Shown: positions 1-64,000 of the stretch, piece by piece
How the letters are laid out: every line of letters starts with the position of its first letter
How positions within the stretch are numbered: position 1 is the first letter of the stretch
DNA from: a virus
Lineage: Duplodnaviria > Heunggongvirae > Uroviricota > Caudoviricetes
Reading direction: 5' to 3' (one strand)
DNA length: 64,000 bases
IMG/VR virus record: IMGVR_UViG_3300043438_001962
Notes under the pieces: model-generated
The model's database searches: none
Told to the model about the DNA's origin: nothing
The model's input: the letters and a program-made list of their open reading frames with translations, nothing else
Position numbers and translations under genes: made by a program

Positions 1-570
1 TTATTTAAAGATAGTAGTTTGGTTTATCCGGTTCGTCGTCAAGCTTACAATTACCTTAAACAACGTGGGATTACCGATGAGATTATTGAGAAGTATGGTA
101 TTGGATTCTGTGATACGGGAGCATTCTCGGGGAGAATTATTATACCATCTTATGATAATAAAGGTGTATTAAATTATTTTATTGCAAGAAGTTGGGACGC
201 AAACTCAAGGGCAAAATATAAAAACCCCGAAGCGTCCAAAGATGAGATAATATTTTTTGAGAACACAATAAATTGGAATGAGGACATCCATCTTTGTGAA
301 GGTGCATTTGATGCTATATTCCTACCTAATAGTATTGCTATGTTAGGAAAACATATGTCCGAGTTATTACTTAACACGTTGTATGAGAAAGCGAATGGTA
401 ATATAATTATATGTCTCGACGCCGATGCGTGGTCAGACGCAGTTAAGTTATATCACAACCTAAATGGTGGTAAATTATATGGTAAAGTTAAAATAATAAA
501 ATTAACAGGTGATGCCGATGTTGCCGATTTAAGGGGTAACATCAGTGATTACTATTATAAAATAAAATAG
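1..570 (+). CDS. DNA primase, C-terminal TOPRIM portion (5' partial, continues upstream of window)
   Basis: The ORF is open to the window edge. TOPRIM-like acidic motifs are present (LCEGAFDAIFL, IICLDADAWSDA), giving DnaG/T7 gp4-primase-like architecture. Confidence 0.6.
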   Translation, partial: LFKDSSLVYPVRRQAYNYLKQRGITDEIIEKYGIGFCDTGAFSGRIIIPSYDNKGVLNYFIARSWDANSRAKYKNPEASKDEIIFFENTINWNEDIHLCEGAFDAIFLPNSIAMLGKHMSELLLNTLYEKANGNIIICLDADAWSDAVKLYHNLNGGKLYGKVKIIKLTGDADVADLRGNISDYYYKIK

Positions 571-1434
571 ATGATAGATTTAAATGAGGTTGCGAAAGAA
601 ATAAGAGGGTTATTAGATAAACGAAGAGAGGAACTTGAATTAACATTCGTTGAGGACACCCACACTTATTATATGAAGGATGAGACCGGAGTTATCAGAA
701 GTGATTATCCATCTGTTAGTAAGGTAATGAAATATTTCTACGAGGAGTTTGACACAGAAGGGATATCTTTTAAGAAAGCCAAAGGTGACCCTGAAGTTCA
801 ACAACAATTATTAGATGAATGGAAAGCTGCTGGTGACTATTCAACCAATATGGGAAGTAGGGTTCACTATATGTTAGAAAAGAAAACCATAGAGATGTTT
901 GGTGATTACAAAGAAGTAAGACAACCAATATTTGAATGTGACTTCACCCAAATATTAAAAGGTGATAGTATGATATCAGCCGGGGCGGCATACCTAAATC
1001 TTATGGTTGAGAGAGGTGCGGTGTTATTGGATACGGAGATTGTATTGGGAGACCCTGAATTAAAATATACCGGACAACCCGATAAGGTGTGGCTCATAAT
1101 GAATAAGGAACAAACAGAGTTTGGGCTAGTGATAACCGATTGGAAGTCAAACAAACCAAAGAACTTTGAGGAGAGTCATTTCACCAAAAAAATGTATTAC
1201 CCATTTGATAAATTACCAAATAACGCATTGGGTCACTACTTTACCCAATTACCATTTTATGGGAAACTTCTTATTAAGATGTTACAAGGAACAAAATACG
1301 AGAACATTAAATTGTATGGGTGTATTATTGTTCTTGTTAAGGAAATTGGTGAGTATGAAGAATTCCGTGTTCCAAAAGGAGTTCAAGAAACTATATTGGA
1401 AATGGATATGTCAAAGTATTTGACTAAAAAATAA
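571..1434 (+). CDS. PD-(D/E)XK family nuclease (phage exonuclease/RecB-like fold)
   Basis: A GQPD ... ITDWKSNK arrangement matches the P-D x(n) D-x-K catalytic core. The gene is immediately downstream of the primase and coupled to it with a 1-nt gap. Confidence 0.55.
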   Translation: MIDLNEVAKEIRGLLDKRREELELTFVEDTHTYYMKDETGVIRSDYPSVSKVMKYFYEEFDTEGISFKKAKGDPEVQQQLLDEWKAAGDYSTNMGSRVHYMLEKKTIEMFGDYKEVRQPIFECDFTQILKGDSMISAGAAYLNLMVERGAVLLDTEIVLGDPELKYTGQPDKVWLIMNKEQTEFGLVITDWKSNKPKNFEESHFTKKMYYPFDKLPNNALGHYFTQLPFYGKLLIKMLQGTKYENIKLYGCIIVLVKEIGEYEEFRVPKGVQETILEMDMSKYLTKK

Positions 1435-1462
1435 AAATTAACTAAATTTAAAATAAAAACAT

Positions 1463-1678
1463 ATGGACGATTTATTAAAACCAAAAATTGATTTAAAACA
1501 ACAACCGACATTAGTGTGTGAGGAGTGTGACGGAATCTACTTCAAGGAAGTAACAATGATAAAAAAAGTTAACAAATTGTTAACAGGAAGTCAGGAAGAC
1601 ACCATAGTTCCTTTCCCAACTTATAGATGTGACGATTGTGGTCATGTAAATGAAGATTTTAAATTATTTGATAAGTAA
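1463..1678 (+). CDS. small zinc-ribbon protein
   Basis: Two CxxC pairs are present (CEECDG ... CDDCGH). Confidence 0.4.
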   Translation: MDDLLKPKIDLKQQPTLVCEECDGIYFKEVTMIKKVNKLLTGSQEDTIVPFPTYRCDDCGHVNEDFKLFDK

Positions 1679-1866
1679 TGAGATTAATTAAACGACCTGA
1701 AGTTTGTGGTATCTGTACCGCATCATTGTGGTGGATACCAACAATGACTTACTTTATGCTGAAGATGAATGATATAATATCACCAAGTAAAGAATGGGTG
1801 TGGTGGGTAGCAATTCCTGTAATGTTTTTGATTTGGGTACTATTAAATTGGAAAATAAAAAAATAA
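1678..1866 (+). CDS. small hydrophobic membrane protein
   Basis: Two predicted TM segments are present. Its start overlaps the upstream stop (ATGA). Confidence 0.3.
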   Translation: MRLIKRPEVCGICTASLWWIPTMTYFMLKMNDIISPSKEWVWWVAIPVMFLIWVLLNWKIKK

Positions 1867-1867
1867 G

Positions 1868-2665
1868 ATGATAAAGAAATTAGTTCACTTTAGTGACTTA
1901 CATATAAGATTATTTAAAGACCACGATTTATATCGAGGAATCTTGAATGATATGTTGGTGCAATTCAAAGAGATTGCTCCGGACAGAATTGTTTTCACCG
2001 GAGATTTAGTTCACTCTAAAAATCAAATGACTCCTGAACTTATTGAGTTTGTTGCTTGGATTCTTACGGAGTGTTCTCAAATTGCTAAAACCATAGTTAT
2101 AATTGGAAACCACGACTTCTTAGAGAGTAACTCTTCAAGGTTGGACGCTCTTACACCAGTGATTGATTCATTGAAAAACGACAACATCGTTTATTTGAAG
2201 AACAGAGGTGAATACGAGGACGATAATGTTGATTGGGTGGTGTATTCATTACTTGACCATAACATTCCACCTGAGATTGAAAAAACGGGTAGATTAAAGA
2301 TAGGTTTATTCCACGGACCGGTTCAGGGATTAACAACCGATATTGGATATAAGTTTGAAACCGGATTTGAAACGGATAAGTTTAACGGATGTGATTTGGT
2401 ATTATGTGGTGATATTCACAAAAGACAAATCTTTAACATACCTGGTGGGAAGAAAGCATATATGGTCGGTTCAACAATCCAACAGAACTATGGTGAAACA
2501 ATAACCAAACACGGATTCGGAATCTACAATCTTGAATCAGATGATTATTCATTTGTTGATTTGGATAATCCAAAACCTTTCTTATCATTTAAAATGAAAT
2601 CATTTGATGATATAATAAACGGAACTGAAAAACTGGTTAACAGTGGAAGTCAAACTAACAACTAG
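1868..2665 (+). CDS. Mre11/SbcD-family nuclease (calcineurin-like metallophosphoesterase; T4 gp47-like)
   Basis: All five phosphoesterase motifs are present in order: DLH, GDLVH, GNHD, GLFHG and GDIH. Confidence 0.85.
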   Translation: MIKKLVHFSDLHIRLFKDHDLYRGILNDMLVQFKEIAPDRIVFTGDLVHSKNQMTPELIEFVAWILTECSQIAKTIVIIGNHDFLESNSSRLDALTPVIDSLKNDNIVYLKNRGEYEDDNVDWVVYSLLDHNIPPEIEKTGRLKIGLFHGPVQGLTTDIGYKFETGFETDKFNGCDLVLCGDIHKRQIFNIPGGKKAYMVGSTIQQNYGETITKHGFGIYNLESDDYSFVDLDNPKPFLSFKMKSFDDIINGTEKLVNSGSQTNN

Positions 2666-3266
2666 TCAATTAAAGTCAGTTCAAGAATATTGTAAGTTAA
2701 ACAATATTGAGGATGTAGATAATTTCATATCAAAATGTTTTACCGAAGGGTATAACATTAACAAATATGGGTTACTAGGTGGTGATTCAGAAAAAGTAAT
2801 GGAGATTGAAGTAATAAAAGAAATACGGGTGGAAGTACCGGTTGAAGTTATTAAAGAAGTTGAGGTGGTTAAAGAAGTTATTAAAGAAATAGTCAAGGAA
2901 GTTCCCGTTGAAACTATTAAAGAAGTTGAGGTTATCAAATATGTTGATAGAGAAGTTATTAAAGAAGTAAGAGTGGAAGTTCCTGTCCCAATTATAGATG
3001 AAATTGGGGGCAAACCTGAACCAATAATTGTGGAGAAAATAGTTGAGGTTGAGAAGATAGTTGAAGTAGAAAAGATTGTTGAGATTGAAAAACCAAACGA
3101 TAAAGTATTACTTCTTCAAGAAACTTTACAGACACTTAAAAAAGAACTATCTTTGAAAAACACAAAGATTGAAGAACTTGAAAATAAAAATAAACAATTA
3201 GAATCTATTGCGGTTAATCAAAAAGCTGTATATTTGAAAGGTTCTAACTTAAATGAAACAATGTAA
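2643..3266 (+). CDS. EV-rich tandem-repeat protein with C-terminal coiled coil
   Basis: It contains repeated EVIKEVEV / KEVPVE units encoded by tandem DNA repeats, followed by a heptad-like K/E/L tail. Confidence 0.5.
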   Translation: MEVKLTTSQLKSVQEYCKLNNIEDVDNFISKCFTEGYNINKYGLLGGDSEKVMEIEVIKEIRVEVPVEVIKEVEVVKEVIKEIVKEVPVETIKEVEVIKYVDREVIKEVRVEVPVPIIDEIGGKPEPIIVEKIVEVEKIVEVEKIVEIEKPNDKVLLLQETLQTLKKELSLKNTKIEELENKNKQLESIAVNQKAVYLKGSNLNETM

Positions 3267-3612
3267 TATGGTATTATTAATTTGGTTACTAGCGGCATAC
3301 GGAATGTCAAACATATTGGTCTATGGGTCAATATTTCAGGGATTAAGAAATTTTATAAAAGCGTGGGGTGAATCAGTATTACCTTTCAATGGGTTGGCTA
3401 AATTCATTGGGGATTTACTATCTTGTATGATGTGTACATCAACTTGGGTTGGTTTTTTCTTTGGAATTGCTTATTATTCCCCATCAACATCTTTGATTGG
3501 AACACCGACTTGGATTGGATGGTTCTTTGATGGGTTGATAGCGTCAGGGTTTGTATGGTCATTCAACTCGATGGTAGAATGGTTTGAAGAAAATAGACCA
3601 ACAAAAAATTAA
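3253..3612 (+). CDS. integral membrane protein (3-4 TM)
   Basis: It has hydrophobic W/F-rich segments and translationally overlaps the upstream gene. Confidence 0.4.
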   Translation: MKQCNMVLLIWLLAAYGMSNILVYGSIFQGLRNFIKAWGESVLPFNGLAKFIGDLLSCMMCTSTWVGFFFGIAYYSPSTSLIGTPTWIGWFFDGLIASGFVWSFNSMVEWFEENRPTKN

Positions 3613-3615
3613 GTT

Positions 3616-4143
3616 ATGGAAACTAAATTAGGTGATTTTGTAATTAAGTTTTTACAAGATAAAACAGAAACAAGAAAGATTATCAAGTGTGATGACTTTT
3701 TTCAGTTAATAAATGATATGGGTATTACTGATGATAGTGATGAAATTATAAGTATTATTAATTATTTAGAAGAAAACAATACAGATATTAACTTTCACGA
3801 AGCAAAAACTCAAAATTTTTACAATAGATTTAGAAATATTGAAAAAAAAGTTCAGATGTCTAAAATGTTAATAGGTTCTAAAACTGAAGTTCAAAAAATG
3901 ATTGAGAAGGTTGAGAGTGTTAAAGTTCAAGAAAGACCGGATTGGTTAGATTATTATAAAAATGAGGACGATGAAGATGAAACAAATGTTAATGGTATGC
4001 CAACATCAGATAGAGATAAAAATTTAGGTCAAGACATTATTGATAGACTGACTAGTGAGGTTAAGGAACGAATTGATAATGAACCGGGAATAACGTTAGA
4101 AGAAATACGAGAACAAATGAATAACGAAATAAATAACAATTAA
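3616..4143 (+). CDS. hypothetical acidic protein
   Basis: The ORF follows phage-like codon usage. No motif was recognised. Confidence 0.4.
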   Translation: METKLGDFVIKFLQDKTETRKIIKCDDFFQLINDMGITDDSDEIISIINYLEENNTDINFHEAKTQNFYNRFRNIEKKVQMSKMLIGSKTEVQKMIEKVESVKVQERPDWLDYYKNEDDEDETNVNGMPTSDRDKNLGQDIIDRLTSEVKERIDNEPGITLEEIREQMNNEINNN

Positions 4144-4155
4144 ATAAATACAATT

Positions 4156-4428
4156 ATGCCAAAGTCAAAATTACGTGGTGGTGCAAAGGCACACAAATTA
4201 AGAGTTGCAACAAGAAACAATGCGCTTAGAGGATTAAGAAAAAGAGCTCAAGCCGAGTATCAAGAAATGTTTGAAAAACAAATGGAAGAAATGAAAGCTC
4301 AATACCAAAATGAAAATGGTGAAATGGTGGATTTAAATACTGAAGTTGTTAGTGGTGATGTAATTGTTGGTGAAACAACTGACATTAACGTAACAGATGC
4401 TGAAGTTGTAACACCTGAAACTGTTTAG
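4156..4428 (+). CDS. hypothetical protein with a basic N-terminus and acidic C-terminus
   Basis: It begins MPKSKLRGGAKAHKLRVATRNNALRGLRKR. It may bind nucleic acid. Confidence 0.4.
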   Translation: MPKSKLRGGAKAHKLRVATRNNALRGLRKRAQAEYQEMFEKQMEEMKAQYQNENGEMVDLNTEVVSGDVIVGETTDINVTDAEVVTPETV

Positions 4429-4456
4429 ACATTCGTTAGACATTTTTTAGACATTC
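4425..4456. repeat. three direct TTAGACATT repeats spaced about one helical turn apart, immediately upstream of the rad50-like gene
   Basis: The sequence gtTTAGACATTcgTTAGACATTtttTTAGACATTca is visible between the stop at 4428 and the ATG at 4462. Confidence 0.6.
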
Positions 4457-4461
4457 AACCA

Positions 4462-6831
4462 ATGGATTTATTCAATCCCCCCATAGAATTTAATTACACA
4501 ATAATGATAAAAGATTTAGATATCACAAGTTTTGATAATCCTTACCTACAGATTGTATGGGAGGACTATGCTGAAAACTTTACACAAGAAAAAATAAAAA
4601 GTGTTCGTCATTACTTTCAAAAGAAGTACAACACAACCAATGTTAATGTTATTACAAAGACAAAGGTTGCTGACGACACCACACATACCGTAGACATATC
4701 CTTTAACATCTTGGATGAGAACTATCAATTAGAATTAGTTCGTTCATTCTTGGAGTCAAAAGGGAATATGGAACACTACGATGATATCTACCAACTTAAT
4801 AGTATTGTGGATAATAAATTGTTACAAACTCAAACTGATGCGGCTCCATTTAAGAGATGGTATATTAAGAACATTGAGTTCTCAAACTTTTTATCCTATG
4901 GTGAGAATCAGAAGATAGATTTTGAGAAGTGTGATGGGATTACGGTTGTGGAATCAAACCCGCCTAACTTTGGGGGTAAGACAGTTTTGACTGTGGATTT
5001 ATTGATGTTCTTATTCTTTAATGAGACAACCAAGACATCCAAAGCGGAGGAAATATTTAACAGGTTTACAGAAAGAAACAAAGTTGCCGTAAAAGGTGAG
5101 ATAACAATCGATGGTGAGGAGTACATCATATTGAGAAATATTGAGAGAAAGTTATCAAAGAAAAATGAATGGAACGTTAAAACCGAGTTGGACTTTTATA
5201 AAAGATTGTCTGATGGTAGTTTACAAAACTTCACCGGAGAACAACGAAGAGAGACCGAGGCGTTTATCAAAACGTCTATCGGAACCAAAGAGGACTTCTT
5301 AATGACCATTCTAACAACTGCCACCAACTTGGAGGAACTAATTGATGCCAAACCTACGGCGAGGGGTCAAGTTCTTTCAAGGTTTATGGGGTTAGATTTT
5401 CTTAAACGTAAGGAAGAAGCCGCCAAAGAAATTTATAGTGACTTCTCAAAAGGGATGTTATCGAACATCTATAACTCGGAACAACTTAAAACTGACAACC
5501 AAACTAATCAAGAAACCATTGATACCCTAACGGAAACTAATCTTACGTTAGATACTCAATTGGAAGACGTTAAAGGTAGAATTGTTAAGGGTCAGGAGTA
5601 TCGTGATGGATTATTAAAATCCAAACACAACATTGATAAGGAACTAACACTAGTGTCTCCGGACAAAGTTCAAGAGGAGATTAATGGATTGGATTTACAA
5701 AAGGGTAAAGCCATTTCCGATAGAGATGGGGTTAAGGTTATTGAACCATCTGAATTTTACCACGAGGACAAACACGATGAGGTAAAACAAGAGATTAAGG
5801 ACTTGATTACCAAACAAGCGGAGAACAATGCAAAGATTAAAAGCATCGAAGAACTTAAGAGTTCTGTTGATGGTGGAATCAAATGTGAACATTGTGGTAT
5901 TGAACTGATGAACGCGGCTATAACCAACGCAAAAATTGGTGAACTTGCCGGATTTATCACTCATAAAGACGAATTAGAGGGGTTAATGAGTGAATTAACC
6001 AACAAAGAAGAAGGTTTTGTTAATCTTAAAAAAGAGTTTGATGAGTATGAAAAAAACAAACTTATCAAAGAGAAATATGAATTAAGTGTTGAACGTTTCC
6101 AATTGATGATTGATTCATTGAAAACCAAATTGGAAAGATATTCTGAAGTTCAGGATAAGATTGTGGAAAACAATAAGACTGACGGGTTATTAATTAAAGC
6201 GGGAATCAGAATTGATGAACTTGAGGGTGAGAAGAAAACTATTGAAACTAGTATCTCAAACAATAAGTTCACCATTAAAACTCTAACCGATAAAATTAGT
6301 TCTAATTTGGAAACAATTAGAAAAATAGCGGAAGAGGCTGAAAGAGAAAGAATATACAAAATCTATTTGGAGATATTCGGTAAGAATGGGGTGACTAAAC
6401 TTATAATGAAAACAATGATGCCACTTATTAATAGTGAACTTCAACGATTGTTAGAAGATAGTTGTCACTTCAGATTAGAGGTTAAAATTAATGACAAGAA
6501 TGAGGTTGACTTCCTTATGATTGATAACAATACCCAAGTTGAGAAACCAATGTCTTCCGGTTCAGGATATGAAAGAACAATTGCATCACTAGCGTTAAGA
6601 GCGGTATTAAGTAAGATATGTTCATTACCAAGAGCAAATGTTGTTGTCTTTGATGAGGTTTTTGGAAAGATATCAAACGATAATTTGGAGATGGTATCAG
6701 AGTTCTTCACCAAGATTAAAGAATACTTTGAGAAGATATTTGTAATTACACATAATCCACTAGTGACGAATTGGTCGGATAATGTAGTAAGAATTAGAAA
6801 AGAAGAGAATATAAGTTATGTTTCTCAATAA
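4462..6831 (+). CDS. Rad50/SbcC-family SMC-like ATPase (T4 gp46-like)
   Basis: It has an N-terminal P-loop (NFGGKT), a long coiled coil with a central CxxC zinc hook (CEHCG), a signature-like SSGSGYER motif, a Walker B (VVVFDEVFG) and an H-loop (VITHNP). Confidence 0.85.
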   Translation: MDLFNPPIEFNYTIMIKDLDITSFDNPYLQIVWEDYAENFTQEKIKSVRHYFQKKYNTTNVNVITKTKVADDTTHTVDISFNILDENYQLELVRSFLESKGNMEHYDDIYQLNSIVDNKLLQTQTDAAPFKRWYIKNIEFSNFLSYGENQKIDFEKCDGITVVESNPPNFGGKTVLTVDLLMFLFFNETTKTSKAEEIFNRFTERNKVAVKGEITIDGEEYIILRNIERKLSKKNEWNVKTELDFYKRLSDGSLQNFTGEQRRETEAFIKTSIGTKEDFLMTILTTATNLEELIDAKPTARGQVLSRFMGLDFLKRKEEAAKEIYSDFSKGMLSNIYNSEQLKTDNQTNQETIDTLTETNLTLDTQLEDVKGRIVKGQEYRDGLLKSKHNIDKELTLVSPDKVQEEINGLDLQKGKAISDRDGVKVIEPSEFYHEDKHDEVKQEIKDLITKQAENNAKIKSIEELKSSVDGGIKCEHCGIELMNAAITNAKIGELAGFITHKDELEGLMSELTNKEEGFVNLKKEFDEYEKNKLIKEKYELSVERFQLMIDSLKTKLERYSEVQDKIVENNKTDGLLIKAGIRIDELEGEKKTIETSISNNKFTIKTLTDKISSNLETIRKIAEEAERERIYKIYLEIFGKNGVTKLIMKTMMPLINSELQRLLEDSCHFRLEVKINDKNEVDFLMIDNNTQVEKPMSSGSGYERTIASLALRAVLSKICSLPRANVVVFDEVFGKISNDNLEMVSEFFTKIKEYFEKIFVITHNPLVTNWSDNVVRIRKEENISYVSQ

Positions 6832-6835
6832 AAAT

Positions 6836-6870
6836 AATACCTATCAACAGTTGATAGGTATTATTTTTTT
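6836..6870 (+). terminator. rho-independent terminator
   Basis: A 12-bp stem (ATACCTATCAAC / GTTGATAGGTAT) is followed by a T-run. Confidence 0.7.
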
Positions 6871-6896
6871 GTCTATTTTTTTAAAAAAATAATAAT

Positions 6897-7487
6897 ATGA
6901 ATTATAAAGAAGTTGAAAATATTTTAAATCAATATAATGATTGGGATATTTTGATAGTTAGTGATGATGGTAGGAGGAATTCTCAAGATAGTGAAGAAGA
7001 GATTTGTAAAAAAATTAATGAAAGATTAAAACTTACTAAAATAAAAACACGCAATAGGGAAGAAAATGATTTATATATTTCAAATGGTGAAGATTTAAAA
7101 TGTGTAGAGCCGGGTAATTTCACGAATACAATTTGTTTTACTAAATTAGCTAAGATGTTAAATTTAGACGGTACAACTAATAAATTGATATCTAAATCGT
7201 ATAAGGATAAAAAAAATAAAAATGAGATTAAATTAGTTAGTGATTATCAAATTGTTTTTTTTAATAAACAAACAAAAAAATTTTTAATTTGTTCTTTAAC
7301 TCAATTACCTTTAGATTGTATAATAGTTAATCCGTCTAATGGAATACAAACTAAAATACCAACAATTTCATTAATTGAAAGAACTAACGAAGAAAAATTT
7401 AATTTAGTTCATAATCTATTTATTGAATATATAAATAAACGAATTTTAAATCCTGCTAAAGAGTGGGAAAATTTAATTAATGGTTAA
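6897..7487 (+). CDS. hypothetical protein in a low-GC cassette; candidate partner (restriction or control component) of the adjacent methyltransferase
   Basis: Its GC content is markedly lower than the flanking genes. It overlaps the downstream MTase by 8 nt. A weak D ... (N/Q)xK pattern is present (VSDYQIVFFNKQTKK). Confidence 0.35.
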   Translation: MNYKEVENILNQYNDWDILIVSDDGRRNSQDSEEEICKKINERLKLTKIKTRNREENDLYISNGEDLKCVEPGNFTNTICFTKLAKMLNLDGTTNKLISKSYKDKKNKNEIKLVSDYQIVFFNKQTKKFLICSLTQLPLDCIIVNPSNGIQTKIPTISLIERTNEEKFNLVHNLFIEYINKRILNPAKEWENLING

Positions 7488-8748
7488 TAATTTAAAAAAA
7501 AGTAGGGGACAATTTTTCACAACAAAAAATAGAGTTTTAAATGTGTTAATTAGTTTAATAAAAAATGATGGTAGTGTATTGGAACCATCTGCGGGTGAGG
7601 GTCATATTGTTTTAGAGATTGAAAAAAAATTAAATAGAAATGTCTTATCAGTGGAGTTAGATGTTGATAAGGTTAATTCTAAAGTATGTAAATCTGAAAT
7701 AAGTGTTGATAATTTTTTTAATTTTATAAAAACTTGTGGAACATTTGATTCAATCGTTGGTAACCCACCTTTTGTTAAACTAAAAAATGTTGAACAAGAC
7801 ACTATTGATTTGTTACCGGAAAAAATTCCTGGTAATGGAAATTTATATTATTTTTTTATTAAGTATTGTGTTAATTTATTATCTGATGGAGGGGAGTTAA
7901 TATTTATTGTTCCGAAAGAATGGTTATATAATGTGAGTTCTAAATTTGTGAGAGAATTTTTAAAAGACAATGGTAATTTTTCACATTTCATTGATTGCGG
8001 TGAAGAAAAATTATTTGATGATGCTGATGTACCTGCCTTATGTATTTTTAGGTATGTTAAAAATTATAGTGGTGATTTTAAATATTATGAAACATTGGAT
8101 GATTATAGTTTAGATAAATTTGTAAATAAAAAAGTAGTATATAATAATACTATTTCTTTTTGTAATGAAATCCGAACAGGAAATACAATTTCTGATTTTT
8201 TTGATGTTAAAGTTGGTTTAGTTACCGGAGCGGAAAAAATATTTAAACTAAATAATAATATTGATTTACCGGATAATTCAATAATTCAAATCATTGGTAC
8301 AAATAAGGAAGTTTCTAATTATCTTTTTGTGGATAATTATGATGTTTTTGGTGAATTATCTGAAGAAGTAAAAAATTATCTTACACCTCATAAAGAAAAA
8401 TTAATTAAAAGAAAAATTAGTAATTTTACTGAAAAAAATTGGTGGAAATATGGTGCTCTCCGTAATTTTAATTTAATGAAATCGAATAAAAAAAGAATTT
8501 ATGGTATTATGAAAACTAGAGATACTCATATTTTTTGGGTAGGAAATGTTAATGAATTTTTTGGTGGTGGTATTATAGGTTTATTTTTAAAAGATAATAT
8601 TGATATAAATTTAGATAACGCGGTGAATTTTTTAAACTCAAATGAGTTTAGAAATATTATGAAAGAAAATAATATGTGTTCAAATAATAAAGTTTCAATT
8701 ACTCCTTCAGTTTTATCTAGTTTACCATTTACAAATTTAGATAATTAA
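7480..8748 (+). CDS. gamma-class N6-adenine DNA methyltransferase (TaqI/Eco57I-like, N6_Mtase family)
   Basis: The motif order is GQFFTT (X), then LEPSAGEGH (I), then VGNPPF (IV). At 422 aa the size is similar to M.TaqI. The gene is extremely AT-rich. Confidence 0.75.
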   Translation: MVNNLKKSRGQFFTTKNRVLNVLISLIKNDGSVLEPSAGEGHIVLEIEKKLNRNVLSVELDVDKVNSKVCKSEISVDNFFNFIKTCGTFDSIVGNPPFVKLKNVEQDTIDLLPEKIPGNGNLYYFFIKYCVNLLSDGGELIFIVPKEWLYNVSSKFVREFLKDNGNFSHFIDCGEEKLFDDADVPALCIFRYVKNYSGDFKYYETLDDYSLDKFVNKKVVYNNTISFCNEIRTGNTISDFFDVKVGLVTGAEKIFKLNNNIDLPDNSIIQIIGTNKEVSNYLFVDNYDVFGELSEEVKNYLTPHKEKLIKRKISNFTEKNWWKYGALRNFNLMKSNKKRIYGIMKTRDTHIFWVGNVNEFFGGGIIGLFLKDNIDINLDNAVNFLNSNEFRNIMKENNMCSNNKVSITPSVLSSLPFTNLDN

Positions 8749-8750
8749 AA

Positions 8751-9278
8751 ATGAAACAATTAAACTATAAAAGAAAGGGGGAGGTTCATTCTCCTCTCCT
8801 TTATTGGACTACTGACGATAGAACCTCCATAGCTATCTATCAGGGTGTAAGGGGTGAGAATCCGGAACTTGACTTTATTGTGAAATATAAGGAAGAGGGT
8901 AAAAGATTGAGAACTCCATCACATACACATTGGATTGTTGATTTATTGGTTAAGGCTGAACACAATAAAGAATTATTATTATCTTATGTTAATAATTTGA
9001 TTTTGATTTATGAAAACTCTGAACCATTTAATTGTGTTGAAGAAAGAGATACTTATGAATTAAGACATAATTATGTTATGGATTTAAGGTATAATGAGTT
9101 AAATGGTTGTGGGTACTACAGTATTTCTACTTTGACGGCATTTATTGAGTTATTTTCAATTTGTGAAAAACAAACAACCGGGGCGTTTATGTTCAAAGGG
9201 TTACTTGAAATGGTTAAAGAATATTGTGAAGGGAAAAAAGATTTTTACCAAATAGTTGGTTATTCCAAAAGAGTTTAG
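8751..9278 (+). CDS. hypothetical protein with higher GC than the preceding cassette genes
   Basis: It is a third compositionally distinct ORF lying between the MTase and the sigma-factor operon promoter. Confidence 0.4.
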   Translation: MKQLNYKRKGEVHSPLLYWTTDDRTSIAIYQGVRGENPELDFIVKYKEEGKRLRTPSHTHWIVDLLVKAEHNKELLLSYVNNLILIYENSEPFNCVEERDTYELRHNYVMDLRYNELNGCGYYSISTLTAFIELFSICEKQTTGAFMFKGLLEMVKEYCEGKKDFYQIVGYSKRV

Positions 9279-9286
9279 TACTTTTG
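9256..9286 (+). promoter_or_regulatory. Bacteroidetes-type sigma-A promoter (TTG N20 TACTTTTG)
   Basis: A TTG at 9256-9258 and TACTTTTG at 9279-9286 sit upstream of the ATG at 9317. Confidence 0.5.
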
Positions 9287-9316
9287 TAACATAATTTAAA
9301 TTTAAACGTATAACGT

Positions 9317-9892
9317 ATGGATGGTTTAACCAAATACATTTTATTTGTCTTTGCAAAAAATGACAACCCAAAAGAATTTACAGAACAAATCGCGGAAGAA
9401 TTATGTGTTATTTCCGACACACCCAATCTTAACTTTTATTTCGGACCGGAGTCATCTGTGTTCACAATCTCAACATTAGATTCCTATGAGGATGTAAAAG
9501 ATTATGTTGATATGGTTTTAGGTGTTGGCGATATTATGTATGTTTTATTACCTTACACATCTGACAAATTGTCATATGGATTACCTGAAAAAATATCTAA
9601 ACATCTTTTTAATGATGGTATTAGTGACTTTATGTCAGGAAAATCTAACAATTCAGAACCAAATGAATTTGAGGTGCGAAAAATGATACAAGACAAAATC
9701 CGAGATACTTTTAATTTAAACATTGAAAATTTTGATTTTGAATATGATGAAGATGAATGGTCTGACATTGATGAAATTAAAAACAAACAACGTAGTCCAT
9801 CTTTAGATGAATTATTAGAAAAGATTAAAGAAAAAGGATTAAATTCACTAACTGAAAAAGAATTAATATATTTAAACAAATACTCAAATTAA
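9317..9892 (+). CDS. hypothetical acidic protein immediately upstream of the sigma factor
   Basis: It is coupled to the sigma factor gene with a 1-nt gap. Confidence 0.45.
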   Translation: MDGLTKYILFVFAKNDNPKEFTEQIAEELCVISDTPNLNFYFGPESSVFTISTLDSYEDVKDYVDMVLGVGDIMYVLLPYTSDKLSYGLPEKISKHLFNDGISDFMSGKSNNSEPNEFEVRKMIQDKIRDTFNLNIENFDFEYDEDEWSDIDEIKNKQRSPSLDELLEKIKEKGLNSLTEKELIYLNKYSN

Positions 9893-9893
9893 T

Positions 9894-10694
9894 ATGAAAG
9901 AAAAAAATTCCGGTATTCCAATTAATCAAGAAGAGATTCAATTATATCTAAAAGATATTCGTAAGATTAAAGTGATGACCCCTGAAAGAGAACGTGAGTT
10001 ATCTAAATTGATTACCTCGGGTACTCTAACAGAGAATGAGATTAAGGCGATTAATAAAGAATTATTAGAAGGTAATTTACGTTTTGTTATTACGGTGGCA
10101 AAACAATATCAAAATCAAGGATTGGATTTCCCTGATTTAATTGCCGAAGGTAATTTAGGTTTAATGAAAGCCATCAACAATTTTGATTGGTCCAAGAATT
10201 TACGTTTTATTTCCTATGCGGTGTGGTGGGTTAAACAATCAATCCTCCAATCGTTGAATGACAACGCCCGTACAATCCGACTACCAGTTAATGTGGTACA
10301 GGATTTACATAGAGCTAAAAAAGAAATTGAATCTAATGGTGGTAAGTTAGATGATAAGTTCCAAAATCTACCTTCAATGATTGATTTAGATATGAATATC
10401 AATGAAGATGGTGATACTCTTGTTGATATTATTAAAAATGAAGGTGCTGATATGCCTGATGAAGCATTTAATGGTAAAGATTTATTAAAAGCAAAATTAA
10501 TCTCTTTATTAAATGTTTTAGATGAACGTGAAAAAGTTATTGTTGAGGACTATTTCGGGTTAACCGGAACACAGAGAACCCTCGAAGATATTGGTGGTGA
10601 TTTTAATCTGACTAAAGAACGGGTTAGACAAATAAAGGAAAAGGCCTTAAGAAAATTAAGGAATGACTGCTCGGTATTGTTTGATTATATGTAA
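9894..10694 (+). CDS. RNA polymerase sigma-70 family sigma factor (regions 2-4)
   Basis: Region 2 reads FVITVAKQYQNQGLDFPDLIAEGNLGLMKAINNFDWSKNLRFISYAVWWVKQSI. Region 4 HTH reads TLEDIGGDFNLTKERVRQIKEKALRKLR. Confidence 0.9.
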   Translation: MKEKNSGIPINQEEIQLYLKDIRKIKVMTPERERELSKLITSGTLTENEIKAINKELLEGNLRFVITVAKQYQNQGLDFPDLIAEGNLGLMKAINNFDWSKNLRFISYAVWWVKQSILQSLNDNARTIRLPVNVVQDLHRAKKEIESNGGKLDDKFQNLPSMIDLDMNINEDGDTLVDIIKNEGADMPDEAFNGKDLLKAKLISLLNVLDEREKVIVEDYFGLTGTQRTLEDIGGDFNLTKERVRQIKEKALRKLRNDCSVLFDYM

Positions 10695-10702
10695 AAATGT
10701 TA

Positions 10703-10736
10703 GAACCTTCTATTTATTATAATAGAAGGTTTTTTA
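10703..10736 (+). terminator. rho-independent terminator
   Basis: A stem (GAACCTTCTATT / AATAGAAGGTT) is followed by TTTTT. Confidence 0.7.
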
Positions 10737-10764
10737 CTTTTATGATAAAACTAATACAAAAATT

Positions 10765-11037
10765 ATGAAAGCAATATTAAATTTTATTGATGTATGGGGA
10801 AACAGAATTATGTTTTTCTTAATTATTATCGTGTTCTTTAAAACTTGTACCACTAATGGTAGAGTAGATAAAGTGACAAAAAAAGTTGATACTTTAGAAG
10901 TTAAAATAACTAAAGAAATCAAAATTGAAGGATTAAAATCTGAAAAAAGAATGATTCAAGCGACGGATAGAAAAATTATGGATGTTAACAGACAATCAGA
11001 GATTGATAAAGAGATAACTAAAATCACAAATGATTAA
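10765..11037 (+). CDS. small membrane-anchored coiled-coil protein
   Basis: It has an N-terminal TM segment and a K/E-rich tail. Confidence 0.3.
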   Translation: MKAILNFIDVWGNRIMFFLIIIVFFKTCTTNGRVDKVTKKVDTLEVKITKEIKIEGLKSEKRMIQATDRKIMDVNRQSEIDKEITKITND

Positions 11038-11818
11038 GTCAATAATAAGTTGGGTTAAAGAACATCCGGTAAGAGCAATGTTCTTAATCCCGATACTTTT
11101 AGTTGCGGGTATCTCAATATCTCACGTTGTGTCTTGGTATGATTTAACAAATCCAATTAGTTGGGCTATATACTTATCAATAGCTATTGAAGTTGGTGCT
11201 ATGACCGCATTGGTTGCTGCAACAAACAGAATTAAAGGTGGTGTATGGTTTATGTTCGGATTAGTAACCTTTATACAAATGATTGGTAATATCTTCTTTT
11301 CATTTAAAGAAATTGATGTTAACGGGGATTTATTTAAATCTTGGGTTGAACTAACTTCACCTGTTTGGGAAATGTTAGGTTCTGATATCAATGACGTTGT
11401 ATCTCAAAAAAGATGGTTAGCGTTTTTAGGTGGAGGGTTACTTCCAATCATTTCATTGACATCATTACACTTTTTTGTAAAATATGACGAATTAACCAAA
11501 GAAAGTGACGACGAAATTAAAACCATTGAGGTTGAAGTCATTAAGGAAGTTGAAAAAATTGTTGAAGTCCCGGTAGAAGTTATAAAGGAAGTTGAAAAAA
11601 TAGTTGAGGTAATCAAAGAAATTGAAGTTCCGGTAGAAGTAATTAAGGAAGTTGAAAAAATAGTTGAGGTTGAGAAGATTGTTGAAGTACCCGTTGAGGT
11701 TGTTAAAGAAATTATAGTAACCAATCAACAACCAATGAATGTTAATTACGCGGATTCGACAACTACAACAACAACTAATGATGGTCTTGTTAGATTAAGT
11801 TATGTAAAAAATACCTAA
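11030..11818 (+). CDS. polytopic membrane protein with a C-terminal EV-rich tandem-repeat domain
   Basis: About four N-terminal TM helices are followed by IEVEVIKEVEKIVEVPVEVIKEVEKIVEV ... repeats and a T/N-rich tail. Confidence 0.5.
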   Translation: MIKSIISWVKEHPVRAMFLIPILLVAGISISHVVSWYDLTNPISWAIYLSIAIEVGAMTALVAATNRIKGGVWFMFGLVTFIQMIGNIFFSFKEIDVNGDLFKSWVELTSPVWEMLGSDINDVVSQKRWLAFLGGGLLPIISLTSLHFFVKYDELTKESDDEIKTIEVEVIKEVEKIVEVPVEVIKEVEKIVEVIKEIEVPVEVIKEVEKIVEVEKIVEVPVEVVKEIIVTNQQPMNVNYADSTTTTTTNDGLVRLSYVKNT

Positions 11819-11849
11819 CATAATTAAATAAACTTGAAAGTTATGGGTT

Positions 11850-12449
11850 ATGATAGACATAATAGATGGTTTTAAACCATGTGGGAAACAAAAGAAAAAA
11901 AATCAAATAATCCTCACACACTCTTCAAGAAGTGTTGGGGATTATTTACAATCATTAAAACTCAGATTTAATGGTAAATTTAAACGAATACCTAATTACA
12001 TCGTTACTCGAGATGGACAAATACTTCAATTATTAGGTAATAATGAGCATTCAAATTATTTTACTTCAGCAAACATAAATAGAAATTCTATCATCGTTTG
12101 TTTGGAAAATTTAGGGTGGTTAGAAAAAGAACCGCTAAGTAATCATTACGTTAACTGGATTGGTGATATTTATAAAGGTAATGTGTTTGAAAAAAAATGG
12201 AGAGATTATTATTTTTGGCAACCTTACACATCCATTCAAGTTGAAAACACTTCTATTTTGTGTAGTAAGTTACTAAAAGAAATAAAAATTAAAAACCAAG
12301 TAATTGGGCATAATACAAAAATAAATGGTATAGAAAAATATGACGGGATAGTTAGTAAAAGTAACTTTGACACTGATTATACAGATGTTAGCCCGGCATT
12401 TAATTTTGAAGAATTTTTAAAAAAAATAGAGCATGAGCAATTCACATGA
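11850..12449 (+). CDS. Amidase_2/PGRP-fold protein (N-acetylmuramoyl-L-alanine amidase-like, T7 lysozyme-like)
   Basis: By eye it aligns to T7 lysozyme as IILTHSS ~ IFVHCSA, NYIVTRDG ~ YHFIIKRDG, NSIIVCLEN ~ NSIGVCLVG and IGHNTK ~ RAHHEV. The position of the zinc-ligand Cys appears to carry Ser (SPAFNF). Confidence 0.45.
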   Translation: MIDIIDGFKPCGKQKKKNQIILTHSSRSVGDYLQSLKLRFNGKFKRIPNYIVTRDGQILQLLGNNEHSNYFTSANINRNSIIVCLENLGWLEKEPLSNHYVNWIGDIYKGNVFEKKWRDYYFWQPYTSIQVENTSILCSKLLKEIKIKNQVIGHNTKINGIEKYDGIVSKSNFDTDYTDVSPAFNFEEFLKKIEHEQFT

Positions 12450-13035
12450 TGAAATAAAAAGATTAGTTGAGGCATCTAGAAAGATGTTATCAAATAGTAC
12501 AATTAATGAGGATATTAATCGTATTCGACAAAAACACGGTATTATTAACGAACAAGTAGGTTTGTCTGATAATGATGTTATTTCAAAACTAAACGTTGCA
12601 AAAGACGTTGAGGATAAGATTGAAGACGACACAAATAATCAAGAAGATAAATCACAAGGATATCGAGTTGTTGGAGGTATTATTGTATTACACGGTAAAG
12701 ATAATAATGATTTAGATTTAACTACAGATGAAAAAATCGCTTTCCAAGAAACAATGAATGAATTTGTTGAACAAGTTTCAGATTTAGTAGATTTCAATAA
12801 ATTAAACGTATATCCAAATAATGTGGAGTGGTCAGGTAGAATTATTGATTTTGATTTAGATTTCTTTTTTACAATTGGTGAAGAAAATGGTGTTTACATA
12901 AACGGTGAGATGTTAAAAACTGATGATGAGTTTTTAGAAATGATTAATAAATTAAAAGTTTTCTATGAAAAATTTAAATCAAAATGGGCAAAAGTTTTAG
13001 CGTCAAGAAAACAAACAAGTAATACTGAAGAGTAA
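12433..13035 (+). CDS. hypothetical protein
   Basis: The ORF is translationally coupled to its neighbour. No motif was recognised. Confidence 0.4.
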   Translation: MSNSHDEIKRLVEASRKMLSNSTINEDINRIRQKHGIINEQVGLSDNDVISKLNVAKDVEDKIEDDTNNQEDKSQGYRVVGGIIVLHGKDNNDLDLTTDEKIAFQETMNEFVEQVSDLVDFNKLNVYPNNVEWSGRIIDFDLDFFFTIGEENGVYINGEMLKTDDEFLEMINKLKVFYEKFKSKWAKVLASRKQTSNTEE

Positions 13036-13394
13036 TGAAAGATATTGTAACAAACAACAAACAAAATATATTATTAATCATCGTTATTGTATTGGCGGCT
13101 TGGAACATATTTACAACCAATGGAATCAAAACAGATGTTAAATCATATAAAGAAAAGATAGAATCAATTCAAACTGAGATTGATTCGGCTAAAGCGGTTA
13201 ATGAGGGAATTGATATTAAGATTGATTCAGTAAAAGGTAATGTGGTTAAAATTACAAAAGAAATTCATCACATAGATAATAACATAACAATAATTAAAAA
13301 ACAAACAGATGAGAAAGTTAATAGTGTTGACACTCTTACTGCTAACGAGCTTGAGCAGTTTTTCACAAACAGATACAACAAAACCAACAATTAG
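13035..13394 (+). CDS. membrane-anchored coiled-coil protein
   Basis: It has an N-terminal TM segment (ILLIIVIVLAAWNIF). Confidence 0.4.
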   Translation: MKDIVTNNKQNILLIIVIVLAAWNIFTTNGIKTDVKSYKEKIESIQTEIDSAKAVNEGIDIKIDSVKGNVVKITKEIHHIDNNITIIKKQTDEKVNSVDTLTANELEQFFTNRYNKTNN

Positions 13395-13740
13395 TAGTGA
13401 CACTACAAAAGTTAGATTAAAAGTTCCGGTTGCTAAATTAGCGATAAAGGATATTCTAAAAGGTGATGGGTGTGAGGTTGAGTTAAAATTAACTAAAGAA
13501 AAACTTATTAAAACTGAAGAAAGGGAAAAAGAAAAAGATTCTCACATAATTCTTCTTGAAGAAAAAGATAAGAACAATAACTTTATGTTAGGTAAAAAGG
13601 ACGAACAATTAAAAGTTTCTGAAGAATTAACTAATAGTTTACATAAAGAATTAAAAGGACAAAGAACAAAAACTTTCTTATGGAAAGTTGGTACTTTCGC
13701 AGGAATTCTTGCATCAACTTATCTTATTATAACAAAATAG
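13309..13740 (+). CDS. secreted or membrane protein with a Bacteroidetes-type signal peptide and a C-terminal TM
   Basis: The N-terminus reads MRKLIVLTLLLLTSLSSFSQ. It overlaps the upstream ORF by 86 nt, so the start is uncertain. Confidence 0.4.
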   Translation: MRKLIVLTLLLLTSLSSFSQTDTTKPTISSDTTKVRLKVPVAKLAIKDILKGDGCEVELKLTKEKLIKTEEREKEKDSHIILLEEKDKNNNFMLGKKDEQLKVSEELTNSLHKELKGQRTKTFLWKVGTFAGILASTYLIITK

Positions 13741-13747
13741 AATAATT

Positions 13748-14581
13748 ATGAAAACTAAAGAAAGTATGGCAGCCGACTTATTAAATAAAGTTGATGATGA
13801 AATGAGTAAAGCCGGAGTATATAGTAAAGGTATTGAAGGAATGATGGCGGTTAACGATTTTAAAAATTCATTAGGTGAAGAAAATGAAATTGATGAGAAA
13901 TGGTCAAAAAAATATAAAGACAGTATAGATTGTAAAAATCCTAAAGGTTTCTCACAAAAAGCTCATTGTCAAGGAAAAAATAAAAAAACTGAAACTGATG
14001 AATCAACGGGTTCAGGTTCTGCTGGCGGATTTTCCGCTCCATTATTCTCAACAACTAAAAAAGAGATGGAAGAGGCTTGTTGGAAAGGATATAAAGAAGT
14101 CGGTGGGAAAAAGAAAAATGGTAAGATGGTACCTAATTGTGTAAAAGAGGGTGAAGAAAAAGAAAAGGATAATAAAAAGAAATATCTTGATATTGAAGAC
14201 ATGATTCCTGAATTAAGAAAAAAACTTAACAAAGGTACTAGATTAGATAAAGACACAAAAAAAGTTGAAGCAACTGAAGCTACAGGTTCAGGGTCATCAG
14301 GACAATATTCAACGACGGCAGCTTGGGCTAAATCAACAAATAAAAAAGATTGGATGGGAAAATCTAAACCTCAAATACCTGGAGGTAAATTTGTTCAAGT
14401 TAAGAAAAAATGTAAAAAATTCCCATATTGTAATCAAGGTGATATTAAAGCCCTTAAGATATATGAGAATGAGACGGTTAAGAAAGCTATTAAAAATATT
14501 AGTGAAAAACACAATATTAGTGAGAATGTAATCAAATCAATTATTTCATATGAGTACGAAAAATTAAAATCAAATAAATAA
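13748..14581 (+). CDS. lysine-rich hypothetical protein with an internal E(S/A)TGSGS(A/S)G duplication
   Basis: The composition is low-complexity and K/E-rich. It may be a virion-internal or DNA-binding protein. Confidence 0.45.
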   Translation: MKTKESMAADLLNKVDDEMSKAGVYSKGIEGMMAVNDFKNSLGEENEIDEKWSKKYKDSIDCKNPKGFSQKAHCQGKNKKTETDESTGSGSAGGFSAPLFSTTKKEMEEACWKGYKEVGGKKKNGKMVPNCVKEGEEKEKDNKKKYLDIEDMIPELRKKLNKGTRLDKDTKKVEATEATGSGSSGQYSTTAAWAKSTNKKDWMGKSKPQIPGGKFVQVKKKCKKFPYCNQGDIKALKIYENETVKKAIKNISEKHNISENVIKSIISYEYEKLKSNK

Positions 14582-14618
14582 AGTAAAAAACTAATATATT
14601 TATAATAAAAAAACAACA

Positions 14619-15929
14619 ATGAGAAAATTAACTATAACTTATTTAGAAAAAATGATTTCTAAAGTATTGAAAGAAAATTTAGGTGAAAAGGCAGAAACTT
14701 TAGTATCTAAAATTAAATCATCTATTAAAGAAAACTCTGAAGTTTGTGAACAGTGTGGTAGTAATATGAATGAAGGTGAATGTATGGAATGTGGGTATAA
14801 TATGATGGAAGAAGGTATTTATGATGTTGAAGACATTAATAACAAAGATGAGTTTGATTACGTTCAAGAAGAAGAAGATATTGAAACAGAGACAAATATA
14901 GAAAATGAAGAATCTTGTAAATATCATATGGATAAATTTGGTCCGGAAGATGATAGAACAAAACAATTTTGTGGTGACTCAATGAATGAGGGATTGAAAG
15001 GTCGTCAAAGAAAATTAGATAAAAACAAAAACAATAAAATTGATTCGGAGGACTTTAAACTTTTACGTAAAGAGAAAAAAGGAAATAGCATGAAATTTAA
15101 AGATAGACATGGTATGGAGGAACAAGAAACTGAAGAAGGTAATGCGTTTTCAGGAGCTTTATCAGATGCTAAAAAAAGTGGTAAAGATTCTTTTGAAGTT
15201 GATGGTAAAAAATACCCGGTTAAAGAATCAGTTAGAATGAATGAAAGAGAGTTAGTTAATTTAATTGAAAGAATTGTTTTAGAACAAAAAACCACAAATG
15301 TTAAAGACCCGGCTGAAAAAAATAACTTAAAAACTATTGGAAGTGCTCCGGGATTAGAAAAATACAAACAAGTTCATAAAAAAGACGGTAAAGAAAATGA
15401 AGATAACCTTAAAGCTGTTGCTCAAAAAATGAAAGATTATTTGAAAGATGGTTCTAAAGCTGAATATGATACAAATCCAAAAATTTTTCCTAAAGGAAAT
15501 GGGGAATTAGCTAAAATGAGTAAAAAGGCATATGTTCCGTCAGGAGCGGTGGAAGATTATATTGATAACTTTACTGCAGCGGCTTTAGAGAATTTAGATT
15601 ATGATGGTATTGAACCTAACGAAGAGTGGGTAACTAATAACATAGAAGGTTCTTCAAAAACAGGTAACAACCCTGATTGGGCAAATACTGGTGAATCTGA
15701 TGTTAATAAAAAACGTAATAAAATTAGAAAAGATAATTTATTAGGTAAACTTAAAAGAAAAGCGTATAACAAAGCACCTCAACCGGTTATCAATGATAAA
15801 TCAGGTGAAGATAAAGGAAGTGATATTATGGCTAAATTAGAATCGGTTAACGATAAAAAAACAAAACAAATTAATGAGGAGTTTGATAGAATGAAATCTT
15901 TAATCGGTTACAATCAAAAAACTCAATAA
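14619..15929 (+). CDS. K/E-rich hypothetical protein with an N-terminal Cys cluster
   Basis: It contains CEQCGSNMNEGECMECG. Confidence 0.45.
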   Translation: MRKLTITYLEKMISKVLKENLGEKAETLVSKIKSSIKENSEVCEQCGSNMNEGECMECGYNMMEEGIYDVEDINNKDEFDYVQEEEDIETETNIENEESCKYHMDKFGPEDDRTKQFCGDSMNEGLKGRQRKLDKNKNNKIDSEDFKLLRKEKKGNSMKFKDRHGMEEQETEEGNAFSGALSDAKKSGKDSFEVDGKKYPVKESVRMNERELVNLIERIVLEQKTTNVKDPAEKNNLKTIGSAPGLEKYKQVHKKDGKENEDNLKAVAQKMKDYLKDGSKAEYDTNPKIFPKGNGELAKMSKKAYVPSGAVEDYIDNFTAAALENLDYDGIEPNEEWVTNNIEGSSKTGNNPDWANTGESDVNKKRNKIRKDNLLGKLKRKAYNKAPQPVINDKSGEDKGSDIMAKLESVNDKKTKQINEEFDRMKSLIGYNQKTQ

Positions 15930-15977
15930 TTTACAAACAAATTATATCAATTATATTTTCTCCATAGACAAACATCT

Positions 15978-16445
15978 ATGGAGAATTTTTTTAACTACAT
16001 AACGAAACCCTTAAAACCTGAAGATATTGATATTTGGTTTAAGATGAATAATATAATTTCTGAAAAAATGGAATTATATTCTGATTTCTGCCATACATTA
16101 TATATTTTAATCTACGATACTTATTTAGGTCAAGATGATGTGTCTACCGAAACTAAAATTAAATTAACGGATGATGATAATTTAAAACACTTTGAATGGT
16201 GTTGGATGAAGGTTATAGATAATTTTGGTAAAGAAAATATTAACTTCAATAAGAGAGGTGACCATTTCGATTATTTTTATTCATTCTTTAGTGAAATATT
16301 TTATCTTCAAGTTGAAGATAAAGTTAAAAACTCTATTAATAGTTTTTTTACAGACCTATTTAACACCAAAAAAACTTTTACAAAATCAGATTTAGATATG
16401 GTTTTAACCATTTATAAAATATTAGACAAAAATCTTAAAAAATAA
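15978..16445 (+). CDS. hypothetical protein
   Basis: ORF only. Confidence 0.4.
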   Translation: MENFFNYITKPLKPEDIDIWFKMNNIISEKMELYSDFCHTLYILIYDTYLGQDDVSTETKIKLTDDDNLKHFEWCWMKVIDNFGKENINFNKRGDHFDYFYSFFSEIFYLQVEDKVKNSINSFFTDLFNTKKTFTKSDLDMVLTIYKILDKNLKK

Positions 16446-16527
16446 AAAAATCCTTTATAGTGTTTACTATAGGATAAAAAAAATTATTTTATAAGTATTA
16501 AAAATAAATTAATTAACACAATTTGAA

Positions 16528-16704
16528 ATGGAAACATTAGAACAAATTAAATCTTTAACCGAAGAGTTATCTGTTGATACTTCAAAATTTTTTGGAGGTA
16601 ATAAAAGTGCTGGAACAAGAGCAAGAAAATCTGCACAAGATTTGAAAAAATTATTAGATAGTTTAAGAAAAGAGATTTTATCTGAAAGAAAAAAAGAAGA
16701 GTAA
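16528..16704 (+). CDS. histone H1-like nucleoid protein (Hc1 family), 58 aa, absent from the ORF track (<60 aa)
   Basis: The translation is METLEQIKSLTEELSVDTSKFFGGNKSAGTRARKSAQDLKKLLDSLRKEILSERKKEE. The KF..GNK.AGTR.RK..Q.LK.L motif is typical of Bacteroidetes Hc1-like proteins. Confidence 0.5.
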   Translation: METLEQIKSLTEELSVDTSKFFGGNKSAGTRARKSAQDLKKLLDSLRKEILSERKKEE

Positions 16705-16892
16705 TGGATAGTACTGATACAATTTTTTTATTTGTATTTATCTTTTCAGTTCTAACCGTGTTTAGAACGGTTACTAGATTGGTAAGTTCCCTGTTCTCAA
16801 ACCCACCAAAGAGATTCCAATGGAATAGAGGGGAACTTATTTATCTTGGATTAGCAATATCATATTGTTTAACCTACATTATTAAAAATTAA
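16704..16892 (+). CDS. small membrane protein
   Basis: It has two hydrophobic segments and an ATGA overlap with the Hc1-like ORF. Confidence 0.3.
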   Translation: MDSTDTIFLFVFIFSVLTVFRTVTRLVSSLFSNPPKRFQWNRGELIYLGLAISYCLTYIIKN

Positions 16893-16894
16893 TT

Positions 16895-17341
16895 ATGAGT
16901 TTGTATAAAGAATTTTCGGAATTATTACCGTATATTCAATCAGTAAGAAAGATTGAAAAATATTTATCGTTTGATATTAGTTTCCCAACATCATGGAAAC
17001 TACCTAAAAAATATGTCCAAGAAGATAAAGTAATGGAACAGGAAAATAAAATAGCTGGTAACCGTACATTTTCTTTTGTTGCGGAAATTAATGAAAGTGA
17101 TGTAGAACAAGTAACTGAAAATTTACAAAACATTATAAAATATAATCTTGAGAGAGAAGAAAAAGATAGATTATTTCAAAATAAAGTTGATGAGTTAAAA
17201 TCTATTTTTGAAAAACAAAATTTAGAAAGTTTACAGAATTTAAAATTTGATTTAAAATCTAAAACATTAAGTAAATTAAAACTTGACGATAATGAAGAAG
17301 AGCTTACAACAACTAGAGTGGTTGCAGAACGAGATAATTAA
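16895..17341 (+). CDS. hypothetical protein
   Basis: ORF only. Confidence 0.4.
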   Translation: MSLYKEFSELLPYIQSVRKIEKYLSFDISFPTSWKLPKKYVQEDKVMEQENKIAGNRTFSFVAEINESDVEQVTENLQNIIKYNLEREEKDRLFQNKVDELKSIFEKQNLESLQNLKFDLKSKTLSKLKLDDNEEELTTTRVVAERDN

Positions 17342-17443
17342 AGATAAAATTATTCTTGACCAAGAAAAGTCAAAATTAATTGATAATATTAAAAAATTAA
17401 AAAAGGAAGATATTCTTCCAAAACCTCCGGAAAAATTGACATT

Positions 17444-17680
17444 ATGGCAGAGAATCAAAAAAGTATTGATGGGATAATTGAAAAGTTGGCAATGATTGTT
17501 GACGCTGCAGATGAATTATTTCCTGATGGAAAAATGTTATTAGCATTTGAATTAAAAGAAACTGAATTTAAAAAAGTTCAAGGAAACTTTAGAGAAATCG
17601 ACAAATCTTTTAAACAATTTAAAATAGAAATGTCGGGTAATGATATTATGTTTTTGTTGGATGAGTCGTCGAATGTCTAA
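17444..17680 (+). CDS. hypothetical small protein
   Basis: ORF only. The alternative overlapping ORF 17283..17477 is also possible. Confidence 0.3.
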   Translation: MAENQKSIDGIIEKLAMIVDAADELFPDGKMLLAFELKETEFKKVQGNFREIDKSFKQFKIEMSGNDIMFLLDESSNV

Positions 17681-18287
17681 TTAAATAATGTTTAGGAAAC
17701 CCGTTTTCTTCTAATAGATTATATAGGTATTTTCTTTGTGAAGTGCTATAATCTTTAACAAACATACAATCGTATCGTTTTTCATTTATAAAGTGTTCCG
17801 ATACATTATCAATAAATCTTAAACTATCATCATCATTTTTAAATGTTAATAAATTAAATTTATCATCATTTTGAATGATGATTTTATTGTTTAATTTAGA
17901 TATTAATTTAAGTCCGTCTTCTTTTAAATAAGTTTTTAATAATTCACCTAACCCTATTTTTTGATTTTTTGAATAATCTAAAAACGACTCTTCAATCTTA
18001 AATTTCATTATTTTTAAGATTGTAAAGTTATCGTCATCTAAATTTACTTTAACTTTTCTCCCGTATTCGTCTTTTAAAAATATAGGTAAAAAAGTCCCCG
18101 AAGTTTTTTCTAATAACGCTAATTCATAACTACACTCCACACCATTTTCATATTTTTTATCAAATATAACTAAATCACTTTCATCCATAAGTGAATCAAA
18201 ATAATTATTTGCCCTTTTATGGGTCATAAATTTCTTGATTATTTTCTTTTTTGTTTTATTTTTAAACAATACTATCTGATAGTTCAT
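17646..18287 (-). CDS. hypothetical protein (minus strand)
   Basis: It is a 213-aa ORF convergent with the upstream + genes. Confidence 0.45.
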   Translation of the reverse strand: MNYQIVLFKNKTKKKIIKKFMTHKRANNYFDSLMDESDLVIFDKKYENGVECSYELALLEKTSGTFLPIFLKDEYGRKVKVNLDDDNFTILKIMKFKIEESFLDYSKNQKIGLGELLKTYLKEDGLKLISKLNNKIIIQNDDKFNLLTFKNDDDSLRFIDNVSEHFINEKRYDCMFVKDYSTSQRKYLYNLLEENGFPKHYLIRHSTTHPTKT

Positions 18288-18342
18288 ATTTGGTGTGTAT
18301 TAATAAATAAGTTAGTTTTATATTAAATATAAGTAAATAAGT

Positions 18343-19260
18343 ATGGAGAATTTTTATCAAACACTAGGTGTGAATGAAAACGCAACTCAAGATGAGATTA
18401 AGAAAGCATATCGTAAATTAGCGGTAGAACATCATCCGGACAAAGGTGGTAATGAAGATACTTTTAAAAAAATATCACAAGCTTATGATACGGTAGGTGA
18501 CGAAAGTAAACGAAAACAATACGATAACCAAAGAAGTAACCCATTTTCTAATATGGGTGGTGGAGGGTTTAATCCTTTTGAGGATATGTTTCAAAATGGT
18601 TTTTACCAACAAAGAAGAAGGGCGGCTCCTGATAAAATTATTGAAGTTACCGTTGGTGCAATACAATCTTATAATGGTTCAGAAAAAAGTTTTACGTATA
18701 ATAGAAAACATAAATGTGAACCGTGTAATGGTAATGGTGGTGAAAGAATAAATTGTAACTCTTGTGGTGGGGAAGGGTTTATTACACAAAGAGTTGGTTC
18801 AGGGTTATTTGTCCAACTTGTGAGACAAACTTGTAATTCATGTGGTGGTAAAGGATTTTCATATAAAACGGTTTGTGGTTCGTGTAATGGAGAAACAACC
18901 ACTACTAAACCTGAGACAATAACAATTAAACTTCCTCACGGAATAGATGAGGGTCAATTTTTGAAATTGCAAGGTAAAGGTGACTATGTGAATGGTGTTT
19001 ATGGAAATCTAGTAATTAAAGTTAAAGTAACTCCTGAAGATAATTTTGAAAAATCAGGTGATGATTTGATATATAATGCGTATTTTAATTTAGATACTAT
19101 TAGAAATGAAAAGTTAGATATTAAACACCCAAAAGGTACAATGTCTATAAAATTACCTGAAGAATTTGATACAGAAAAACCCCTTCGAGTAAAATCAAAA
19201 GGGTTTCATAATACGGGTGATTTATTCGTTAAGCTACACGTTAAATTTAAACGTAATTAG
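18343..19260 (+). CDS. dnaJ: DnaJ (Hsp40) homologue with a J-domain, G/F-rich linker and four CxxCxGxG zinc-finger repeats
   Basis: It has an HPD motif ([10 protein letters not shown]), a [12 protein letters not shown] linker and the repeats CEPCNGNG / CNSCGGEG / CNSCGGKG / CGSCNGE. Confidence 0.85.
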
Positions 19261-19553
19261 AAAAGATTAATTAGTTCTTTTACTAATTTGATTGTGCCAT
19301 AAATTGATGAGAATAAAACATATGTTGATATAATCACCATAACCCAATGTGATTTAGATAATGACTTACGTTTACATGTTTTACATTCTTTTTTAGGTTG
19401 TTCAGTGATGTCGTAAATAATATCCTTTTCTTCGATAATTTGTCCTTCAAGTTGTTCCATAGTAATATATTTTAAATAAATATAATAAAAAATTTTTGAA
19501 AGAGAAACTTGCTTTTTAACTTTTTATTTCTTATACTTAAAAAAAAGAAAATT

Positions 19554-20402
19554 ATGGCATTATCGTACATCGGAGGTAAATCTAAAATAGGTAAATGGAT
19601 TGTTCCATTTATACCTAACGACATTGAAACATACATTGAACCATTTTCAGGTATGTTTTGGGTATTTTTTAATATGGACTTAACAAAGTACCCAAACTTA
19701 AAGAACGTTGTTTACAACGACTTTAATCCACTAAACTACAATTTATTTCAATGTCTTCATAATCCGGAAAGATTATTAGAAGAAGTGAATAATATTCCTT
19801 GTCAACAAAGGAATGAGTTTCCGACACCGGACATCTATAAAGAACAATTTATCAACTTCCAAGCTGAAATTTTTGACGAGAATTTAAACTTACAGGCTTA
19901 CGATTATGTTATCGCTGCGAAATACGCTTATGTATTATCACAGGTATTCTCGGGGTCTAAACCTGAAACAAGTAATTTTATTGACTTAAAAGGTAAGTAT
20001 AAATCAAAATACCTTACATTCAGAGATAAGTTATCTAAAAAAGATTGGGTTGAACACTTCTTAAAGATTACTCACGTAGAAAATATGGACTTCCAAGACG
20101 TTATCCAAAAATATGATGGGCCATCAACATATGTTTATGCTGACCCCCCATATTGGAAGACAGAGAACTATTACAACAACCACGACTTTGATAGTAAAGA
20201 CCACGAGAGATTGGCTGATTGTCTAAAAGGTATTCAAGGTAAGTTCTCATTATCGTATTACGATTTCCCACAATTACATACTTGGTTTCCACCTCTTCAA
20301 TTTGTTTGGGAGAAGAAAGAGTTCGCTAAGGCGGCCGCTGCGAAGAAAGGTAAGGCACAAAATATGGGGGAAGAACTCCTTATTATGAATTACCAAAAAT
20401 AA
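19554..20402 (+). CDS. Dam-like N6-adenine DNA methyltransferase (MethyltransfD12 family)
   Basis: The N-terminus reads YIGGKSKIGKWIVPFIP ... YIEPFSGMFWVFFNM and the DPPY motif reads YADPPYW. The track start at 19509 is probably an upstream extension. Confidence 0.85.
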   Translation: MALSYIGGKSKIGKWIVPFIPNDIETYIEPFSGMFWVFFNMDLTKYPNLKNVVYNDFNPLNYNLFQCLHNPERLLEEVNNIPCQQRNEFPTPDIYKEQFINFQAEIFDENLNLQAYDYVIAAKYAYVLSQVFSGSKPETSNFIDLKGKYKSKYLTFRDKLSKKDWVEHFLKITHVENMDFQDVIQKYDGPSTYVYADPPYWKTENYYNNHDFDSKDHERLADCLKGIQGKFSLSYYDFPQLHTWFPPLQFVWEKKEFAKAAAAKKGKAQNMGEELLIMNYQK

Positions 20403-20403
20403 T

Positions 20404-20433
20404 TTGTGTTTTAAGAAATAAGTGTTATCTTTG
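20404..20433 (+). promoter_or_regulatory. Bacteroidetes-type promoter (TTG N19 TATCTTTG)
   Basis: A TTG at 20404-20406 and tgTTATCTTTGt at 20423-20434 sit upstream of the gene at 20510. Confidence 0.5.
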
Positions 20434-20509
20434 TCCCCGTTGAACAAAAGTAAATGATGTTTAGCGAATTATTTAGAAAAAACAAATATTTATAATAAAA
20501 ACGATTAAA

Positions 20510-21886
20510 ATGAGACTAACTAACACATTATCAACTTTAATTACAGAACAATCGCGTTTCCAAGTGTTATATGACAAATTGGTAAAACCTTCTGACAAGC
20601 CAACAAGACCGGGTGAGAAACCTAAAGGGGCGATGGATTTTGAAACATTAAAGGCTATTATACTTGCTGACCCAACCACAATCGTTCCTGAAGGAATGGA
20701 TATTGACACTATTTCTTTAAAGGATATGGAAAAAGTTAAAGTTGGGAAATACTCTCAATGGCTACTTAAAAACTTCATAAAACCGGTATTTACCGATGAG
20801 AATGCTGGTTTAGAACCGGGAACACCTGAATATAAAAAGGCCGCTCAAGAGTATAGAAGATTATTCTTGGAGGATTTATATAAAGTAACTTCTGACTTAA
20901 GAAAATACGAAAAAGTTAAACAATACTTACCTCAAGAGGCGAGAGATATTAACAAAATAACTGCTGCTGAGTTATTCAAATTATTGGATGAGTTCGTAAT
21001 GCCGGAGAAAAAACAAAAAGAATTAGAGAAGAAGGTAGCTAAGAAGACCCGAGAAGGATTTAATCACGCAGGTGGTGAGATTGTATGGGAAGGTCCAAAT
21101 TGGACTATGATTAGAATCTCTGATAAAGGTGAAGTAGGAAAAGACGCTGCGGTTTATTACGGTGGATTCCACGAATATGACCAAGGAGAATCAAGATGGT
21201 GTACATCATCACCTGGTTTAACTTACTTCAACGGATATATTAAAGATGGTCCATTATATGTTGTATTCCCTAATGACGATAAAGGTGAGGTTGGTTTAAA
21301 AACCGGTTTACCAAAAGAAAGATACCAATTCCACTTCCCATCTAATCAATATATGGATAGAACGGACAGACAAATTAACTTGGTTGAATACTTGAATGGT
21401 CCTATGTCGGAACTTAAAGATTTCTTCAAACCTGAATTTGCTAAAGGATTAGTTAAAGCTGGTACAAGTGATGTTGTGGATATTTCTTATCCTGATAATG
21501 CGGCAGGTAAATTTGTTGCGTTATATGGTTTTGATGAATTGTTTGAAAGTTTACCTGATACGATTGTTAGATTATTAATCAGTAATAAATCAAATGAGAA
21601 TATTGCTTTAGATGTTCCGGAATCAATCGGTAGATTTAAAAACCTACAAGCATTAAAATTAGAGAAAATTTGTAGAACTATTCCAAGTTCAGTTTGTGAA
21701 TTAAAAGAATTGAATTTCTTGGCTCTACCAAATAACAAAGATTTAAAATCTTTACCTGAATGTTTAATCAACTTAACTGATTTAGCGTTTATCAATTTAA
21801 AAGATAGTAACCCAAATGTTGAAATCCCACCAAAATTAAAGGAGAGATTGACAGACGAAGGAATGGGATTCTATTATTTTGACTAG
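20510..21886 (+). CDS. hypothetical protein with C-terminal leucine-rich-repeat-like segments
   Basis: It contains LxxLxLxxN-like units (LKELNFLALPNNKDLKSLPECLINLTDLAFINL). Confidence 0.45.
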   Translation: MRLTNTLSTLITEQSRFQVLYDKLVKPSDKPTRPGEKPKGAMDFETLKAIILADPTTIVPEGMDIDTISLKDMEKVKVGKYSQWLLKNFIKPVFTDENAGLEPGTPEYKKAAQEYRRLFLEDLYKVTSDLRKYEKVKQYLPQEARDINKITAAELFKLLDEFVMPEKKQKELEKKVAKKTREGFNHAGGEIVWEGPNWTMIRISDKGEVGKDAAVYYGGFHEYDQGESRWCTSSPGLTYFNGYIKDGPLYVVFPNDDKGEVGLKTGLPKERYQFHFPSNQYMDRTDRQINLVEYLNGPMSELKDFFKPEFAKGLVKAGTSDVVDISYPDNAAGKFVALYGFDELFESLPDTIVRLLISNKSNENIALDVPESIGRFKNLQALKLEKICRTIPSSVCELKELNFLALPNNKDLKSLPECLINLTDLAFINLKDSNPNVEIPPKLKERLTDEGMGFYYFD

Positions 21887-21911
21887 TATTAATATTTAAA
21901 CACCATACAAA

Positions 21912-22202
21912 ATGAAAAATGTTGACGTTGAAATCTACATTAATCAATTTAAAACTTTCTTTAACAACAACCCCAACGACTTAATTCAGTTGATTGGGGA
22001 TGTTTTAAAGGATGACTTCTACGATAGAGTAAAACAACAATCATTAGATAACGTTGAGAACGGAGAGGACGTTTCTTTAACTCAAAAACAAATCATATCT
22101 ATTGTTGTATCACTTAAACAATCTCAAAACGATGAGGTTGATATGGATAAGATTAAGTCCATAATTTATCACACAGAATTTGCACACTTTTCTCTTAACT
22201 AA
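21912..22202 (+). CDS. hypothetical protein
   Basis: ORF only. Confidence 0.4.
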   Translation: MKNVDVEIYINQFKTFFNNNPNDLIQLIGDVLKDDFYDRVKQQSLDNVENGEDVSLTQKQIISIVVSLKQSQNDEVDMDKIKSIIYHTEFAHFSLN

Positions 22203-22203
22203 T

Positions 22204-22234
22204 TTGTATAACTAAGATTATTGTATTATCTTTG
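22204..22234 (+). promoter_or_regulatory. Bacteroidetes-type promoter (TTG N20 TATCTTTG)
   Basis: The motif gTATTATCTTTGtattc lies at 22224-22240 and the ATG at 22253. Confidence 0.55.
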
Positions 22235-22252
22235 TATTCTTAATTGTGTTGT

Positions 22253-23989
22253 ATGAGAGAAGAATTATTTAACCTTACTAGAAAAGAATATCGGGTATAT
22301 GAATACTCCGACACCAATCGTATTATAACTAAACAGGAAGAAGAGATTGACGTATTTGGTGGTATGATAACACCATTTCGTAGTAGTGCGCCTTGGGGTC
22401 ATTTTGATATGAAGGGTGATTACAATACTGAAGAAAAATTTAACGAGCACTATGGTAACCCGATGGCTTCTGTTGATATGACACGAAGAATTATGTGTGT
22501 TACAACCGAGGGTGATAAGATTACCTTCAAGTTGTTTTGGTACAACAGACGAAGAAGGGTAACCTCAAAATGGTTTAAAACTAGCACTCAATGTAAGTTT
22601 ATCACATTCAACCATAAGACCAACGCGTTATATACTGGTACGTTGGATAACTACCACTTAAAAAGAAAGTGCCGTAAAAGAATTAGAAGAACATTATTTA
22701 ATTCTGACCCTATCAATACGTTAAGAAGATGGATACGAGACACGTTTAGTTCTGAAGAACAAAAAACTATTGATGTCCCAACCATTGTTAACCAAGTGGT
22801 CTCTGTGTATGTAAATTCAATTCCGGGAACAGAAAAATATCCTACATTATTACCGGAACAAAAAATTTATAGACGATACTTAGATGCTCAAGGAATCAAA
22901 TACCCTGACAATTGGTTTGAACTTGCCGACGCTTATCCTCAACCAAAGAAGAAAGATTTGGTTAAGTGTGAGTATAAGTATATTGATGCCTTAATGAGGG
23001 TTCATAATTTGAAGGGGGATAAAGTTAAGAAGATGTTACATCAGGTTGATAGATTTTTAGATGGTAGTCATTTTGATTTGTCTTGTGAATTTTTTGGAGA
23101 GAAATTCATTCTAAATCAATCTGAAGAATTTATTAAAAAATTGTTGGAAACAACAACATTAACTAAAATTTCTTTGGGGGTTTTGAATGGTAGTGGATTA
23201 TCTAAATCGGAGCGTTCAAACTTTTTTGAGATTTATAAATTATACTATAATAAGTTAATTGATTATCATACAATCAGTGACCACTTTAGATTTTATATAT
23301 TTTTAAAAGATTTAGAACCAATTAAATGGAAGTCAAATACTCACGATGAATTTACTCAAGAACACTACGATTGGTCTGAGAAGTTTAATCATTATACCAA
23401 TGGTGACTTCAGAAGAATTTACAACCCAACTTTTGTTGAGAAGGTTAACGAGGCGATATTAACCAAAGATGGTCCGTATTTCCCGGAGGTATTATTAACA
23501 TCCAAACGATATAATAATGAGTCGTTCTTCCAAAACAATTGTGTTAAAACGTACATCAAACGAGTTGATTCTTTACTAATCTCTATGAGACGAGGTCAGG
23601 GTGATACTGAAGAGAGAGCGTCAATAGAATATCGTATTACTTTACCTTCTCAACATAATACGTTTGATTTAGAGAGAGTTCAAACTTTGGGGAAATTTAA
23701 TCAAAGATTGGATGAAAGTTGGGATGACGCATTAATTAAATTGGATAATAAAATTTACCAATATGAGGATTTGTTTGATATCTTACAGATTGATGGCGAA
23801 TTTGGGGGTAGAAAAGTGTTTTCTGATTGGGTTGCTAAAGAAGTTGAAATATATTCGGTTACAAAAACAGGAAAAAATGGTACTGAAATGAGATTATCTT
23901 GGAAAAACGATTCAATAATGAAATTAAATTCATATAATTACAATGTTGCACCGGCTCAAATGTGGGGTGACGACGAATTAGGATTTTAA
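22253..23989 (+). CDS. large hypothetical protein (579 aa)
   Basis: The ORF was re-started at the first ATG after the promoter, because the track start is a TTG. Confidence 0.5.
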   Translation: MREELFNLTRKEYRVYEYSDTNRIITKQEEEIDVFGGMITPFRSSAPWGHFDMKGDYNTEEKFNEHYGNPMASVDMTRRIMCVTTEGDKITFKLFWYNRRRRVTSKWFKTSTQCKFITFNHKTNALYTGTLDNYHLKRKCRKRIRRTLFNSDPINTLRRWIRDTFSSEEQKTIDVPTIVNQVVSVYVNSIPGTEKYPTLLPEQKIYRRYLDAQGIKYPDNWFELADAYPQPKKKDLVKCEYKYIDALMRVHNLKGDKVKKMLHQVDRFLDGSHFDLSCEFFGEKFILNQSEEFIKKLLETTTLTKISLGVLNGSGLSKSERSNFFEIYKLYYNKLIDYHTISDHFRFYIFLKDLEPIKWKSNTHDEFTQEHYDWSEKFNHYTNGDFRRIYNPTFVEKVNEAILTKDGPYFPEVLLTSKRYNNESFFQNNCVKTYIKRVDSLLISMRRGQGDTEERASIEYRITLPSQHNTFDLERVQTLGKFNQRLDESWDDALIKLDNKIYQYEDLFDILQIDGEFGGRKVFSDWVAKEVEIYSVTKTGKNGTEMRLSWKNDSIMKLNSYNYNVAPAQMWGDDELGF

Positions 23990-23990
23990 T

Positions 23991-24311
23991 ATGAAAGAAA
24001 TACCACAACATTGTATTGATACCTTCAAGGAAAGGTTTGGAGCACATCCTAGTATTGTAGAATTATACCCTACAATGTCTAGTGAAGATACCGATAAGTT
24101 TTTAAGTAAAGCTCATTTGTTATGGTTTGAAAATTTTGTGAATGACGAATATAAGATTGTTCCTATGGACAGATTATATGAATATGACTCTAGTGGTATT
24201 TTAATACTCCGAAAGTCCCATACCAAGATATTTATTTTAACAAAGGTGGATAAACAAAACGTGGTAGATTTTATATTACTACAATTAAAAAGATTAACAA
24301 AAAAAGATTAA
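23991..24311 (+). CDS. hypothetical protein
   Basis: ORF only. Confidence 0.4.
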   Translation: MKEIPQHCIDTFKERFGAHPSIVELYPTMSSEDTDKFLSKAHLLWFENFVNDEYKIVPMDRLYEYDSSGILILRKSHTKIFILTKVDKQNVVDFILLQLKRLTKKD

Positions 24312-24314
24312 AAA

Positions 24315-24638
24315 ATGGAAATTACACAAGAATTATTACAAGAAAAAATTAACAATGGTGAAAAATTAGTGGTTGACTTTTGGGCTCCATGGTGTGGACC
24401 TTGTAAAGTTATGAAACCGGCTTTTGAAAAAGTTTCTGAAGAATTTAGAAACGAAAACTCTGAAGTTCAATTGTTCACCTTAAATGTTGAAGAAAATAAA
24501 GAGTTTGCTGCTTCATTAGGTATTAGAGCAATTCCTACGGTTAAATCATTTTCAGATGGTAAAGAAGTTTATTCTCAACCGGGAATGCAAATGGAAAGTC
24601 AAATTAAACAATTAGTGACTAACCTAATCAATGGATAA
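24315..24638 (+). CDS. trx: thioredoxin
   Basis: The WAPWCGPCK active site is present and the length is 107 aa. Confidence 0.85.
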   Translation: MEITQELLQEKINNGEKLVVDFWAPWCGPCKVMKPAFEKVSEEFRNENSEVQLFTLNVEENKEFAASLGIRAIPTVKSFSDGKEVYSQPGMQMESQIKQLVTNLING

Positions 24639-24915
24639 GTTATTAATTCTTTTCACTATGAAAGGTTGTCCTTATTGTGATATGATGAAGGAACAACTTA
24701 TTAAAAATGATATTGGATTTGTTATAAGAGATATTGATGAACATAAAGATGAATATGATATGTTTGTCGAAGTAACTGAAAACGAATTTGTCCCAGCTTT
24801 TATGATTGTGGAATCTCCGGATGAATCACCTAAAAGTTATTTATACGCACCTGAAAGAGATTTTGATGAAATTGATGAAGGTGTTGAAATAATTAAAGAA
24901 CATTTTAAAAAATAA
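24631..24915 (+). CDS. glutaredoxin-like (NrdH-like) redoxin
   Basis: It has a CPYC active site (MKGCPYCDMMKEQL) and is 94 aa long. Confidence 0.7.
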   Translation: MDKLLILFTMKGCPYCDMMKEQLIKNDIGFVIRDIDEHKDEYDMFVEVTENEFVPAFMIVESPDESPKSYLYAPERDFDEIDEGVEIIKEHFKK

Positions 24916-24947
24916 AAAAAATCCCCTTAATTGGGGATTTTCTTTTT
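24913..24947. terminator. bidirectional rho-independent terminator
   Basis: An A-run, then ATCCCC ttaatt GGGGAT, then a T-run lies between convergent genes. Confidence 0.7.
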
Positions 24948-25767
24948 AAAATAGTATAAGGTCTTTAATTTTATCTCTGGTTAGCCAAGGTTTTTTATCG
25001 AATGGCAAAGTAGTGTCTTCAATAATATCATAATTCTTAATCTTATCGTTAAACATCAACATATCAAAATCAAACACGTCTAACACCATTGATATTATAT
25101 CTTTTTTTGGATGTATTGAATTACTAACAATGTCAATTTGATTATCCTCATCCACTTTAACAGAAGAATATTTAAAAGTTAACTTGTCTGTTAGTAGTAC
25201 ATTAAATAATTGATTACAGATGTATTCTGAATAGTATAACTCTTGTCTACCCATACTTAAACTATATCCGTGTGGAAACTCCGATGAAATATTTAATGGT
25301 GAGTATGTGTAATAATTTAAATTAGAGGTATCATCTTCAGAATAATCTAATTCGTATTCTAATCTATTGTTATTATACGATATTGAATTGAATTTAGGTT
25401 GGGGATTATCAATTAAATCGTTCATTATAGATGAATGATATATTGGTCGTGAAGAATTATGGAAATCAAAAATATATTCGGGTTTTTTGGATAATTCAGT
25501 GTCATATATAATAACATCGATAATATTTAAAATTTTATATCCAAATTGTTCCATTAAAGGTTGATATTCTTTATAGAATTCCTCTTTAACAATTACCATA
25601 TCCAATATTTTATCTGAATTGGTTAATCCATTGACTATGAAAAATTTACCACAATCGGTAACTTCAATAACAACATCGTATTGATTGGTTTTGTTTATCT
25701 CTTTTACTAAAAAGTCCGCGAACAGGTTTACAATCCCTTTGTTTGAATTTTCATTTACGTATTTCAT
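24946..25767 (-). CDS. hypothetical protein (minus strand)
   Basis: It is a 273-aa ORF. Confidence 0.45.
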   Translation of the reverse strand: MKYVNENSNKGIVNLFADFLVKEINKTNQYDVVIEVTDCGKFFIVNGLTNSDKILDMVIVKEEFYKEYQPLMEQFGYKILNIIDVIIYDTELSKKPEYIFDFHNSSRPIYHSSIMNDLIDNPQPKFNSISYNNNRLEYELDYSEDDTSNLNYYTYSPLNISSEFPHGYSLSMGRQELYYSEYICNQLFNVLLTDKLTFKYSSVKVDEDNQIDIVSNSIHPKKDIISMVLDVFDFDMLMFNDKIKNYDIIEDTTLPFDKKPWLTRDKIKDLILF

Positions 25768-25814
25768 ATTTTTAAATTATATGAAAGGATATACAAATTA
25801 AATTTAATTATAAA

Positions 25815-25848
25815 TAAAAAAGGGACAAAAAGTCCCTTTATTTTTTTA
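25815..25848. terminator. bidirectional terminator hairpin
   Basis: The sequence AAAGGGAC aaaaa GTCCCTTT is flanked by A and T runs. Confidence 0.6.
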
Positions 25849-26086
25849 AACACAAAATATTATTTTTTAGTGTAATATCTCTCAACAACTTTACGAATAG
25901 ATTCTTGTATTGGCTGAGTTTTTGGAGCTTGAGCCTGAACCTGCTGTAGAGTTTGAGATTGACTTGATTGTTGTGTCGTTTGTGTTTGTTGTGCTTTGTT
26001 TTTACATCCGCAACCCATGATTATTTTTATTTAAACGTTTATAACCATAAATATCATATATAATGATAATATGTAAATATATTTTA

Positions 26087-26094
26087 TATCTTTG
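26087..26094 (+). promoter_or_regulatory. TAnnTTTG -7 element (TATCTTTG)
   Basis: The motif ttTTATATCTTTGtg lies upstream of the ATG at 26110. Confidence 0.4.
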
Positions 26095-26109
26095 TGTATA
26101 TTTATTAAT

Positions 26110-27474
26110 ATGGGTAATAAAATAGTTTTAACGAATAAAGATTTACATCAGATTGTAAAACAAATCAAGGAACAAGTTGAGGGTGATTATTATAAGATAT
26201 CACCTGAAGAATATATACAATTAATGTCTTTAGGTAGTTATCACGGGAAAGCGATAACTAAAATGAAAAAGTTTCAAGGTAAACCATTATGGATAACCGG
26301 AGATTTAAATCTATCTAGTACCCCAACAGATAGTTTAGGGAATGTTGGATATGTTGATGGAAGTTTAAATATCTCATATACTAATGTTTCTAATATAACA
26401 GGCACTAAAGTTAAAAGTTGGGTTTCTGATTCTAATAGTCCTCGTGAACGATTTAGAGATAAAGAGGAATTAAATGCTAAACTTACTATACAAGAATCTC
26501 TTCGTGAGAATGATGAATGGGCTTTAGAAAAAGGTGATGAAACCGGAGAAAAGGCTCGTGCATTATTTGATAATTTAATTAATAATGGGGAGATTGAACC
26601 ATTATCAGATGAAGACAAAGAAAAATTAACAATCTTGCAACGTAAACTCCAAGATTTGGAAGAAGAATATAATGACCTTGATGATAATGATGAGAGAGCC
26701 TATGAGTTGCAAGATGCTATTGATGAAACACAATCAGAAATTGATGAATTAGAAGAGAATAATGTGGATGTCTATATGATGTATCCACAACCAAGATATA
26801 CTCATTATGGTTTACAACAATTTGAGGTTTTAATACCTGGTTTCAAAAATAATGAATATACTGTTGGAACTGAAGAAGAGATGGATGATGCGGCGTTACA
26901 ATATGCTAAAAATTACGTTGATGATGTGGGTGCTGATGGATTTAGTGAATCATTTATTGAAGATTATTTGGATGTTGATGCAATTGTAAGTATGGCTGAA
27001 GATGATTATGAATATCAAGTTAGAGATTATCCTGATAGTTATTTTAGTGATGACGATTATGAATTGACTTCGGAACAAGAAGAAAGAATAGAACAGATTG
27101 AGTCACAAATAGAAGATTTAGAACAACAAAAACTTGAATTAGACTCAGATGATGAGAATTATTATGACTACGAAGAAGATTTAGATAATCAAATTCAGGT
27201 TCTCCAAGAAGAATTAGATGATATTGAACCTGACACTGAACCAAGTGAAGATATGATTGATAATATGGTTCAGAGTTTAGTTAGAGACGTAAGAAGAGAC
27301 CCATTAGATTATCTTAAAAACTATGGTTTAGACTTTAAGGAATATGTAGATGAAGACGCTTTAGCTCAAGGGTTAGTTGACTCTGATGGTTGGGGTGTTA
27401 TGAATAGTTATGACGGTCAATATGATAGTGAAGAAGTTAATGGGGTAACCTATTATATTATGAGAACTAACTAA
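26110..27474 (+). CDS. highly acidic hypothetical protein (D/E-rich C-terminal half)
   Basis: The assessment is compositional. The start was set at the ATG following the promoter. Confidence 0.5.
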   Translation: MGNKIVLTNKDLHQIVKQIKEQVEGDYYKISPEEYIQLMSLGSYHGKAITKMKKFQGKPLWITGDLNLSSTPTDSLGNVGYVDGSLNISYTNVSNITGTKVKSWVSDSNSPRERFRDKEELNAKLTIQESLRENDEWALEKGDETGEKARALFDNLINNGEIEPLSDEDKEKLTILQRKLQDLEEEYNDLDDNDERAYELQDAIDETQSEIDELEENNVDVYMMYPQPRYTHYGLQQFEVLIPGFKNNEYTVGTEEEMDDAALQYAKNYVDDVGADGFSESFIEDYLDVDAIVSMAEDDYEYQVRDYPDSYFSDDDYELTSEQEERIEQIESQIEDLEQQKLELDSDDENYYDYEEDLDNQIQVLQEELDDIEPDTEPSEDMIDNMVQSLVRDVRRDPLDYLKNYGLDFKEYVDEDALAQGLVDSDGWGVMNSYDGQYDSEEVNGVTYYIMRTN

Positions 27475-27516
27475 AACTATTCCTTTTTCCAATCTTTTCC
27501 TGTATATTTTAAATAA

Positions 27517-28290
27517 TTGAATATGGAAATGAAACAGAAAAATAAAAATAGATTTATAATGGATACCGATTGGTTATTTGACGGTATTCTCGACGCCGAA
27601 CAAAAACAGTATGTTTTATTGGACTACTTTCAAAAGATGAATAAACATCTTGAGAGAATGGAGGTCTACCCGATGTTTATTGAACTTTCACTACATTTGG
27701 GTAATATACAGACCTTACTCACACAAAACAAAATCTTATACGTAGATAGAAAATTAACATCCAATGACGATGAACTAGTGTTATCCGATTTGAAGGTTAA
27801 AGACATCCCCATTTTAGATGATGAGGAAGTAATTGAATATCATAAAATATTAAAAAATAGTCAACCACAACTACACGACTATTTCAATTTTGCAAAATCA
27901 ATATGGAGTATTGTTTATGACTCTATAGAGGTTGTTGTGAAAAAAAACAAAAACAATCTACAAAGTAAATCCGGATTTTTTTATTACAAGCAACCCGATA
28001 ATTTATACATTTGGCAATACACTACAAGAAAAGTGTATAAGACCAAAGGACAAACAAAAACCTCTCTAAAATTAATTTTCAAAGGACAACAGGATAGTTT
28101 GACAATCCCGGAAATTATCTCTACATTTTCTAAAACCTATGAAAAAAACAATGAAGTTGATTATCCAATTTTTGAAGTATTTTGTAGTGATGTGTTTCCA
28201 TTAGAACAAACACTTGTACCAATCTTTAAAAGAAAAGTATTATCATATATTAATCAAAGCGTTAAAATTACAAGAAAATTATTATCATAA
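27517..28290 (+). CDS. hypothetical protein
   Basis: ORF only. Confidence 0.45.
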   Translation: MNMEMKQKNKNRFIMDTDWLFDGILDAEQKQYVLLDYFQKMNKHLERMEVYPMFIELSLHLGNIQTLLTQNKILYVDRKLTSNDDELVLSDLKVKDIPILDDEEVIEYHKILKNSQPQLHDYFNFAKSIWSIVYDSIEVVVKKNKNNLQSKSGFFYYKQPDNLYIWQYTTRKVYKTKGQTKTSLKLIFKGQQDSLTIPEIISTFSKTYEKNNEVDYPIFEVFCSDVFPLEQTLVPIFKRKVLSYINQSVKITRKLLS

Positions 28291-28676
28291 TGGACAAAAG
28301 ACAGATTAAATCGTTAATGGATAAGTTAAGACAACCAATCCACATTAGTTATATTTCAAGGTATATTATTAAAAAAGATATTGATGAAACAAAAAAACAA
28401 TTAGATATTTTAATATCTGAAGGTTATATTAAGGAAAGTAAATTAAGTCAAGGATATTATGTGGCTGTCTAAAAAAACATATAACATTGGTTATCGTTGT
28501 AGTCAGACCGTGATTAAGTTTTTTAAGTACTCAATTTTATATAGTACGTCACCATCCGGATGGTCTATTAGGTTTAATAATGGGATTGGAGTTAATGTTA
28601 CAACAAAACCTTTATTCTCAGTTAGAAATGGGTATGTAAAAAGTATTAAGTTAGGAAAATATTATATAGTAAAATT

Positions 28677-28907
28677 ATGAGTAAAGAAATGGTAAACCAC
28701 CCGGAACATTACGGGGGTCAAGACAATCCGTATGAGGTTGTAAAAGTGTGTGAGGCTTGGGGTCTTGATAAAGATGCTTACATATTCAATGTTGTAAAAT
28801 ATGTTGCAAGAGCAGGTAAGAAAGATACAGATAAAGAACTTCAGGATATGAAAAAAGCATTATGGTATTTGAATCGTAAAATTGAACGTCTTGAGAGTAA
28901 CGGTTGA
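28677..28907 (+). CDS. DUF3310-like small phage protein
   Basis: The N-terminal MSKEMVNHPEHYGG ... E..KV.EAWGL pattern resembles the phage DUF3310 family. Confidence 0.4.
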   Translation: MSKEMVNHPEHYGGQDNPYEVVKVCEAWGLDKDAYIFNVVKYVARAGKKDTDKELQDMKKALWYLNRKIERLESNG

Positions 28908-29193
28908 TATTGATGAATACGCGGAAGGTGCGGTTCTATTGGATGGATTAGAAGGTGCTATCGTTGGGATAGTTGAGGACTTCGGTTCTCCGGGAAGAAA
29001 GATGTTATATTCCAAACAAGGAATATTAAATATACTACAAGAGAGAGACCTAATGACTTATGGTGAGGCAGAAGAGTTTTACGATTATAATATATTAGGA
29101 TTACACGCGGGTGAACAAAACGCAGTATTTTTAGATTTAGAAATAAAACCAATAAAAAAAGAAGATGGTTGGGAATACCAACTGAAAGAGTAA
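28882..29193 (+). CDS. hypothetical protein
   Basis: ORF only. Confidence 0.35.
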   Translation: MNVLRVTVDIDEYAEGAVLLDGLEGAIVGIVEDFGSPGRKMLYSKQGILNILQERDLMTYGEAEEFYDYNILGLHAGEQNAVFLDLEIKPIKKEDGWEYQLKE

Positions 29194-29194
29194 T

Positions 29195-29767
29195 ATGGCA
29201 AATGTAATGACAACATATGTTAAGATTGTTAATCTTAACGAAGAAACGTTTTTAAAATTTAGTGATTTATTTAAAACTGAAAATGACAATAGTTCTTATG
29301 TAGAATTAGTAAATCATTTTAATAAATTATTTGATGAGAAATTTAGTGAACCGGATAATGTTATGGACCGAGAATGGATGGAACAAAACATTGGTTCAAA
29401 GTGGATTACCGTTGAATTTGGTGATGATGGATACACACCTGAAGTTGATGTGATAATCGAAAGTGCTTGGAGTGTTCCTACGGAATATATTCAAAAAGTG
29501 GTTGAGGTTTTAAATCGGATGGATAAAGATATTGTAGCTTATGGTACATACGAAGATGAAGGATTTTCACCTATCGGTGCGTTTGTTTACGGATATGATT
29601 ATGATGATATTGAAGATTACGATGAAGAAGTTGATTTTGATGAAATGATGAATGACGACGAGTATCATGAAAAAACGTATGATGAACTATATTCATTAAG
29701 AGATAGTTTATATAATTCATATCTTGAAGCAAAAAAAGAAAGAGAAGAAGATGATAGAAACGGGTAA
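29195..29767 (+). CDS. hypothetical acidic protein
   Basis: ORF only. Confidence 0.45.
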   Translation: MANVMTTYVKIVNLNEETFLKFSDLFKTENDNSSYVELVNHFNKLFDEKFSEPDNVMDREWMEQNIGSKWITVEFGDDGYTPEVDVIIESAWSVPTEYIQKVVEVLNRMDKDIVAYGTYEDEGFSPIGAFVYGYDYDDIEDYDEEVDFDEMMNDDEYHEKTYDELYSLRDSLYNSYLEAKKEREEDDRNG

Positions 29768-30614
29768 GATTATAAATGGAGATTGTGTTGAGGTAATGAA
29801 ATCACTTCCGGATGGATGTATTGATTTACTAGTAACCTCACCACCATACAATGTCAACGTGTCGTATGATGTTTACGATGATGGGCGTTCAATGGACGAG
29901 TATTGGGATTTTACCCGACAATGGTTATCTGAATCATTAAGAATATTGAAAGACGATGGTAGAGTTGCAATCAATGTTCCTATAGAATTAAACGTTCAAG
30001 AAAGAGGGGGAAGAATATTATTCAACGCTGAATTTTGGATAATGATGAAAGAAGTTGGATTCAAATTCTTTGGGATGGTAGATTTAACTGAAGATTCCCC
30101 GCATAGAGTTAGACAAACTGCTTGGGGTAGTTGGATGAGTGCTAGTTGTCCTTATATTTACAACCCAAAGGAGTGTATAATATTGGCTTACAAAAAAACT
30201 AATAAGAAACTGACCAAAGGTGAATCACAATGGAAAGGTGTTCCAACGGATGTTGAGCAACCGGACGGAACAACTAAAAATAAAGTGGTTTATCAGGATG
30301 AGGATAAGAAAGAGTTTATGAATTTAGTATTTGGAAGATGGGAATACTTCGCTGATACCAAATCATTAACAAAGGCGACATTCTCAATGGATATTCCATC
30401 AAAGGCGATTAAGATATTAACTTACAAGAATGATATTGTACTCGACCCTTTTATGGGTAGTGGAACTTCAGCGTTCGCGGCGGAACTATTGGACCGAAGA
30501 TGGTTGGGAATCGAGTTATCACCGGATTATACGGAGATTGCTAGAAAAAGAGTTCAAGCATTAATTGATGAGAGAAGACAAACAAAATTAGAGTTAAAAG
30601 AAGAGGAGGTTTAA
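29751..30614 (+). CDS. beta-class DNA methyltransferase (N6_N4_Mtase family; the SPPY motif suggests N4-cytosine or N6-adenine)
   Basis: The N-terminus reads KIINGDCVEVMKSLPDGCIDLLVTSPPYN (motif IV). The C-terminus reads VLDPFMGSGTSAFAAELLDRRWLGIELSPDY (motif I). Confidence 0.9.
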   Translation: MIETGKIINGDCVEVMKSLPDGCIDLLVTSPPYNVNVSYDVYDDGRSMDEYWDFTRQWLSESLRILKDDGRVAINVPIELNVQERGGRILFNAEFWIMMKEVGFKFFGMVDLTEDSPHRVRQTAWGSWMSASCPYIYNPKECIILAYKKTNKKLTKGESQWKGVPTDVEQPDGTTKNKVVYQDEDKKEFMNLVFGRWEYFADTKSLTKATFSMDIPSKAIKILTYKNDIVLDPFMGSGTSAFAAELLDRRWLGIELSPDYTEIARKRVQALIDERRQTKLELKEEEV

Positions 30615-31234
30615 TCCTCTTTTTTTATGTCGTAATAGAATGAATTAGTATCTTCACTAACCCATCGGTCTGATTGATTTTCAACTGATGGAAGGTCAGT
30701 ATCAACTTTAAATTGTTTTAAATTGTCAGGTAATTTTTTTGTTACCCAATTACTATCTTTCCAAAAGATTCTATTGTTTGGTTGACATAAAAGATATCCA
30801 TCATCACCACTAAATATGTGACCACATTTATAATCGGATGGTTCATCACTATATGGGTTATTAAACCAATCTACAGTAAACATATATGTTCCCCACACTT
30901 TAGTTCCGTCTCTTAACACTATTTCGGCTCTATGATATGCTAAAAAGTCGTATTCAATTATCGATACGTTTTCTGAAAAACAATCCCAAAGTTGTTTATA
31001 ATTAAACGGAATATCATTGGTAGGTTCTTTTACGTATATTTCGGATATTGGTACTCTACTTCTAACCATACCATCATCGGTCATTACGTGAAAAGTTAAT
31101 ATTACTCCTGATACTGATTGAATTCCAAAACAATATATGTTAATGAAAACATTTTTATCTTCTTCATTTTTGGTAAAATGATATTTTCTTACTAACGCTT
31201 TAAAGCTAGGAATGTTTGAATTTAATGTACTCAT
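30611..31234 (-). CDS. hypothetical protein (minus strand)
   Basis: It is a 207-aa ORF convergent with the MTase. Confidence 0.45.
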   Translation of the reverse strand: MSTLNSNIPSFKALVRKYHFTKNEEDKNVFINIYCFGIQSVSGVILTFHVMTDDGMVRSRVPISEIYVKEPTNDIPFNYKQLWDCFSENVSIIEYDFLAYHRAEIVLRDGTKVWGTYMFTVDWFNNPYSDEPSDYKCGHIFSGDDGYLLCQPNNRIFWKDSNWVTKKLPDNLKQFKVDTDLPSVENQSDRWVSEDTNSFYYDIKKED

Positions 31235-31311
31235 ATTACAAAAATAATTGAAGTTAATATAAAGAGAAGTGTTTAAATATTTTGTGTTATATTTATATAT
31301 AAATATTTATT

Positions 31312-31665
31312 ATGACAAAAAGATTTATTATTACTGAAGAAGAAAAAGATGATATCCTTTCTAAATATGGTTTAGTTAGTGAGCAAATGAACCAACAAAA
31401 GGCGGTTGATACTCAAATGGAAAAAATTAAACCTGAAACAGGTGGTAAATATTGTTTTGGTGACCCAAAACGACTTCAATCGGCTTATGGTTATAATGTT
31501 AAATTATATAAAGTTAAATCAGGTGATACGTTAAGTGATATCGCTTCAAAACATCCTGGTGTTACTGATGTTGATGACCTTATTAGAATCAATAAAGGTT
31601 GCTCGGTAAGTAAAGGGTTGAAAAGTGGTGATGTAATTGCGATTGTGATGATGCCTTCAATGTAA
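31312..31665 (+). CDS. LysM-domain protein
   Basis: The LysM core reads YKVKSGDTLSDIASKH ... LIRINK ... LKSGDVIAI. Confidence 0.55.
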   Translation: MTKRFIITEEEKDDILSKYGLVSEQMNQQKAVDTQMEKIKPETGGKYCFGDPKRLQSAYGYNVKLYKVKSGDTLSDIASKHPGVTDVDDLIRINKGCSVSKGLKSGDVIAIVMMPSM

Positions 31666-31666
31666 T

Positions 31667-33070
31667 ATGAAAAAACTTATAAAAGAAAGTGGGATAAGAG
31701 ATATTAATGCTCTTGCAAAACGATATCCCAAAGCGGAAATATATTTTCACCAAGATTTAGATGGTGTAACTACGGCTATTGCTATGAGAGAATATCTTGA
31801 AAACAATGGTATTAAAGTTGTGGGTGCTCACGTCATTCAATATGGTGATAAAGAATTTGCTGTAAAGAAGAATGATGCTAAAGGTGATGTGATGCCGGTC
31901 TTGGTTGATTTTGCTCACGGAAAACCAATGTTTGTTATCCATACTGACCACCATGATAGACAAGCTGGTGCTGAAGATACAAAATCAACTTCTTTTAGAC
32001 AATCTCGTTCCAATGTTGAAACCATCTCACAGGTTGTTTCACCAAAGGAATTATTTCCATCTTCAGATATTTTATTGATATCAACAGTAGATTCTGCAAA
32101 TTATGCGGTAAACAATATTACGGTTGACCAAGTTATTTCTTATTTATTTAAATTAGATAAGGACAAATCATTGGAGAAAAATAAAATGTTAATGGGGTTA
32201 GTTGTTAACAAATTATTATTAGCATTTAAAAACAAGCCAGGGTTTTTAGAAACATTGGTTATGGAATGTTCACCATCATTGTTGAATATCCTTAACACCA
32301 TTAAAAGAATAATGGTTGAAAAAGGTTATGCAAAACCGGAGGAACTTGAAAAGAACAAAGAGGATTACGTTAAGTCAATGCAGACCAACCCAAATGTTAA
32401 AGTAATGGATAACGTTATTGTTCAATATGGTGGTGGGTCAATGTTTAAACCGGGTTCTTATGATAGATATACGCCATTTAAAAACAACCCTGAAGCTGAT
32501 TTTATTGTTATTGCTTGGCCGTTAGGGTTAGTTCAAGCATCTTGTAATCCATTCAAAGGTGAAAGACAATTGAAAGGTGTGAATTTAGGTGAGATTGCTC
32601 AAGAAGTATTATCTAAATGGGAGGACCAATTAAAACAAAGAGAGATACCATTGTCAACTATTAAATGGGTTTCGGAATCTTCAAAAGATTTTAATCAAGA
32701 ATCGACAGGGTTTACATTTAAAGATTTTGTTGCTTTATATGGTAAAGAATATAAGACAATGGAAGATGGTAGAGAAAAATTATATCACATTGGTGAAATG
32801 ATGGAAATGCCTTTTTCTGAATTACCTGAAGAACATAGAAAAATGTTGGATGACATTAAAGTTAACGCATGGGATTTCATTCAATCAAATAGTGGTGGAC
32901 ACAAATGTATTACAAACATATCCGGGTTAAACTTTATGGGTAGAAGTACTAGACCACCAAAAGGTAGTACTAGATATAATGAATCTGAAGATTCACCTTC
33001 AGTTAAGTTTACCAAAATGATTCAGAATGAGTTTGTGAAAGTATTACAGGAGAAGATAAATCAATCGTAG
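31667..33070 (+). CDS. DHH-DHHA1 family phosphoesterase (NrnA/RecJ-like)
   Basis: DHH motifs I (FHQDLDG), II (VLVDFAHG) and III (IHTDHHD) are present, with a C-terminal DHHA1 GGH motif (SNSGGHKCI). Confidence 0.65.
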   Translation: MKKLIKESGIRDINALAKRYPKAEIYFHQDLDGVTTAIAMREYLENNGIKVVGAHVIQYGDKEFAVKKNDAKGDVMPVLVDFAHGKPMFVIHTDHHDRQAGAEDTKSTSFRQSRSNVETISQVVSPKELFPSSDILLISTVDSANYAVNNITVDQVISYLFKLDKDKSLEKNKMLMGLVVNKLLLAFKNKPGFLETLVMECSPSLLNILNTIKRIMVEKGYAKPEELEKNKEDYVKSMQTNPNVKVMDNVIVQYGGGSMFKPGSYDRYTPFKNNPEADFIVIAWPLGLVQASCNPFKGERQLKGVNLGEIAQEVLSKWEDQLKQREIPLSTIKWVSESSKDFNQESTGFTFKDFVALYGKEYKTMEDGREKLYHIGEMMEMPFSELPEEHRKMLDDIKVNAWDFIQSNSGGHKCITNISGLNFMGRSTRPPKGSTRYNESEDSPSVKFTKMIQNEFVKVLQEKINQS

Positions 33071-33426
33071 TGAAGGATTGTATCACCGGATTTAATACTT
33101 AACTTTTTACAAGTTCCACCTTGGACTTCAAGTATCATATCGCCTTCACCACAATAATTTTCACAATCCTTTGTTTTACAAGGTTGGCAGTTGTGGTGAA
33201 TTTTTGTTATAACATCATCTTCAATGAAGATTATATCAAGATTAGTTATACAATTTTTCATCCAAAAGCAGTGTTGACCTTCGGACATAATAAATAACAT
33301 ACCGTTAAAGGTATTGTCAAATTTTTTGTTCATCATCCCTTCACTAGTGTCTTTGGATGACATAACAGTTTTGACTTTAAATTTATTTTTGTTTATAGTT
33401 AAATTCATATACTTATAAATACGCAA
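33061..33426 (-). CDS. Cys-rich hypothetical protein (minus strand)
   Basis: It contains several Cys pairs. Confidence 0.35.
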   Translation of the reverse strand: MRIYKYMNLTINKNKFKVKTVMSSKDTSEGMMNKKFDNTFNGMLFIMSEGQHCFWMKNCITNLDIIFIEDDVITKIHHNCQPCKTKDCENYCGEGDMILEVQGGTCKKLSIKSGDTILHYD

Positions 33427-33437
33427 AAAAATATAAA

Positions 33438-33863
33438 ATGAAAGAAGTAAAAAGATATTCCGGTGTAATTGTTAAATGTGGTGACGAAGTGTTACTATGT
33501 AAAAGAAATGCTACTGATTCTTTACCGGGTCAATGGAGCATACCTTGTGGACACTTGGAAAAAGGTGAGCATCCAATGGATGGTGTTAAGAGAGAATTTG
33601 AAGAGGAAACAAATTATACTTTAGATAACAAATTAAAATTAGTTGGGTTTGTTAAGAGATACAATCGTGACGGCTCAGAGGTGAAAGGGTTGATGTATGT
33701 GTTTATGATGGAAACCGATGAAAAGATAAATCCAGATTTAGAGAACGCTAAAGATGGTGAAGAACACACAGAATGTGGGTATTTTGACCTTGAAAATCTA
33801 CCATTTGATAAAAAAGATGACCAATTATGTAAATTAATTACGAGAATCTTAAAAAAAGATTGA
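33438..33863 (+). CDS. NUDIX hydrolase
   Basis: The Nudix box reads GHLEKGEHPMDGVKREFEEETNY (Gx5Ex7REx2EExG). Confidence 0.8.
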   Translation: MKEVKRYSGVIVKCGDEVLLCKRNATDSLPGQWSIPCGHLEKGEHPMDGVKREFEEETNYTLDNKLKLVGFVKRYNRDGSEVKGLMYVFMMETDEKINPDLENAKDGEEHTECGYFDLENLPFDKKDDQLCKLITRILKKD

Positions 33864-33936
33864 TTTTTGTAATTTTATAATGTATTTATTAATTCATTAC
33901 GCCAACAACCCCCTTTCTTATGGTTGGACACATTGA

Positions 33937-33972
33937 AACCTCAACAGAGTAAAATTTGTTGAGGTTTTTTTT
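33937..33972 (+). terminator. rho-independent terminator
   Basis: The hairpin AACCTCAACAG ... GTTGAGGTT is followed by a T8 run. Confidence 0.65.
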
Positions 33973-34000
33973 GTTTATAACAAAAATAGTATTATCTTTG
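33971..34000 (+). promoter_or_regulatory. Bacteroidetes-type promoter (TTG N19 TATCTTTG)
   Basis: The motif agTATTATCTTTGtcg ends at 34003 and the ATG is at 34023. Confidence 0.55.
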
Positions 34001-34022
34001 TCGGGAATTTAATTATTAAGAT

Positions 34023-34523
34023 ATGATAGTATTAGGAATTATTTTAGGTATCATCTTATTGTTGGTTGCGATGATAGGTGTGGGCGGTTCTATTCAAGAC
34101 AAAAATAGACGAGCAAAATGTAAAAATTGGAAAGTTGGTGATAAATTAGCTTTGTGTAGAGGTAAATATAATGATATTTTAGAACACAGAAAGAAAGAAT
34201 ATGCTATTCTTAAAGGGTGGGATTTAGAGAATCTTTATATTGATTGTGGTGATGATATGGTTTATCAAGTTAATTGGTCTATAATGAACTTTAACAAATC
34301 TTATATTTGGAGAAAAAACTACGAAGATGCTAAAAAAGTAATGGGATGTGACCCGGCTTTTAGTGGTGGTGTTGGTGAGAGTTCTATTGGTAGAATTTAT
34401 AATGGAAAACCAATTGACGTTATGAGTGAGATTGAGTGTGAGGTGTATTTGAAAAAAGCGTTGGAAGAAGAAGATTACGACACAGCTGAGTTGATAAGAA
34501 AAAGAATGGAAAAATTTAGATAA
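34023..34523 (+). CDS. membrane-anchored protein with a C-terminal UVR-like motif
   Basis: An N-terminal TM segment is present. The C-terminus LKKALEEEDYDTAELIRKRMEKF resembles the UvrB/UvrC-type UVR motif. Confidence 0.35.
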   Translation: MIVLGIILGIILLLVAMIGVGGSIQDKNRRAKCKNWKVGDKLALCRGKYNDILEHRKKEYAILKGWDLENLYIDCGDDMVYQVNWSIMNFNKSYIWRKNYEDAKKVMGCDPAFSGGVGESSIGRIYNGKPIDVMSEIECEVYLKKALEEEDYDTAELIRKRMEKFR

Positions 34524-34524
34524 G

Positions 34525-34707
34525 ATGAAAAATATTTTAAGAGGAATGGCTTTGGCGGTACTAGTTTATTGTGTAATTATTGGAATCACTTTGGTATGTG
34601 TTAAGTTATGTGGTGGAAGAATAAGTGATGTTTCAACCGATGTTTATGTTGGTATCGGTGTGGTTTGTGGTTTTATGGGAATAATGATTAACGAAAAATT
34701 AGATTAA
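34525..34707 (+). CDS. small membrane protein
   Basis: Two TM helices are predicted. Confidence 0.3.
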   Translation: MKNILRGMALAVLVYCVIIGITLVCVKLCGGRISDVSTDVYVGIGVVCGFMGIMINEKLD

Positions 34708-34708
34708 G

Positions 34709-34915
34709 ATGGGAGAAAAATTTGAAGCATTCGCAATAGCAATATTATCTTTGATAGTATTAGGAATTTTTATGGCTTGGCCGGTCCAAATATTATGGAA
34801 CGGATGTTTAATCCAAGCGGTAGACGGGTTAAATCCAATTACGTTTTGGCAAGCGTTAGGGATTAATATTTTATGTGGTGTCTTATTTAAAAATTCATCA
34901 AGTTCTAAAGATTAA
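34709..34915 (+). CDS. small membrane protein
   Basis: Two TM helices are predicted. Confidence 0.3.
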   Translation: MGEKFEAFAIAILSLIVLGIFMAWPVQILWNGCLIQAVDGLNPITFWQALGINILCGVLFKNSSSSKD

Positions 34916-34917
34916 TT

Positions 34918-34958
34918 TTGTATATTAAAAAAATAGTATTATCTTTGTACTCACAAAA
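34918..34958 (+). promoter_or_regulatory. promoter plus conserved leader, an exact copy of the element at 39577-39600
   Basis: It is a TTG N19 TATCTTTG arrangement. The 24-mer AGTATTATCTTTGTACTCACAAAA is identical at 34935-34958 and 39577-39600. Confidence 0.6.
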
Positions 34959-34967
34959 CATATAGAT

Positions 34968-35243
34968 ATGACTACATCAAATTACACAATCAGAATTGAG
35001 AACGAGAAGTTCGGGAAACTATTAAACGAAACATTCGTGGATGCAATCCAATTCAAGTTATTCTTGAAGATGGTTCAGGGCTGTCTTGAGTTGAAAAACG
35101 ATTTGACATTCTTCAACGGAAGTGATTTTTTAATTCACGTTCCATTCAAATATTTGGTAGAATCAGTTATTGTTACATCAACATTTGATATGACATTGGC
35201 TGACCATATGAGAAGTAAAGTAGAGGCGTTAGTAACTAAATAA
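34968..35243 (+). CDS. hypothetical protein
   Basis: ORF only. Confidence 0.4.
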   Translation: MTTSNYTIRIENEKFGKLLNETFVDAIQFKLFLKMVQGCLELKNDLTFFNGSDFLIHVPFKYLVESVIVTSTFDMTLADHMRSKVEALVTK

Positions 35244-35253
35244 TTAGAAAAAT

Positions 35254-35544
35254 ATGGATAATTTAGGATTATTATTTTTAGCTGTTGTGATATGTTATTT
35301 TTTTTACAAATTTTGGAAAAAAATTATAGCACTGATTGTTCTTGGGATTGTGTTTGGGTTTATGTTTATGGCATCAAGTGTTAATGATTTTATCACTGAT
35401 GTAAAAAAGATAGGTTCTAAACAAGAAACATCTCAAACCGATATGGTTTATGAAGATACTATAACACAACAATATGTTCACACAAATATTGAGGTGGATT
35501 CAACTAATTTAGATTATAAAACAGACGATTCAAAAAAAGAATAA
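35254..35544 (+). CDS. small membrane protein
   Basis: Two TM segments are predicted. Confidence 0.35.
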   Translation: MDNLGLLFLAVVICYFFYKFWKKIIALIVLGIVFGFMFMASSVNDFITDVKKIGSKQETSQTDMVYEDTITQQYVHTNIEVDSTNLDYKTDDSKKE

Positions 35545-35548
35545 AAAT

Positions 35549-36052
35549 ATGAGCACAAATTACTACAGAATACCGAAACAAAAAGTTGTTAGAGAAAAAT
35601 ACCTTGAATTGGCAGAACAAATTAGTTATATGGATATATTCTCACCGGAACAAATTTACAATGAATTTAGAACCATTGAAAAAGGTTTTGAACGTTGGAG
35701 TCCGTGGGACAATTTTATAGATGGATTAAAGATTCATATTGGAAAGAGAAGTTCAGGGTGGAAATTCCTATGGAACTTTCAAGAGGGTAAATTCTATACT
35801 AATAAGGAAGAACTATTTAAGTTCATCCGTTCAGGTAGAATTGTTGATGAGTATGGTGAATTACAAGACACCGAAGAGTTCATTAAGATGGCTTTGGAGT
35901 GGGGTCAACCGGATGGTTATGTGTTGGATGAAAATTATATCGCCGAACAACGTAAGCAACCTAATTACCGACCAAGTTTTATTAATATGTCAAATTATTA
36001 TGATAAAGAAGTTGATGGTCTTCGAGTATCATCATCTGTAGAGTTTTCCTAG
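35549..36052 (+). CDS. hypothetical protein
   Basis: ORF only. Confidence 0.4.
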   Translation: MSTNYYRIPKQKVVREKYLELAEQISYMDIFSPEQIYNEFRTIEKGFERWSPWDNFIDGLKIHIGKRSSGWKFLWNFQEGKFYTNKEELFKFIRSGRIVDEYGELQDTEEFIKMALEWGQPDGYVLDENYIAEQRKQPNYRPSFINMSNYYDKEVDGLRVSSSVEFS

Positions 36053-36075
36053 TTCTCTTTAAAGATAGGATGGTG

Positions 36076-36135
36076 GAGTCGCCGACATCTCAGTCGGCCC
36101 TAAAATTAACCCTCACATAAAGTGGGGGTTTTTTG
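36076..36135 (+). terminator. tandem GC-rich hairpins (GCCGAC/GTCGGC, then CCCTCAC/GTGGGGG plus T-run)
   Basis: Two stem-loops lie in a row downstream of the gene ending at 36052. The second has a T6 tail. Confidence 0.55.
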
Positions 36136-36165
36136 TTTAGTTAGATATTTATAAATAAAAGAATT

Positions 36166-36483
36166 ATGGGTAACGTTATATTGACAGAAAAACAACTTGA
36201 AAAGTTGATTAACAAAATGAAGACCGTTAATGAGAATCATAGTGAAGGTTCTTATATGGCTAAACAACAATTATTTACAATTGCAACATTGGCTCACGCT
36301 ATGTGGGAGAAAATGGAAGATGGTGAACAACTTGAAGATTGGATGGAATCTAAGATATCTCAAGCGGAACAAAGTATTGTAGGAGTTGTTAAAACTTTTA
36401 TGTATGATGAGTTTAAAGACGAATCTAAATCCAATGATGGCATGGGAAAACTTAATTATGATGAAATTATAATAGGTAAATAA
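36166..36483 (+). CDS. hypothetical protein
   Basis: ORF only. Confidence 0.4.
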   Translation: MGNVILTEKQLEKLINKMKTVNENHSEGSYMAKQQLFTIATLAHAMWEKMEDGEQLEDWMESKISQAEQSIVGVVKTFMYDEFKDESKSNDGMGKLNYDEIIIGK

Positions 36484-36505
36484 TAAAATAACTTTTACAT
36501 TTTAC

Positions 36506-36540
36506 AAACCTTTGTTTATTATTAGACAAAGGTTTTTTTT
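36506..36540 (+). terminator. rho-independent terminator abutting the next ATG
   Basis: The hairpin AAACCTTTGT ... ACAAAGGTTT is followed by a T8 run and ends one base before the ATG at 36541. Confidence 0.6.
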
Positions 36541-37455
36541 ATGAGTAGAATTATTGTAACAGGTGGGCTCGGATTTATCGGGTCTGAATTTGTAAATTAT
36601 GTGATGAACAACACAGACCATGAGGTTGTTGTTTTAGATAAAATGACTTACGCGGCTAATATTGATAATATTAAGCAACCATTTCATTTAATAAAAAAAG
36701 ATATTTGTAAAGTAACCCAAGATGATTTAGGTGATTACGATTATATTGTAAATTTCGCAGCTGAAACTCACGTGGATAATTCAATTTTGAATGGGAGACC
36801 ATTTGTTGAAACTAATGTGATGGGAACTTTTAATTTATTAGAATTGGCAAGAAAGAATAATAAGTTAAAAAAGTTTTTACAAATTTCAACAGATGAAGTT
36901 TATGGTGATATGGAAGACAATGATGAGAATAATAGAATCTCTACTGAAGAGTTTCCAATGAAAGCGAGTTCATATTATTCAGCAACTAAAGTATCTTCGG
37001 ATATGTTAGTAATATCGGCAAACAGAACTTACGGTTTACCATACTTAATTACCAGAACTTGTAATAATTTTGGTGAACATCAAAACAACGAAAAGTTTAT
37101 TCCAAAAATTATTTCATCAATTAAGAATGGTGTTGAAGTTCCGGTTTATGGAGATGGTAGTCAGGTTAGAGAGTGGATTCACGCTTCAGACAATGTTAAA
37201 CAAATCTACAAGTTATTAGTTTCGGATGTGGTTAATGAAGTTTATAACATTGGTTCAGGTGAACGTTATCAGAATATTGATATTATTAATATGATTGGTA
37301 ATATTCTTGGGACTGATGTAAAATATAAATTTGTTGAAGATAGATTGGGCCATGACAAACGATATTCTTTAAGTTCAAATAAGTTTAGAAATACATTTGG
37401 TGAATATGAGTGTATTAAATTACATAAATGGTTAGAAGAAATAATTGTTAAGTAA
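36541..37455 (+). CDS. NAD-dependent sugar-nucleotide 4,6-dehydratase (RmlB-like extended SDR)
   Basis: It has a TGGLGFIGS Rossmann motif, a YSATK (YxxxK) catalytic motif and the dehydratase-like REWIHASDN motif. Confidence 0.7.
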   Translation: MSRIIVTGGLGFIGSEFVNYVMNNTDHEVVVLDKMTYAANIDNIKQPFHLIKKDICKVTQDDLGDYDYIVNFAAETHVDNSILNGRPFVETNVMGTFNLLELARKNNKLKKFLQISTDEVYGDMEDNDENNRISTEEFPMKASSYYSATKVSSDMLVISANRTYGLPYLITRTCNNFGEHQNNEKFIPKIISSIKNGVEVPVYGDGSQVREWIHASDNVKQIYKLLVSDVVNEVYNIGSGERYQNIDIINMIGNILGTDVKYKFVEDRLGHDKRYSLSSNKFRNTFGEYECIKLHKWLEEIIVK

Positions 37456-37966
37456 TATGTCAGGAGGTCTATTTACAAGAAAAAAAGTGTTTCCGGATAA
37501 TAGAGGTGTGTTTGCGCCATTATCTTTGAAGGTTGGTGGGTTAGATTGGATTCAGAGTAATATTAGTTTTAATCCAAATAAATTCACTTTAAGAGGTTTA
37601 CACTTCCAAGTTGGAGAGTTTGCTCAAACAAAATTAATCAAAGTTATTAATGGTGAGATTTTAGATTTCATTGTTGATATCCGTGAAGGGTCTGAAAACT
37701 ATATGATGTTGTATATGTATCATATGGAAAGTGGTGACGAATTATTAGTACCAAAAGGTTTTGCTCATGGGTTTATCACTTTGAGAGATAATACGATAGT
37801 TCAATATTTGGTTGATAATGATTACTCACCGGAAAGTGAAGGGTCAATTGTTTGGACCAACTTTGAACAAATTAAAGTTAAGATTGAAAATTTGGTGGGT
37901 AATTTTGATGAGAATGATATAACAATATCGGATAAAGATTTAATTACTAAAAATTTTAAATTATGA
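37445..37966 (+). CDS. dTDP-4-dehydrorhamnose 3,5-epimerase-like cupin (RmlC family)
   Basis: It contains RGLHFQ, KLIKVINGEILDFIVDIREGS and VPKGFAHGF ... Y ... SPESEGSIVW, matching RmlC signature blocks. Confidence 0.7.
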   Translation: MLSNMSGGLFTRKKVFPDNRGVFAPLSLKVGGLDWIQSNISFNPNKFTLRGLHFQVGEFAQTKLIKVINGEILDFIVDIREGSENYMMLYMYHMESGDELLVPKGFAHGFITLRDNTIVQYLVDNDYSPESEGSIVWTNFEQIKVKIENLVGNFDENDITISDKDLITKNFKL

Positions 37967-38124
37967 GTGAAGAAACAAACGAATATGAATTAGATTTGAT
38001 TGATTTGATTAAAAATACTCCAAATGATATGGAGTTAGGTCATAAATTACGTTTATATTATATTAGATACGGAAAAGGTCTTAAGGTTTTAGTAAAGTAG
38101 TATATTTATATATAAAACTTTATT

Positions 38125-38586
38125 ATGGGGGCAAACAATATATTATTAGAAGTTAAGAAAAAAAACTTAATGAGAGAGCAAAAAGAAGATAACGAAACAG
38201 AAGTGAAAGAAACTAAAACCGGTTCAGGGTTTAAAGATATGGTTTCAATCTTACTACACTCACAAACTCAAGTACATATCTTTCATTTACAAACTAAATC
38301 TTATGCTGAACACAAAGCTTTACAAAAATATTATGAAGGTATTGATGCTCTTGTAGATGGGCTTATTGAAAGTTATCAAGGTAAATATGATGTAATCACT
38401 CAATATAATTCTGTTAAAAACGAGGATTATAAAAGTAATGAACAAGTTATTAAATATTTTAAAGCGTTGGACAGTATGATTGAAAAAAATAGAAAAGAAG
38501 TTAAAGAATCTTTCATTCAAAATCAAATTGATACTGTTCAAGAATTGATTAATTCTACAGTATATAAATTAAGATTCTTAAAATAA
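38125..38586 (+). CDS. possible ferritin-like/Dps-like protein
   Basis: The pattern HIFHLQTKSYAEHKALQKYYEGIDALVDGLIE loosely matches the Dps HWNVKG..F..LH..FEE.Y....D..AE block. The match is weak. Confidence 0.3.
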   Translation: MGANNILLEVKKKNLMREQKEDNETEVKETKTGSGFKDMVSILLHSQTQVHIFHLQTKSYAEHKALQKYYEGIDALVDGLIESYQGKYDVITQYNSVKNEDYKSNEQVIKYFKALDSMIEKNRKEVKESFIQNQIDTVQELINSTVYKLRFLK

Positions 38587-38590
38587 TATT

Positions 38591-39532
38591 GTGAAAGAAT
38601 TAATTAAGAAATTTTTAAAAGAACAACTTGAAGGTGGTGAGGGAGGTAATCCTTTATCACGTAAAGAGATTATTCTATTTAAGTATCTTAACAAAAACCG
38701 AAAAGACGCTGGTACCCAAAAAGAATTATTGAACTTGGTAAGAGGTATGATGTCTTTCATTGGTCGTCCTGAATCTGATGCTAAATTTTACTATGAAGTA
38801 TACACGGCAAATTTTAGACCGGATGGTGATTATGAGAATTTAGACCAACAAAGTTTCAGAGATTTTAGGCAATTCAAACAAAGAAAAACACCTAACAACG
38901 GGGCGTATGAATATACTGCTGCTAAGATACCGTTTAAAGGTTCAAACCTTGAAGGTTATTGGGATGTTAATGGTAAAAACGAATGGTATTATGTTGTAGT
39001 TTCTTACGGATGGTATCCATTATTTTTATTTATTAATAATATGTGGTACAGAGTTATGGATAGTTATTCTTCTTCAACATCTAAACAAATATCACATTCT
39101 AATCCGGTAAGATATAATTCAGGTTTAAAGGCGGATGTTATGTCTGTTACACCAAGTGAAATGAAAAGTTTGATTGCTGGTAAAGAAGTAACTGATATCA
39201 AAACAAGTAGAGTTTCTAATTTTACTGCAAATAACGAAGTGAAACGTAAGATAATTGGTCTTAAAAAATTAGTTAGTGGTGGTTATGGTGAAAATGCTCA
39301 CAAAGTTAGTTTTACCATAGATGATATTAATGAAGAAGGTGGTAAAGTTAAGATAAAAGTTAAAGTAAATAAGGCGGGGAAAATGGTTGATAGAAAAATG
39401 GTTGCTGACCCCAACTTTAAAGACAACCCTGAATTATTAAGTGATATTGGAAAAACAATTAAACAAGAAATGTTGATGACTTATCCGAATTACTTAACGG
39501 ATGACAATACAGAAATAGAATTAGTATATTAA
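38591..39532 (+). CDS. hypothetical protein (GTG start)
   Basis: ORF only. Confidence 0.4.
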   Translation: MKELIKKFLKEQLEGGEGGNPLSRKEIILFKYLNKNRKDAGTQKELLNLVRGMMSFIGRPESDAKFYYEVYTANFRPDGDYENLDQQSFRDFRQFKQRKTPNNGAYEYTAAKIPFKGSNLEGYWDVNGKNEWYYVVVSYGWYPLFLFINNMWYRVMDSYSSSTSKQISHSNPVRYNSGLKADVMSVTPSEMKSLIAGKEVTDIKTSRVSNFTANNEVKRKIIGLKKLVSGGYGENAHKVSFTIDDINEEGGKVKIKVKVNKAGKMVDRKMVADPNFKDNPELLSDIGKTIKQEMLMTYPNYLTDDNTEIELVY

Positions 39533-39562
39533 AAAGAGGAACATTTTGTTCCTTTTTTTTGT
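39533..39562 (+). terminator. rho-independent terminator
   Basis: The hairpin AGGAAC atttt GTTCCT is followed by a T8 run. Confidence 0.65.
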
Positions 39563-39600
39563 TTATATAAAATAAAGTATTATCTTTGTACTCACAAAAA
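39560..39600 (+). promoter_or_regulatory. promoter plus conserved leader (duplicate of 34918-34958)
   Basis: A TTG N19 TATCTTTG arrangement is followed by ACTCACAAAA. Confidence 0.6.
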
Positions 39601-39610
39601 CAGAGATACT

Positions 39611-40354
39611 ATGACAACTACCACTACTACAACCATTTCAAGAGTTAGAAATTACGAAGGTTCTAATCAATTTTTATTAAATCTTAAATCATCTTTACAA
39701 AAATGGGGAGCTTTAACTCCAAAACAGATGGAATTCGCTGAGAAAGCACTAAAAAGTGTTCAGACCGTTAACGTTGAGACTATGTCTGAAGATTTACAAA
39801 AAATTGCTAAGTATGATGGGCCTAACGCATTTGTTAATGAAATCAAAGATAAATTAATGAAGTACGGAACTTTGTCTGATAAACAAGTTACTGCAACTCT
39901 TAATCAAATCCAAAAAGATATTGATAAGGCAAACACTCACAAAATGAGAATTCCTACTCCGGGTGAGACTATTACTGTTGGACGTAAGATTGGACAACAA
40001 ATGAAGGAAACTTATGGTTTAGAGTTTAACCCAATGATTATTGATATCACTAAGTTGTTAGCGGTTTCACCAAAGGCGGTTAAGTTCTCAGGGAAGATGA
40101 CAACAGGAAGAAGTAAAGTTTGTAGATGTTGTGCTAAAACATTGACTGATGAGTTCTCAATGTTAACCGGAGTTGGAAAAACTTGTGCAACACATATGAG
40201 AATCCCTTACATCACTGATGTAACTCAAGCTGACAGATTCCGTGAGGATTACTTGAGAAGAGTAGATGAGATTGGTGAAATGGAGTTTTGGGTGCCAAAA
40301 GCACAATTGAAAAAATGGGAAGGTAAAACAGAAGTAGTATTACAAATGATATAA
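39611..40354 (+). CDS. hypothetical protein (poly-Thr N-terminus, Cys cluster)
   Basis: It starts MTTTTTTTIS and contains CRCCAK ... CATH. Confidence 0.45.
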   Translation: MTTTTTTTISRVRNYEGSNQFLLNLKSSLQKWGALTPKQMEFAEKALKSVQTVNVETMSEDLQKIAKYDGPNAFVNEIKDKLMKYGTLSDKQVTATLNQIQKDIDKANTHKMRIPTPGETITVGRKIGQQMKETYGLEFNPMIIDITKLLAVSPKAVKFSGKMTTGRSKVCRCCAKTLTDEFSMLTGVGKTCATHMRIPYITDVTQADRFREDYLRRVDEIGEMEFWVPKAQLKKWEGKTEVVLQMI

Positions 40355-40356
40355 AG

Positions 40357-40692
40357 ATGAATCCGTATCCAAAACCTTTACAGTTATTATTAACAGAGAT
40401 ATATAAGGAGTTTCCTCACATGAGGAGACATCCTGAATATCGTTTTTATTATCTTCATTATGGTTATCCTAAAAATAGGGAGTATTTTATTGTTTTAACA
40501 AATTCAATACCGGAATCTGAAGATGATGAATTCGTATCTTATGTAAGTCAAATGGGTTCTGTTTTTGGTTTTATTGAAGGGGTGCTTATGAAACCTGATG
40601 ATTTTGAAAAACATATTATGAAACCAATCAATGAAAGTATAAATGAATTACGTGGTAGTGAGTTCAAAACTTTCGGATATGAGGTGTGGTAA
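40357..40692 (+). CDS. hypothetical protein
   Basis: ORF only. Confidence 0.4.
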   Translation: MNPYPKPLQLLLTEIYKEFPHMRRHPEYRFYYLHYGYPKNREYFIVLTNSIPESEDDEFVSYVSQMGSVFGFIEGVLMKPDDFEKHIMKPINESINELRGSEFKTFGYEVW

Positions 40693-40747
40693 TTTGACTT
40701 TTGAAAAAAAATGACTATAATATACAAACAAACAATAAAACAAATTT

Positions 40748-41185
40748 ATGAACGTTAAAAAAGCTCTTAAAGAAAAAAACCGATTGGTTAAAGAAATCCA
40801 AGAACTTTATGCTAGATTGTCTCAGTACAATTCAGTTGAGGTTGGAAATGTGAGACCATATTCTCCTAAAGATATGCTTGAGCAAATCAATGAGAAAAGT
40901 AATGAGTTAGTGGAACTTAAAACCAAAATCCATAAAGCTAACACTCCGGTGTATGATAAAATATTCAGATTGTCTGAATTAAAATCTACAATTGCAAGAT
41001 TAAAATCTTTGGATTGTACAGAAGGTGTGAGTACTGATTACTACTCACGAAATAGAGAGAATCCACCGGTAAAAACTGCTGAGGTATCAGTGGTTGATAG
41101 AGATGAAATGGTTAAATTTATGGAGGAACAGATTGAGGACATTCAGGATATTTTGGATAACCATAATCAGAATACCGAGATATAA
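40748..41185 (+). CDS. hypothetical protein
   Basis: ORF only. Confidence 0.4.
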   Translation: MNVKKALKEKNRLVKEIQELYARLSQYNSVEVGNVRPYSPKDMLEQINEKSNELVELKTKIHKANTPVYDKIFRLSELKSTIARLKSLDCTEGVSTDYYSRNRENPPVKTAEVSVVDRDEMVKFMEEQIEDIQDILDNHNQNTEI

Positions 41186-41379
41186 TAGTTCAGAGTTCGG
41201 GAGGGATTTAATAAGACAAGATGGTAACTACCATTTCCTTACAAATTATTCAGAGAGCATTGATAAATGATTGTGATAAAGACGGACATTAAAACCTCAA
41301 GATTCAAATTTTCAAACCTAAACGGTCAAAACTTAAAACTCTTTTAGAATTTTATTATTGAACTTCCAACCTGACTATA

Positions 41380-41416
41380 AAAAAACCCTCACTTCGGTGA
41401 GGGTTTTGTATTTTTA
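41380..41416. terminator. bidirectional terminator (CCCTCAC ttcg GTGAGGG)
   Basis: A perfect 7-bp GC-rich stem with a tetraloop is flanked by A and T runs. Confidence 0.65.
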
Positions 41417-42115
41417 GAATTTTATTTCGTAATCTTCTAAGTCAACACTTTCTTCTTCTTCGGTGTTGTAGTTAAAATCAAAGAATATTGTTTTATCACC
41501 TGAGTTAAATTCCCAACTACCTTGACCACCTTCGTTATTTTCCCATCCAGCATAATTACTATTTAACATTGAATATAATAATTCTTCAATAGGTTTTGGT
41601 ACATCCTCTTGTTCACCATCAACTGTCATATCATCTTCAATATAACCATCGTCACCACCTCCACTAAACTCAACTCTAGCGTCTCTTCCATCTAAATAAG
41701 TGAATAATTCTTCAACAGCTTTTGCATATTCTTCACCGTATTCAGATTTAATATCTGGTAAAGTGTAATCACTACCGTGTGGTTCAGTTCCATACACAGT
41801 TTGATAAGCGTAGATGATTAAACTTTTTTCTTTACAATCAATCTCAACTTCAATTCTTTGTGAACCATCACATTCTGTAAATCTATCAATAATTGATTGG
41901 TCATCAACTAATTTTTCAATAAGTTCATCTATTCTATCATAACCTTCTACACCTCCATTTACATCACGGGAATACCATCTATCATCTTCCCAATCTTTGC
42001 TACAAGCTGATAAATAATATGTTCTATAAACATTATCGGCTCCGTATGAGCGACAATAGTATGCGAATAGTTGTAAGGTTTTTAATTCTTCCGGTGTTAA
42101 TTGGGGAATATTCAT
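41414..42115 (-). CDS. hypothetical acidic protein (minus strand)
   Basis: ORF only. Confidence 0.45.
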   Translation of the reverse strand: MNIPQLTPEELKTLQLFAYYCRSYGADNVYRTYYLSACSKDWEDDRWYSRDVNGGVEGYDRIDELIEKLVDDQSIIDRFTECDGSQRIEVEIDCKEKSLIIYAYQTVYGTEPHGSDYTLPDIKSEYGEEYAKAVEELFTYLDGRDARVEFSGGGDDGYIEDDMTVDGEQEDVPKPIEELLYSMLNSNYAGWENNEGGQGSWEFNSGDKTIFFDFNYNTEEEESVDLEDYEIKF

Positions 42116-42139
42116 AAATCTTTTTTTATTATAAATATA

Positions 42140-42490
42140 TTAATCTACGTTAATTTCCATAGTTCGGGTCATCCAAACAGGTTTTTCTTTTGCATCCATT
42201 GCTAATATCCATTCTTTTGCTGATGGTACGTAATTAAAACAATCCTCTTTTACGTGTTGTTCACCCACATAACGTGTATAAACGACTTTTCCGTCACTAT
42301 TTGTGAACATTGGACCAAACTTCTGTTCCATCTCAAATATCCCTTCAGAATGGTGTCTGAACATCCTATGTAATGAATGACCATACCATCCTTTGGTGGA
42401 ATCCAACCAGTTATGTAAGTGGATATAATCTTCCCATATTCCACCAAACTTTTTGGCGGATGATTTTGCGTGAATAATTGGGTGTGCCAT
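42140..42490 (-). CDS. hypothetical protein (minus strand)
   Basis: ORF only. Confidence 0.4.
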   Translation of the reverse strand: MAHPIIHAKSSAKKFGGIWEDYIHLHNWLDSTKGWYGHSLHRMFRHHSEGIFEMEQKFGPMFTNSDGKVVYTRYVGEQHVKEDCFNYVPSAKEWILAMDAKEKPVWMTRTMEINVD

Positions 42491-42540
42491 TTCTGTAGTT
42501 TTAACTATTTATAATTATAATTTAACAAACGAAATAATAA

Positions 42541-43074
42541 ATGAAACTTATATTAACAGAATCTAAATACAAAAACATATTATTCAAATACTGGGACAAA
42601 ATGGGTGGTAAAGTTGATGATAATTTTATTTCTATGTTTGGATTAGATGATGTTAATAATTACTTTACCTATAACCAAGCCTACAAGTACCTTATTGAAT
42701 GGAGAGGTGAAAAAGAATCCAAAGAACTCGCCAAAAGTTTATTACTTCAGAATCCACACCATGTAGATAACTTTGGTACATATGATTTTTTCTTTGAGGT
42801 TACAGATATTAAAAATTGGGGATTAAATGAGGATGAACCAAATGTTGTTGTTAAAGTAAAGGTTGATGATTTAGGTGGTCATCTTGATATAGACGGTGAC
42901 CATAAAACATTAGAAGACGCTTTGGATAATGATGACTACGGATGGGAAGTTGATGATGAGGTTAATTGGGGTATTAATGATTATTTCAAGGATAACATAA
43001 CATCACAGACAGGAATACAAATCATATTTGATAGACCTAAATATAGCAGTAGAATTTTTAATCTTAATATATAA
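42541..43074 (+). CDS. member of the MK(V/L)I(I/L)TE-leader paralog family
   Basis: The N-terminus MKLILTESKYKNILFKYWDK resembles the 56345-58280 array. Confidence 0.45.
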   Translation: MKLILTESKYKNILFKYWDKMGGKVDDNFISMFGLDDVNNYFTYNQAYKYLIEWRGEKESKELAKSLLLQNPHHVDNFGTYDFFFEVTDIKNWGLNEDEPNVVVKVKVDDLGGHLDIDGDHKTLEDALDNDDYGWEVDDEVNWGINDYFKDNITSQTGIQIIFDRPKYSSRIFNLNI

Positions 43075-44114
43075 TGAACGAAAAATATTTAAAATACGTA
43101 AACGACTTTAACACTGGTGATATGGATTACCTTATTGACATGTTTGAAAGTGTGGAAAACATACTAAAATTTTTTCATAAAAAAGATTTATTACAATTTA
43201 TTGACCCATTTGATACTGACGTGGAAGATTATCAGATAGAGATATTAAATTACTTATTGAATGTTGTAAATGATAAAAAAACATTAGAGTATTGTGTTGC
43301 TCAACTATCTGATGTAATACCTACAGGTGATGGTTATTACATGAGAGTCCAAGATAGAGAGGATTTAGCGGATTTATTTTATGATGGTGGTCGTGATACT
43401 ACAGCTAGAGATGTTGCCAAAGCGGTGTTAGGTGAAGATGATGATATATTTGATAGATGGGGTAACACAACCGATGATATCTATAGAGATGTTGTTGAAG
43501 AACTAAATCCTGCAAACATAGAACTATTAAAAAAATATATGTTGGACGTATTAACCAATTGGAAAATTGAGGTTGATGATGAGACACCTGATTTATTTCA
43601 TAATTACGCTGATGATGAAGGTATTTTTTATCTAACACCTGAAAATGTTGGTGATGTGATTGGTGATGAGGAATCGTTTATGTATTTAATTGATAATGAT
43701 TATTTAGGCGATTTATCGGGTGACTTATATGGTATTCACTCAAATGCTTATAATAGTGCGTATGAGACGGAAGTATACAATTATGTTACTAGTGAGTTAG
43801 AAACATTCTTTGATATGAAAAGTGCTAAATGGGAAGCTTCACCTCCATTTGAAGGTTCTCAAAAATTAATAGAATTTTACAAAATTAAATTTAATCCGGG
43901 TGAGGTTGTTAATTCTATTCACAAATATGTTGCTGAAAAAAATAATTGGGGGTATTATGTATATAATCTTAATAATGTTAGTACTTGGTTAAATATGATG
44001 AATACTTTTATGGAAAATGGTGATGAATCTTATCTTGATTTTAGAATACCGGATTATCCTGATAGTCGTTTAGTGGATAAATATATCAATGAGTTTTTCC
44101 CTGATTATATATAA
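43074..44114 (+). CDS. acidic hypothetical protein
   Basis: ORF only. Confidence 0.45.
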   Translation: MNEKYLKYVNDFNTGDMDYLIDMFESVENILKFFHKKDLLQFIDPFDTDVEDYQIEILNYLLNVVNDKKTLEYCVAQLSDVIPTGDGYYMRVQDREDLADLFYDGGRDTTARDVAKAVLGEDDDIFDRWGNTTDDIYRDVVEELNPANIELLKKYMLDVLTNWKIEVDDETPDLFHNYADDEGIFYLTPENVGDVIGDEESFMYLIDNDYLGDLSGDLYGIHSNAYNSAYETEVYNYVTSELETFFDMKSAKWEASPPFEGSQKLIEFYKIKFNPGEVVNSIHKYVAEKNNWGYYVYNLNNVSTWLNMMNTFMENGDESYLDFRIPDYPDSRLVDKYINEFFPDYI

Positions 44115-44479
44115 TGGATACTGAAGATAAAATAAATAAGTTAGGTGAGTTAATCCGTAAAATTGTTGATAAAGACAACAAAATGCAAGGTCAATACAGT
44201 ATGCCTTATTCAACAGCTGAAGATGATTATGCTGATTGGAAAGTGACGTTCAAAGTAATCCGTGTAAGTTTATGGGAAAGTAAAAAATACAATCAATGTA
44301 AGTATGGAGCATCTGTTTATCTTAAAGCAGATGTTATGATTGGGTTTGAAGGTGATTGGGAAGGTAAATTTAACATATGGGATTTACCAAGTTGGGTTAA
44401 AGATGATGTTGAAGATAAAATATTAGATAATATTGACCAATTTTTACCTATGGTCTGTTCTGATTTAACTTTTGTTTAA
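44114..44479 (+). CDS. hypothetical protein
   Basis: ORF only. Confidence 0.4.
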   Translation: MDTEDKINKLGELIRKIVDKDNKMQGQYSMPYSTAEDDYADWKVTFKVIRVSLWESKKYNQCKYGASVYLKADVMIGFEGDWEGKFNIWDLPSWVKDDVEDKILDNIDQFLPMVCSDLTFV

Positions 44480-45147
44480 GTTAATCCATTCCCAAATGAA
44501 TCATAGTAACCAATTATTGGCATTATAAACATATACTCGGTATCAATGAGATTTTTTTCATTATATAGAATGCTCATTTGTTCTGAAATAATGTCTTGTT
44601 CTTGTTCAGAGGAATCAGTGTCATATATAAAACTTTGAATAAATTCTTGTAATGTATCATCATCAACATCTTCATTATCTATATTTGGATTAAATAACTC
44701 TAAATCTAAATGAAAATATAAGGATTCGGTATCAGGGTATTCTATTGACCAATTTTTTACAAAACATTCAGCGTTTAATATTGAACCTGAATCGTTTAAT
44801 TGTATTTCATTAAAATTCTCTAACGATTTGTTTATTTTATCACGGGTTTCTTTACTAATGTATACATCTTGTTTACTTAATCTACAATATTTTGGGCCTA
44901 TTACAGACCAATCAAGACCACCTGAAACTTTTTCACGATTTACAACACCCGCTAGTTCAAGAAATTCGTATAACATTTCCTCAAGATGACCTTCAACCAC
45001 TGTTGACGAATAGGACACGTCATTTGGATTTTCAACTTCCCAAATTATTCTATCGTCAATTATAAATGGGTGTAATACCAATCCGTGTATAATGGTTGGT
45101 TTTTTAAGTTTGTTGTAATATAATTTTATTAGTTTTTCTGATACCAT
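44476..45147 (-). CDS. hypothetical protein (minus strand)
   Basis: ORF only. Confidence 0.45.
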   Translation of the reverse strand: MVSEKLIKLYYNKLKKPTIIHGLVLHPFIIDDRIIWEVENPNDVSYSSTVVEGHLEEMLYEFLELAGVVNREKVSGGLDWSVIGPKYCRLSKQDVYISKETRDKINKSLENFNEIQLNDSGSILNAECFVKNWSIEYPDTESLYFHLDLELFNPNIDNEDVDDDTLQEFIQSFIYDTDSSEQEQDIISEQMSILYNEKNLIDTEYMFIMPIIGYYDSFGNGLT

Positions 45148-45187
45148 AATAATAAATATACATATTTATCAAATATATAACAAGAAT

Positions 45188-45676
45188 ATGAAGGACAGAA
45201 AAAAAATATTAAACGATTTAATAACTAAAGGTGGTTTATCTTCCGCGGCTAATTTGACCGGATTATCTAACCTTGATTTAATTAAACGAAGTGATTGTTA
45301 TATTGATACAAAAATGGCAAACGATATTATTCCTGATTTAATTAGAGAGAAAATATTTCCAAAAAAATACAAAAATTGTGAAATAACTTTTGATAGAATG
45401 AGTGGTGTGGTTGAGTGGATTTGTGTTTGGGATAAAGAAACTACATATACATATGCAACTCCTTTTTGGGATGTTGAGTTAGGAATACCTGTTGATACCA
45501 CTTCATATATGGATGGATTAGGTAATGAATTTACTGATAATCAATTTACTAATATAAAATGGGGTGAGGGTTTTGATAATCTTGCTTTATATGATAGATG
45601 GATAAGAAGATTTTATTTACCGCAGGTTCACAATGTAATTCAAAAACATTTGGAAGAATATCGTATTAATTTATAG
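45188..45676 (+). CDS. hypothetical protein
   Basis: ORF only. Confidence 0.4.
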   Translation: MKDRKKILNDLITKGGLSSAANLTGLSNLDLIKRSDCYIDTKMANDIIPDLIREKIFPKKYKNCEITFDRMSGVVEWICVWDKETTYTYATPFWDVELGIPVDTTSYMDGLGNEFTDNQFTNIKWGEGFDNLALYDRWIRRFYLPQVHNVIQKHLEEYRINL

Positions 45677-45677
45677 T

Positions 45678-46496
45678 TTAGATTCTAACAACTCCGTTAC
45701 TATCTCTATTAATTAATTCAGGGTTTTCATTCATATGAAATAAAAATGTATCACCATTTTCATAACCTTCATACTCTTCAGATATTTCATAATATTCTCT
45801 CATGATTAATGTTTGGTTGTTGTTATAAAAATTATTTGAATCTTCAGTATCAATTTGTTCGTGGTGTTTTATATTGGCAAAATACATTTTCCAACGACCA
45901 CTCCAAGAAACAAAATCAGTATATATAACTTCAGAAGAATCGGATGATTCAACTTTACCTGTTGAATCACAAGTATAACAACCCGTCTCACCATCGCCAC
46001 CACAATAATTACAAGATTCGGAAGTGTGACCATTACAATGTTCACAAGTTTGTTTCCCATCACCTTCACACATATCACATTCTTCACCAGCATCTTCATC
46101 CATACCTGAACCACCACAATATCTACAATCCTCTTCACCGGAGCCATCACAAATACCACATTCTACTTCACCTGTACCATCACAATTATCACAATTTTCA
46201 TTACCATGACCACCACATTCAGGACATTCAACTTCAGGTTCTGAATTGTATATTTCAACTAATTCAATAGTGAACATATTATTTTCAATTCTATCATAGT
46301 CCTCATCAATATCTGAACCCATATTAAAACGAGGAACTAATAATGAAAACATAACTAAATCTTTTGCTTTTAGTATAAAAGATAACGATTCAAAATTGTT
46401 ATCGTTAAGAATGTCTCGATATACTCCTGTAGGGTTTTTATTGATAAATGATTTTCCGGTTTTTCTAACTAACGAAAGTAATTTGTGTTTTTCCAT
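45678..46496 (-). CDS. protein with about eight consecutive CxxCxGxG (DnaJ-type zinc finger) repeats
   Basis: The repeat region reads ECPECGGHGNENCDNCDGTGEVECGICDGSGEEDCRYCGGSGMDE ... CDMCEGDGKQTCEHCNGHTSESCNYCGGDGETGCYTCDSTGKVE. Confidence 0.5.
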   Translation of the reverse strand: MEKHKLLSLVRKTGKSFINKNPTGVYRDILNDNNFESLSFILKAKDLVMFSLLVPRFNMGSDIDEDYDRIENNMFTIELVEIYNSEPEVECPECGGHGNENCDNCDGTGEVECGICDGSGEEDCRYCGGSGMDEDAGEECDMCEGDGKQTCEHCNGHTSESCNYCGGDGETGCYTCDSTGKVESSDSSEVIYTDFVSWSGRWKMYFANIKHHEQIDTEDSNNFYNNNQTLIMREYYEISEEYEGYENGDTFLFHMNENPELINRDSNGVVRI

Positions 46497-46527
46497 AATA
46501 TTTTAGATTGCAAATATATTTATAAAT

Positions 46528-47613
46528 ATGAGAATTATAGTTAAAGAAATTCAATATTCTAAAATATTAGAGGACGTGGAGGTAGAGCCATCAAAAACAA
46601 CTGTCAAAAGTATTTGTGATAGTGAGAAATTTTGTAAGGCACAAGGTAAGATTACTTTTGGTCAATTAAAAGCCATAGTTGAAAGTGCAACTAAAAGAAG
46701 AATATTTAAACACGTTGGTGAAGGTGGTGTAAAAGCTACCATTAGATTACTACCTTGGTTTATTCCTCAACTATTTGTTGCGGGTGCGATTGCCGGAGTT
46801 GTAAGAGCGGTAAATAAAATATTAGCTCCAAGTTTAACTGAAACAGAAAACTATAAAACCTTTTGGGGTAAGGCAATTCTTAAATCGTTTAAGATTGCTG
46901 AAGGTGATATTAATTTGTCTGACCCTTTATCTAAAATCTTTTTTATCTCTGACGGACTAATGAATATGTTAGATGATAGATATAAAGTTAAGTTTGCGAA
47001 ACATATTGCAAACATTGCCAGTGAAAAACCGGATGATGAAGAAGTTCCCGAATATTTTGTTGAAAATGAATTAAGAAGATGGGTTAACGAAAAGTTCTTG
47101 TTAAATCCGCCATTACAATCAAGATTAAATGAACAAGAAGAACCGGTTGATACTACACCTGACTTTAATAAGTTGGTTTATCTTCCTGAAGAAAAGGCGA
47201 TGATAGGTGCTTATATGATTACTAAAGATTTACCTAATATGATTGAGGTTTTGAATATCAAAGAGTTTTTGGATAATTCAGGTTTATTCATGGATGGTGC
47301 TGAATCATATAATATTTACATTTATTTCTCAAAGTTACCAAAATCTCAAATAGAAATATTAGGACCGGTTGAAGGTAAAGAAGGGTTTGTTTATATCAAA
47401 ATACCTTATTGGTTATATAAGAAAAATGTTGAGGGATTAGGTATTAAAAGAAGTTTGGTAAAGAAACGATTATCTATTGATAGAAGTCAAGTTTATGGTG
47501 ATTACCTTAAATTGATTAATGACCCTAATGTTGAAAAATATTTTTTTGAGGTTGATAAGGATGAATCAAGTAGACAAAGATTCAAATCATACCAAAGACA
47601 TTATAAGGGATAG
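46528..47613 (+). CDS. hypothetical protein with one TM segment
   Basis: The hydrophobic segment LLPWFIPQLFVAGAIAGVV is present. Confidence 0.45.
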   Translation: MRIIVKEIQYSKILEDVEVEPSKTTVKSICDSEKFCKAQGKITFGQLKAIVESATKRRIFKHVGEGGVKATIRLLPWFIPQLFVAGAIAGVVRAVNKILAPSLTETENYKTFWGKAILKSFKIAEGDINLSDPLSKIFFISDGLMNMLDDRYKVKFAKHIANIASEKPDDEEVPEYFVENELRRWVNEKFLLNPPLQSRLNEQEEPVDTTPDFNKLVYLPEEKAMIGAYMITKDLPNMIEVLNIKEFLDNSGLFMDGAESYNIYIYFSKLPKSQIEILGPVEGKEGFVYIKIPYWLYKKNVEGLGIKRSLVKKRLSIDRSQVYGDYLKLINDPNVEKYFFEVDKDESSRQRFKSYQRHYKG

Positions 47614-47615
47614 TT

Positions 47616-48095
47616 TTAAATTTGACTTACATTATCAAGTTCATCGTCTAACATTTCACTATCTCTAGTGTCTTCTTCAAATAAATCACCATCAAAAACA
47701 TCTAAAGTACCTTCACTTTTTAATGAATATAAAACACTATTAACATCATCTTTATCGGTGTATAATGAAATTGTGTTTCTATAATATTCGTTAACAATTG
47801 TCTTCATTGTAACAACCCAATCATATTCATAATTTTTTAATGTAGGTCTATCTAATTTTGACGTTAGAGAACCTTCATCAAACATGGATTCATTTAATTT
47901 TATAATATTAAAAAGAAAATCAGTGTCTTGAATAGATGGGTCAATTGAATACATTTTACAAACTGATTCAACGGCTTGATAAAACATCCAATCAGCTGAA
48001 TTTTCAACAGTATCTACGTCAACTTCATTAACAATTTCTTTAGATATTGAGAATATAACTCTATCACTCATTTTTTCAAATATACTTGGTTCCAT
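47616..48095 (-). CDS. acidic hypothetical protein (minus strand)
   Basis: ORF only. Confidence 0.4.
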   Translation of the reverse strand: MEPSIFEKMSDRVIFSISKEIVNEVDVDTVENSADWMFYQAVESVCKMYSIDPSIQDTDFLFNIIKLNESMFDEGSLTSKLDRPTLKNYEYDWVVTMKTIVNEYYRNTISLYTDKDDVNSVLYSLKSEGTLDVFDGDLFEEDTRDSEMLDDELDNVSQI

Positions 48096-48138
48096 AAAAA
48101 TATTTTACTAATAAATAGTTTATTAAATTTATTTGTTT

Positions 48139-48146
48139 TATCTTTG
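48139..48146 (+). promoter_or_regulatory. TAnnTTTG -7 element (TATCTTTG)
   Basis: The motif gtTTTATCTTTGccc lies upstream of the ATG at 48153. Confidence 0.4.
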
Positions 48147-48152
48147 CCCTGT

Positions 48153-49019
48153 ATGGCACAAAGAAGTTACGACATAGGAGAAAGATTTGACCGGGGTTAC
48201 TCACGTAATCCTGATTGGAATCGTGATTTTAAGGAAGACCAAGACAGAAGAACGAGAACAATCAATAGAATTTTGGATATCACCGTAAGAGAAAATGTTA
48301 GACAAAACAATACGATGTTATCTGATGTTTATTTTACGAAGTATTGGGGTGTCGGTAATTATTTTTTGGTTTATAGGTTGAAAGATGATTACCAAAGATT
48401 AGAGATACTTATTGGGGCGATTATAGAATCGACCGATGAAGTATTAAATTGGTATGATTTGACAACTCGATTTAATTTTGATATTATTATTGTTACTCCA
48501 TATAGAACTATTGTTAGAAGTTATTTTGATTTATTGTATGAATATCAAACAATGACTACTAGTAGTTACAGAAAAAATCACCCAAGGATTGAAGAATTAA
48601 AAGAATGGTTGGTTAAGACAAGAGATAGACGATATGAAAGGGTAACTCCCAAAGTTGATTTATCAGTTTATACATATACGGATAGAGGTGGTGAACAAAG
48701 AGAATTACTTGAATTAAGAGGAGATATTACACCTCGCGAGATGGAAAGTAGAAGAGAACAAGAAAGATATTTGAACCAACAACGTGGAATACGACCGGGA
48801 CAATATGATGTTGTAATGGGTGCAGAAGTATTTTATCAACAATCGTTACAACAACAAATAATAGAAAGACAGAGAGAATTGTATCAAAATCAAATGTCGT
48901 TACGGATATCTGATTACCCCGAGAGAAGTAATCCCTGTGCTGAGATTGAATTACCAAAAGTAACTGTAACTCAAAGGGTTACTAAATTAAATAAATTATT
49001 AAAAAAATTAAAATTATGA
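48153..49019 (+). CDS. hypothetical R/E-rich protein
   Basis: The start was set at the first ATG, because the track start is a TTG. Confidence 0.45.
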   Translation: MAQRSYDIGERFDRGYSRNPDWNRDFKEDQDRRTRTINRILDITVRENVRQNNTMLSDVYFTKYWGVGNYFLVYRLKDDYQRLEILIGAIIESTDEVLNWYDLTTRFNFDIIIVTPYRTIVRSYFDLLYEYQTMTTSSYRKNHPRIEELKEWLVKTRDRRYERVTPKVDLSVYTYTDRGGEQRELLELRGDITPREMESRREQERYLNQQRGIRPGQYDVVMGAEVFYQQSLQQQIIERQRELYQNQMSLRISDYPERSNPCAEIELPKVTVTQRVTKLNKLLKKLKL

Positions 49020-49600
49020 AAAACATTTTTTTAGATTGTGGAACCCATCTCTGTGAAGGGTTACTCGAATTCCAAGCTAAAGGAGTTATTGATGATACAT
49101 TTGAGATTCATACGTTTGAGGCAAATCCTGAATGTAAAATAGAAGAACGTATAAAGAAAATACCCTTAAATATTACTCCTCATAATGTTGCAGTATGGAT
49201 TGAGGATGGATTTGTATTGTTTAACCAAGAAAATCATAAAAATAGTCGAACAGGTTCCCCAACAGATGGACAATCTGATATAGATGGATGGGCATCTTCA
49301 ATTAATGGAATCGGATTCTACTGGCCAGGTTATGAAACTCAGGTTAAAGTTAAAAGTATCGATTTTAGTAAGTTTGTTTCTGAATTGCCAAAAGATTCAA
49401 ACATAATATGTAAGATGGATATAGAAGGTTCTGAATTCGCTATCTTACGAAAAATGATAGATGAAAAAACAATTACAAATATAAAGGAAATTTACGTTGA
49501 ATTTCATGAACGAGCTATGCCGGCTGAATCAACTGAATCTCGAAAAAAAATAGTTGATGATATTATAAACTTAGGTGTAGTAGTACATGAATGGTTTTAA
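49016..49600 (+). CDS. FkbM-family SAM-dependent methyltransferase
   Basis: An N-terminal FLDCGTHLCEG block and the MDIEGSEFAIL block match FkbM-domain signatures. Confidence 0.5.
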   Translation: MKNIFLDCGTHLCEGLLEFQAKGVIDDTFEIHTFEANPECKIEERIKKIPLNITPHNVAVWIEDGFVLFNQENHKNSRTGSPTDGQSDIDGWASSINGIGFYWPGYETQVKVKSIDFSKFVSELPKDSNIICKMDIEGSEFAILRKMIDEKTITNIKEIYVEFHERAMPAESTESRKKIVDDIINLGVVVHEWF

Positions 49601-49652
49601 TTTGAAACTTTTTAAATAAACCAAGTATAAAATTATTAAATAAATTAAAATT

Positions 49653-49874
49653 ATGAATATACAAACATTAACGTTTAATAGTACAACAAAGAAAGTCCAA
49701 TTGTTGTCAGGTTCAAGAGAATCAGGAATGCTTTTAGAAACATTTGATAATGTTCCAACAGTAAAAGTAGAAAATGGGTATTACGAGGTAATGCAAAAAT
49801 CAGGGGAAAACGGGGGAGTAGTTCCGGTGTTAAGAGTACCAATGGCAAATACGAATATGTTAATTCAAAAATAA
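49653..49874 (+). CDS. hypothetical small protein
   Basis: ORF only. Confidence 0.35.
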   Translation: MNIQTLTFNSTTKKVQLLSGSRESGMLLETFDNVPTVKVENGYYEVMQKSGENGGVVPVLRVPMANTNMLIQK

Positions 49875-49875
49875 T

Positions 49876-50121
49876 ATGAAAAACTTATTAAAATTTATTG
49901 GTGTTATTATAGGAATCTCTATTTGGATTGAGTTGGTTGATTTTTCATTCTATTTAATGAATTTATCTGACACGTTATGGTTCTATGTTGGATTTTTATT
50001 GTTGGCGTTAATAACTGTTGGTCCAATATTTTATTTTGGGGAGAATATTACAATGTTCTTGAAGAATATGAAAGGTGTCTTTACTTATAAAGACGAAGAA
50101 AATAAAAAAGATGAAAAATAA
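49876..50121 (+). CDS. small membrane protein
   Basis: Two TM segments are predicted. Confidence 0.35.
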   Translation: MKNLLKFIGVIIGISIWIELVDFSFYLMNLSDTLWFYVGFLLLALITVGPIFYFGENITMFLKNMKGVFTYKDEENKKDEK

Positions 50122-50122
50122 T

Positions 50123-50152
50123 TTGGATATATTAAACAAAGTATTATCTTTG
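50123..50152 (+). promoter_or_regulatory. Bacteroidetes-type promoter (TTG N19 TATCTTTG)
   Basis: The motif aaGTATTATCTTTGtatcc lies upstream of the gene at 50185. Confidence 0.55.
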
Positions 50153-50184
50153 TATCCAATTAAAAATTTAAAAAAGTAAAAAAA

Positions 50185-51021
50185 ATGAGTAGAGGTAAAA
50201 TTATTTTAGTGTTATTAGGGTTAGTGTTCGCAAGTTTATTCTTGGTAAATTCTTGTGAGAGAATTGATGCGGGTCACGTAGGTGTCAAAGTTGATATGTA
50301 CGGAAGTGGTAAAGGGGTGAATGATGTCACCGAGTGTACGGGTGTAGTATTTTATAATCCTATTACTACAAAGATTTATGAGTTTCCAACGTTTATCCAA
50401 CACAAAGAATACAAAGATGATAATTCATTTGTGGTGAATAGTAAGGATGGTTCGGAATTTAGCGTTTCTCCAATTATGAACTATTCAGTACAGAGAGAGA
50501 AAGTTCCGGGAATATTTGCTAAATACAGAAGAAGTTTAGAAGAAATTGAGGAAGGATTCTTAAAGACAGCTGTGTATGACGCATTCCGTTTGGCCACTAA
50601 TAAGTATACTGCTGATGGGTTAATTGGGAATAGAGAAGTGTTTGAAGTTGAAGTTAGACGATTGTTAGAAGGTCAATTACTAAAAGAAGGGTTCGTAATC
50701 AATCAGTTTACATCTAATTTAGTATATCCGGATTCATTCAAGAAAGCGATTAACGCTAAGAACAACGCGGTACAATCGGCATTGATGGCTGAGAACAAAG
50801 TAAAACAGGCTGAAGCTGAGGCAAAAATTAAGGTGGCGACGGCTAATGGTAACGCTGAGGCATTATTGGCAAACGCAAGAGCTGAGGCGGAATCTAACAG
50901 ATTAAGACAACAAACATTAACACCTATGTTGTTACAACAACAATGGATTGAGAAATGGAAAGGTCAAGTACCAACTACACAATTAGGAACTAACACACAA
51001 GTGTTGTACGGATTAAAATAA
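50185..51021 (+). CDS. SPFH/band-7 (stomatin/prohibitin-like) lipoprotein
   Basis: A signal peptide with a lipobox-like LVNSC is followed by a band-7 core and an Ala/Glu-rich AEAEAKIKVATANGNAEALLANARAEAE segment. Confidence 0.55.
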   Translation: MSRGKIILVLLGLVFASLFLVNSCERIDAGHVGVKVDMYGSGKGVNDVTECTGVVFYNPITTKIYEFPTFIQHKEYKDDNSFVVNSKDGSEFSVSPIMNYSVQREKVPGIFAKYRRSLEEIEEGFLKTAVYDAFRLATNKYTADGLIGNREVFEVEVRRLLEGQLLKEGFVINQFTSNLVYPDSFKKAINAKNNAVQSALMAENKVKQAEAEAKIKVATANGNAEALLANARAEAESNRLRQQTLTPMLLQQQWIEKWKGQVPTTQLGTNTQVLYGLK

Positions 51022-51030
51022 GATAAAGTT

Positions 51031-51384
51031 ATGATAGTATTAGTATTATTTTTGATTGTTGGTTTTGTATCCTTTGCGGCGTATGAAGGTGTTAATCTAT
51101 CTGTAACAGGATTTCCCCCAAAAGACGAAGATGTTTTAGAGTTCATTGAGAAAGTTAGAAAGAGTGACCCATATCTATTGGACGGTGCTAAACCGGGTTG
51201 TATGTTATGTTCAAGTGGTAACCCATATATTTCTTCAAGTTTAAGTACTTGTTTAATGGGGTATTATATTAAAGATGTTGGAGCAATACCAAGATGGTAT
51301 AAGTCGTATGGTGAGATTCAAAAACTATACGCAGAGTTAGGTGTGAATAATGTTAAAACAAAAAGAGAAAAATTAGGATTATAA
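51031..51384 (+). CDS. membrane-anchored hypothetical protein
   Basis: An N-terminal TM segment is present. Confidence 0.4.
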   Translation: MIVLVLFLIVGFVSFAAYEGVNLSVTGFPPKDEDVLEFIEKVRKSDPYLLDGAKPGCMLCSSGNPYISSSLSTCLMGYYIKDVGAIPRWYKSYGEIQKLYAELGVNNVKTKREKLGL

Positions 51385-51390
51385 AAACAA

Positions 51391-51417
51391 AACCCTCCAC
51401 ATCGGAGGGTTTTTTTA
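51391..51417. terminator. bidirectional terminator (CCCTCC acatc GGAGGG)
   Basis: The hairpin is flanked by A and T runs between convergent genes. Confidence 0.65.
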
Positions 51418-52005
51418 TTTTACTTTATACTTTGTGAAGTCGGTTGATAATGGTTTTTCATTTTTGAAGTAATATACTTCTGTCTTTCCATCATACTTAA
51501 TTGTTTTTCTATAAGCGGTTGGAACGGTTGCTCCGGATGGAAGTTTAATTGATTTTGGTCCGAAAATACATCTGATTTCAACAACAACTACTTTATTTAT
51601 TTTTGCTAGTTCTCGTTCTCTTACCTCAAGTAATCTCCAAGTAGTTCTGTTAAGGTTTTCTTGTTGTAGTGAGCAATTCAGATAAGTGAATGTTTTATGA
51701 AGAGTTTGTTTATCACAATTAAAGTCGGCAGCAGGTGCAAGATGACCTTTATCGTAAGGGTTTTTCTCGTAGTCACCATTATCGGATGTTTTAATTGAAT
51801 CACACACATAGAAGTCCATTCCGGCTCTTGACGCAGTTCCATTTGGACACTGAACGGTATAACGAATAAATTTAGGTTGTTCCAATTTCTCTGAATATAC
51901 AATCTCAAATATTGGTGTTTTAACCACAATACTATCTCGTAATACTTTTTGTGAGAATGATGTGAATGTGATTAGGGTAAGTAGTAATAATAGAATGTTT
52001 TTCAT
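51415..52005 (-). CDS. secreted non-specific DNA/RNA endonuclease (Serratia-type, DRGH motif)
   Basis: It has the signal peptide MKNILLLLLTLITFTSFSQ and the active-site block YDKGHLAPAADF. Confidence 0.65.
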   Translation of the reverse strand: MKNILLLLLTLITFTSFSQKVLRDSIVVKTPIFEIVYSEKLEQPKFIRYTVQCPNGTASRAGMDFYVCDSIKTSDNGDYEKNPYDKGHLAPAADFNCDKQTLHKTFTYLNCSLQQENLNRTTWRLLEVRERELAKINKVVVVEIRCIFGPKSIKLPSGATVPTAYRKTIKYDGKTEVYYFKNEKPLSTDFTKYKVK

Positions 52006-52010
52006 AAGTA

Positions 52011-52775
52011 ATGTTTAACAATAAATATCCATACCAAAAATTTACTTCCGGTATATTTATAGGTATGAGTTTAAGTAAAGATTTAACAATAGTAATACCC
52101 TGTAAAAACGAGGGGTTAATCATAAAGAAAACTTTGGAGTTAATAAACTTGCAAAGCAATATCAAAGGTGTGAATGTAATGGTTGCCGATTCTTCAACGG
52201 ACGATGGATTCACACAAAAATGTATCCTTAATTCATTTCATAATAATATTAATATAAAGATAGTTAAGGGAGGATTTCCCGCTGAAGCCAGAAACAACGG
52301 AACCAAAAAAATAAAGACACCTTATGTTTTATTTTTGGATGCAGATATTTTCATTAAGGAATTTAGTTTATTGAAAGAAATTGTTGAACAAATGAAAAAA
52401 AATGATTATCATTTATCCACAACTAAAATGAGAACTGACGATGGTCAATACAATTATGTGTATCAATCATTTGATGTTATCCAATACCTGACCAAATTTT
52501 CTACACCCTTTGCGGTCGGAGGATTTATGTTATTTAATTTAGAGGCATTCAATTCATTGGGAGGATTTAATTCGGATGACAAGTTTGCTGAGGATTATCA
52601 TTTAAGTTCAAAGATAAAACCAAATAAGTTTTATGTGGCGGACAAAATTGTTTATACCACATCAAGACGATTCAAGAACAAAGGTTTATTCTATATGGTT
52701 AAGATGATGATTAAATCTTGGGTTAATAGAAACAACGATGAGTTCTTCACAAAGGAACATAATTACTGGACATAA
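52011..52775 (+). CDS. family 2 glycosyltransferase (GT-A fold)
   Basis: It has the TIVIPCKNEG N-terminal block, VMVADSSTDDG, and a DxD in FLDADIF. The alternative start is 52065. Confidence 0.7.
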   Translation: MFNNKYPYQKFTSGIFIGMSLSKDLTIVIPCKNEGLIIKKTLELINLQSNIKGVNVMVADSSTDDGFTQKCILNSFHNNINIKIVKGGFPAEARNNGTKKIKTPYVLFLDADIFIKEFSLLKEIVEQMKKNDYHLSTTKMRTDDGQYNYVYQSFDVIQYLTKFSTPFAVGGFMLFNLEAFNSLGGFNSDDKFAEDYHLSSKIKPNKFYVADKIVYTTSRRFKNKGLFYMVKMMIKSWVNRNNDEFFTKEHNYWT

Positions 52776-53494
52776 TGAAATACAAAACAATAATTCTATC
52801 AGACATTCACTTGGGTTCTAAATCAAGTAGAGCCAACGATGTTATAGAATTTCTTGAAAAAAACACCACAGAGACCTTAATTTTGAATGGGGATATCGTT
52901 GATGGTTGGGCTCTTAAAAGAGGTGGGAAATGGAAGGAAAGTCATACCAAAGTATTGAGAAAGATAATGAAGATGAGTGAGAAAGGTGTGAATGTTATTT
53001 GGCTCAGAGGAAATCACGATGAGTTCCTGAAAGATTTTATTCCATTTCAATTATCCAATCTAACAATCACTGAGGATTATACCTTCACATCCATAGATGG
53101 TCGTAAGATGTATGTGTTTCACGGAGATGTTTTGGATGTATTCATCACCAAAGCAAAATGGTTGGCTCACATTGGTTCAATAGGTTATGACTTAGCATTA
53201 TGGATGAATAGAGTTTATAACAAATATCGTGAGATGAGAGGGTTACCTTATTATTCCATCTCCAAAGATATTAAGAATGGTGTTAAGAAAGCCGTTAACT
53301 TTATTAATGATTTTGAACATAACGCAATACTATTAACTTACAAAAAAGGATGTGATGTTGCCGTATGTGGACACATTCATCAGCCGGAGTTAAAAGATAA
53401 TTATATGAATAGTGGGGATTGGTGTGAGAACTGTACCGCACTTGTTGAAACAAAAAAAGGTAAGTGGGATATTATTGAATTCCATAAAAAATAA
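52775..53494 (+). CDS. calcineurin-like metallophosphoesterase, LpxH-like (UDP-2,3-diacylglucosamine pyrophosphatase family)
   Basis: It contains ILSDIHLGS, ILNGDIVDGW, LRGNHDEF and CGHIH, and overlaps the GT2 stop (ATGA). Confidence 0.55.
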   Translation: MKYKTIILSDIHLGSKSSRANDVIEFLEKNTTETLILNGDIVDGWALKRGGKWKESHTKVLRKIMKMSEKGVNVIWLRGNHDEFLKDFIPFQLSNLTITEDYTFTSIDGRKMYVFHGDVLDVFITKAKWLAHIGSIGYDLALWMNRVYNKYREMRGLPYYSISKDIKNGVKKAVNFINDFEHNAILLTYKKGCDVAVCGHIHQPELKDNYMNSGDWCENCTALVETKKGKWDIIEFHKK

Positions 53495-53629
53495 ATAAAA
53501 AAACAAAGATGAAAGAATTTATTAAAGATTTAAAAACATTTGGTAAAAAACATTGGAAACCTCTATTAACTATATTAGTGGTTGCGTTCTTACTTAAATA
53601 CTACCCTGATATTAAGAGTGGAGTTATAG

Positions 53630-53833
53630 ATGGTTGGTTTAATAGGTAAAATTATGGAATATAAAATCAATACAGAAAACAAAACTATTACAATTATTGA
53701 TAGTGCCGGAAAAGTTGATGAGATTAAATCATTGATGACTTTATTCCCTGACTATACACTGATTACAGGTAAACCAAAGCAGGAATGTGTCTGTAACCCT
53801 TCCAAAGGTGGGGACGGAATTTGTAAATGTTAA
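53630..53833 (+). CDS. hypothetical small protein (C-terminal Cys cluster)
   Basis: ORF only. Confidence 0.3.
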   Translation: MVGLIGKIMEYKINTENKTITIIDSAGKVDEIKSLMTLFPDYTLITGKPKQECVCNPSKGGDGICKC

Positions 53834-54033
53834 AAAAAATAACCTCAAGAGTTGAATTCTTGGGGTTTTTTATTTATCTTTGTGCTATGGATAATTTTAA
53901 AAAATTTATAGTCAAGAACAAATACGACCTTTTATCTATAGGTTGTATTATTTTAATGTTTTCTGTTAATGTGATGTTTGCCATCCCGGCAATAGCTTTT
54001 CTTGTAATTGATACAAGTAAATCAGAATATTAA
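53827..54033 (+). CDS. small membrane protein
   Basis: Two TM segments are predicted. Confidence 0.3.
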   Translation: MLKKITSRVEFLGFFIYLCAMDNFKKFIVKNKYDLLSIGCIILMFSVNVMFAIPAIAFLVIDTSKSEY

Positions 54034-54503
54034 TGGGTAAGTTATTACCTGTCCCATATCCCGGACAATCAATGGATGAATACCGGGAACAATTAGTCAA
54101 CTTCCAAAAGAATTATTGGAGTTTCTTAAAACCATCCAAAGGTGGAAGTAAGTTCATCCCTTCACCACCATTAACATTAATCAAAAAAACAAACGAAATG
54201 AGTTCAAGAAAATTAAGCGAACACGTCGAACAAGAATTATTCGACAAAGAAAAAAGAGTAATCGTAAACCCTGAAAAAGTTATCAAAACAAAACCTGTGA
54301 TAGTTAAAGAATCTGTATTGGGTGCGACTGAGGACAAACCGGTTAAAAAGAAAAAACCATACTACAGAAAGAAATACAACAAACCAAAACCTGTTGAGGT
54401 AGTTGAAGAACCAGTTAAATCAGATTATTCAATTAAAGCATTTACAATTGGGTTAATTTTTGGAATAATTGCAACTTTTATAGTTATTAATTTAATAAAA
54501 TAA
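54033..54503 (+). CDS. K-rich protein with a C-terminal TM anchor
   Basis: ORF only. Confidence 0.4.
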   Translation: MGKLLPVPYPGQSMDEYREQLVNFQKNYWSFLKPSKGGSKFIPSPPLTLIKKTNEMSSRKLSEHVEQELFDKEKRVIVNPEKVIKTKPVIVKESVLGATEDKPVKKKKPYYRKKYNKPKPVEVVEEPVKSDYSIKAFTIGLIFGIIATFIVINLIK

Positions 54504-54625
54504 AAAAATATTTACATTAATTAAAGTATTTATTGTAAATTACTTAAAAATGTACCCTCAAGACCCCGTAGAACCCGGATATTTTATGTTTTCAATTGTT
54601 GCAATTATGTGTGTAATTGTAATAG

Positions 54626-54829
54626 TTGATTCAATCAAAGATTATATTAAAGATGTTAAAAAAAATAAAAATAAGGATTAAATTATGGTTTGTGTTTCTT
54701 GGATGGTGTATATCAGATATCCGAGAGAACTACTATGATATGAAAACTCGTTATTTATTTGAAACTGACCCTGAATTACTTGAACTTCAAAGTTTTGTTA
54801 AAGAACTAATAAAAAAAGAAAATAAGTAA
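54626..54829 (+). CDS. hypothetical small protein
   Basis: ORF only. Confidence 0.3.
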   Translation: MIQSKIILKMLKKIKIRIKLWFVFLGWCISDIRENYYDMKTRYLFETDPELLELQSFVKELIKKENK

Positions 54830-54832
54830 TAT

Positions 54833-54876
54833 GAACGAGAGTAAAAAATTAAAATATTTACTCTCGTTTTATTTTT
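54833..54876 (+). terminator. rho-independent terminator
   Basis: The hairpin AACGAGAGTAAA ... TTTACTCTCGTT is followed by a T-run. Confidence 0.6.
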
Positions 54877-54922
54877 AAGAGTAAAAAATAGAAATAATTA
54901 CCCTCGTGTTATATTTATAGAT

Positions 54923-55294
54923 ATGAAAATTAAAATTAGTGAGGATAAATTAAATTTATTAAAGGATTTTGTCTTTGATGGGCTTAACATTGATAAGTAT
55001 GATTCTTTTCAATCAAGAAGTATTGATAAATTTTATATAGAATTTTTAACACCTGGTACGAGACAAAATGTTATTTCAAGATATTACCCTGAGATTAATT
55101 TAGCCGTGGTAAATGATGAGAAGTTTTATGATTTGATTAGTAATATGGTTGGTTCACATAACGTATATGATTTAATTAAAGATGATTTAATTAAACAAAT
55201 TTTTAAAGTGTATTCTGATAGATTTAGCAAAAGAAATTATGGTGAAATCCGAAATCTAAAGTATAGAAGTGACGAGGAATTTAATAAAAAATAA
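54923..55294 (+). CDS. hypothetical protein (MKIKISEDKLN leader, possibly family-related)
   Basis: The N-terminus is similar to the MKVIITENKL leaders. Confidence 0.4.
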   Translation: MKIKISEDKLNLLKDFVFDGLNIDKYDSFQSRSIDKFYIEFLTPGTRQNVISRYYPEINLAVVNDEKFYDLISNMVGSHNVYDLIKDDLIKQIFKVYSDRFSKRNYGEIRNLKYRSDEEFNKK

Positions 55295-55295
55295 A

Positions 55296-55326
55296 TGAGG
55301 AACTATTTGTTAGTTCCTTTTTTTAT
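55296..55326 (+). terminator. rho-independent terminator
   Basis: The hairpin AGGAACTA tttgt TAGTTCCT is followed by a T7 run. Confidence 0.65.
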
Positions 55327-55334
55327 GCTTACAT

Positions 55335-55691
55335 TTGTCAAAAATCTGTAGAGTAATGGAAAAAAAATTAGGGAAAATTGAAGCGGTAAAGTTTGGGGTT
55401 GGTGGATATCAAGATGCAATGTTAGGTATTCACGTTACATTAGGTAATGGAAGTTGGGGTGTTGGTGATTCAAGGGCTCAGTGGGATGCTGAGATGATTA
55501 GTTGTTCAGAACATTCTAAGTGGTCAGAGTCGGACAGAGATGTTTGGTATGCTGAAATTATGAGATATGTTTCAAAGTTACTGAGAGATGCTAAGGTTGA
55601 TTCTGTGGAGAAATTAAAAGGTAAACCAATTGAGGCGACCTTTGATGGTAACACATTAAAAGAATGGAGAATACTAACCGAGGTATTATAA
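55335..55691 (+). CDS. hypothetical protein
   Basis: ORF only. Confidence 0.4.
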   Translation: MSKICRVMEKKLGKIEAVKFGVGGYQDAMLGIHVTLGNGSWGVGDSRAQWDAEMISCSEHSKWSESDRDVWYAEIMRYVSKLLRDAKVDSVEKLKGKPIEATFDGNTLKEWRILTEVL

Positions 55692-55694
55692 AAT

Positions 55695-55723
55695 AAACCC
55701 TCACTTAACAGTGGGGGTTTTTA
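55695..55723 (+). terminator. terminator (CCCTCAC ttaaca GTGGGGG)
   Basis: It has the same stem sequence family as the hairpins at 36109 and 41386. Confidence 0.6.
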
Positions 55724-55745
55724 ATTTATGGGATATTTATATTGT

Positions 55746-56345
55746 ATGAAAGATTTAATTAGAAAAATATTACGAGAGGAAGTTAGTAGAAGATATACAA
55801 AATCTAATCCAAACATTGAGAAAACAATTATCCGACACATGGATAAATTGATGTCTCAAACTACCCGAATTATTCCACCACTTGATGAGAATTATGGTAT
55901 TTTCAATGAAGAATGGTGTAAAGGAGGTAATGTTGTAATTGAGGCTAGATATCATATAGATGATGAAACCGATGAATTTTTTTCAGGTGATTTATATGTT
56001 AATGATAAAGAGATTGATTTTTTATCAAATGTTTTACAGGTAAGGAAAGCTTATATACTTAATGTAATAACTGAATGGTATGATGATAATTATGCTAGCA
56101 AGTTTGGTCAGGAAGTTAATCATCCTGAATTTGAGATTTTTGAGTCGTTTGAAACAGATTCTAATCGTAAATGTTATCAGATGATTGATACTGATAAGTT
56201 AAGTAGAGAAGAAATGATTGATTATTTAGATAAGGAGACGGCATATAGACGAACTGAAATAGAAGGATTTTCAAGTGATAGGCTAAAAAGTACATACAGA
56301 AGTGTTTATAACTCAAGATTAAATAATATTGGAAACAGAAACTAA
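55746..56345 (+). CDS. paralog-family member with an MKDLIRKILREE leader
   Basis: The leader is shared with 60635..60991 (MKLQDTIKRILIEE). Confidence 0.45.
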   Translation: MKDLIRKILREEVSRRYTKSNPNIEKTIIRHMDKLMSQTTRIIPPLDENYGIFNEEWCKGGNVVIEARYHIDDETDEFFSGDLYVNDKEIDFLSNVLQVRKAYILNVITEWYDDNYASKFGQEVNHPEFEIFESFETDSNRKCYQMIDTDKLSREEMIDYLDKETAYRRTEIEGFSSDRLKSTYRSVYNSRLNNIGNRN

Positions 56346-56653
56346 TGAAAGTAATAATTACTGAAAATAAGTTAAATAGTTCAATTGAGAAGTATATTCT
56401 TAATGGATATCCTATGGTTAAAAGGGTATTTTTTACAACAAAAAAAATTAGGTTAGCAAGTGAACCAAATAGTAAGGGTGAGAATGATATTGTTAGAAAT
56501 ATAGTAAACATTGACTTCATTGATGGTAAGATGACTCACAGTCCAAGTTATGTGGGAAGACAAATAAGAAATGATATTAATTCAATGTTTGGTTTTGATA
56601 TTGATAAATATGGCTCAGATTGGGGTATGGAAGTTAAAATGGTAAGGGACTAA
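56345..56653 (+). CDS. MKVIITE-leader family member 1
   Basis: It starts MKVIITENKLNSSIEKYILNGY with a TAATG junction to the upstream gene. Confidence 0.55.
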   Translation: MKVIITENKLNSSIEKYILNGYPMVKRVFFTTKKIRLASEPNSKGENDIVRNIVNIDFIDGKMTHSPSYVGRQIRNDINSMFGFDIDKYGSDWGMEVKMVRD

Positions 56654-56958
56654 TGAAAGTAATTGTAACAGAAAATAAACTCCGGGATATACAATTAAAT
56701 TATCTGAATACAATGAAGTATGATTATGCTGATGTTGATAATTTTATAATATTGTATTACCCTGATAATGCGGATGATTATGAATTGTCTGATGTTATGA
56801 TGGAATATGACTTTGAAGATTTTAGATTATATATTGATTCCAACTTTGTGAAAGATTTTGGATTAACATACTTTCCAAATGAAGATGATGCCCAACCATT
56901 TATTAGAGATTGGTTTGAAGATAAATTTGGGGTTAAAGTAAAATATGTTGAATCGTAA
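56653..56958 (+). CDS. MKVIITE-leader family member 2
   Basis: It starts MKVIVTENKLRDIQLNYLNTMKY with a TAATG junction. Confidence 0.55.
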   Translation: MKVIVTENKLRDIQLNYLNTMKYDYADVDNFIILYYPDNADDYELSDVMMEYDFEDFRLYIDSNFVKDFGLTYFPNEDDAQPFIRDWFEDKFGVKVKYVES

Positions 56959-56959
56959 T

Positions 56960-57571
56960 ATGAAATTAATAATAACAGAATCACAATATAAAAAACTACA
57001 AGAACAACGTGTGAAGGGTGAAGAAATTACTCCCGGAAGATATGTTGTTCATTCATCCAATCCTTCAAATAGAGAGAATATTTCAACTACAGGTCTTCAA
57101 GTATCTTTGGGGGAATGTTATTTAATTTATGCCGATAGTAATTACGGGGAAGATGAAGAATGTGTTCCTGCGGTATTTGCGACAGATAGTATTAAGAAAA
57201 AAGATATGTTTGATTCAACTTATGATGATGACATATGGGTAATTGATACTGAAAGAGCTCGTGTACAATGGTATAAAGATGCTCATTTTGATGGTGGAGA
57301 TACTAAACATATTGTTACCTTTGAAGATGTTCCGGCGGATGCCGTTAGATTAATATACAAAGGAACAGGTGGTGATACTTGGAATCATCATGATGAAGAA
57401 GAAGAATTAACATTAAGTGAAATGATTAAGTTAGATATTAAAGTTGGTGATACTCTAATGGGGGGTAAATTTAAAAACAAAAAGGTTGTTGTTAAGACAA
57501 TTGATACAAATGAAAAAGGTGATGTATTAATTAACGGAAAACCATTATTAAGATTTAGAATTATAAAATAA
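56960..57571 (+). CDS. MKVIITE-leader family member 3
   Basis: It starts MKLIITESQYKKLQEQR. The start was set at the internal Met that matches the family. Confidence 0.5.
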   Translation: MKLIITESQYKKLQEQRVKGEEITPGRYVVHSSNPSNRENISTTGLQVSLGECYLIYADSNYGEDEECVPAVFATDSIKKKDMFDSTYDDDIWVIDTERARVQWYKDAHFDGGDTKHIVTFEDVPADAVRLIYKGTGGDTWNHHDEEEELTLSEMIKLDIKVGDTLMGGKFKNKKVVVKTIDTNEKGDVLINGKPLLRFRIIK

Positions 57572-57900
57572 TGAAAGTAATAATAACTGAAAGTAGACGT
57601 GATAAATTAGCCAAACAAGAATTGGACAATGCGTTCTCCAATATGTATGAAGATGTGAATTATATGACAGATTCAAGGGGGGAACATAAGCGTATTGAAT
57701 ATCGTAATGGTGATGGTGTTATTATGCTTTATGGTGATACTGATAAAATATTGTATATTTGTGAAGATGTTACCAATCCACTTAGTTTTTTTAGTTATAC
57801 GCCAAAACAACTTAAAGATATTGTTGGTGAATGGTTTTCAGATTTTTTTGAATTACCGGTTCACTATGTCCAACATGTAAATAAATCTATATTAAACTAA
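57571..57900 (+). CDS. MKVIITE-leader family member 4
   Basis: It starts MKVIITESRRDKLAKQELDNAF with a TAATG junction. Confidence 0.55.
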   Translation: MKVIITESRRDKLAKQELDNAFSNMYEDVNYMTDSRGEHKRIEYRNGDGVIMLYGDTDKILYICEDVTNPLSFFSYTPKQLKDIVGEWFSDFFELPVHYVQHVNKSILN

Positions 57901-58280
57901 TGAAAGTAATAATATCAGAAAATAGAGTTAATCAGATAATACGTAAATATTTGGATGAAACCTTTTATCCGGATTATGGGTGGTCTTATCCCGATGTTTA
58001 TCAAAGAGATGTTGAACAATATGGTGATGTTAATTTTTTTATTAATGACCAAGATTCTTATATCTATTATGGGTGTAATGCAAATGCTGGTCCGGAAGAT
58101 GAATTCTTTGCGGGTTATGGTCATCTACATAATTATAAATGTCCTTTGCTTTTAATATATCCAAAAGTTGGTGGGGAACTAACATCTTTATTTGGTAATA
58201 GATGGAAACCCGTATTCAAGGAATGGTTTGAGGAAAATACAGGATTAGAGGTTGCTCAAATAACTGACGATTATATATAA
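57900..58280 (+). CDS. MKVIITE-leader family member 5
   Basis: It starts MKVIISENRVNQIIRKYLDETFY with a TAATG junction. Confidence 0.55.
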   Translation: MKVIISENRVNQIIRKYLDETFYPDYGWSYPDVYQRDVEQYGDVNFFINDQDSYIYYGCNANAGPEDEFFAGYGHLHNYKCPLLLIYPKVGGELTSLFGNRWKPVFKEWFEENTGLEVAQITDDYI

Positions 58281-58303
58281 ATGCCCGTTATTCTAAACAA
58301 ATA

Positions 58304-58331
58304 TAATGCCCGTAATAACGGGCATTTTTTA
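58304..58331. terminator. bidirectional terminator (ATGCCCG taataa CGGGCAT)
   Basis: The hairpin plus T-run sits between convergent genes. Confidence 0.65.
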
Positions 58332-58631
58332 TTTCATATTCTTCAAGATTGACTTGATGATTTCAATGGATTCTTTGTCCTGTTTGGTTTTAACTTTCTT
58401 GTTGTTCAAGTAAGATAACGACTCCTCAAGTTCTTCTCGTTTGTCCACAGGTTTCATAGGTGAATTGGGTACTTGAACCGGAGATTGTGGTTCAGGTACT
58501 CGTACATATTTAGGTACTTCAACATACTTGGTCTCTGCCGGTGCGGCAGGGTACAAAGTATTATACACCTTGATGGCATTATCAGAACCTTTGGTTGTTA
58601 GACGGATGATTAAGTATTTAAGTAATTTCAT
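58329..58631 (-). CDS. Pro-rich hypothetical protein (minus strand)
   Basis: ORF only. Confidence 0.35.
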   Translation of the reverse strand: MKLLKYLIIRLTTKGSDNAIKVYNTLYPAAPAETKYVEVPKYVRVPEPQSPVQVPNSPMKPVDKREELEESLSYLNNKKVKTKQDKESIEIIKSILKNMK

Positions 58632-58690
58632 AGGTCAAAGATACAAAAAGTTTTTGGTTTATAGGGTATTTTTATTCAGTTATATTACTT

Positions 58691-59059
58691 CTAAACCATT
58701 TTTATTTTTCCAATTTCTATTCTTGTACAAATTGAAAATAAATCAATGGTTGTTTTTAAATTTTCACCTACATAAGTTCTGATGTATTGGTTTCTTCTTC
58801 TTGCTGACCAATAGTATCCTGTATTAAGCCATTCGTAAGTTCCCGACACAGAACGATAACTCCAATATTTATCAGACACTTCAATGTTAACATAAAATCT
58901 TCTTTTCCAAGAATAGTCATCCTCTTTATATGTAACTCCGGTAACTCTATATTTAAATTGAAACCACTCTTCCCTTTCAACCATTCCGGTTATAGGGTGT
59001 TTTTTAAGATACTTTTTAATGTGTGGAATAAGTTTGGTTATGTAAAGTTGTTCGTCCAT
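58691..59059 (-). CDS. hypothetical protein (minus strand)
   Basis: The start was trimmed to the Met downstream of the minus-strand TATATCTTTG promoter. The track ORF extends to 59158. Confidence 0.4.
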   Translation of the reverse strand: MDEQLYITKLIPHIKKYLKKHPITGMVEREEWFQFKYRVTGVTYKEDDYSWKRRFYVNIEVSDKYWSYRSVSGTYEWLNTGYYWSARRRNQYIRTYVGENLKTTIDLFSICTRIEIGKIKMV

Positions 59060-59069
59060 TTTATCATTA

Positions 59070-59090
59070 TTAGTAGTGCAAAGATATAAA
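59070..59090 (-). promoter_or_regulatory. minus-strand TAnnTTTG promoter element in a divergent intergenic region
   Basis: The reverse complement of agtgcaaagatataaaa is TTTTATATCTTTGCACT. Confidence 0.45.
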
Positions 59091-59126
59091 ATAAAAACAA
59101 TTCCGCCAAACATTATATTTATTATT

Positions 59127-59876
59127 ATGAACTTACATGAACAAACAAATAGAATCAAACAGATGATGGGATTACTTGTTGAGCAAGAACAAAAAGGTTA
59201 TTCCGGAACAAATAGAATCATCTTAATTGGGCCACCAACAGTGGGAAAATCAACCGTAGCTGAAGAACTTGCCCAACAACTTGGGGTTGAGTATGTTATA
59301 CTTGACAAGTTACAAGAAAAGTTTGGTTATGGTGAGGGAAAAGAGTTTGAGTTGGTAAAATCAGTTTTATCACCAGATTTTGAGAAATACAATACGCCAT
59401 CAATATTAGATTTTGGTGGGGGACACGTTTACAATGATGGTGTTAAAGAATTATTAACCCAATATCCTAATGTAATTTTATTAATGCCATCACAAGATTC
59501 TGAAAAATCGGAGGAGTTATTAAGAAAAGGTAACACAGAGAGATGGACAGGATTTATGGACCAAATCATTCAAGGATTGCAAAGTGGAAACCACAATCAT
59601 ACAAAAGAAAAAGAAACCGAGCTTATTGATAAGTTACAAAGAATGAAACAAGGTGAAGGTGGAAAATTTGATAAGGAAGATTTACCTGATACTGAAGAAA
59701 TGAAAGGTTGGGGTGGATTAGACATGGAGAATGATTGGAATAAGTATGTTCCATTAACTAAAGAAGAGGATGTTAAAAACAAAGAGATTGCCAAACATAT
59801 TGTAAGTGTGTACAATGAGGATGGTAAAAGAAGAAATAAAACAGAAATTGTTAAAGACATTATTGATTTACTATAA
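59127..59876 (+). CDS. P-loop kinase-like protein carrying an MNLHEQTNRIKQMM leader
   Basis: Its Walker A IILIGPPTVGKSTVAEELAQQLG is shikimate/gluconate/nucleoside-monophosphate-kinase-like. The N-terminal leader is shared with 59877, 60993 and 63069. Confidence 0.5.
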   Translation: MNLHEQTNRIKQMMGLLVEQEQKGYSGTNRIILIGPPTVGKSTVAEELAQQLGVEYVILDKLQEKFGYGEGKEFELVKSVLSPDFEKYNTPSILDFGGGHVYNDGVKELLTQYPNVILLMPSQDSEKSEELLRKGNTERWTGFMDQIIQGLQSGNHNHTKEKETELIDKLQRMKQGEGGKFDKEDLPDTEEMKGWGGLDMENDWNKYVPLTKEEDVKNKEIAKHIVSVYNEDGKRRNKTEIVKDIIDLL

Positions 59877-60635
59877 ATGAACCTACAAGAAAACATACAT
59901 AGAATCCATCAGATGATGGGAGTAATCAATGAAGGGTTACATGATACATCTTGGGAAAATGACGAGGGGGATAAAATCACCCTTATTGATTTATTAAACG
60001 CCACAGAAGATATTCCGGTGAGGAAAATATCTGTAGAAGAATTAAAGCCGCACTTATTATTGTGGGATGGGGATGAAGATGAGGTTAGAAAGATAGAAAG
60101 TGCTGACTTACAATATCCTATATTAATCTTTGTTAATGATGATGGGGAGTTCATAACAATTATAGATGGGCACCACAGAGCACAGAAAGCGGCAAGACAA
60201 GGATTAGAAACAATCAGAGCAAAAGTAATACCGATTAATTTTTTACCAAAACATATAAAACGAGTGTTTAAACATATGATGAGCGAGGGTAAAGATGCTT
60301 TTGTTTCAAGAGCTTCTTTTGACCAGGAGTATGAGGAAGAATATCCAAAGTGGGGAAAAACTATGGTTAAGTTTTTAGATATGGCAATGAACGCATACGA
60401 TGAGAATGATAATGTAATTATATTGTTTAATGATAAAGACCCTAGCAAAATTTTAATGAGATACGATAAAAAGAACGAACAAATATGGTGGGACTATTCA
60501 TTACATGATGAATTAGTTCAATTTGTTCCTTTTGGGTATGTGTCAAGACATTACAGATATGCGGTACAGGATTACTTTAAGAAACATTTCCCCGAATATG
60601 GGGTTAGACAAATAACCGGAGCAAATATTGGATAA
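59877..60635 (+). CDS. ParB-like nuclease-domain protein carrying an MNLQENIHRIHQMM leader
   Basis: The ParB/Srx-like block reads PILIFVNDDGEFITIIDGHHRAQKAARQG. Confidence 0.5.
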   Translation: MNLQENIHRIHQMMGVINEGLHDTSWENDEGDKITLIDLLNATEDIPVRKISVEELKPHLLLWDGDEDEVRKIESADLQYPILIFVNDDGEFITIIDGHHRAQKAARQGLETIRAKVIPINFLPKHIKRVFKHMMSEGKDAFVSRASFDQEYEEEYPKWGKTMVKFLDMAMNAYDENDNVIILFNDKDPSKILMRYDKKNEQIWWDYSLHDELVQFVPFGYVSRHYRYAVQDYFKKHFPEYGVRQITGANIG

Positions 60636-60991
60636 TGAAGTTACAGGACACCATAAAAAGAATACTAATAGAGGAGGCAACAAAAGATTTGTCACCGATA
60701 TTAGAGAGCTTATTAAATAAGATGATGGTTAATAAAAACCGAGACATTATCTGTGAAATAAAAGTTAAACATCCGGACAATAGGACAAAACTACCACATT
60801 CGGATAATAAGTATTTACATTATCGAGTTGACATCACATTCATCGGGGGATATGGTACTGACTTTTTTCCGGTAACTCAATCGGTAGCAAACAAATATGA
60901 TTCATTAATTGATGAGGTGTGGAATATAGTTTATGATTTCACAGGAAAGTCGGTGGATATATTTCATAAAAAAGTGGTAAACTGTGAATAA
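60635..60991 (+). CDS. paralog-family member with an MKLQDTIKRILIEE leader
   Basis: The leader is similar to that of 55746. Confidence 0.4.
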   Translation: MKLQDTIKRILIEEATKDLSPILESLLNKMMVNKNRDIICEIKVKHPDNRTKLPHSDNKYLHYRVDITFIGGYGTDFFPVTQSVANKYDSLIDEVWNIVYDFTGKSVDIFHKKVVNCE

Positions 60992-60992
60992 T

Positions 60993-61424
60993 ATGAACTT
61001 AATAGAAAACATACAAAGAATTAATACCTTAATCTCTGAAAATGACAGAGGTGAAACCATTAGACATTTGATTGACAAGATGGGTGTTGCTGACGCCATT
61101 AAAATGGCGGGGAATTATTATTTGATTGAGCCATACTTAAAAGAGATTGACAAAGTAAATTATATTAAAGAAAAAGTTTCCCAAATTTCCGATGAGTTGG
61201 GTGGAAATGGTTTTGGTCTTGTTGAGGTTAATTCCGCACCAATTTTATATAGTGAAGATGAAGATGAATTAAGACAAATAGAATATTTAGGTAGAAAACA
61301 ACTTTATGTCGATGTTTATTCTTCAGATAGTAATTATTCTAACTTAGGTGATTTCAAAGTTAATTATGAAAGTTTACCGGGACAAATACTTGATGAGTTG
61401 GTTGAGATATTAGTTAATTACTAA
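60993..61424 (+). CDS. paralog-family member with an MNLIENIQRI leader
   Basis: The start is the ATG immediately after the upstream stop. The track start is a GTG. Confidence 0.45.
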   Translation: MNLIENIQRINTLISENDRGETIRHLIDKMGVADAIKMAGNYYLIEPYLKEIDKVNYIKEKVSQISDELGGNGFGLVEVNSAPILYSEDEDELRQIEYLGRKQLYVDVYSSDSNYSNLGDFKVNYESLPGQILDELVEILVNY

Positions 61425-61425
61425 A

Positions 61426-61467
61426 ATGTGTAATAATCACGAATATTACCGAAATGTGTAATAATTG
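61426..61467. repeat. direct repeat AAATGTGTAATAAT x2
   Basis: Copies lie at 61426-61439 and 61453-61466 in a convergent intergenic region. Confidence 0.5.
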
Positions 61468-61484
61468 GGGGATTAAACAATATT

Positions 61485-62213
61485 TTAATATGTTATCCCA
61501 TTTTTAAGAACGGATTCTATTTGTTCAGTTGACTTACCTCCACGAAGTTTTGTGGTTACACCATTAGTTAAAACCGAATCCACAATATCATCCGACAATC
61601 CGGCAATTTCGTGGGTTGAGGTTATACCATTAGATAGAACTGAATCTACAATAAAAGGTTTATCCCTATTGGTAAATCCCATAGATGTTACACCCTCATT
61701 TAAAACCGAATCCACAATTGTTAATGATTTATTTGCCGGACGACTTAATGTTATACCATCATTTAGAGCATCCTCCACTATTTCATTTCTAAAAACTCCG
61801 AACTCCACCTCTGTTGAGGTTATTCCGTTATTTAAAACTGAATCCATTGATGTGTTAGGAATTGACCCGGCGATTAAACGGGGGGATTCATTATTTTTTA
61901 ATACTGTAGACACCATTTTAGATGATACTGACATCGTGGTTTTTGTTGATGTTACGTCACAATTAAGAACTAACTCCACAAATTCTTTAATAATGGGTTC
62001 ATATACCTCTCTATCAATGGAATACATATTAAAGAATTCGGTGAAGAACTGATATCTCCAATATAGTTTCCCGGTCTTTACCAATTCCAAATACCAATAT
62101 TTTTTCTCTCTATCAATAAACCACAAGGATTGGTCGTGTCTAATCATTTCTACATTAGACAAGTCCTGAATTAGGTTGTTAAAAATAAATTGTTTGGTTC
62201 TATCTGAAATCAT
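61485..62213 (-). CDS. repeat protein with five copies of an approximately 24-aa DSVLxNG(I/V)T(S/T) unit (minus strand)
   Basis: The copies are DSVLNNGITSTE, DSVLNEGVTSMG, DSVLSNGITSTH, DSVLTNGVTTKL and ESVLKNGITY. Confidence 0.45.
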   Translation of the reverse strand: MISDRTKQFIFNNLIQDLSNVEMIRHDQSLWFIDREKKYWYLELVKTGKLYWRYQFFTEFFNMYSIDREVYEPIIKEFVELVLNCDVTSTKTTMSVSSKMVSTVLKNNESPRLIAGSIPNTSMDSVLNNGITSTEVEFGVFRNEIVEDALNDGITLSRPANKSLTIVDSVLNEGVTSMGFTNRDKPFIVDSVLSNGITSTHEIAGLSDDIVDSVLTNGVTTKLRGGKSTEQIESVLKNGITY

Positions 62214-62262
62214 AAGAGCAAAGATAGGAAGAATAAATTAAATAAACAAAAAGCGTGGGGAA

Positions 62263-62631
62263 TTAATCTTCTATATGATATTTTGTTGTATGATATCTAC
62301 CACAGTCATTACAATGGTAAGTAGTTTCCTGAAATTTAACTAAACGAGGTTTTATTTTATATCTTTCTTTAAACCAAGGAATAAATATATCATTTAGTTT
62401 ATCTCCATCAAGACCAAATATAGTTTTTAAATCATTTTCTAAGTCGGGATTTATTATGGTAACCACATCTGAACTACGATTATATGTGAATATGGTTAAC
62501 CCATCATCATCCTTATAGTGGGTATACATATAACTACCTTTAGCATTATACTTTCTCAAATCACCATAGTTATTGTTTAACCATTTGGTTACAATACGAT
62601 TCATTTTACTTTCACTTATAATCATTTTCAT
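62263..62631 (-). CDS. MKMIISE-leader family member (minus strand) with a C-terminal CxxC ... H
   Basis: It starts MKMIISESKMNRIVTKWLNN and ends HCNDCGRYH. Confidence 0.5.
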   Translation of the reverse strand: MKMIISESKMNRIVTKWLNNNYGDLRKYNAKGSYMYTHYKDDDGLTIFTYNRSSDVVTIINPDLENDLKTIFGLDGDKLNDIFIPWFKERYKIKPRLVKFQETTYHCNDCGRYHTTKYHIED

Positions 62632-62643
62632 AAAGCGTGGGGA

Positions 62644-62913
62644 TTATTCAATAGAGTATATAGGTGTATCAGGAAATTTATCTCTCAAATAAATTTTTAA
62701 CATCTTATTTGTTTTATTACCAAAGAACCCTTCCAAGTTTAATTCCGTAGATAAACCACCATAATAAAAAACTCCTCCCCCAACATATCCAAAGATATTA
62801 TTATTTTTATCTATAAATTCTCGGGTTTTAATATTGTATGATAAGTCATATTGTGAATCAATATATTTCACAAACACATTATACATTCTACTTTCAGTTA
62901 TAATCATTTTCAT
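62644..62913 (-). CDS. MKMIITE-leader family member (minus strand)
   Basis: The start was set at the internal Met giving MKMIITESRMYNVFVKYIDSQYD. The track ORF extends to 63015. Confidence 0.5.
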   Translation of the reverse strand: MKMIITESRMYNVFVKYIDSQYDLSYNIKTREFIDKNNNIFGYVGGGVFYYGGLSTELNLEGFFGNKTNKMLKIYLRDKFPDTPIYSIE

Positions 62914-63068
62914 ATCAATATAAATATCATACAAAGATAAAACATTTCTATTGATAACGTGGGGGAAATTATATATATTTGAGTTATGAAAAAAATATAC
63001 AGAGTAATTAAACATACTTACTACGAAAAGGGGGAAGTAACATTCTCCTTTTTTTTATATTTATTAGT

Positions 63069-63542
63069 ATGAACTTACACGAGAATATACATAGGATAAA
63101 AGAAATGATGGATTCAATTGATGAGAACCGATTCGAAAAAATGGGGGAAGAACAATATAAGTCCTGTTCAATGTCAGATATTACAAGAATGGAGATAATA
63201 GATAATTTCTTCAAACAAGTTAATGAAAATCCAAACCACAATATAGAGAAACCTGATTACGATATGTTAGTGGATGATTGGGACGGTTATGATGACCAAG
63301 TATATATTCAAAACGAATTAGATAATGATATAATAGTATTCTACGAAGGATGGGTAGATTCTTGTTGGTCAGCAGTATATAACAAACCACAATATAAAGA
63401 TATGTCCGAATCAGAAGTTATAGAGAGTATCGTAACAAATAGATTCCCACGAATAGGTGAAGAGTTTAATATGGTAATAAAAGATTATGGATACTTTTAT
63501 GATGGTGGATATATTATGTATGTAGTATTCAAAAAATACTAA
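63069..63542 (+). CDS. paralog-family member with an MNLHENIHRIKEMM leader
   Basis: The leader is nearly identical to that of 59877. Confidence 0.5.
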   Translation: MNLHENIHRIKEMMDSIDENRFEKMGEEQYKSCSMSDITRMEIIDNFFKQVNENPNHNIEKPDYDMLVDDWDGYDDQVYIQNELDNDIIVFYEGWVDSCWSAVYNKPQYKDMSESEVIESIVTNRFPRIGEEFNMVIKDYGYFYDGGYIMYVVFKKY

Positions 63543-63698
63543 ACGATAAATCTATTCGTTCATAGTCCTACGTTTCACTCCGGAATTCACTCATAGTTTC
63601 ATCCTTTACTATTTTATAACCATATTATGGTATAAACATACTTTATAGCGTTTTAATGTTATAATCATTTTACTATTGACCATTAATAGTCAAGTAAA

Positions 63699-63749
63699 CA
63701 ATTCCCCCCCCATTAAGGGGGAACAATTCCCCCCCACAAAGAAGGGGGA
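63699..63749. repeat. two imperfect copies of ACAATTCCCCCCC(N5-8)GGGGGA forming poly-C/poly-G hairpins
   Basis: Copies lie at 63699-63721 and 63724-63749. Homopolymer G/C tracts are otherwise rare in this AT-rich sequence. Confidence 0.6.
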
Positions 63750-63782
63750 CAAACTACAGACACGATTAGTAATCCGTTATGG

Positions 63783-63838
63783 TGTTCATTATTAGATAAT
63801 GTTCATTTGCAATGAACAAGGGAATGAAATGAACAATT
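63783..63838. repeat. iteron-like cluster of TGTTCATT / AATGAACA 8-mers
   Basis: The cluster tgttcatt ... tgttcatttgcaatgaaca ... aatgaaatgaacaatt gives five copies in 56 bp, including a perfect palindrome GTTCATTTGCAATGAAC. Confidence 0.55.
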
Positions 63839-64000
63839 AGTGGATGTTATGGTAAGTTATCTTTTGTATCATTCTTGTGAGTTTTAAACTGACTACACTG
63901 ATACGAAACATAACTTTTAAGAGTGTCAAGTGTCTCTGTAGTGTCCCATATTATACCCTATTGAGTTCGTCCATTAGTGGTCAATTAATACCACCTGACG

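Follow-up and report, generated by a model that had tools for sequence, protein, structure and literature searches.

An optional RmlB-RmlC cassette in a variable cargo slot of an uncultured freshwater huge phage

In this study, we analysed a pair of adjacent dTDP-sugar genes in a 64,000-nucleotide stretch of viral DNA (IMGVR_UViG_3300043438_001962; hereafter the window) and found that the pair belongs to an optional cassette, the slot of which, in related viral loci, holds no rml gene, RmlC only, or RmlB together with RmlC. This three-state cassette is the one notable feature of the locus and our main new result. A first-pass annotation had described an RmlB-like and an RmlC-like gene at 36541-37966 and had suggested that they belong to a larger phage glycan module. 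The pair is real, with both open reading frames (ORFs) on the plus strand and with matches to the expected families, PDB entries and folds; the module, as described below, was not supported. Precomputed annotations were those of JGI contig Ga0334995_0000026 (149,869 bp), of which the window is approximately 84.8-148.8 kb, and the coordinates of the features are collected in Table 1.

Table 1. Features of the cassette, its borders and other window genes discussed in the text.
Feature	Position	Strand	Evidence
orf105, conserved backbone gene, left border of variable slot	36166..36483	+	homologues beside slot
Terminator-like hairpin with T-run into the RmlB ATG, left end of cassette	36506..36535	+	13-bp stem
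RmlB-like protein, predicted dTDP-glucose 4,6-dehydratase, 304 aa, extended SDR	36541..37455	+	family and PDB matches, motifs, AF2 model, dN/dS
RmlC-like protein, predicted dTDP-4-keto-6-deoxyglucose 3,5-epimerase, 169 aa, cupin	37457..37966	+	family and PDB matches, catalytic residues, AF2 model, dN/dS
45-aa ORF, right end of cassette	37963..38100	+	JGI call and ORF map; no family match
DUF5856 / phrog_858 backbone gene, right border of slot	38125..38586	+	PF19174, phrog_858
FkbM methyltransferase	49016-49600		
GT2	52011-52775		
Metallophosphoesterase, adjoining GT2	52775-53494		

To compare the slot among relatives, we used as an anchor a conserved 467-aa gene located 3.5 kb upstream, took 80 related viral loci from more than 598 matches, and scored the interval between orf105 and the DUF5856 gene. 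Among these 80 anchor-selected loci the slot had no rml gene in 20, RmlC only in three, both RmlB and RmlC in 12, and RmlB truncated by the contig end in a further three. RmlB was therefore present in 15 slots in total, with RmlC visible in 12 of the 15 on these anchor-selected huge-phage contigs. Some rml-free slots hold unrelated cargo, for example 478-aa or 631-aa proteins. For the closest relatives, in which the anchor is at least 87% identical, 12 slots were without rml genes and two had RmlB. Two collinear loci, L090 and L094, share 92-98% identity and are set apart by an 863-bp indel of RmlB. RmlC without RmlB (homologues of 58-65% identity) is found in the same slot of a 276-kb contig and also outside it, directly behind GT2 on a contig of 109 kb and in a T4-like phage. 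Taken together, the slot states, the RmlB indel and the solo RmlC genes at other sites show RmlB and RmlC to be accessory cargo, of which each gene can be gained or lost singly.

The boundaries of the insertion are clean. Irrespective of the cargo, nearly every related locus has a homologue of orf105 (57-96% identity) directly before the slot, and alignment places the left edge of the insert just past the orf105 stop codon. The right edge falls just before a DUF5856 leader (TATATTTATATrTAAAACTTTATTATGGG) that is common to empty-slot relatives. Between these edges, the hairpin, RmlB, RmlC and the 45-aa ORF make up an optional cassette of ~1.6 kb in a hypervariable cargo slot; relatives have a different ORF, of 85-95 aa, where the 45-aa ORF stands. 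From its stem and T-run the hairpin may act as a terminator. L090 and L094 have a hairpin with another sequence at this position; it marks the left breakpoint of the RmlB indel, which lies right behind it. A promoter scan gave 24 candidates versus 19.5 expected from shuffled sequence, which is not above expectation.

Nucleotide-sugar genes of phages are widely listed as auxiliary metabolic genes and have almost never been tested. Near-isogenic huge phages with none, RmlC, or RmlB and RmlC in one slot constitute a natural experiment that could reveal which single steps of rhamnose synthesis are limiting for a phage while it infects freshwater bacteria. The value of the locus is thus ecological and comparative rather than mechanistic, as it presents no new enzyme class or pathway.

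The RmlB-like protein matches Pfam Epimerase (PF01370, 3e-55) and GDP_Man_Dehyd (7e-51), and its top NCBIfam model is TIGR01181, dTDP-glucose 4,6-dehydratase (2.4e-92, 309 bits), with LegB as the runner-up at 115 bits. The TIGR01181 score lies under the equivalog cutoff (309.4 versus 365.1 bits), yet this remains by far the best-scoring family, and given the sub-cutoff score the protein is best regarded as a predicted, divergent member of the RmlB family. All ten of its top ten PDB sequence matches are deposited as dTDP-glucose 4,6-dehydratases or putative ones (best 6bi4, 1e-65). The NAD-binding motif G8xxG11xxG14 is invariant in an alignment of the clade that includes the RmlBs of phages phAPEC8 and PAU, as are T117-D118-E119 and Y146xxxK150 in 16-18 sequences that also include these two phages; the Thr-Asp-Glu and YxxxK motifs line up with their counterparts in 6bi4 and 2hun. 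An AF2 model (pLDDT 83.6) aligned with TM scores of 0.87-0.91 to the solved RmlBs 2hun, 1kep, 6bi4 and 1keu and, along with the glycine motif, points to an extended-SDR fold. The C-terminus is ~25-50 residues shorter than in characterised RmlBs. An identical RmlB is present on other contigs of up to 215,582 bp. In a scan of 185,579 species genomes, the closest cellular RmlB, from an uncultured MAG, was 40% identical; there was no close relative, and hence no clue to the host or to the origin of the gene.

The RmlB stop codon, TAA, is separated by one base from the RmlC start, and RmlC is, by this arrangement, probably translationally coupled to RmlB. The likely start is ATG 37457, which is the JGI-called start and gives 169 aa, and not TTG 37445 (173 aa). 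The product matches PF00908, dTDP_sugar_isom (8e-38, 130 bits versus a cutoff of 27), and TIGR01221, rmlC (3e-30), and its closest PDB sequence is the RmlC 3ryk (7e-26). As with RmlB, the score lies under the equivalog cutoff, here that of TIGR01221 (105.2 versus 155.75 bits), and a divergent member of the RmlC family is predicted. Residues H49, K59, Y117 and D161, together with R16, R46 and H104, are invariant in 20 members of the clade. The first four correspond to H63, K73, Y133 and D170 in what we take to be the S. enterica RmlC reference sequence, an outcome in agreement with HMMER alignments, and they are kept in solo and paired copies. The AF2 model (pLDDT 90.8) had 3ryk, 6c46 and 1dzr as its top Foldseek matches, with mono-epimerases lower, and with PF00908 it indicates a cupin jelly-roll fold. 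The catalytic residues that the first-pass annotation had singled out for checking, the YxxxK motif and the His/Tyr dyad of RmlC, are thus all kept, and the models of both proteins match their namesakes. With active sites intact in sequence and model, both enzymes are predicted to be catalytically competent.

One alternative is that the two proteins have a different substrate or chemistry, such as use of UDP-glucose as in mimivirus R141, decarboxylation of an NDP-glucuronate as in EvdS6, or mono-epimerisation as in ChmJ, EvaD and NovW, leading to another sugar product. Both proteins score under their equivalog cutoffs, and the 15 best sequence and structure matches of the RmlB-like protein include R141 (6vlo) and the decarboxylase EvdS6 (8shh). 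In addition, Glu29 of cellular RmlCs, which lies in the N-terminal nucleotide-binding strand, is replaced by Pro throughout the phage RmlC clade. Because of this substitution and the short RmlB C-terminus, substrate specificity could differ. Nevertheless, authentic dTDP-glucose dehydratases and 3,5-epimerases match far better than anything else, the dehydratase triad Thr-Asp-Glu is kept, and RmlB enzymes with a cupin RmlC as partner typically belong to the dTDP and not to the UDP route. Against the RmlC-like ORF true RmlCs score 72-94 bits and the mono-epimerases EvaD, NovW and ChmJ at most 41 bits, which is suggestive of double epimerisation, at C3 and C5, over a single one. We therefore regard altered chemistry as quite unlikely. 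Had the homologues consistently belonged to another SDR or cupin function, the original assignment would have been in doubt; the top PDB matches are instead dTDP-glucose 4,6-dehydratases and RmlC. From the best homologues and the cupin partner, we infer a probable specificity for dTDP-glucose over UDP-, GDP- or CDP-sugars.

Both genes are under purifying selection, with dN/dS of approximately 0.07-0.18 over the pair. By the Nei-Gojobori method RmlB gave 0.07-0.14, including 0.075 versus a 90%-identical relative, and RmlC gave 0.11-0.18; values for more distant pairs were 0.11-0.18, with dS near saturation there. These values bear on the possibility that both genes are in decay or are carried along neutrally, without a function for the phage, which the patchy presence and absence among close relatives would allow. 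Contrary to that possibility, the ORFs are intact and apparently translationally coupled, the catalytic residues are invariant across lineages that have diverged to 53-69% identity, and many closely related variants of both RmlB and RmlC are found in metagenome protein collections. Hitchhiking is, in our view, highly improbable.

The statement that the window lacks RmlA and RmlD was borne out. Precomputed Pfam calls for ~4.6-63.5 kb of the window and for both 10-kb flanks contain no NTP_transferase (RmlA) and no second SDR (RmlD). In tblastn searches with RmlA probes from phAPEC8 and PAU there was no match in the window or in ~100 related loci, and with RmlD probes from the same phages the only cross-match, in the window and the related loci alike, was the RmlB gene itself. 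The search of related loci spans 10 kb around the slot, and for this phage the absence of RmlA and RmlD refers to ~84 kb, the whole genome being probably no shorter than 208 kb (about 208-217 kb). A search of the rest of the genome for these two genes or for aminotransferases had been proposed; it extends to the 10-kb flanks, where none of the three was found, and for RmlA and RmlD to the related loci. Neither a reductase nor an aminotransferase was found within these 84 kb. We also considered a cryptic reductase among the neighbours, namely the gene for a 313-aa protein and the DUF5856 gene, and rejected it: the 313-aa protein has no family match, DUF5856 matches non-SDR families only, and both genes also occur in relatives without rml genes.

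With B and C alone, the earlier expectation of a 4-keto-6-deoxy intermediate is supported, as are the family assignments and the catalytic residues: from dTDP-D-glucose, RmlB would make dTDP-4-keto-6-deoxy-D-glucose, which RmlC would then epimerise at C3 and C5, and the route would stop at dTDP-4-keto-6-deoxy-L-mannose. We lean, with modest confidence, toward the reading that the two proteins form an auxiliary, host-dependent pair that works with host RmlA and RmlD to supply deoxyhexose for envelope glycans. Host RmlA would give the dTDP-glucose and host RmlD, or a related reductase, would carry out the final 4-reduction, such that during infection the cassette would sustain or redirect host flux to dTDP-L-rhamnose or a related 6-deoxy-L-hexose, the most plausible destination of which is an envelope polysaccharide. 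Dependence on the host and the physiological purpose of the cassette are both putative. That RmlC occurs alone and that RmlB comes and goes as a single indel implies that single steps are useful, which would be sensible only with a host that supplies the rest. In Bacteroidota, rfb genes are found as singlets and doublets (PMC11164228), a pattern with which modular complementation by the cassette would fit. RmlD normally pulls the equilibrium, and hence added RmlC alone would have no obvious gain in flux.

A second reading is that the pair feeds a phage-specific glycosylation. A phage glycosyltransferase would attach the 4-keto-L-sugar to virion proteins or to a phage-directed glycan, either as it is or after conversion by a phage reductase or aminotransferase encoded outside the part covered, and FkbM might O-methylate the sugar. 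This is close to the glycan module that had been proposed from the GT2, FkbM and LpxH-like genes of the window, and the presence of GT2 and FkbM speaks for it. So do the solo RmlC right after GT2 in one distant phage contig (L129), the cyanophage RB11-B, in which an RmlC-like gene lies within a large cluster of SDR, FkbM, glycosyltransferase and DegT genes, and the DegT aminotransferases that are common in related freshwater huge phages (PMC9723584). In addition, with ~84 kb covered, ~130 kb of the genome could hold the missing enzymes. However, the genes are not inherited together. Each of the loci from 12 relatives keeps the GT2 gene and the phosphoesterase (63-98% identity), and five of these contigs are without RmlB or RmlC. 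An FkbM homologue was found in none of the 12 GT2 loci, nor in the corresponding downstream flank of RmlB/C-positive relatives such as L012, and this FkbM gene is found only in the lineage of the present phage. The three genes are 11-15 kb from the rml pair, with unrelated genes between. The lack of a reductase or aminotransferase within 84 kb and the absence of the cassette from most close relatives also count against this reading, which we consider unlikely, and the module as originally drawn is not upheld. Its LpxH-like member is no more than a generic match: the phosphoesterase scores 49.6 bits versus a cutoff of 134 (NF003743) and 37.4 versus 190 (TIGR01854), and has a generic calcineurin-type Metallophos domain.

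Hypermodification of the phage DNA, by glycosylation of bases with the product of the pair, had also been suggested. There is nothing direct in its favour; huge phages often modify their DNA, and the remaining genome could hold the enzymes. No gene for a hydroxymethylase, a thymidylate-synthase-like protein or a DNA glycosyltransferase is present in the 84 kb, and the window has instead three DNA methyltransferases (Eco57I-like, Dam-like and N6_N4 type). We know of no dTDP-sugar-dependent DNA glycosylation. Moreover, the pair is dispensable and missing from most near-identical relatives, which would be surprising for a genome-wide modification. An obligatory phage-specific pathway of this kind is disfavoured since the pair is dispensable and RmlC often occurs without RmlB, and we attach very little probability to DNA hypermodification. 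A role in the host surface glycan, in line with the auxiliary reading, is plausible.

More speculatively, the phage RmlC clade, with Pro for Glu29 and often without RmlB, might divert the host pool of dTDP-4-keto-6-deoxy-D-glucose, with or without RmlB at its side. This could re-route or starve the host surface glycan, with receptor editing or superinfection exclusion as the outcome, or feed an unrecognised phage glycosylation, and the state of the cassette (none, C, or B and C) would be tuned to the fragmented rfb complement of Bacteroidota host strains. We hold this proposal to be a doubtful one.

The source is a lineage of abundant, uncultured freshwater huge phages. Close relatives of the window genes are found on viral contigs of 208-425 kb, and the sole phage-database matches of the backbone proteins are metagenomic huge phages of 634-735 kb in the Mahaphage clade, which are predicted to infect Bacteroidetes (PMC7162821). 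Freshwater Bacteroidetes huge phages of 293-331 kb, with 27-34% GC, carry many sugar and LPS genes that have been read as surface remodelling (PMC9723584). The GC content of the window is ~30% and there is no Shine-Dalgarno sequence upstream of RmlB, both of which are consistent with a Bacteroidota host, as we infer here. The window has no tRNAs from which the host could be judged, and none of 50,697 phage records was matched by the region in a megablast search.

In general character, the phages of Chen et al. 2022 (PMC9723584) and Al-Shayeb et al. 2020 (PMC7162821) are similar to the one studied here, being freshwater huge phages that are rich in sugar and LPS genes, with ~27-34% GC and genome sizes from 200-330 kb upwards. 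The supplement of PMC9723584 includes one genome with a solo RmlC between unannotated genes, in which the order of sigma factor, DnaJ and thioredoxin genes is that of the window. RmlB and RmlC appear there in a supplementary table only and not in the text, and this genome may be of the same lineage. A scan of JGI metagenome contigs with the solo RmlC, for a link to Ga0209500_10000006 of Chen et al., returned one unrelated 11.7-kb contig.

Relative to bacterial RmlB (EC 4.2.1.46) and RmlC (EC 5.1.3.13), for example 6bi4, 1keu, 3ryk and 1dzr, the phage pair has the same folds and the same cofactor and catalytic motifs, at 34-39% identity and TM scores of 0.74-0.91, and the genes are likewise adjacent and, in the phage, apparently coupled. 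Unlike the bacterial pathway, the phage pair has no RmlA or RmlD nearby, scores below the equivalog cutoffs, has an RmlB that is 25-50 aa shorter and an RmlC with Pro for Glu29. Phage rml genes have been catalogued before (phrog_540 and phrog_8784), and full or partial rml sets are listed as auxiliary genes in virome papers (PMC8224337, PMC12911398). We dropped PMC12837969 as a precedent for phage rml genes because the rfbB and rfbC described there belong to the host bacterium. Our literature searches brought up no functional work on RmlB or RmlC from phages. Overall, the locus is an ordinary case of phages borrowing host sugar-pathway genes and not a new glycan system.

The nearest annotated phage systems differ in how much of the pathway they carry. 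The lytic Stephanstirmvirinae coliphages phAPEC8 and phi92-like PHB05 (~150 kb) have homologues at 44% identity for RmlB and 33% for RmlC, located in an early or metabolic gene region and assigned to phrog_540 and phrog_8784. There, a contiguous rmlB-A-C-D lies by ribonucleotide reductase and thymidylate synthase, whereas here only B and C are present and both are optional. In the Sphingomonas jumbo phage PAU, C directly follows B as it does here, and among annotated phage proteins the PAU RmlC, with 35% identity across 98% of the query, belongs to the closest matches of the RmlC of this study. PAU differs in having rmlA immediately downstream of rmlB-rmlC; the gene that follows, gp188, is unannotated. 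In cyanophage RB11-B the RmlC-like gene is, by comparison, part of a large glycan cluster.

Partial pathways are also encoded by giant eukaryotic viruses. Mimivirus, with R141, and the chloroviruses, with a UDP-glucose 4,6-dehydratase, carry parts of 6-deoxyhexose pathways, the rest being provided by the host or by other enzymes. These viral enzymes act on UDP-glucose and are paired with a fused SDR epimerase/reductase, with no cupin RmlC; in their eukaryotic hosts they contribute to the glycosylation of capsids or fibrils. Nonetheless, R141 is among the top structural matches of the phage RmlB.

The interval between the conserved genes orf105 and DUF5856, which in the window holds a hairpin, RmlB, RmlC and a 45-aa ORF, is a general cargo hotspot, since relatives carry unrelated inserts at the same place (Table). 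Most relatives have an 85-95-aa ORF directly before DUF5856, where the window has the 45-aa ORF instead. The RmlB-RmlC junction is itself variable, because a small ORF separates the two genes in some relatives. At the left end of the cassette, a strong hairpin with a T-run adjoins the RmlB start codon, and a hairpin of other sequence occupies the equivalent position in distant relatives. A hairpin is kept at this position where RmlB is missing; it may be the terminator of orf105 or, alternatively, a recombination or regulatory element.

Alignments revealed a Pro at approximately residue 21 of RmlC in every member of the phage clade, a position in the N-terminal strand that is a conserved Glu (Glu29) in the RmlC proteins of S. 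enterica, B. anthracis and the phages phAPEC8 and PAU. This replacement might affect nucleotide binding. Solo RmlC homologues (58-65% identity) were found in quite different phage settings, and in one of these, a T4-like phage, genes of 7-deazaguanine type (QueC, GATase and DUF366) lie a few kb from RmlC.

Regarding the other members of the glycan module proposed in the first-pass annotation, no homologue of the FkbM-family methyltransferase was present in the syntenic loci of 12 relatives (0/12), and homologues of the 288-aa ORF upstream of it were present in those loci at 28-56% identity. FkbM is a further lineage-specific accessory gene. Among relatives, the metallophosphoesterase is better conserved than the neighbouring GT2.

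Elsewhere, the presence of three DNA methyltransferase genes within one 64-kb window suggests that the phage DNA is protected by methylation. The sigma factor, DnaJ and thioredoxin genes are ordered as in genome Ga0209500_10000006 (Chen et al. 2022, PMC9723584). Just upstream of the window, three very large minus-strand genes, none with a Pfam hit, are probably structural or tail-fibre genes, and are followed by a DnaG-like primase fragment on the plus strand.

Table. Features of the window and of retrieved viral loci (L-numbers, each in its own coordinates)
Feature	Locus	Position	Remark
orf105-DUF5856 interval	window	36484-38124	
631-aa protein	L078	7932-9827	insert in interval
478-aa protein, several small ORFs	L079	15315-18217	insert in interval
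146-153-aa ORF	L125	13484-13924	insert in interval
Hairpin, T-run	window	36506-36535	
Hairpin	L094	~7036-7075	
Hairpin	L090	~4926-4970	
RmlC	window	37457-37966	
73-aa ORF	L091	15768-15989	RmlB-RmlC junction; conserved in L110
73-aa ORF	L110	15196-15417	RmlB-RmlC junction
153-aa ORF	L094	7965-8426	RmlB-RmlC junction; also L090
Region with solo RmlC	L128	10001-11448	DUF5856 interval, 276-kb contig
Region with solo RmlC	L129	8666-10531	immediately after GT2, near TOD1_MUCI70-like gene
Region with solo RmlC	L130	1-10528	T4-like phage, adjoining IMPDH-like gene
288-aa ORF	window	48144-49019	
FkbM-family methyltransferase	window	49016-49600	
Band_7/SPFH protein	window	50185-51021	near GT2
Endonuclease_NS nuclease	window	51415-52005	near GT2; minus strand
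Metallophosphoesterase	window	52775-53494	near GT2; 91-98% identical in relatives
Eco57I-like DNA methyltransferase	window	7480-8748	
Dam/MethyltransfD12 DNA methyltransferase	window	19509-20402	
N6_N4_Mtase DNA methyltransferase	window	29724-30614	
Sigma-70 family factor	window	~9894-10694	
Small ORF, chlamydial histone-like Hc1 domain	window	~16528-16704	PF07432
DnaJ	window	~18343-19260	full-length
Thioredoxin, glutaredoxin	window	~24315-24638	
1724-, 739- and 301-aa genes	L004	149-8798	minus strand; in the 10 kb upstream of window start

Follow-up and report, generated by a model that had tools for sequence, protein, structure and literature searches.

A portable N-terminal leader peptide on unrelated proteins of an AT-rich giant phage

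The internal proteins of T4 and the T-even phages (Ip1-3 and at least ten others) carry a 10-residue capsid-targeting sequence (CTS) that is the sole common part of otherwise unrelated proteins encoded at polymorphic loci, and gp21 cleaves after the motif L/I-X-E, as described for these phages (PMC9026906, PMC3012670, PMC12373910). The SPN3US proteins gp53 and gp54 are 34% identical overall and identical in their first 15 residues (PMC5694885). Hyperplastic regions of T4-type phages contain promoter-early stem-loop (PeSL) cassettes, which are associated with modular shuffling (PMC2839356), and BMC encapsulation peptides, amphipathic helices of 15-20 residues followed by a poorly conserved linker, bring cargo to a protein shell (PMC4594438).

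We describe here a leader peptide encoded by an uncultivated AT-rich giant phage (about 30% GC; related contigs of 115-320 kb), using a window of 64,000 nucleotides, the whole stretch of DNA that was analysed. Like the T4 CTS, it is a short N-terminal leader that is the only common part of otherwise unrelated small proteins; its genes cluster in polymorphic accessory loci, its last residues are [L/I]-x-E, at which gp21 cuts in T4, and it is transferable to other bodies. Unlike the T4 CTS, it has no sequence homology to T4 proteins, it extends into a conserved amphipathic helix, it exists in at least two to three interchangeable types, and its scale is larger, with leader-type N-termini on roughly a fifth of the ORFs in the window (our own count) and 60 or more families of bodies, some of them enzymes or sigma factors; moreover, packaging and cleavage are only predicted here, and a protease was found neither in the window nor in its 10-kb flanks. 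The diverged paralogues with identical N-termini and a Glu-specific protease motif recall SPN3US gp53/gp54 and the phiKZ inner-body proteins, and jumbo phages often have paralogous families; however, the SPN3US and phiKZ propeptides are mostly longer than 100 residues and have the motif A/S-x-E, whereas the present leader has about 7-18 residues, carries I-x-E and spreads far beyond one paralogous family. As with PeSL cassettes, repeated short sequences flank ORFans in a hyperplastic region, and the breakpoints of indels and replacements lie in the repeat (PMC2839356), although in the present array, with zero spacing, they could hardly lie elsewhere. The PeSL-type unit of roughly 100 bp, an intergenic promoter and stem-loop (terminator) for each ORFan, is absent from this array, in which the genes abut or overlap; the repeat is instead about 20 nt of coding sequence in an operon without spacers and is conserved as a peptide. 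BMC encapsulation peptides are likewise terminal amphipathic helices with a variable linker on diverse unrelated enzymes, a likeness that holds also for leader types B and C described below, but the resemblance is formal only, given the phage setting, the absence of shell genes and the non-helical M-K-φ-φ-I-T-E with which the A-type leader opens.

The leader operon and its proteins

Five leader genes (P1 to P5) and the gene preceding them, whose leader is of another type, constitute a single tightly packed operon between terminators (Table 1). An intrinsic-terminator-like hairpin forms the end of the preceding unit, and downstream of it the operon begins, to end at a bidirectional terminator hairpin; such hairpins were present at the operon ends only, none being found inside. 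Promoter-like sites were not enriched (22 found against 31 expected), and no clear Shine-Dalgarno sequence was visible upstream of the five leader genes. The orthologues of the first gene (L001-L028) begin MK(D/E/N)LI(K/R)KILREEV, and segment 55688-55756 is also kept in L002, where it lies upstream of P4 as first gene. The operon sits in a hyperplastic stretch of accessory genes. Between its conserved flanks, each of the related genomes compared has a different set and order of genes, and the array position of P4 differs in L002, L004, L006 and L008. Pfam and PHROG searches with the five proteins and their neighbours gave sub-threshold noise only, with no homology to known Ip/CTS proteins, and no PDB entry showed sequence similarity. 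Nothing useful was returned from 50,697 phage records by megablast of the region or by tblastn with P5, an SbcC-like protein and a 20-aa consensus leader, and a full-text literature search with leader strings gave no match.

Table 1. Positions of genes, junctions and hairpins in the window
Feature	Position	Strand	Remarks
DnaJ-like protein	18343-19260		identified by sequence motifs
Unrelated 177-aa protein	42541..43074	+	same leader, MKLILTESKYKNIL; singleton body cluster
Unrelated 361-aa protein	46528..47613	+	leader variant MRIIVKEIQYSKILE
Intrinsic-terminator-like hairpin	55695..55720	+	11-bp stem, 5 GC pairs, T-rich tail
First operon gene, 199 aa	55746..56345	+	leader of other type, MKDLIRKILREEV ('C-type'); 199 aa as in the JGI gene call
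Junction/leader 1	56343..56365	+	TAATG overlap and codons 1-7
Equivalent junctions	56651-56673, 56958-56980, 57569-57591, 57898-57920
P1, 102 aa	56345-56653	+	leader MKVIITEN
P2, 101 aa	56653-56958	+	leader MKVIVTEN; family member
P3, 203 aa	56960-57571	+	leader MKLIITES, then helix and linker, then two unrelated domains
P4, 109 aa	57571-57900	+	leader MKVIITES; family member
P5, 126 aa	57900-58280	+	leader MKVIISEN; family member
Bidirectional terminator hairpin	58305..58326	.	operon end; 9-bp stem, 5 GC pairs, T-runs on both strands
Family member outside array, 122 aa	62263-62631	-	leader MKMIISES; C-terminal CxxC...H tail
Family member outside array, 89 aa	62644..62913	-	leader MKMIITES; 89 aa as in the JGI gene call

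An earlier note on this DNA had stated that the sequence downstream of the leaders diverges completely, which is correct for the DNA but not for all of the proteins. Profile comparison aligned P2, P4, P5 and the 122-aa protein encoded outside the array over 85-97 columns with hhalign probabilities of 95-98% (P2, 96.6% over 87 columns; P4, 98.0% over 97 columns), and these proteins were still related when their first 20 residues were trimmed, with P values of 1e-4 to 1e-8 (P2, about 1e-4 to 7e-6; P4, an hhalign probability of 94.4%). The probability for P1 against A4 was 94.8% with the leader, and the match became borderline (P=7e-4) when 20 residues were trimmed, so that P1 is possibly a distant member of this small-protein family, whereas the P3 body is unrelated to it by profile comparison. 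On this profile evidence P2, P4 and P5, and weakly P1, are old, diverged paralogues belonging to a large family of proteins of roughly 100-125 aa, which comprises 1,115 clusters at 50% identity (E<=1e-3) and whose domain is also found at internal positions of fusion proteins, where the leader is degenerate or lacking. Identity of the paralogues to P5 is no more than 23-27%, and P1, P3, P4 and P5 have separate orthologues in relatives at 60-90% identity; the very recent duplication that had been proposed is therefore rejected. P2 is restricted to the window's own lineage and had no orthologue in the other arrays compared. The two unrelated domains of P3 (residues 21-137 and about 150-203) each occur elsewhere: the N-domain in a paralogue, L004:16064, carries a different leader, MSLQDTIRRILREE, with 64% identity from residue 21, and the C-domain is found alone in L004:8883 behind the leader MKLIITESQYE. 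A contig of 215,582 bp encodes an identical P3. The AF2 model of P3 was unusable (pLDDT 51).

A leader carried by unrelated bodies

The leader reads M-K-φ-φ-I-[T/S]-E and is followed by an amphipathic helix whose positions 10, 13, 14, 17 and 18 are hydrophobic, a pattern of i, i+3, i+4, i+7, i+8 in which helical periodicity extends to about residue 18. Across the paralogues M1 and E7 never vary and I5 hardly does, and within each orthologue set I5 and E7 are invariant while position 6 varies. At the sequence level the leader thus ends in a candidate prohead-protease site, L/I-x-E (motif per PMC9026906), and a second [L/I]-x-E ending at residue 15 was present in 23% of leaders against a background of 1.3%. 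At least 200 leader ORFs of 52-545 aa, from at least 120 IMG/VR loci, fell into at least 64 body clusters that were unrelated by BLAST. The Pfam domains behind the leader were Phage_lysozyme (4), LysM, PG_binding_1, Hydrolase_2, GH19 and ECF sigma factors (2), all starting 30-160 residues after it, and P-loop kinases were also among the proteins bearing it. The core motif lay directly after M-[K/R] at the ORF start in 154 of 168 occurrences, 7 others were at mis-called starts, and only 4 were internal; in one orthologue pair, 52% identical, the canonical leader is on one protein and missing from the other. These observations show that the leader is a portable module on at least 60 unrelated bodies within the phage clade. 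Further leader types, B (MNLQENIHRI…) and C (MKDLIRKILREE…), resemble BMC encapsulation peptides in pattern.

AF2 predicted residues 1-6 as low-confidence coil, which places this start of the leader outside the fold, and in the 100-125-aa family the helix of residues 7-21 was modelled with high confidence as packing on the domain, which would make part of the leader structural in that family. A Sec, Tat, lipoprotein or SAR signal was ruled out: such signals need a hydrophobic core of at least 10 residues, and the leader has three hydrophobic residues before T-E and then a charged amphipathic helix. The leader DNA pattern was found in more than 120 viral stretches, whereas 596 Gb of bacterial genomes gave only 13 matches, of which at least 6 start a protein of roughly 240 aa, MKVIITENYxEMS…LGLATGS, that we infer to be NagB-like. 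The leader is essentially virus-specific and occurs in AT-rich viral contigs; the bacterial matches were considered as a pointer to the host and rejected, being mostly unrelated N-termini of the presumed NagB-like proteins.

Codon identity, junctions and gene order

The earlier note had emphasized that synonymous positions are nearly identical across the leaders and had offered nucleotide-level selection as one reason. Among the five leaders, codon pairs specifying the same amino acid were identical in 37 of 48 cases, the expectation from codons 2-10 of non-leader genes being 27.0 +/- 4.3 (P about 0.015, for a region chosen post hoc). I, V and T codons end in A in 68% of cases in relatives' leaders, and with this usage the expectation rises, by our arithmetic, to about 31 of 48, so that the excess is not significant. 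A-ending codons make up 56% of codons 2-7 in non-leader genes and 33% in gene bodies; the small synonymous excess in the window is explained by this start-proximal preference, which is common to non-leader genes, and wobble identity is barely above what that preference and amino-acid conservation give together. Relatives write the same peptide with ATA, ATT or ATC, with ACA, ACT, ACC or ACG and with both AGY and TCN serine codons (Ser8 uses AGY as well as TCN), and synonymous identity between the leaders of unrelated genes is 0.58-0.63, close to the prediction from codon bias. Selection on the nucleotides is thus not supported, synonymous codons being free in relatives, and leader nucleotide identity is effectively that expected from the amino acids and codon bias. 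What is shared is the peptide, and neither a DNA nor an RNA signal. Because leader codons vary freely and their identity matches codon bias, selection appears to act at the protein level, and we consider it very likely that the leader is a modular N-terminal tag of the protein.

The five leader genes and their TAATGAAAGTAAT junctions exist as first described, except that the overlap of stop and start (TAATG) is present at four of the five junctions, P3 being preceded by TAA-T-ATG. When up to 3 mismatches were allowed, the pattern TAATGAAAGTAATAATWAC had 6 matches where 0.46 were expected, 5 of the 6 being the array junctions, and a repeat search recovered them as a 21-nt family of 5 copies with 86-100% identity. 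Of the 91 adjacent plus-strand gene pairs in the window, 12 have a TAATG overlap, which in 8 cases lies on a leader-less gene; such overlaps hence are not specific to the array. The junctions had no Rfam match at E<=1, start regions (windows of -30..+40) folded more weakly in leader genes than in other genes (mean MFE of -3.7 against -5.1 kcal/mol), and the search for a cis-regulatory RNA revealed neither conserved structure nor nucleotide conservation beyond coding constraint.

Cassette swapping at the leaders, also raised by the earlier note, fared better, although the evidence falls short of proof. Homology blocks in blastn continue through a body into the leader of whatever gene follows, and their breakpoints lie within the first 12–25 nt of ORFs. 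In L002 the P3 leader is a mosaic: its first 12 nt equal the window's P2 leader and the remainder the P3 leader. Leaders are locally homogenised in a few genomes: L001 has identical 24-nt leaders on adjacent non-orthologous genes, and L142 has an identical 20-nt leader, including a rare ACG codon, on three unrelated genes. Synonymous identity was slightly higher within than between loci (0.611 against 0.579, P about 0.02) when compared per locus on non-selected genes. Breakpoints in related genomes do fall at the leader, but since the genes abut without a spacer any viable breakpoint has hardly another place to fall, and recombination mediated by the leader is therefore consistent with the data and unproven. 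The nearly identical leader DNA of about 20 nt at each gene boundary would provide in-frame microhomology, recombination at which could delete, duplicate or reorder whole ORFs, and leader microhomology probably aids cassette shuffling in this way as a by-product.

Proposed capsid targeting and rival readings

Our best explanation, which we favour only tentatively and by analogy, is that the leader serves as a tag for targeting or processing and most resembles the CTS of T4 internal proteins, the nearest likeness because the invariant residues I5 and E7 fit the L/I-x-E motif of the prohead protease. The specific mechanism of capsid targeting followed by cleavage is conceivable by the same analogy, though somewhat doubtful. 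One shared phage machine would read the leader and dock the protein in the core of the assembling prohead, a Glu-specific prohead protease would remove the leader after E7 (I5-x-E7 corresponding to the T4 L/I-x-E), and the mature, leader-less protein would be ejected into the host, so that the arrays would amount to arsenals of accessory or anti-defence proteins for injection. Counting against capsid targeting, no prohead protease, capsid or scaffold gene was seen in the window or in 10 kb on either side, where the flanks contain only unannotatable proteins and further leader genes, and the required partner is thus not in view. The motif [L/I]-x-E is short and common in proteomes rich in K, E, I and L (about 1.3% per position), the proportion of ORFs with leader-type N-termini is far above T4's handful of CTS proteins, and lysozymes and sigma factors might just as well be cytoplasmic proteins of the usual kind; the modelled packing of helix 7-21 on the family domain and the lack of similarity to Pfam, PHROG or PDB entries speak in the same direction.

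The modularity and the N-terminal specificity that support capsid targeting would serve equally well a tag with another destination or purpose, and we regard this as rather unlikely. Its amphipathic helix might dock proteins, in the manner of BMC encapsulation peptides, at some hub or compartment of the phage or the host; it might mark clients of a phage-encoded DnaJ and host DnaK; or it might be an N-terminal degron for timed proteolysis of accessory proteins. The i, i+3, i+4, i+7, i+8 helix with a spacer before the known domains, the DnaJ-like protein in the window and the presence among the cargo of sigma factors and P-loop kinases, which are not obviously virion proteins, favour such a tag, as may the N-terminal recognition motifs of ClpX, which are of a Met-basic-hydrophobic type. 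No shell, compartment or adaptor gene was identified, however, the MKφφITE segment is non-helical in the models, and invariant I5 and E7 around a variable residue fit a protease site better than a helix-docking surface. Improbable in our view is a reusable translation-start module, in which an A/U-rich unstructured 5' coding region, a favourable nascent peptide or both would boost initiation or early elongation in a host making little use of Shine-Dalgarno pairing. The strictly start-proximal motif, the preference for A-ending codons in codons 2-7 (stronger still in leader genes), the weakly folded start regions and the lack of a clear Shine-Dalgarno sequence accord with it; but the amino-acid sequence is kept whichever serine codon family and whichever Ile or Thr codon is used, its conservation extends with helical periodicity as far as about residue 18, E7 is invariant where a constraint on mRNA only would tolerate K, N or I codons, and leader-less genes in the same operons start well.

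Selection could keep the junction of about 20 nt as a place where cassettes recombine, comparable to T4 PeSLs or integron attC but within coding sequence, as the permuted order and gene gain and loss in every relative, the homology blocks ending inside leaders, the mosaic P3 leader of L002, the identical leaders in L001 and L142 and the slightly raised within-locus identity might suggest. We think this quite improbable, considering that synonymous sites are otherwise free and the within-genome excess is small, that the peptide is conserved even in genomes with different leader DNA, that isolated genes on both strands also bear leaders, that zero spacing makes breakpoints coincide with the leader under any mechanism, and that no recombinase or integrase was seen adjoining the arrays. 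It is highly improbable that the array is merely a tandemly duplicated family whose most conserved part is the N-terminus: the profile homology of P2, P4, P5 and both family members outside the array, the 1,115 clusters and the tandem duplicate of P4 in L027 and L028 agree with this account, which is nevertheless insufficient alone, inasmuch as P3 and at least 60 unrelated bodies, lysozymes and sigma factors included, bear the same leader, and this leader is gained or lost between orthologues and degenerates when the domain is internal. A structured RNA element controlling coupled translation of the array, which the four stop/start overlaps had brought to mind, is essentially refuted by the absence of an Rfam match, the weak folding, the same overlap at 8 leader-less junctions and the variation of synonymous sites.

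Extending the capsid-targeting reading to the whole proteome leads to a proposal that we consider unlikely as a whole: a clade of uncultivated AT-rich jumbo phages may use a few interchangeable N-terminal address peptides to route much of its accessory proteome to the capsid or to a phage-built compartment, with removal at I/L-x-E and with leader DNA serving as an exon-like linker for shuffling. The address peptides would be MKφφITE plus helix, MNLxENIxRI… and MK(D/E)LIxKILREE…, the cargo would be lysozymes, sigma factors, kinases and hundreds of ORFans, and the arrangement would be a proteome-wide version of the T4 capsid-targeting sequence.

Whatever its function, this N-terminal peptide, portable and attached to more than 60 unrelated families, is missing from Pfam and PHROGs and has been overlooked by annotation pipelines. 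If it is a packaging or targeting signal, it would allow proteins that are injected or sent to a compartment to be listed, from sequence only, for a large group of uncultivated giant phages, with injected sigma factors, lysins and candidate anti-defence proteins on the list, and it would be a ready-made tag for loading foreign proteins. The peptide tag and the tight packing of the operons would then together make an in-frame cassette system that permits fast turnover of accessory genes.

The leader array and its codon usage

Five tandem genes, P1 to P5, begin with a common N-terminal peptide (the leader, M-K-φ-φ-I-[T/S]-E) and, together with a first gene, KIL, that starts with a different recurrent N-terminus, form a six-gene operon between two terminator-like hairpins. 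The array of MKVIITE-leader genes with conserved junctions described in the earlier note is real; five ORFs were found, and a 19-nt junction pattern with up to three mismatches matched six times against 0.46 expected, five of the six being the array junctions. The upstream stop was said to overlap the start, which holds at four junctions (TAATG), but P3 starts one base after a TAA. This overlap is ordinary for the window's genome, occurring at 12 of 91 neighbouring plus-strand gene pairs, eight times on leaderless genes. Apart from a 21-nt leader family in five copies (86-100% identical), a repeat search detected no substantial DNA repeat.

Positions of the operon and of other features in the window and in related viral loci (L numbers)
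Feature	Locus	Position	Strand	Details
Terminator-like hairpin	window	55695-55720		operon 5' bracket
KIL	window	55746-56345		starts with MKDLIRKILREEV; third leader type
P1	window	within 56345-58280	+	102 aa, MKVIITEN
P2	window	within 56345-58280	+	101 aa, MKVIVTEN
P3	window	56960-57571	+	203 aa, MKLIITES
P4	window	within 56345-58280	+	109 aa, MKVIITES
P5	window	within 56345-58280	+	126 aa, MKVIISEN
Terminator-like hairpin	window	58305-58326		operon 3' bracket
P3 domains as separate genes	L004	8883-9077, 16064-16474		each with its own leader
MNL-leader genes	window	59127-59876, 59877-60635, 60993-61424, 63069-63542 (+), and 60635-60991
Further third-leader genes	window	38591-39532		GTG start
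Further third-leader genes	L001; L008	7692-9021; 8540-10001
Composite N-termini	window	26110, 31312, 36166
Composite N-termini	L166; L008; L010	17079, 19591; 12653; 9574
Four-gene cluster	L164	149-8798	-	1,724, 101, 739 and 301 aa
Peptide-repeat genes	window	2643-3266, 11030-11818	+	two different proteins, long E/V/I/K runs (…EVIKEVEKIVEVPVEV…)
Repeat protein	window	61485-62213	-	242 aa, ~six (D/E)SVL(N/S)NG(I/V)TST-like units
DnaJ-like protein	window	18343-19260	+	CxxCxGxG zinc-finger repeats, predicted from motifs only
Cysteine-repeat protein	window	45678-46496	-	272 aa, mostly CxxCxGxG-type repeats, predicted from motifs only
Secreted-looking protein	window	13309-13740	+	signal peptide ending …SFSQ
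Secreted-looking protein	window	51415-52005	-	signal peptide ending …SFSQ; Endonuclease_NS Pfam match

The earlier note also described the synonymous positions of the leaders as near-identical across copies. At codons 2-7 of P1-P5, 37 of 48 same-amino-acid codon pairs were identical. Codon use across the whole genome predicts 23.8 ± 4.4 such pairs (P about 0.005), and use at codons 2-10 of genes lacking the leader predicts 27.0 ± 4.3 (P about 0.015); both P values are generous because the leaders were picked for their apparent similarity. In this phage group, 33% of I/V/T codons end in A in gene bodies and 68% in leaders, and at the latter usage about 31 of 48 identical pairs are expected by our own arithmetic, which leaves no significant excess. 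Across all loci, A-ending I/V/T codons make up 56% at codons 2-7 of non-leader genes. This strong bias towards A-ending codons near gene starts, which genes in general show, accounts for the extra nucleotide similarity of the leaders. Relatives encode the peptide by ATA/ATT/ATC, ACA/ACT/ACC/ACG and GAA/GAG and use both AGY and TCN for Ser8, and synonymous identity among leaders of genes with unrelated bodies is 0.58-0.63, as codon bias predicts. Because synonymous codons vary in this way, we consider the leader to be conserved at the amino-acid level; selection at the nucleotide level is not supported, and the array leader, judged from its codons, is apparently not a nucleotide-level element.

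Body homology and gene order

The downstream bodies had been taken to be unrelated. Against A4, the orthologue alignment of the minus-strand gene at 62263-62631, hhalign gave probabilities of 98.3% over 95 columns for P5 (alignment A2), 98.0% over 97 columns for P4 (A3), 96.6% over 87 columns for P2 (single sequence) and 94.8% over 85 columns for P1 (A1). With the first 20 residues trimmed, P1 fell to P=7e-4, and P2, P4, P5 and the A4 group were still related (P 1e-4 to 1e-8), having in common a C-terminal …FG…(I/L)..WFE..fg(L/V).V motif. P3 differs, being laid out as leader, helix, linker, N-domain (residues 21-137) and small C-domain. Pairwise identity to P5 is just 23-27%, indicating that the duplications are old and not, as in one of the two options proposed, very recent. 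The small-protein family is large: a word-indexed search reached 518 of its clusters at 90% identity. An exhaustive search at 50% identity gave 1,115 representatives with E<=1e-3, of which most are 100-125 aa long and align from their first residue. From these comparisons, the array appears to combine long-diverged members of a paralogous family with a single unrelated protein, each bearing a portable N-terminal peptide. The finding of the earlier note is thus real but was misread, as it concerns neither a nucleotide-level element nor a set of unrelated bodies.

The array is hyperplastic: between conserved flanks (a 123-aa gene at 54923 and a minus-strand gene at 58329), its order is different in every relative. 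It reads KIL, P1, P2, P3, P4, P5 in the window; P4, KIL, P1, P3, P5, X in L002; KIL, X, P4, P1, P5, X in L001; P3 C-domain only, P4, KIL, P5, P1, X, X in L004; and P3, KIL, P4, …, X, P5, X in L006. P2 occurs only in the window's lineage, and L027 and L028 have a tandem duplicate of P4. When the window was compared with related loci by blastn, homology blocks spanned a gene body and ended in the next gene's leader, whatever that gene is, and the conserved operon 5' region joins different first genes within ~10-14 nt of the ATG. With no spacer between the array genes, a breakpoint can be viable only at the leader. Some leaders look locally homogenised: two neighbouring non-orthologous genes of L001 (9021, 9364) have identical 24-nt leaders, and three unrelated genes of L142 (988(-), 2179(-), 2567(-)) have ATGAAATTTATAATTACGGA, with a rare F3 and a rare ACG codon, a hint that leaders are now and then swapped or converted. 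The L002 P3 leader opens with the same 12 nt as the window P2 leader. Local homogenisation is statistically small, leader identity being 0.668 within loci versus 0.620 between loci for amino acids (P<0.001) and 0.611 versus 0.579 at synonymous positions (P about 0.02).

A portable N-terminal peptide

An IMG/VR scan for ATGAAARTWATWATHACWGAAARY found at least 120 viral stretches; bacterial and archaeal genomes totalling 596 Gb gave 13 matches to the pattern, at least six of them beginning a ~240-aa protein that we infer to be NagB-like. The viral loci listed (24-34% GC) carry up to nine leader ORFs each and at least 200 in all, of 52-545 aa and in at least 64 BLAST-unrelated body clusters. The peptide is widespread in uncultivated AT-rich large phages but turned up neither in Pfam or PHROGs nor among solved structures or in the literature searched. 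Recognisable body domains, which begin 30-160 residues downstream of it, are Phage_lysozyme (4), LysM, PG_binding_1, Hydrolase_2, GH19, ECF sigma factors (2), DUF5872 and others. In 237 non-redundant leaders, columns 1-10 (M1 K2 I3 I4 I5 T6 E7 [N/S]8 [Q/K]9 [Y/L/R/F]10) and 13-18 ([L/I/V]13 [I/L/V]14.. [I/Y/L/W]17 [L/I]18) describe a hydrophobic stub that leads into an amphipathic helix, and AlphaFold models have low-confidence coil at residues 1-6 and a helix from residue 7. The core motif directly followed M-[K/R] at an ORF start in 154 of 168 occurrences, from loci not selected via the DNA pattern; seven were mis-called starts and four internal.

The leader can differ between orthologues: the window's 467-aa protein at 31667 begins MKKLIKESG and its 52%-identical L032 orthologue begins MKIIITESQFRMMIKESG, so that one has a canonical leader and the other does not. 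P3 is a mosaic of domains that are separate genes in L004, the N-domain (64% identity from residue 21) lying behind MSLQDTIRRILREES and the C-domain alone behind MKLIITESQYE; some orthologues in the P3 comparison (P0277, P0280, P0284, P0287, P0294, P0295) have an extra ~105-aa C-terminal domain. In two-domain fusions the family domain is internal and the leader degenerate or missing. In the metagenomic relatives P0304, P0318, P0328, P0357 and P0347 (200-500 aa), the small family domain is fused either with another copy of itself or with different domains, and the internal copy keeps a Met-leader in P0318 that has decayed in P0328 and P0357.

A second recurrent N-terminus, MNL(Q/H/I)E(N/Q)I(H/Q/N)RI(K/H/N)…, is found on a series of unrelated proteins, including a P-loop kinase-like one with its Pfam domain beginning at residue 30; in relatives such arrays reach seven genes (e.g. 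L009 6046-10339). A third, MK(D/E/N)LI(K/R)(K/R)(I/F)L(R/K)E(E/Q), heads genes in tandem whose bodies are unrelated. In composite N-termini, for example MKRVLRLSESDLAKVVRRVIKEEE, MKKVVRLTENDLNRLVKKVI and MGNKIVLTNKDLHQIVKQIKEQ, a K-φ-φ-x-φ-T-E stub is joined to a …L.R.VK+VI.E helix, which suggests that the three types are versions of one two-part leader.

Genome setting and possible role of the leader

The window (GC ~30%) has genes for a sigma factor and for replication and recombination proteins of phage type, and no tRNAs were found in it. None of 50,697 deposited phage genomes was closely related to it; its relatives come from metagenomes, as viral contigs 115-320 kb long, with near-identical copies on contigs up to 215 kb in several metagenome samples. 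The four L164 proteins, encoded directly upstream of the window start, are S/T/N/G/C-rich and lack the leader. They matched nothing in Pfam or PHROGs and are possible structural proteins of a fibre-like kind. Long antisense ORFs across the E/V/I/K repeat genes are a by-product. The 242-aa repeat protein is placed between MNL-leader genes and two minus-strand family members. Signal peptides ending …SFSQ, taken with the absence of evident Shine-Dalgarno sequences, might point to a host in the Bacteroidota, which is our speculation.

The facts call for a protein-level signal, confined to the N-terminus, movable between unrelated proteins and read by something that the phages of this clade share. 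Its nearest known counterpart is the T4 capsid-targeting sequence (CTS), a 10-residue N-terminal propeptide that is the sole feature common to unrelated polymorphic internal proteins and is removed by the prohead protease gp21, which cuts after L/I-X-E (PMC9026906, PMC3012670, PMC12373910). In giant phages, diverged head-protein paralogues retain identical N-termini, and Glu-specific proteases are used (PMC5694885). We tentatively favour a cleavable capsid-targeting leader, which would direct the protein to the capsid and be removed at I-x-E, because of the T4 precedent and of three features of the leaders: across paralogues M1 and E7 never change and I5 hardly does, with residue 6 variable, I5 and E7 being likewise constant and residue 6 variable within orthologue sets; 23% of leaders, versus 1.3% background, have another [L/I]-x-E that ends at residue 15; and the other leader types also have an early L-x-E (MNL-x-E and …IL-R-E). 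However, no protease or capsid gene was found in the window or its 10-kb flanks, the [L/I]-x-E motif is short, and the tag is very common, on about a fifth of window ORFs by our own count.

Another targeting, chaperone or degron tag is a less likely reading of the same N-terminal signal, and a translation-start module is improbable. The cassette swapping of the earlier note stands insofar as order differs in every relative and breaks at leaders, but zero spacing forces the breakpoints there and the within-locus excess is small; leader-mediated recombination is plausibly a by-product, only a candidate for what maintains the leader sequence, and a selected recombination site is quite improbable. 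Plain paralogy, for which the related bodies speak but not P3, is more doubtful still, and we give hardly any credence to an RNA element for coupled translation, which had no Rfam match and folded weakly. In kind the system is like the T-even internal-protein/CTS system together with hyperplastic-region shuffling (PMC2839356), capsid targeting being here a putative function and packaging and cleavage predicted; unlike in the T-even system, the leader occurs at a much larger scale, and its types appear interchangeable.
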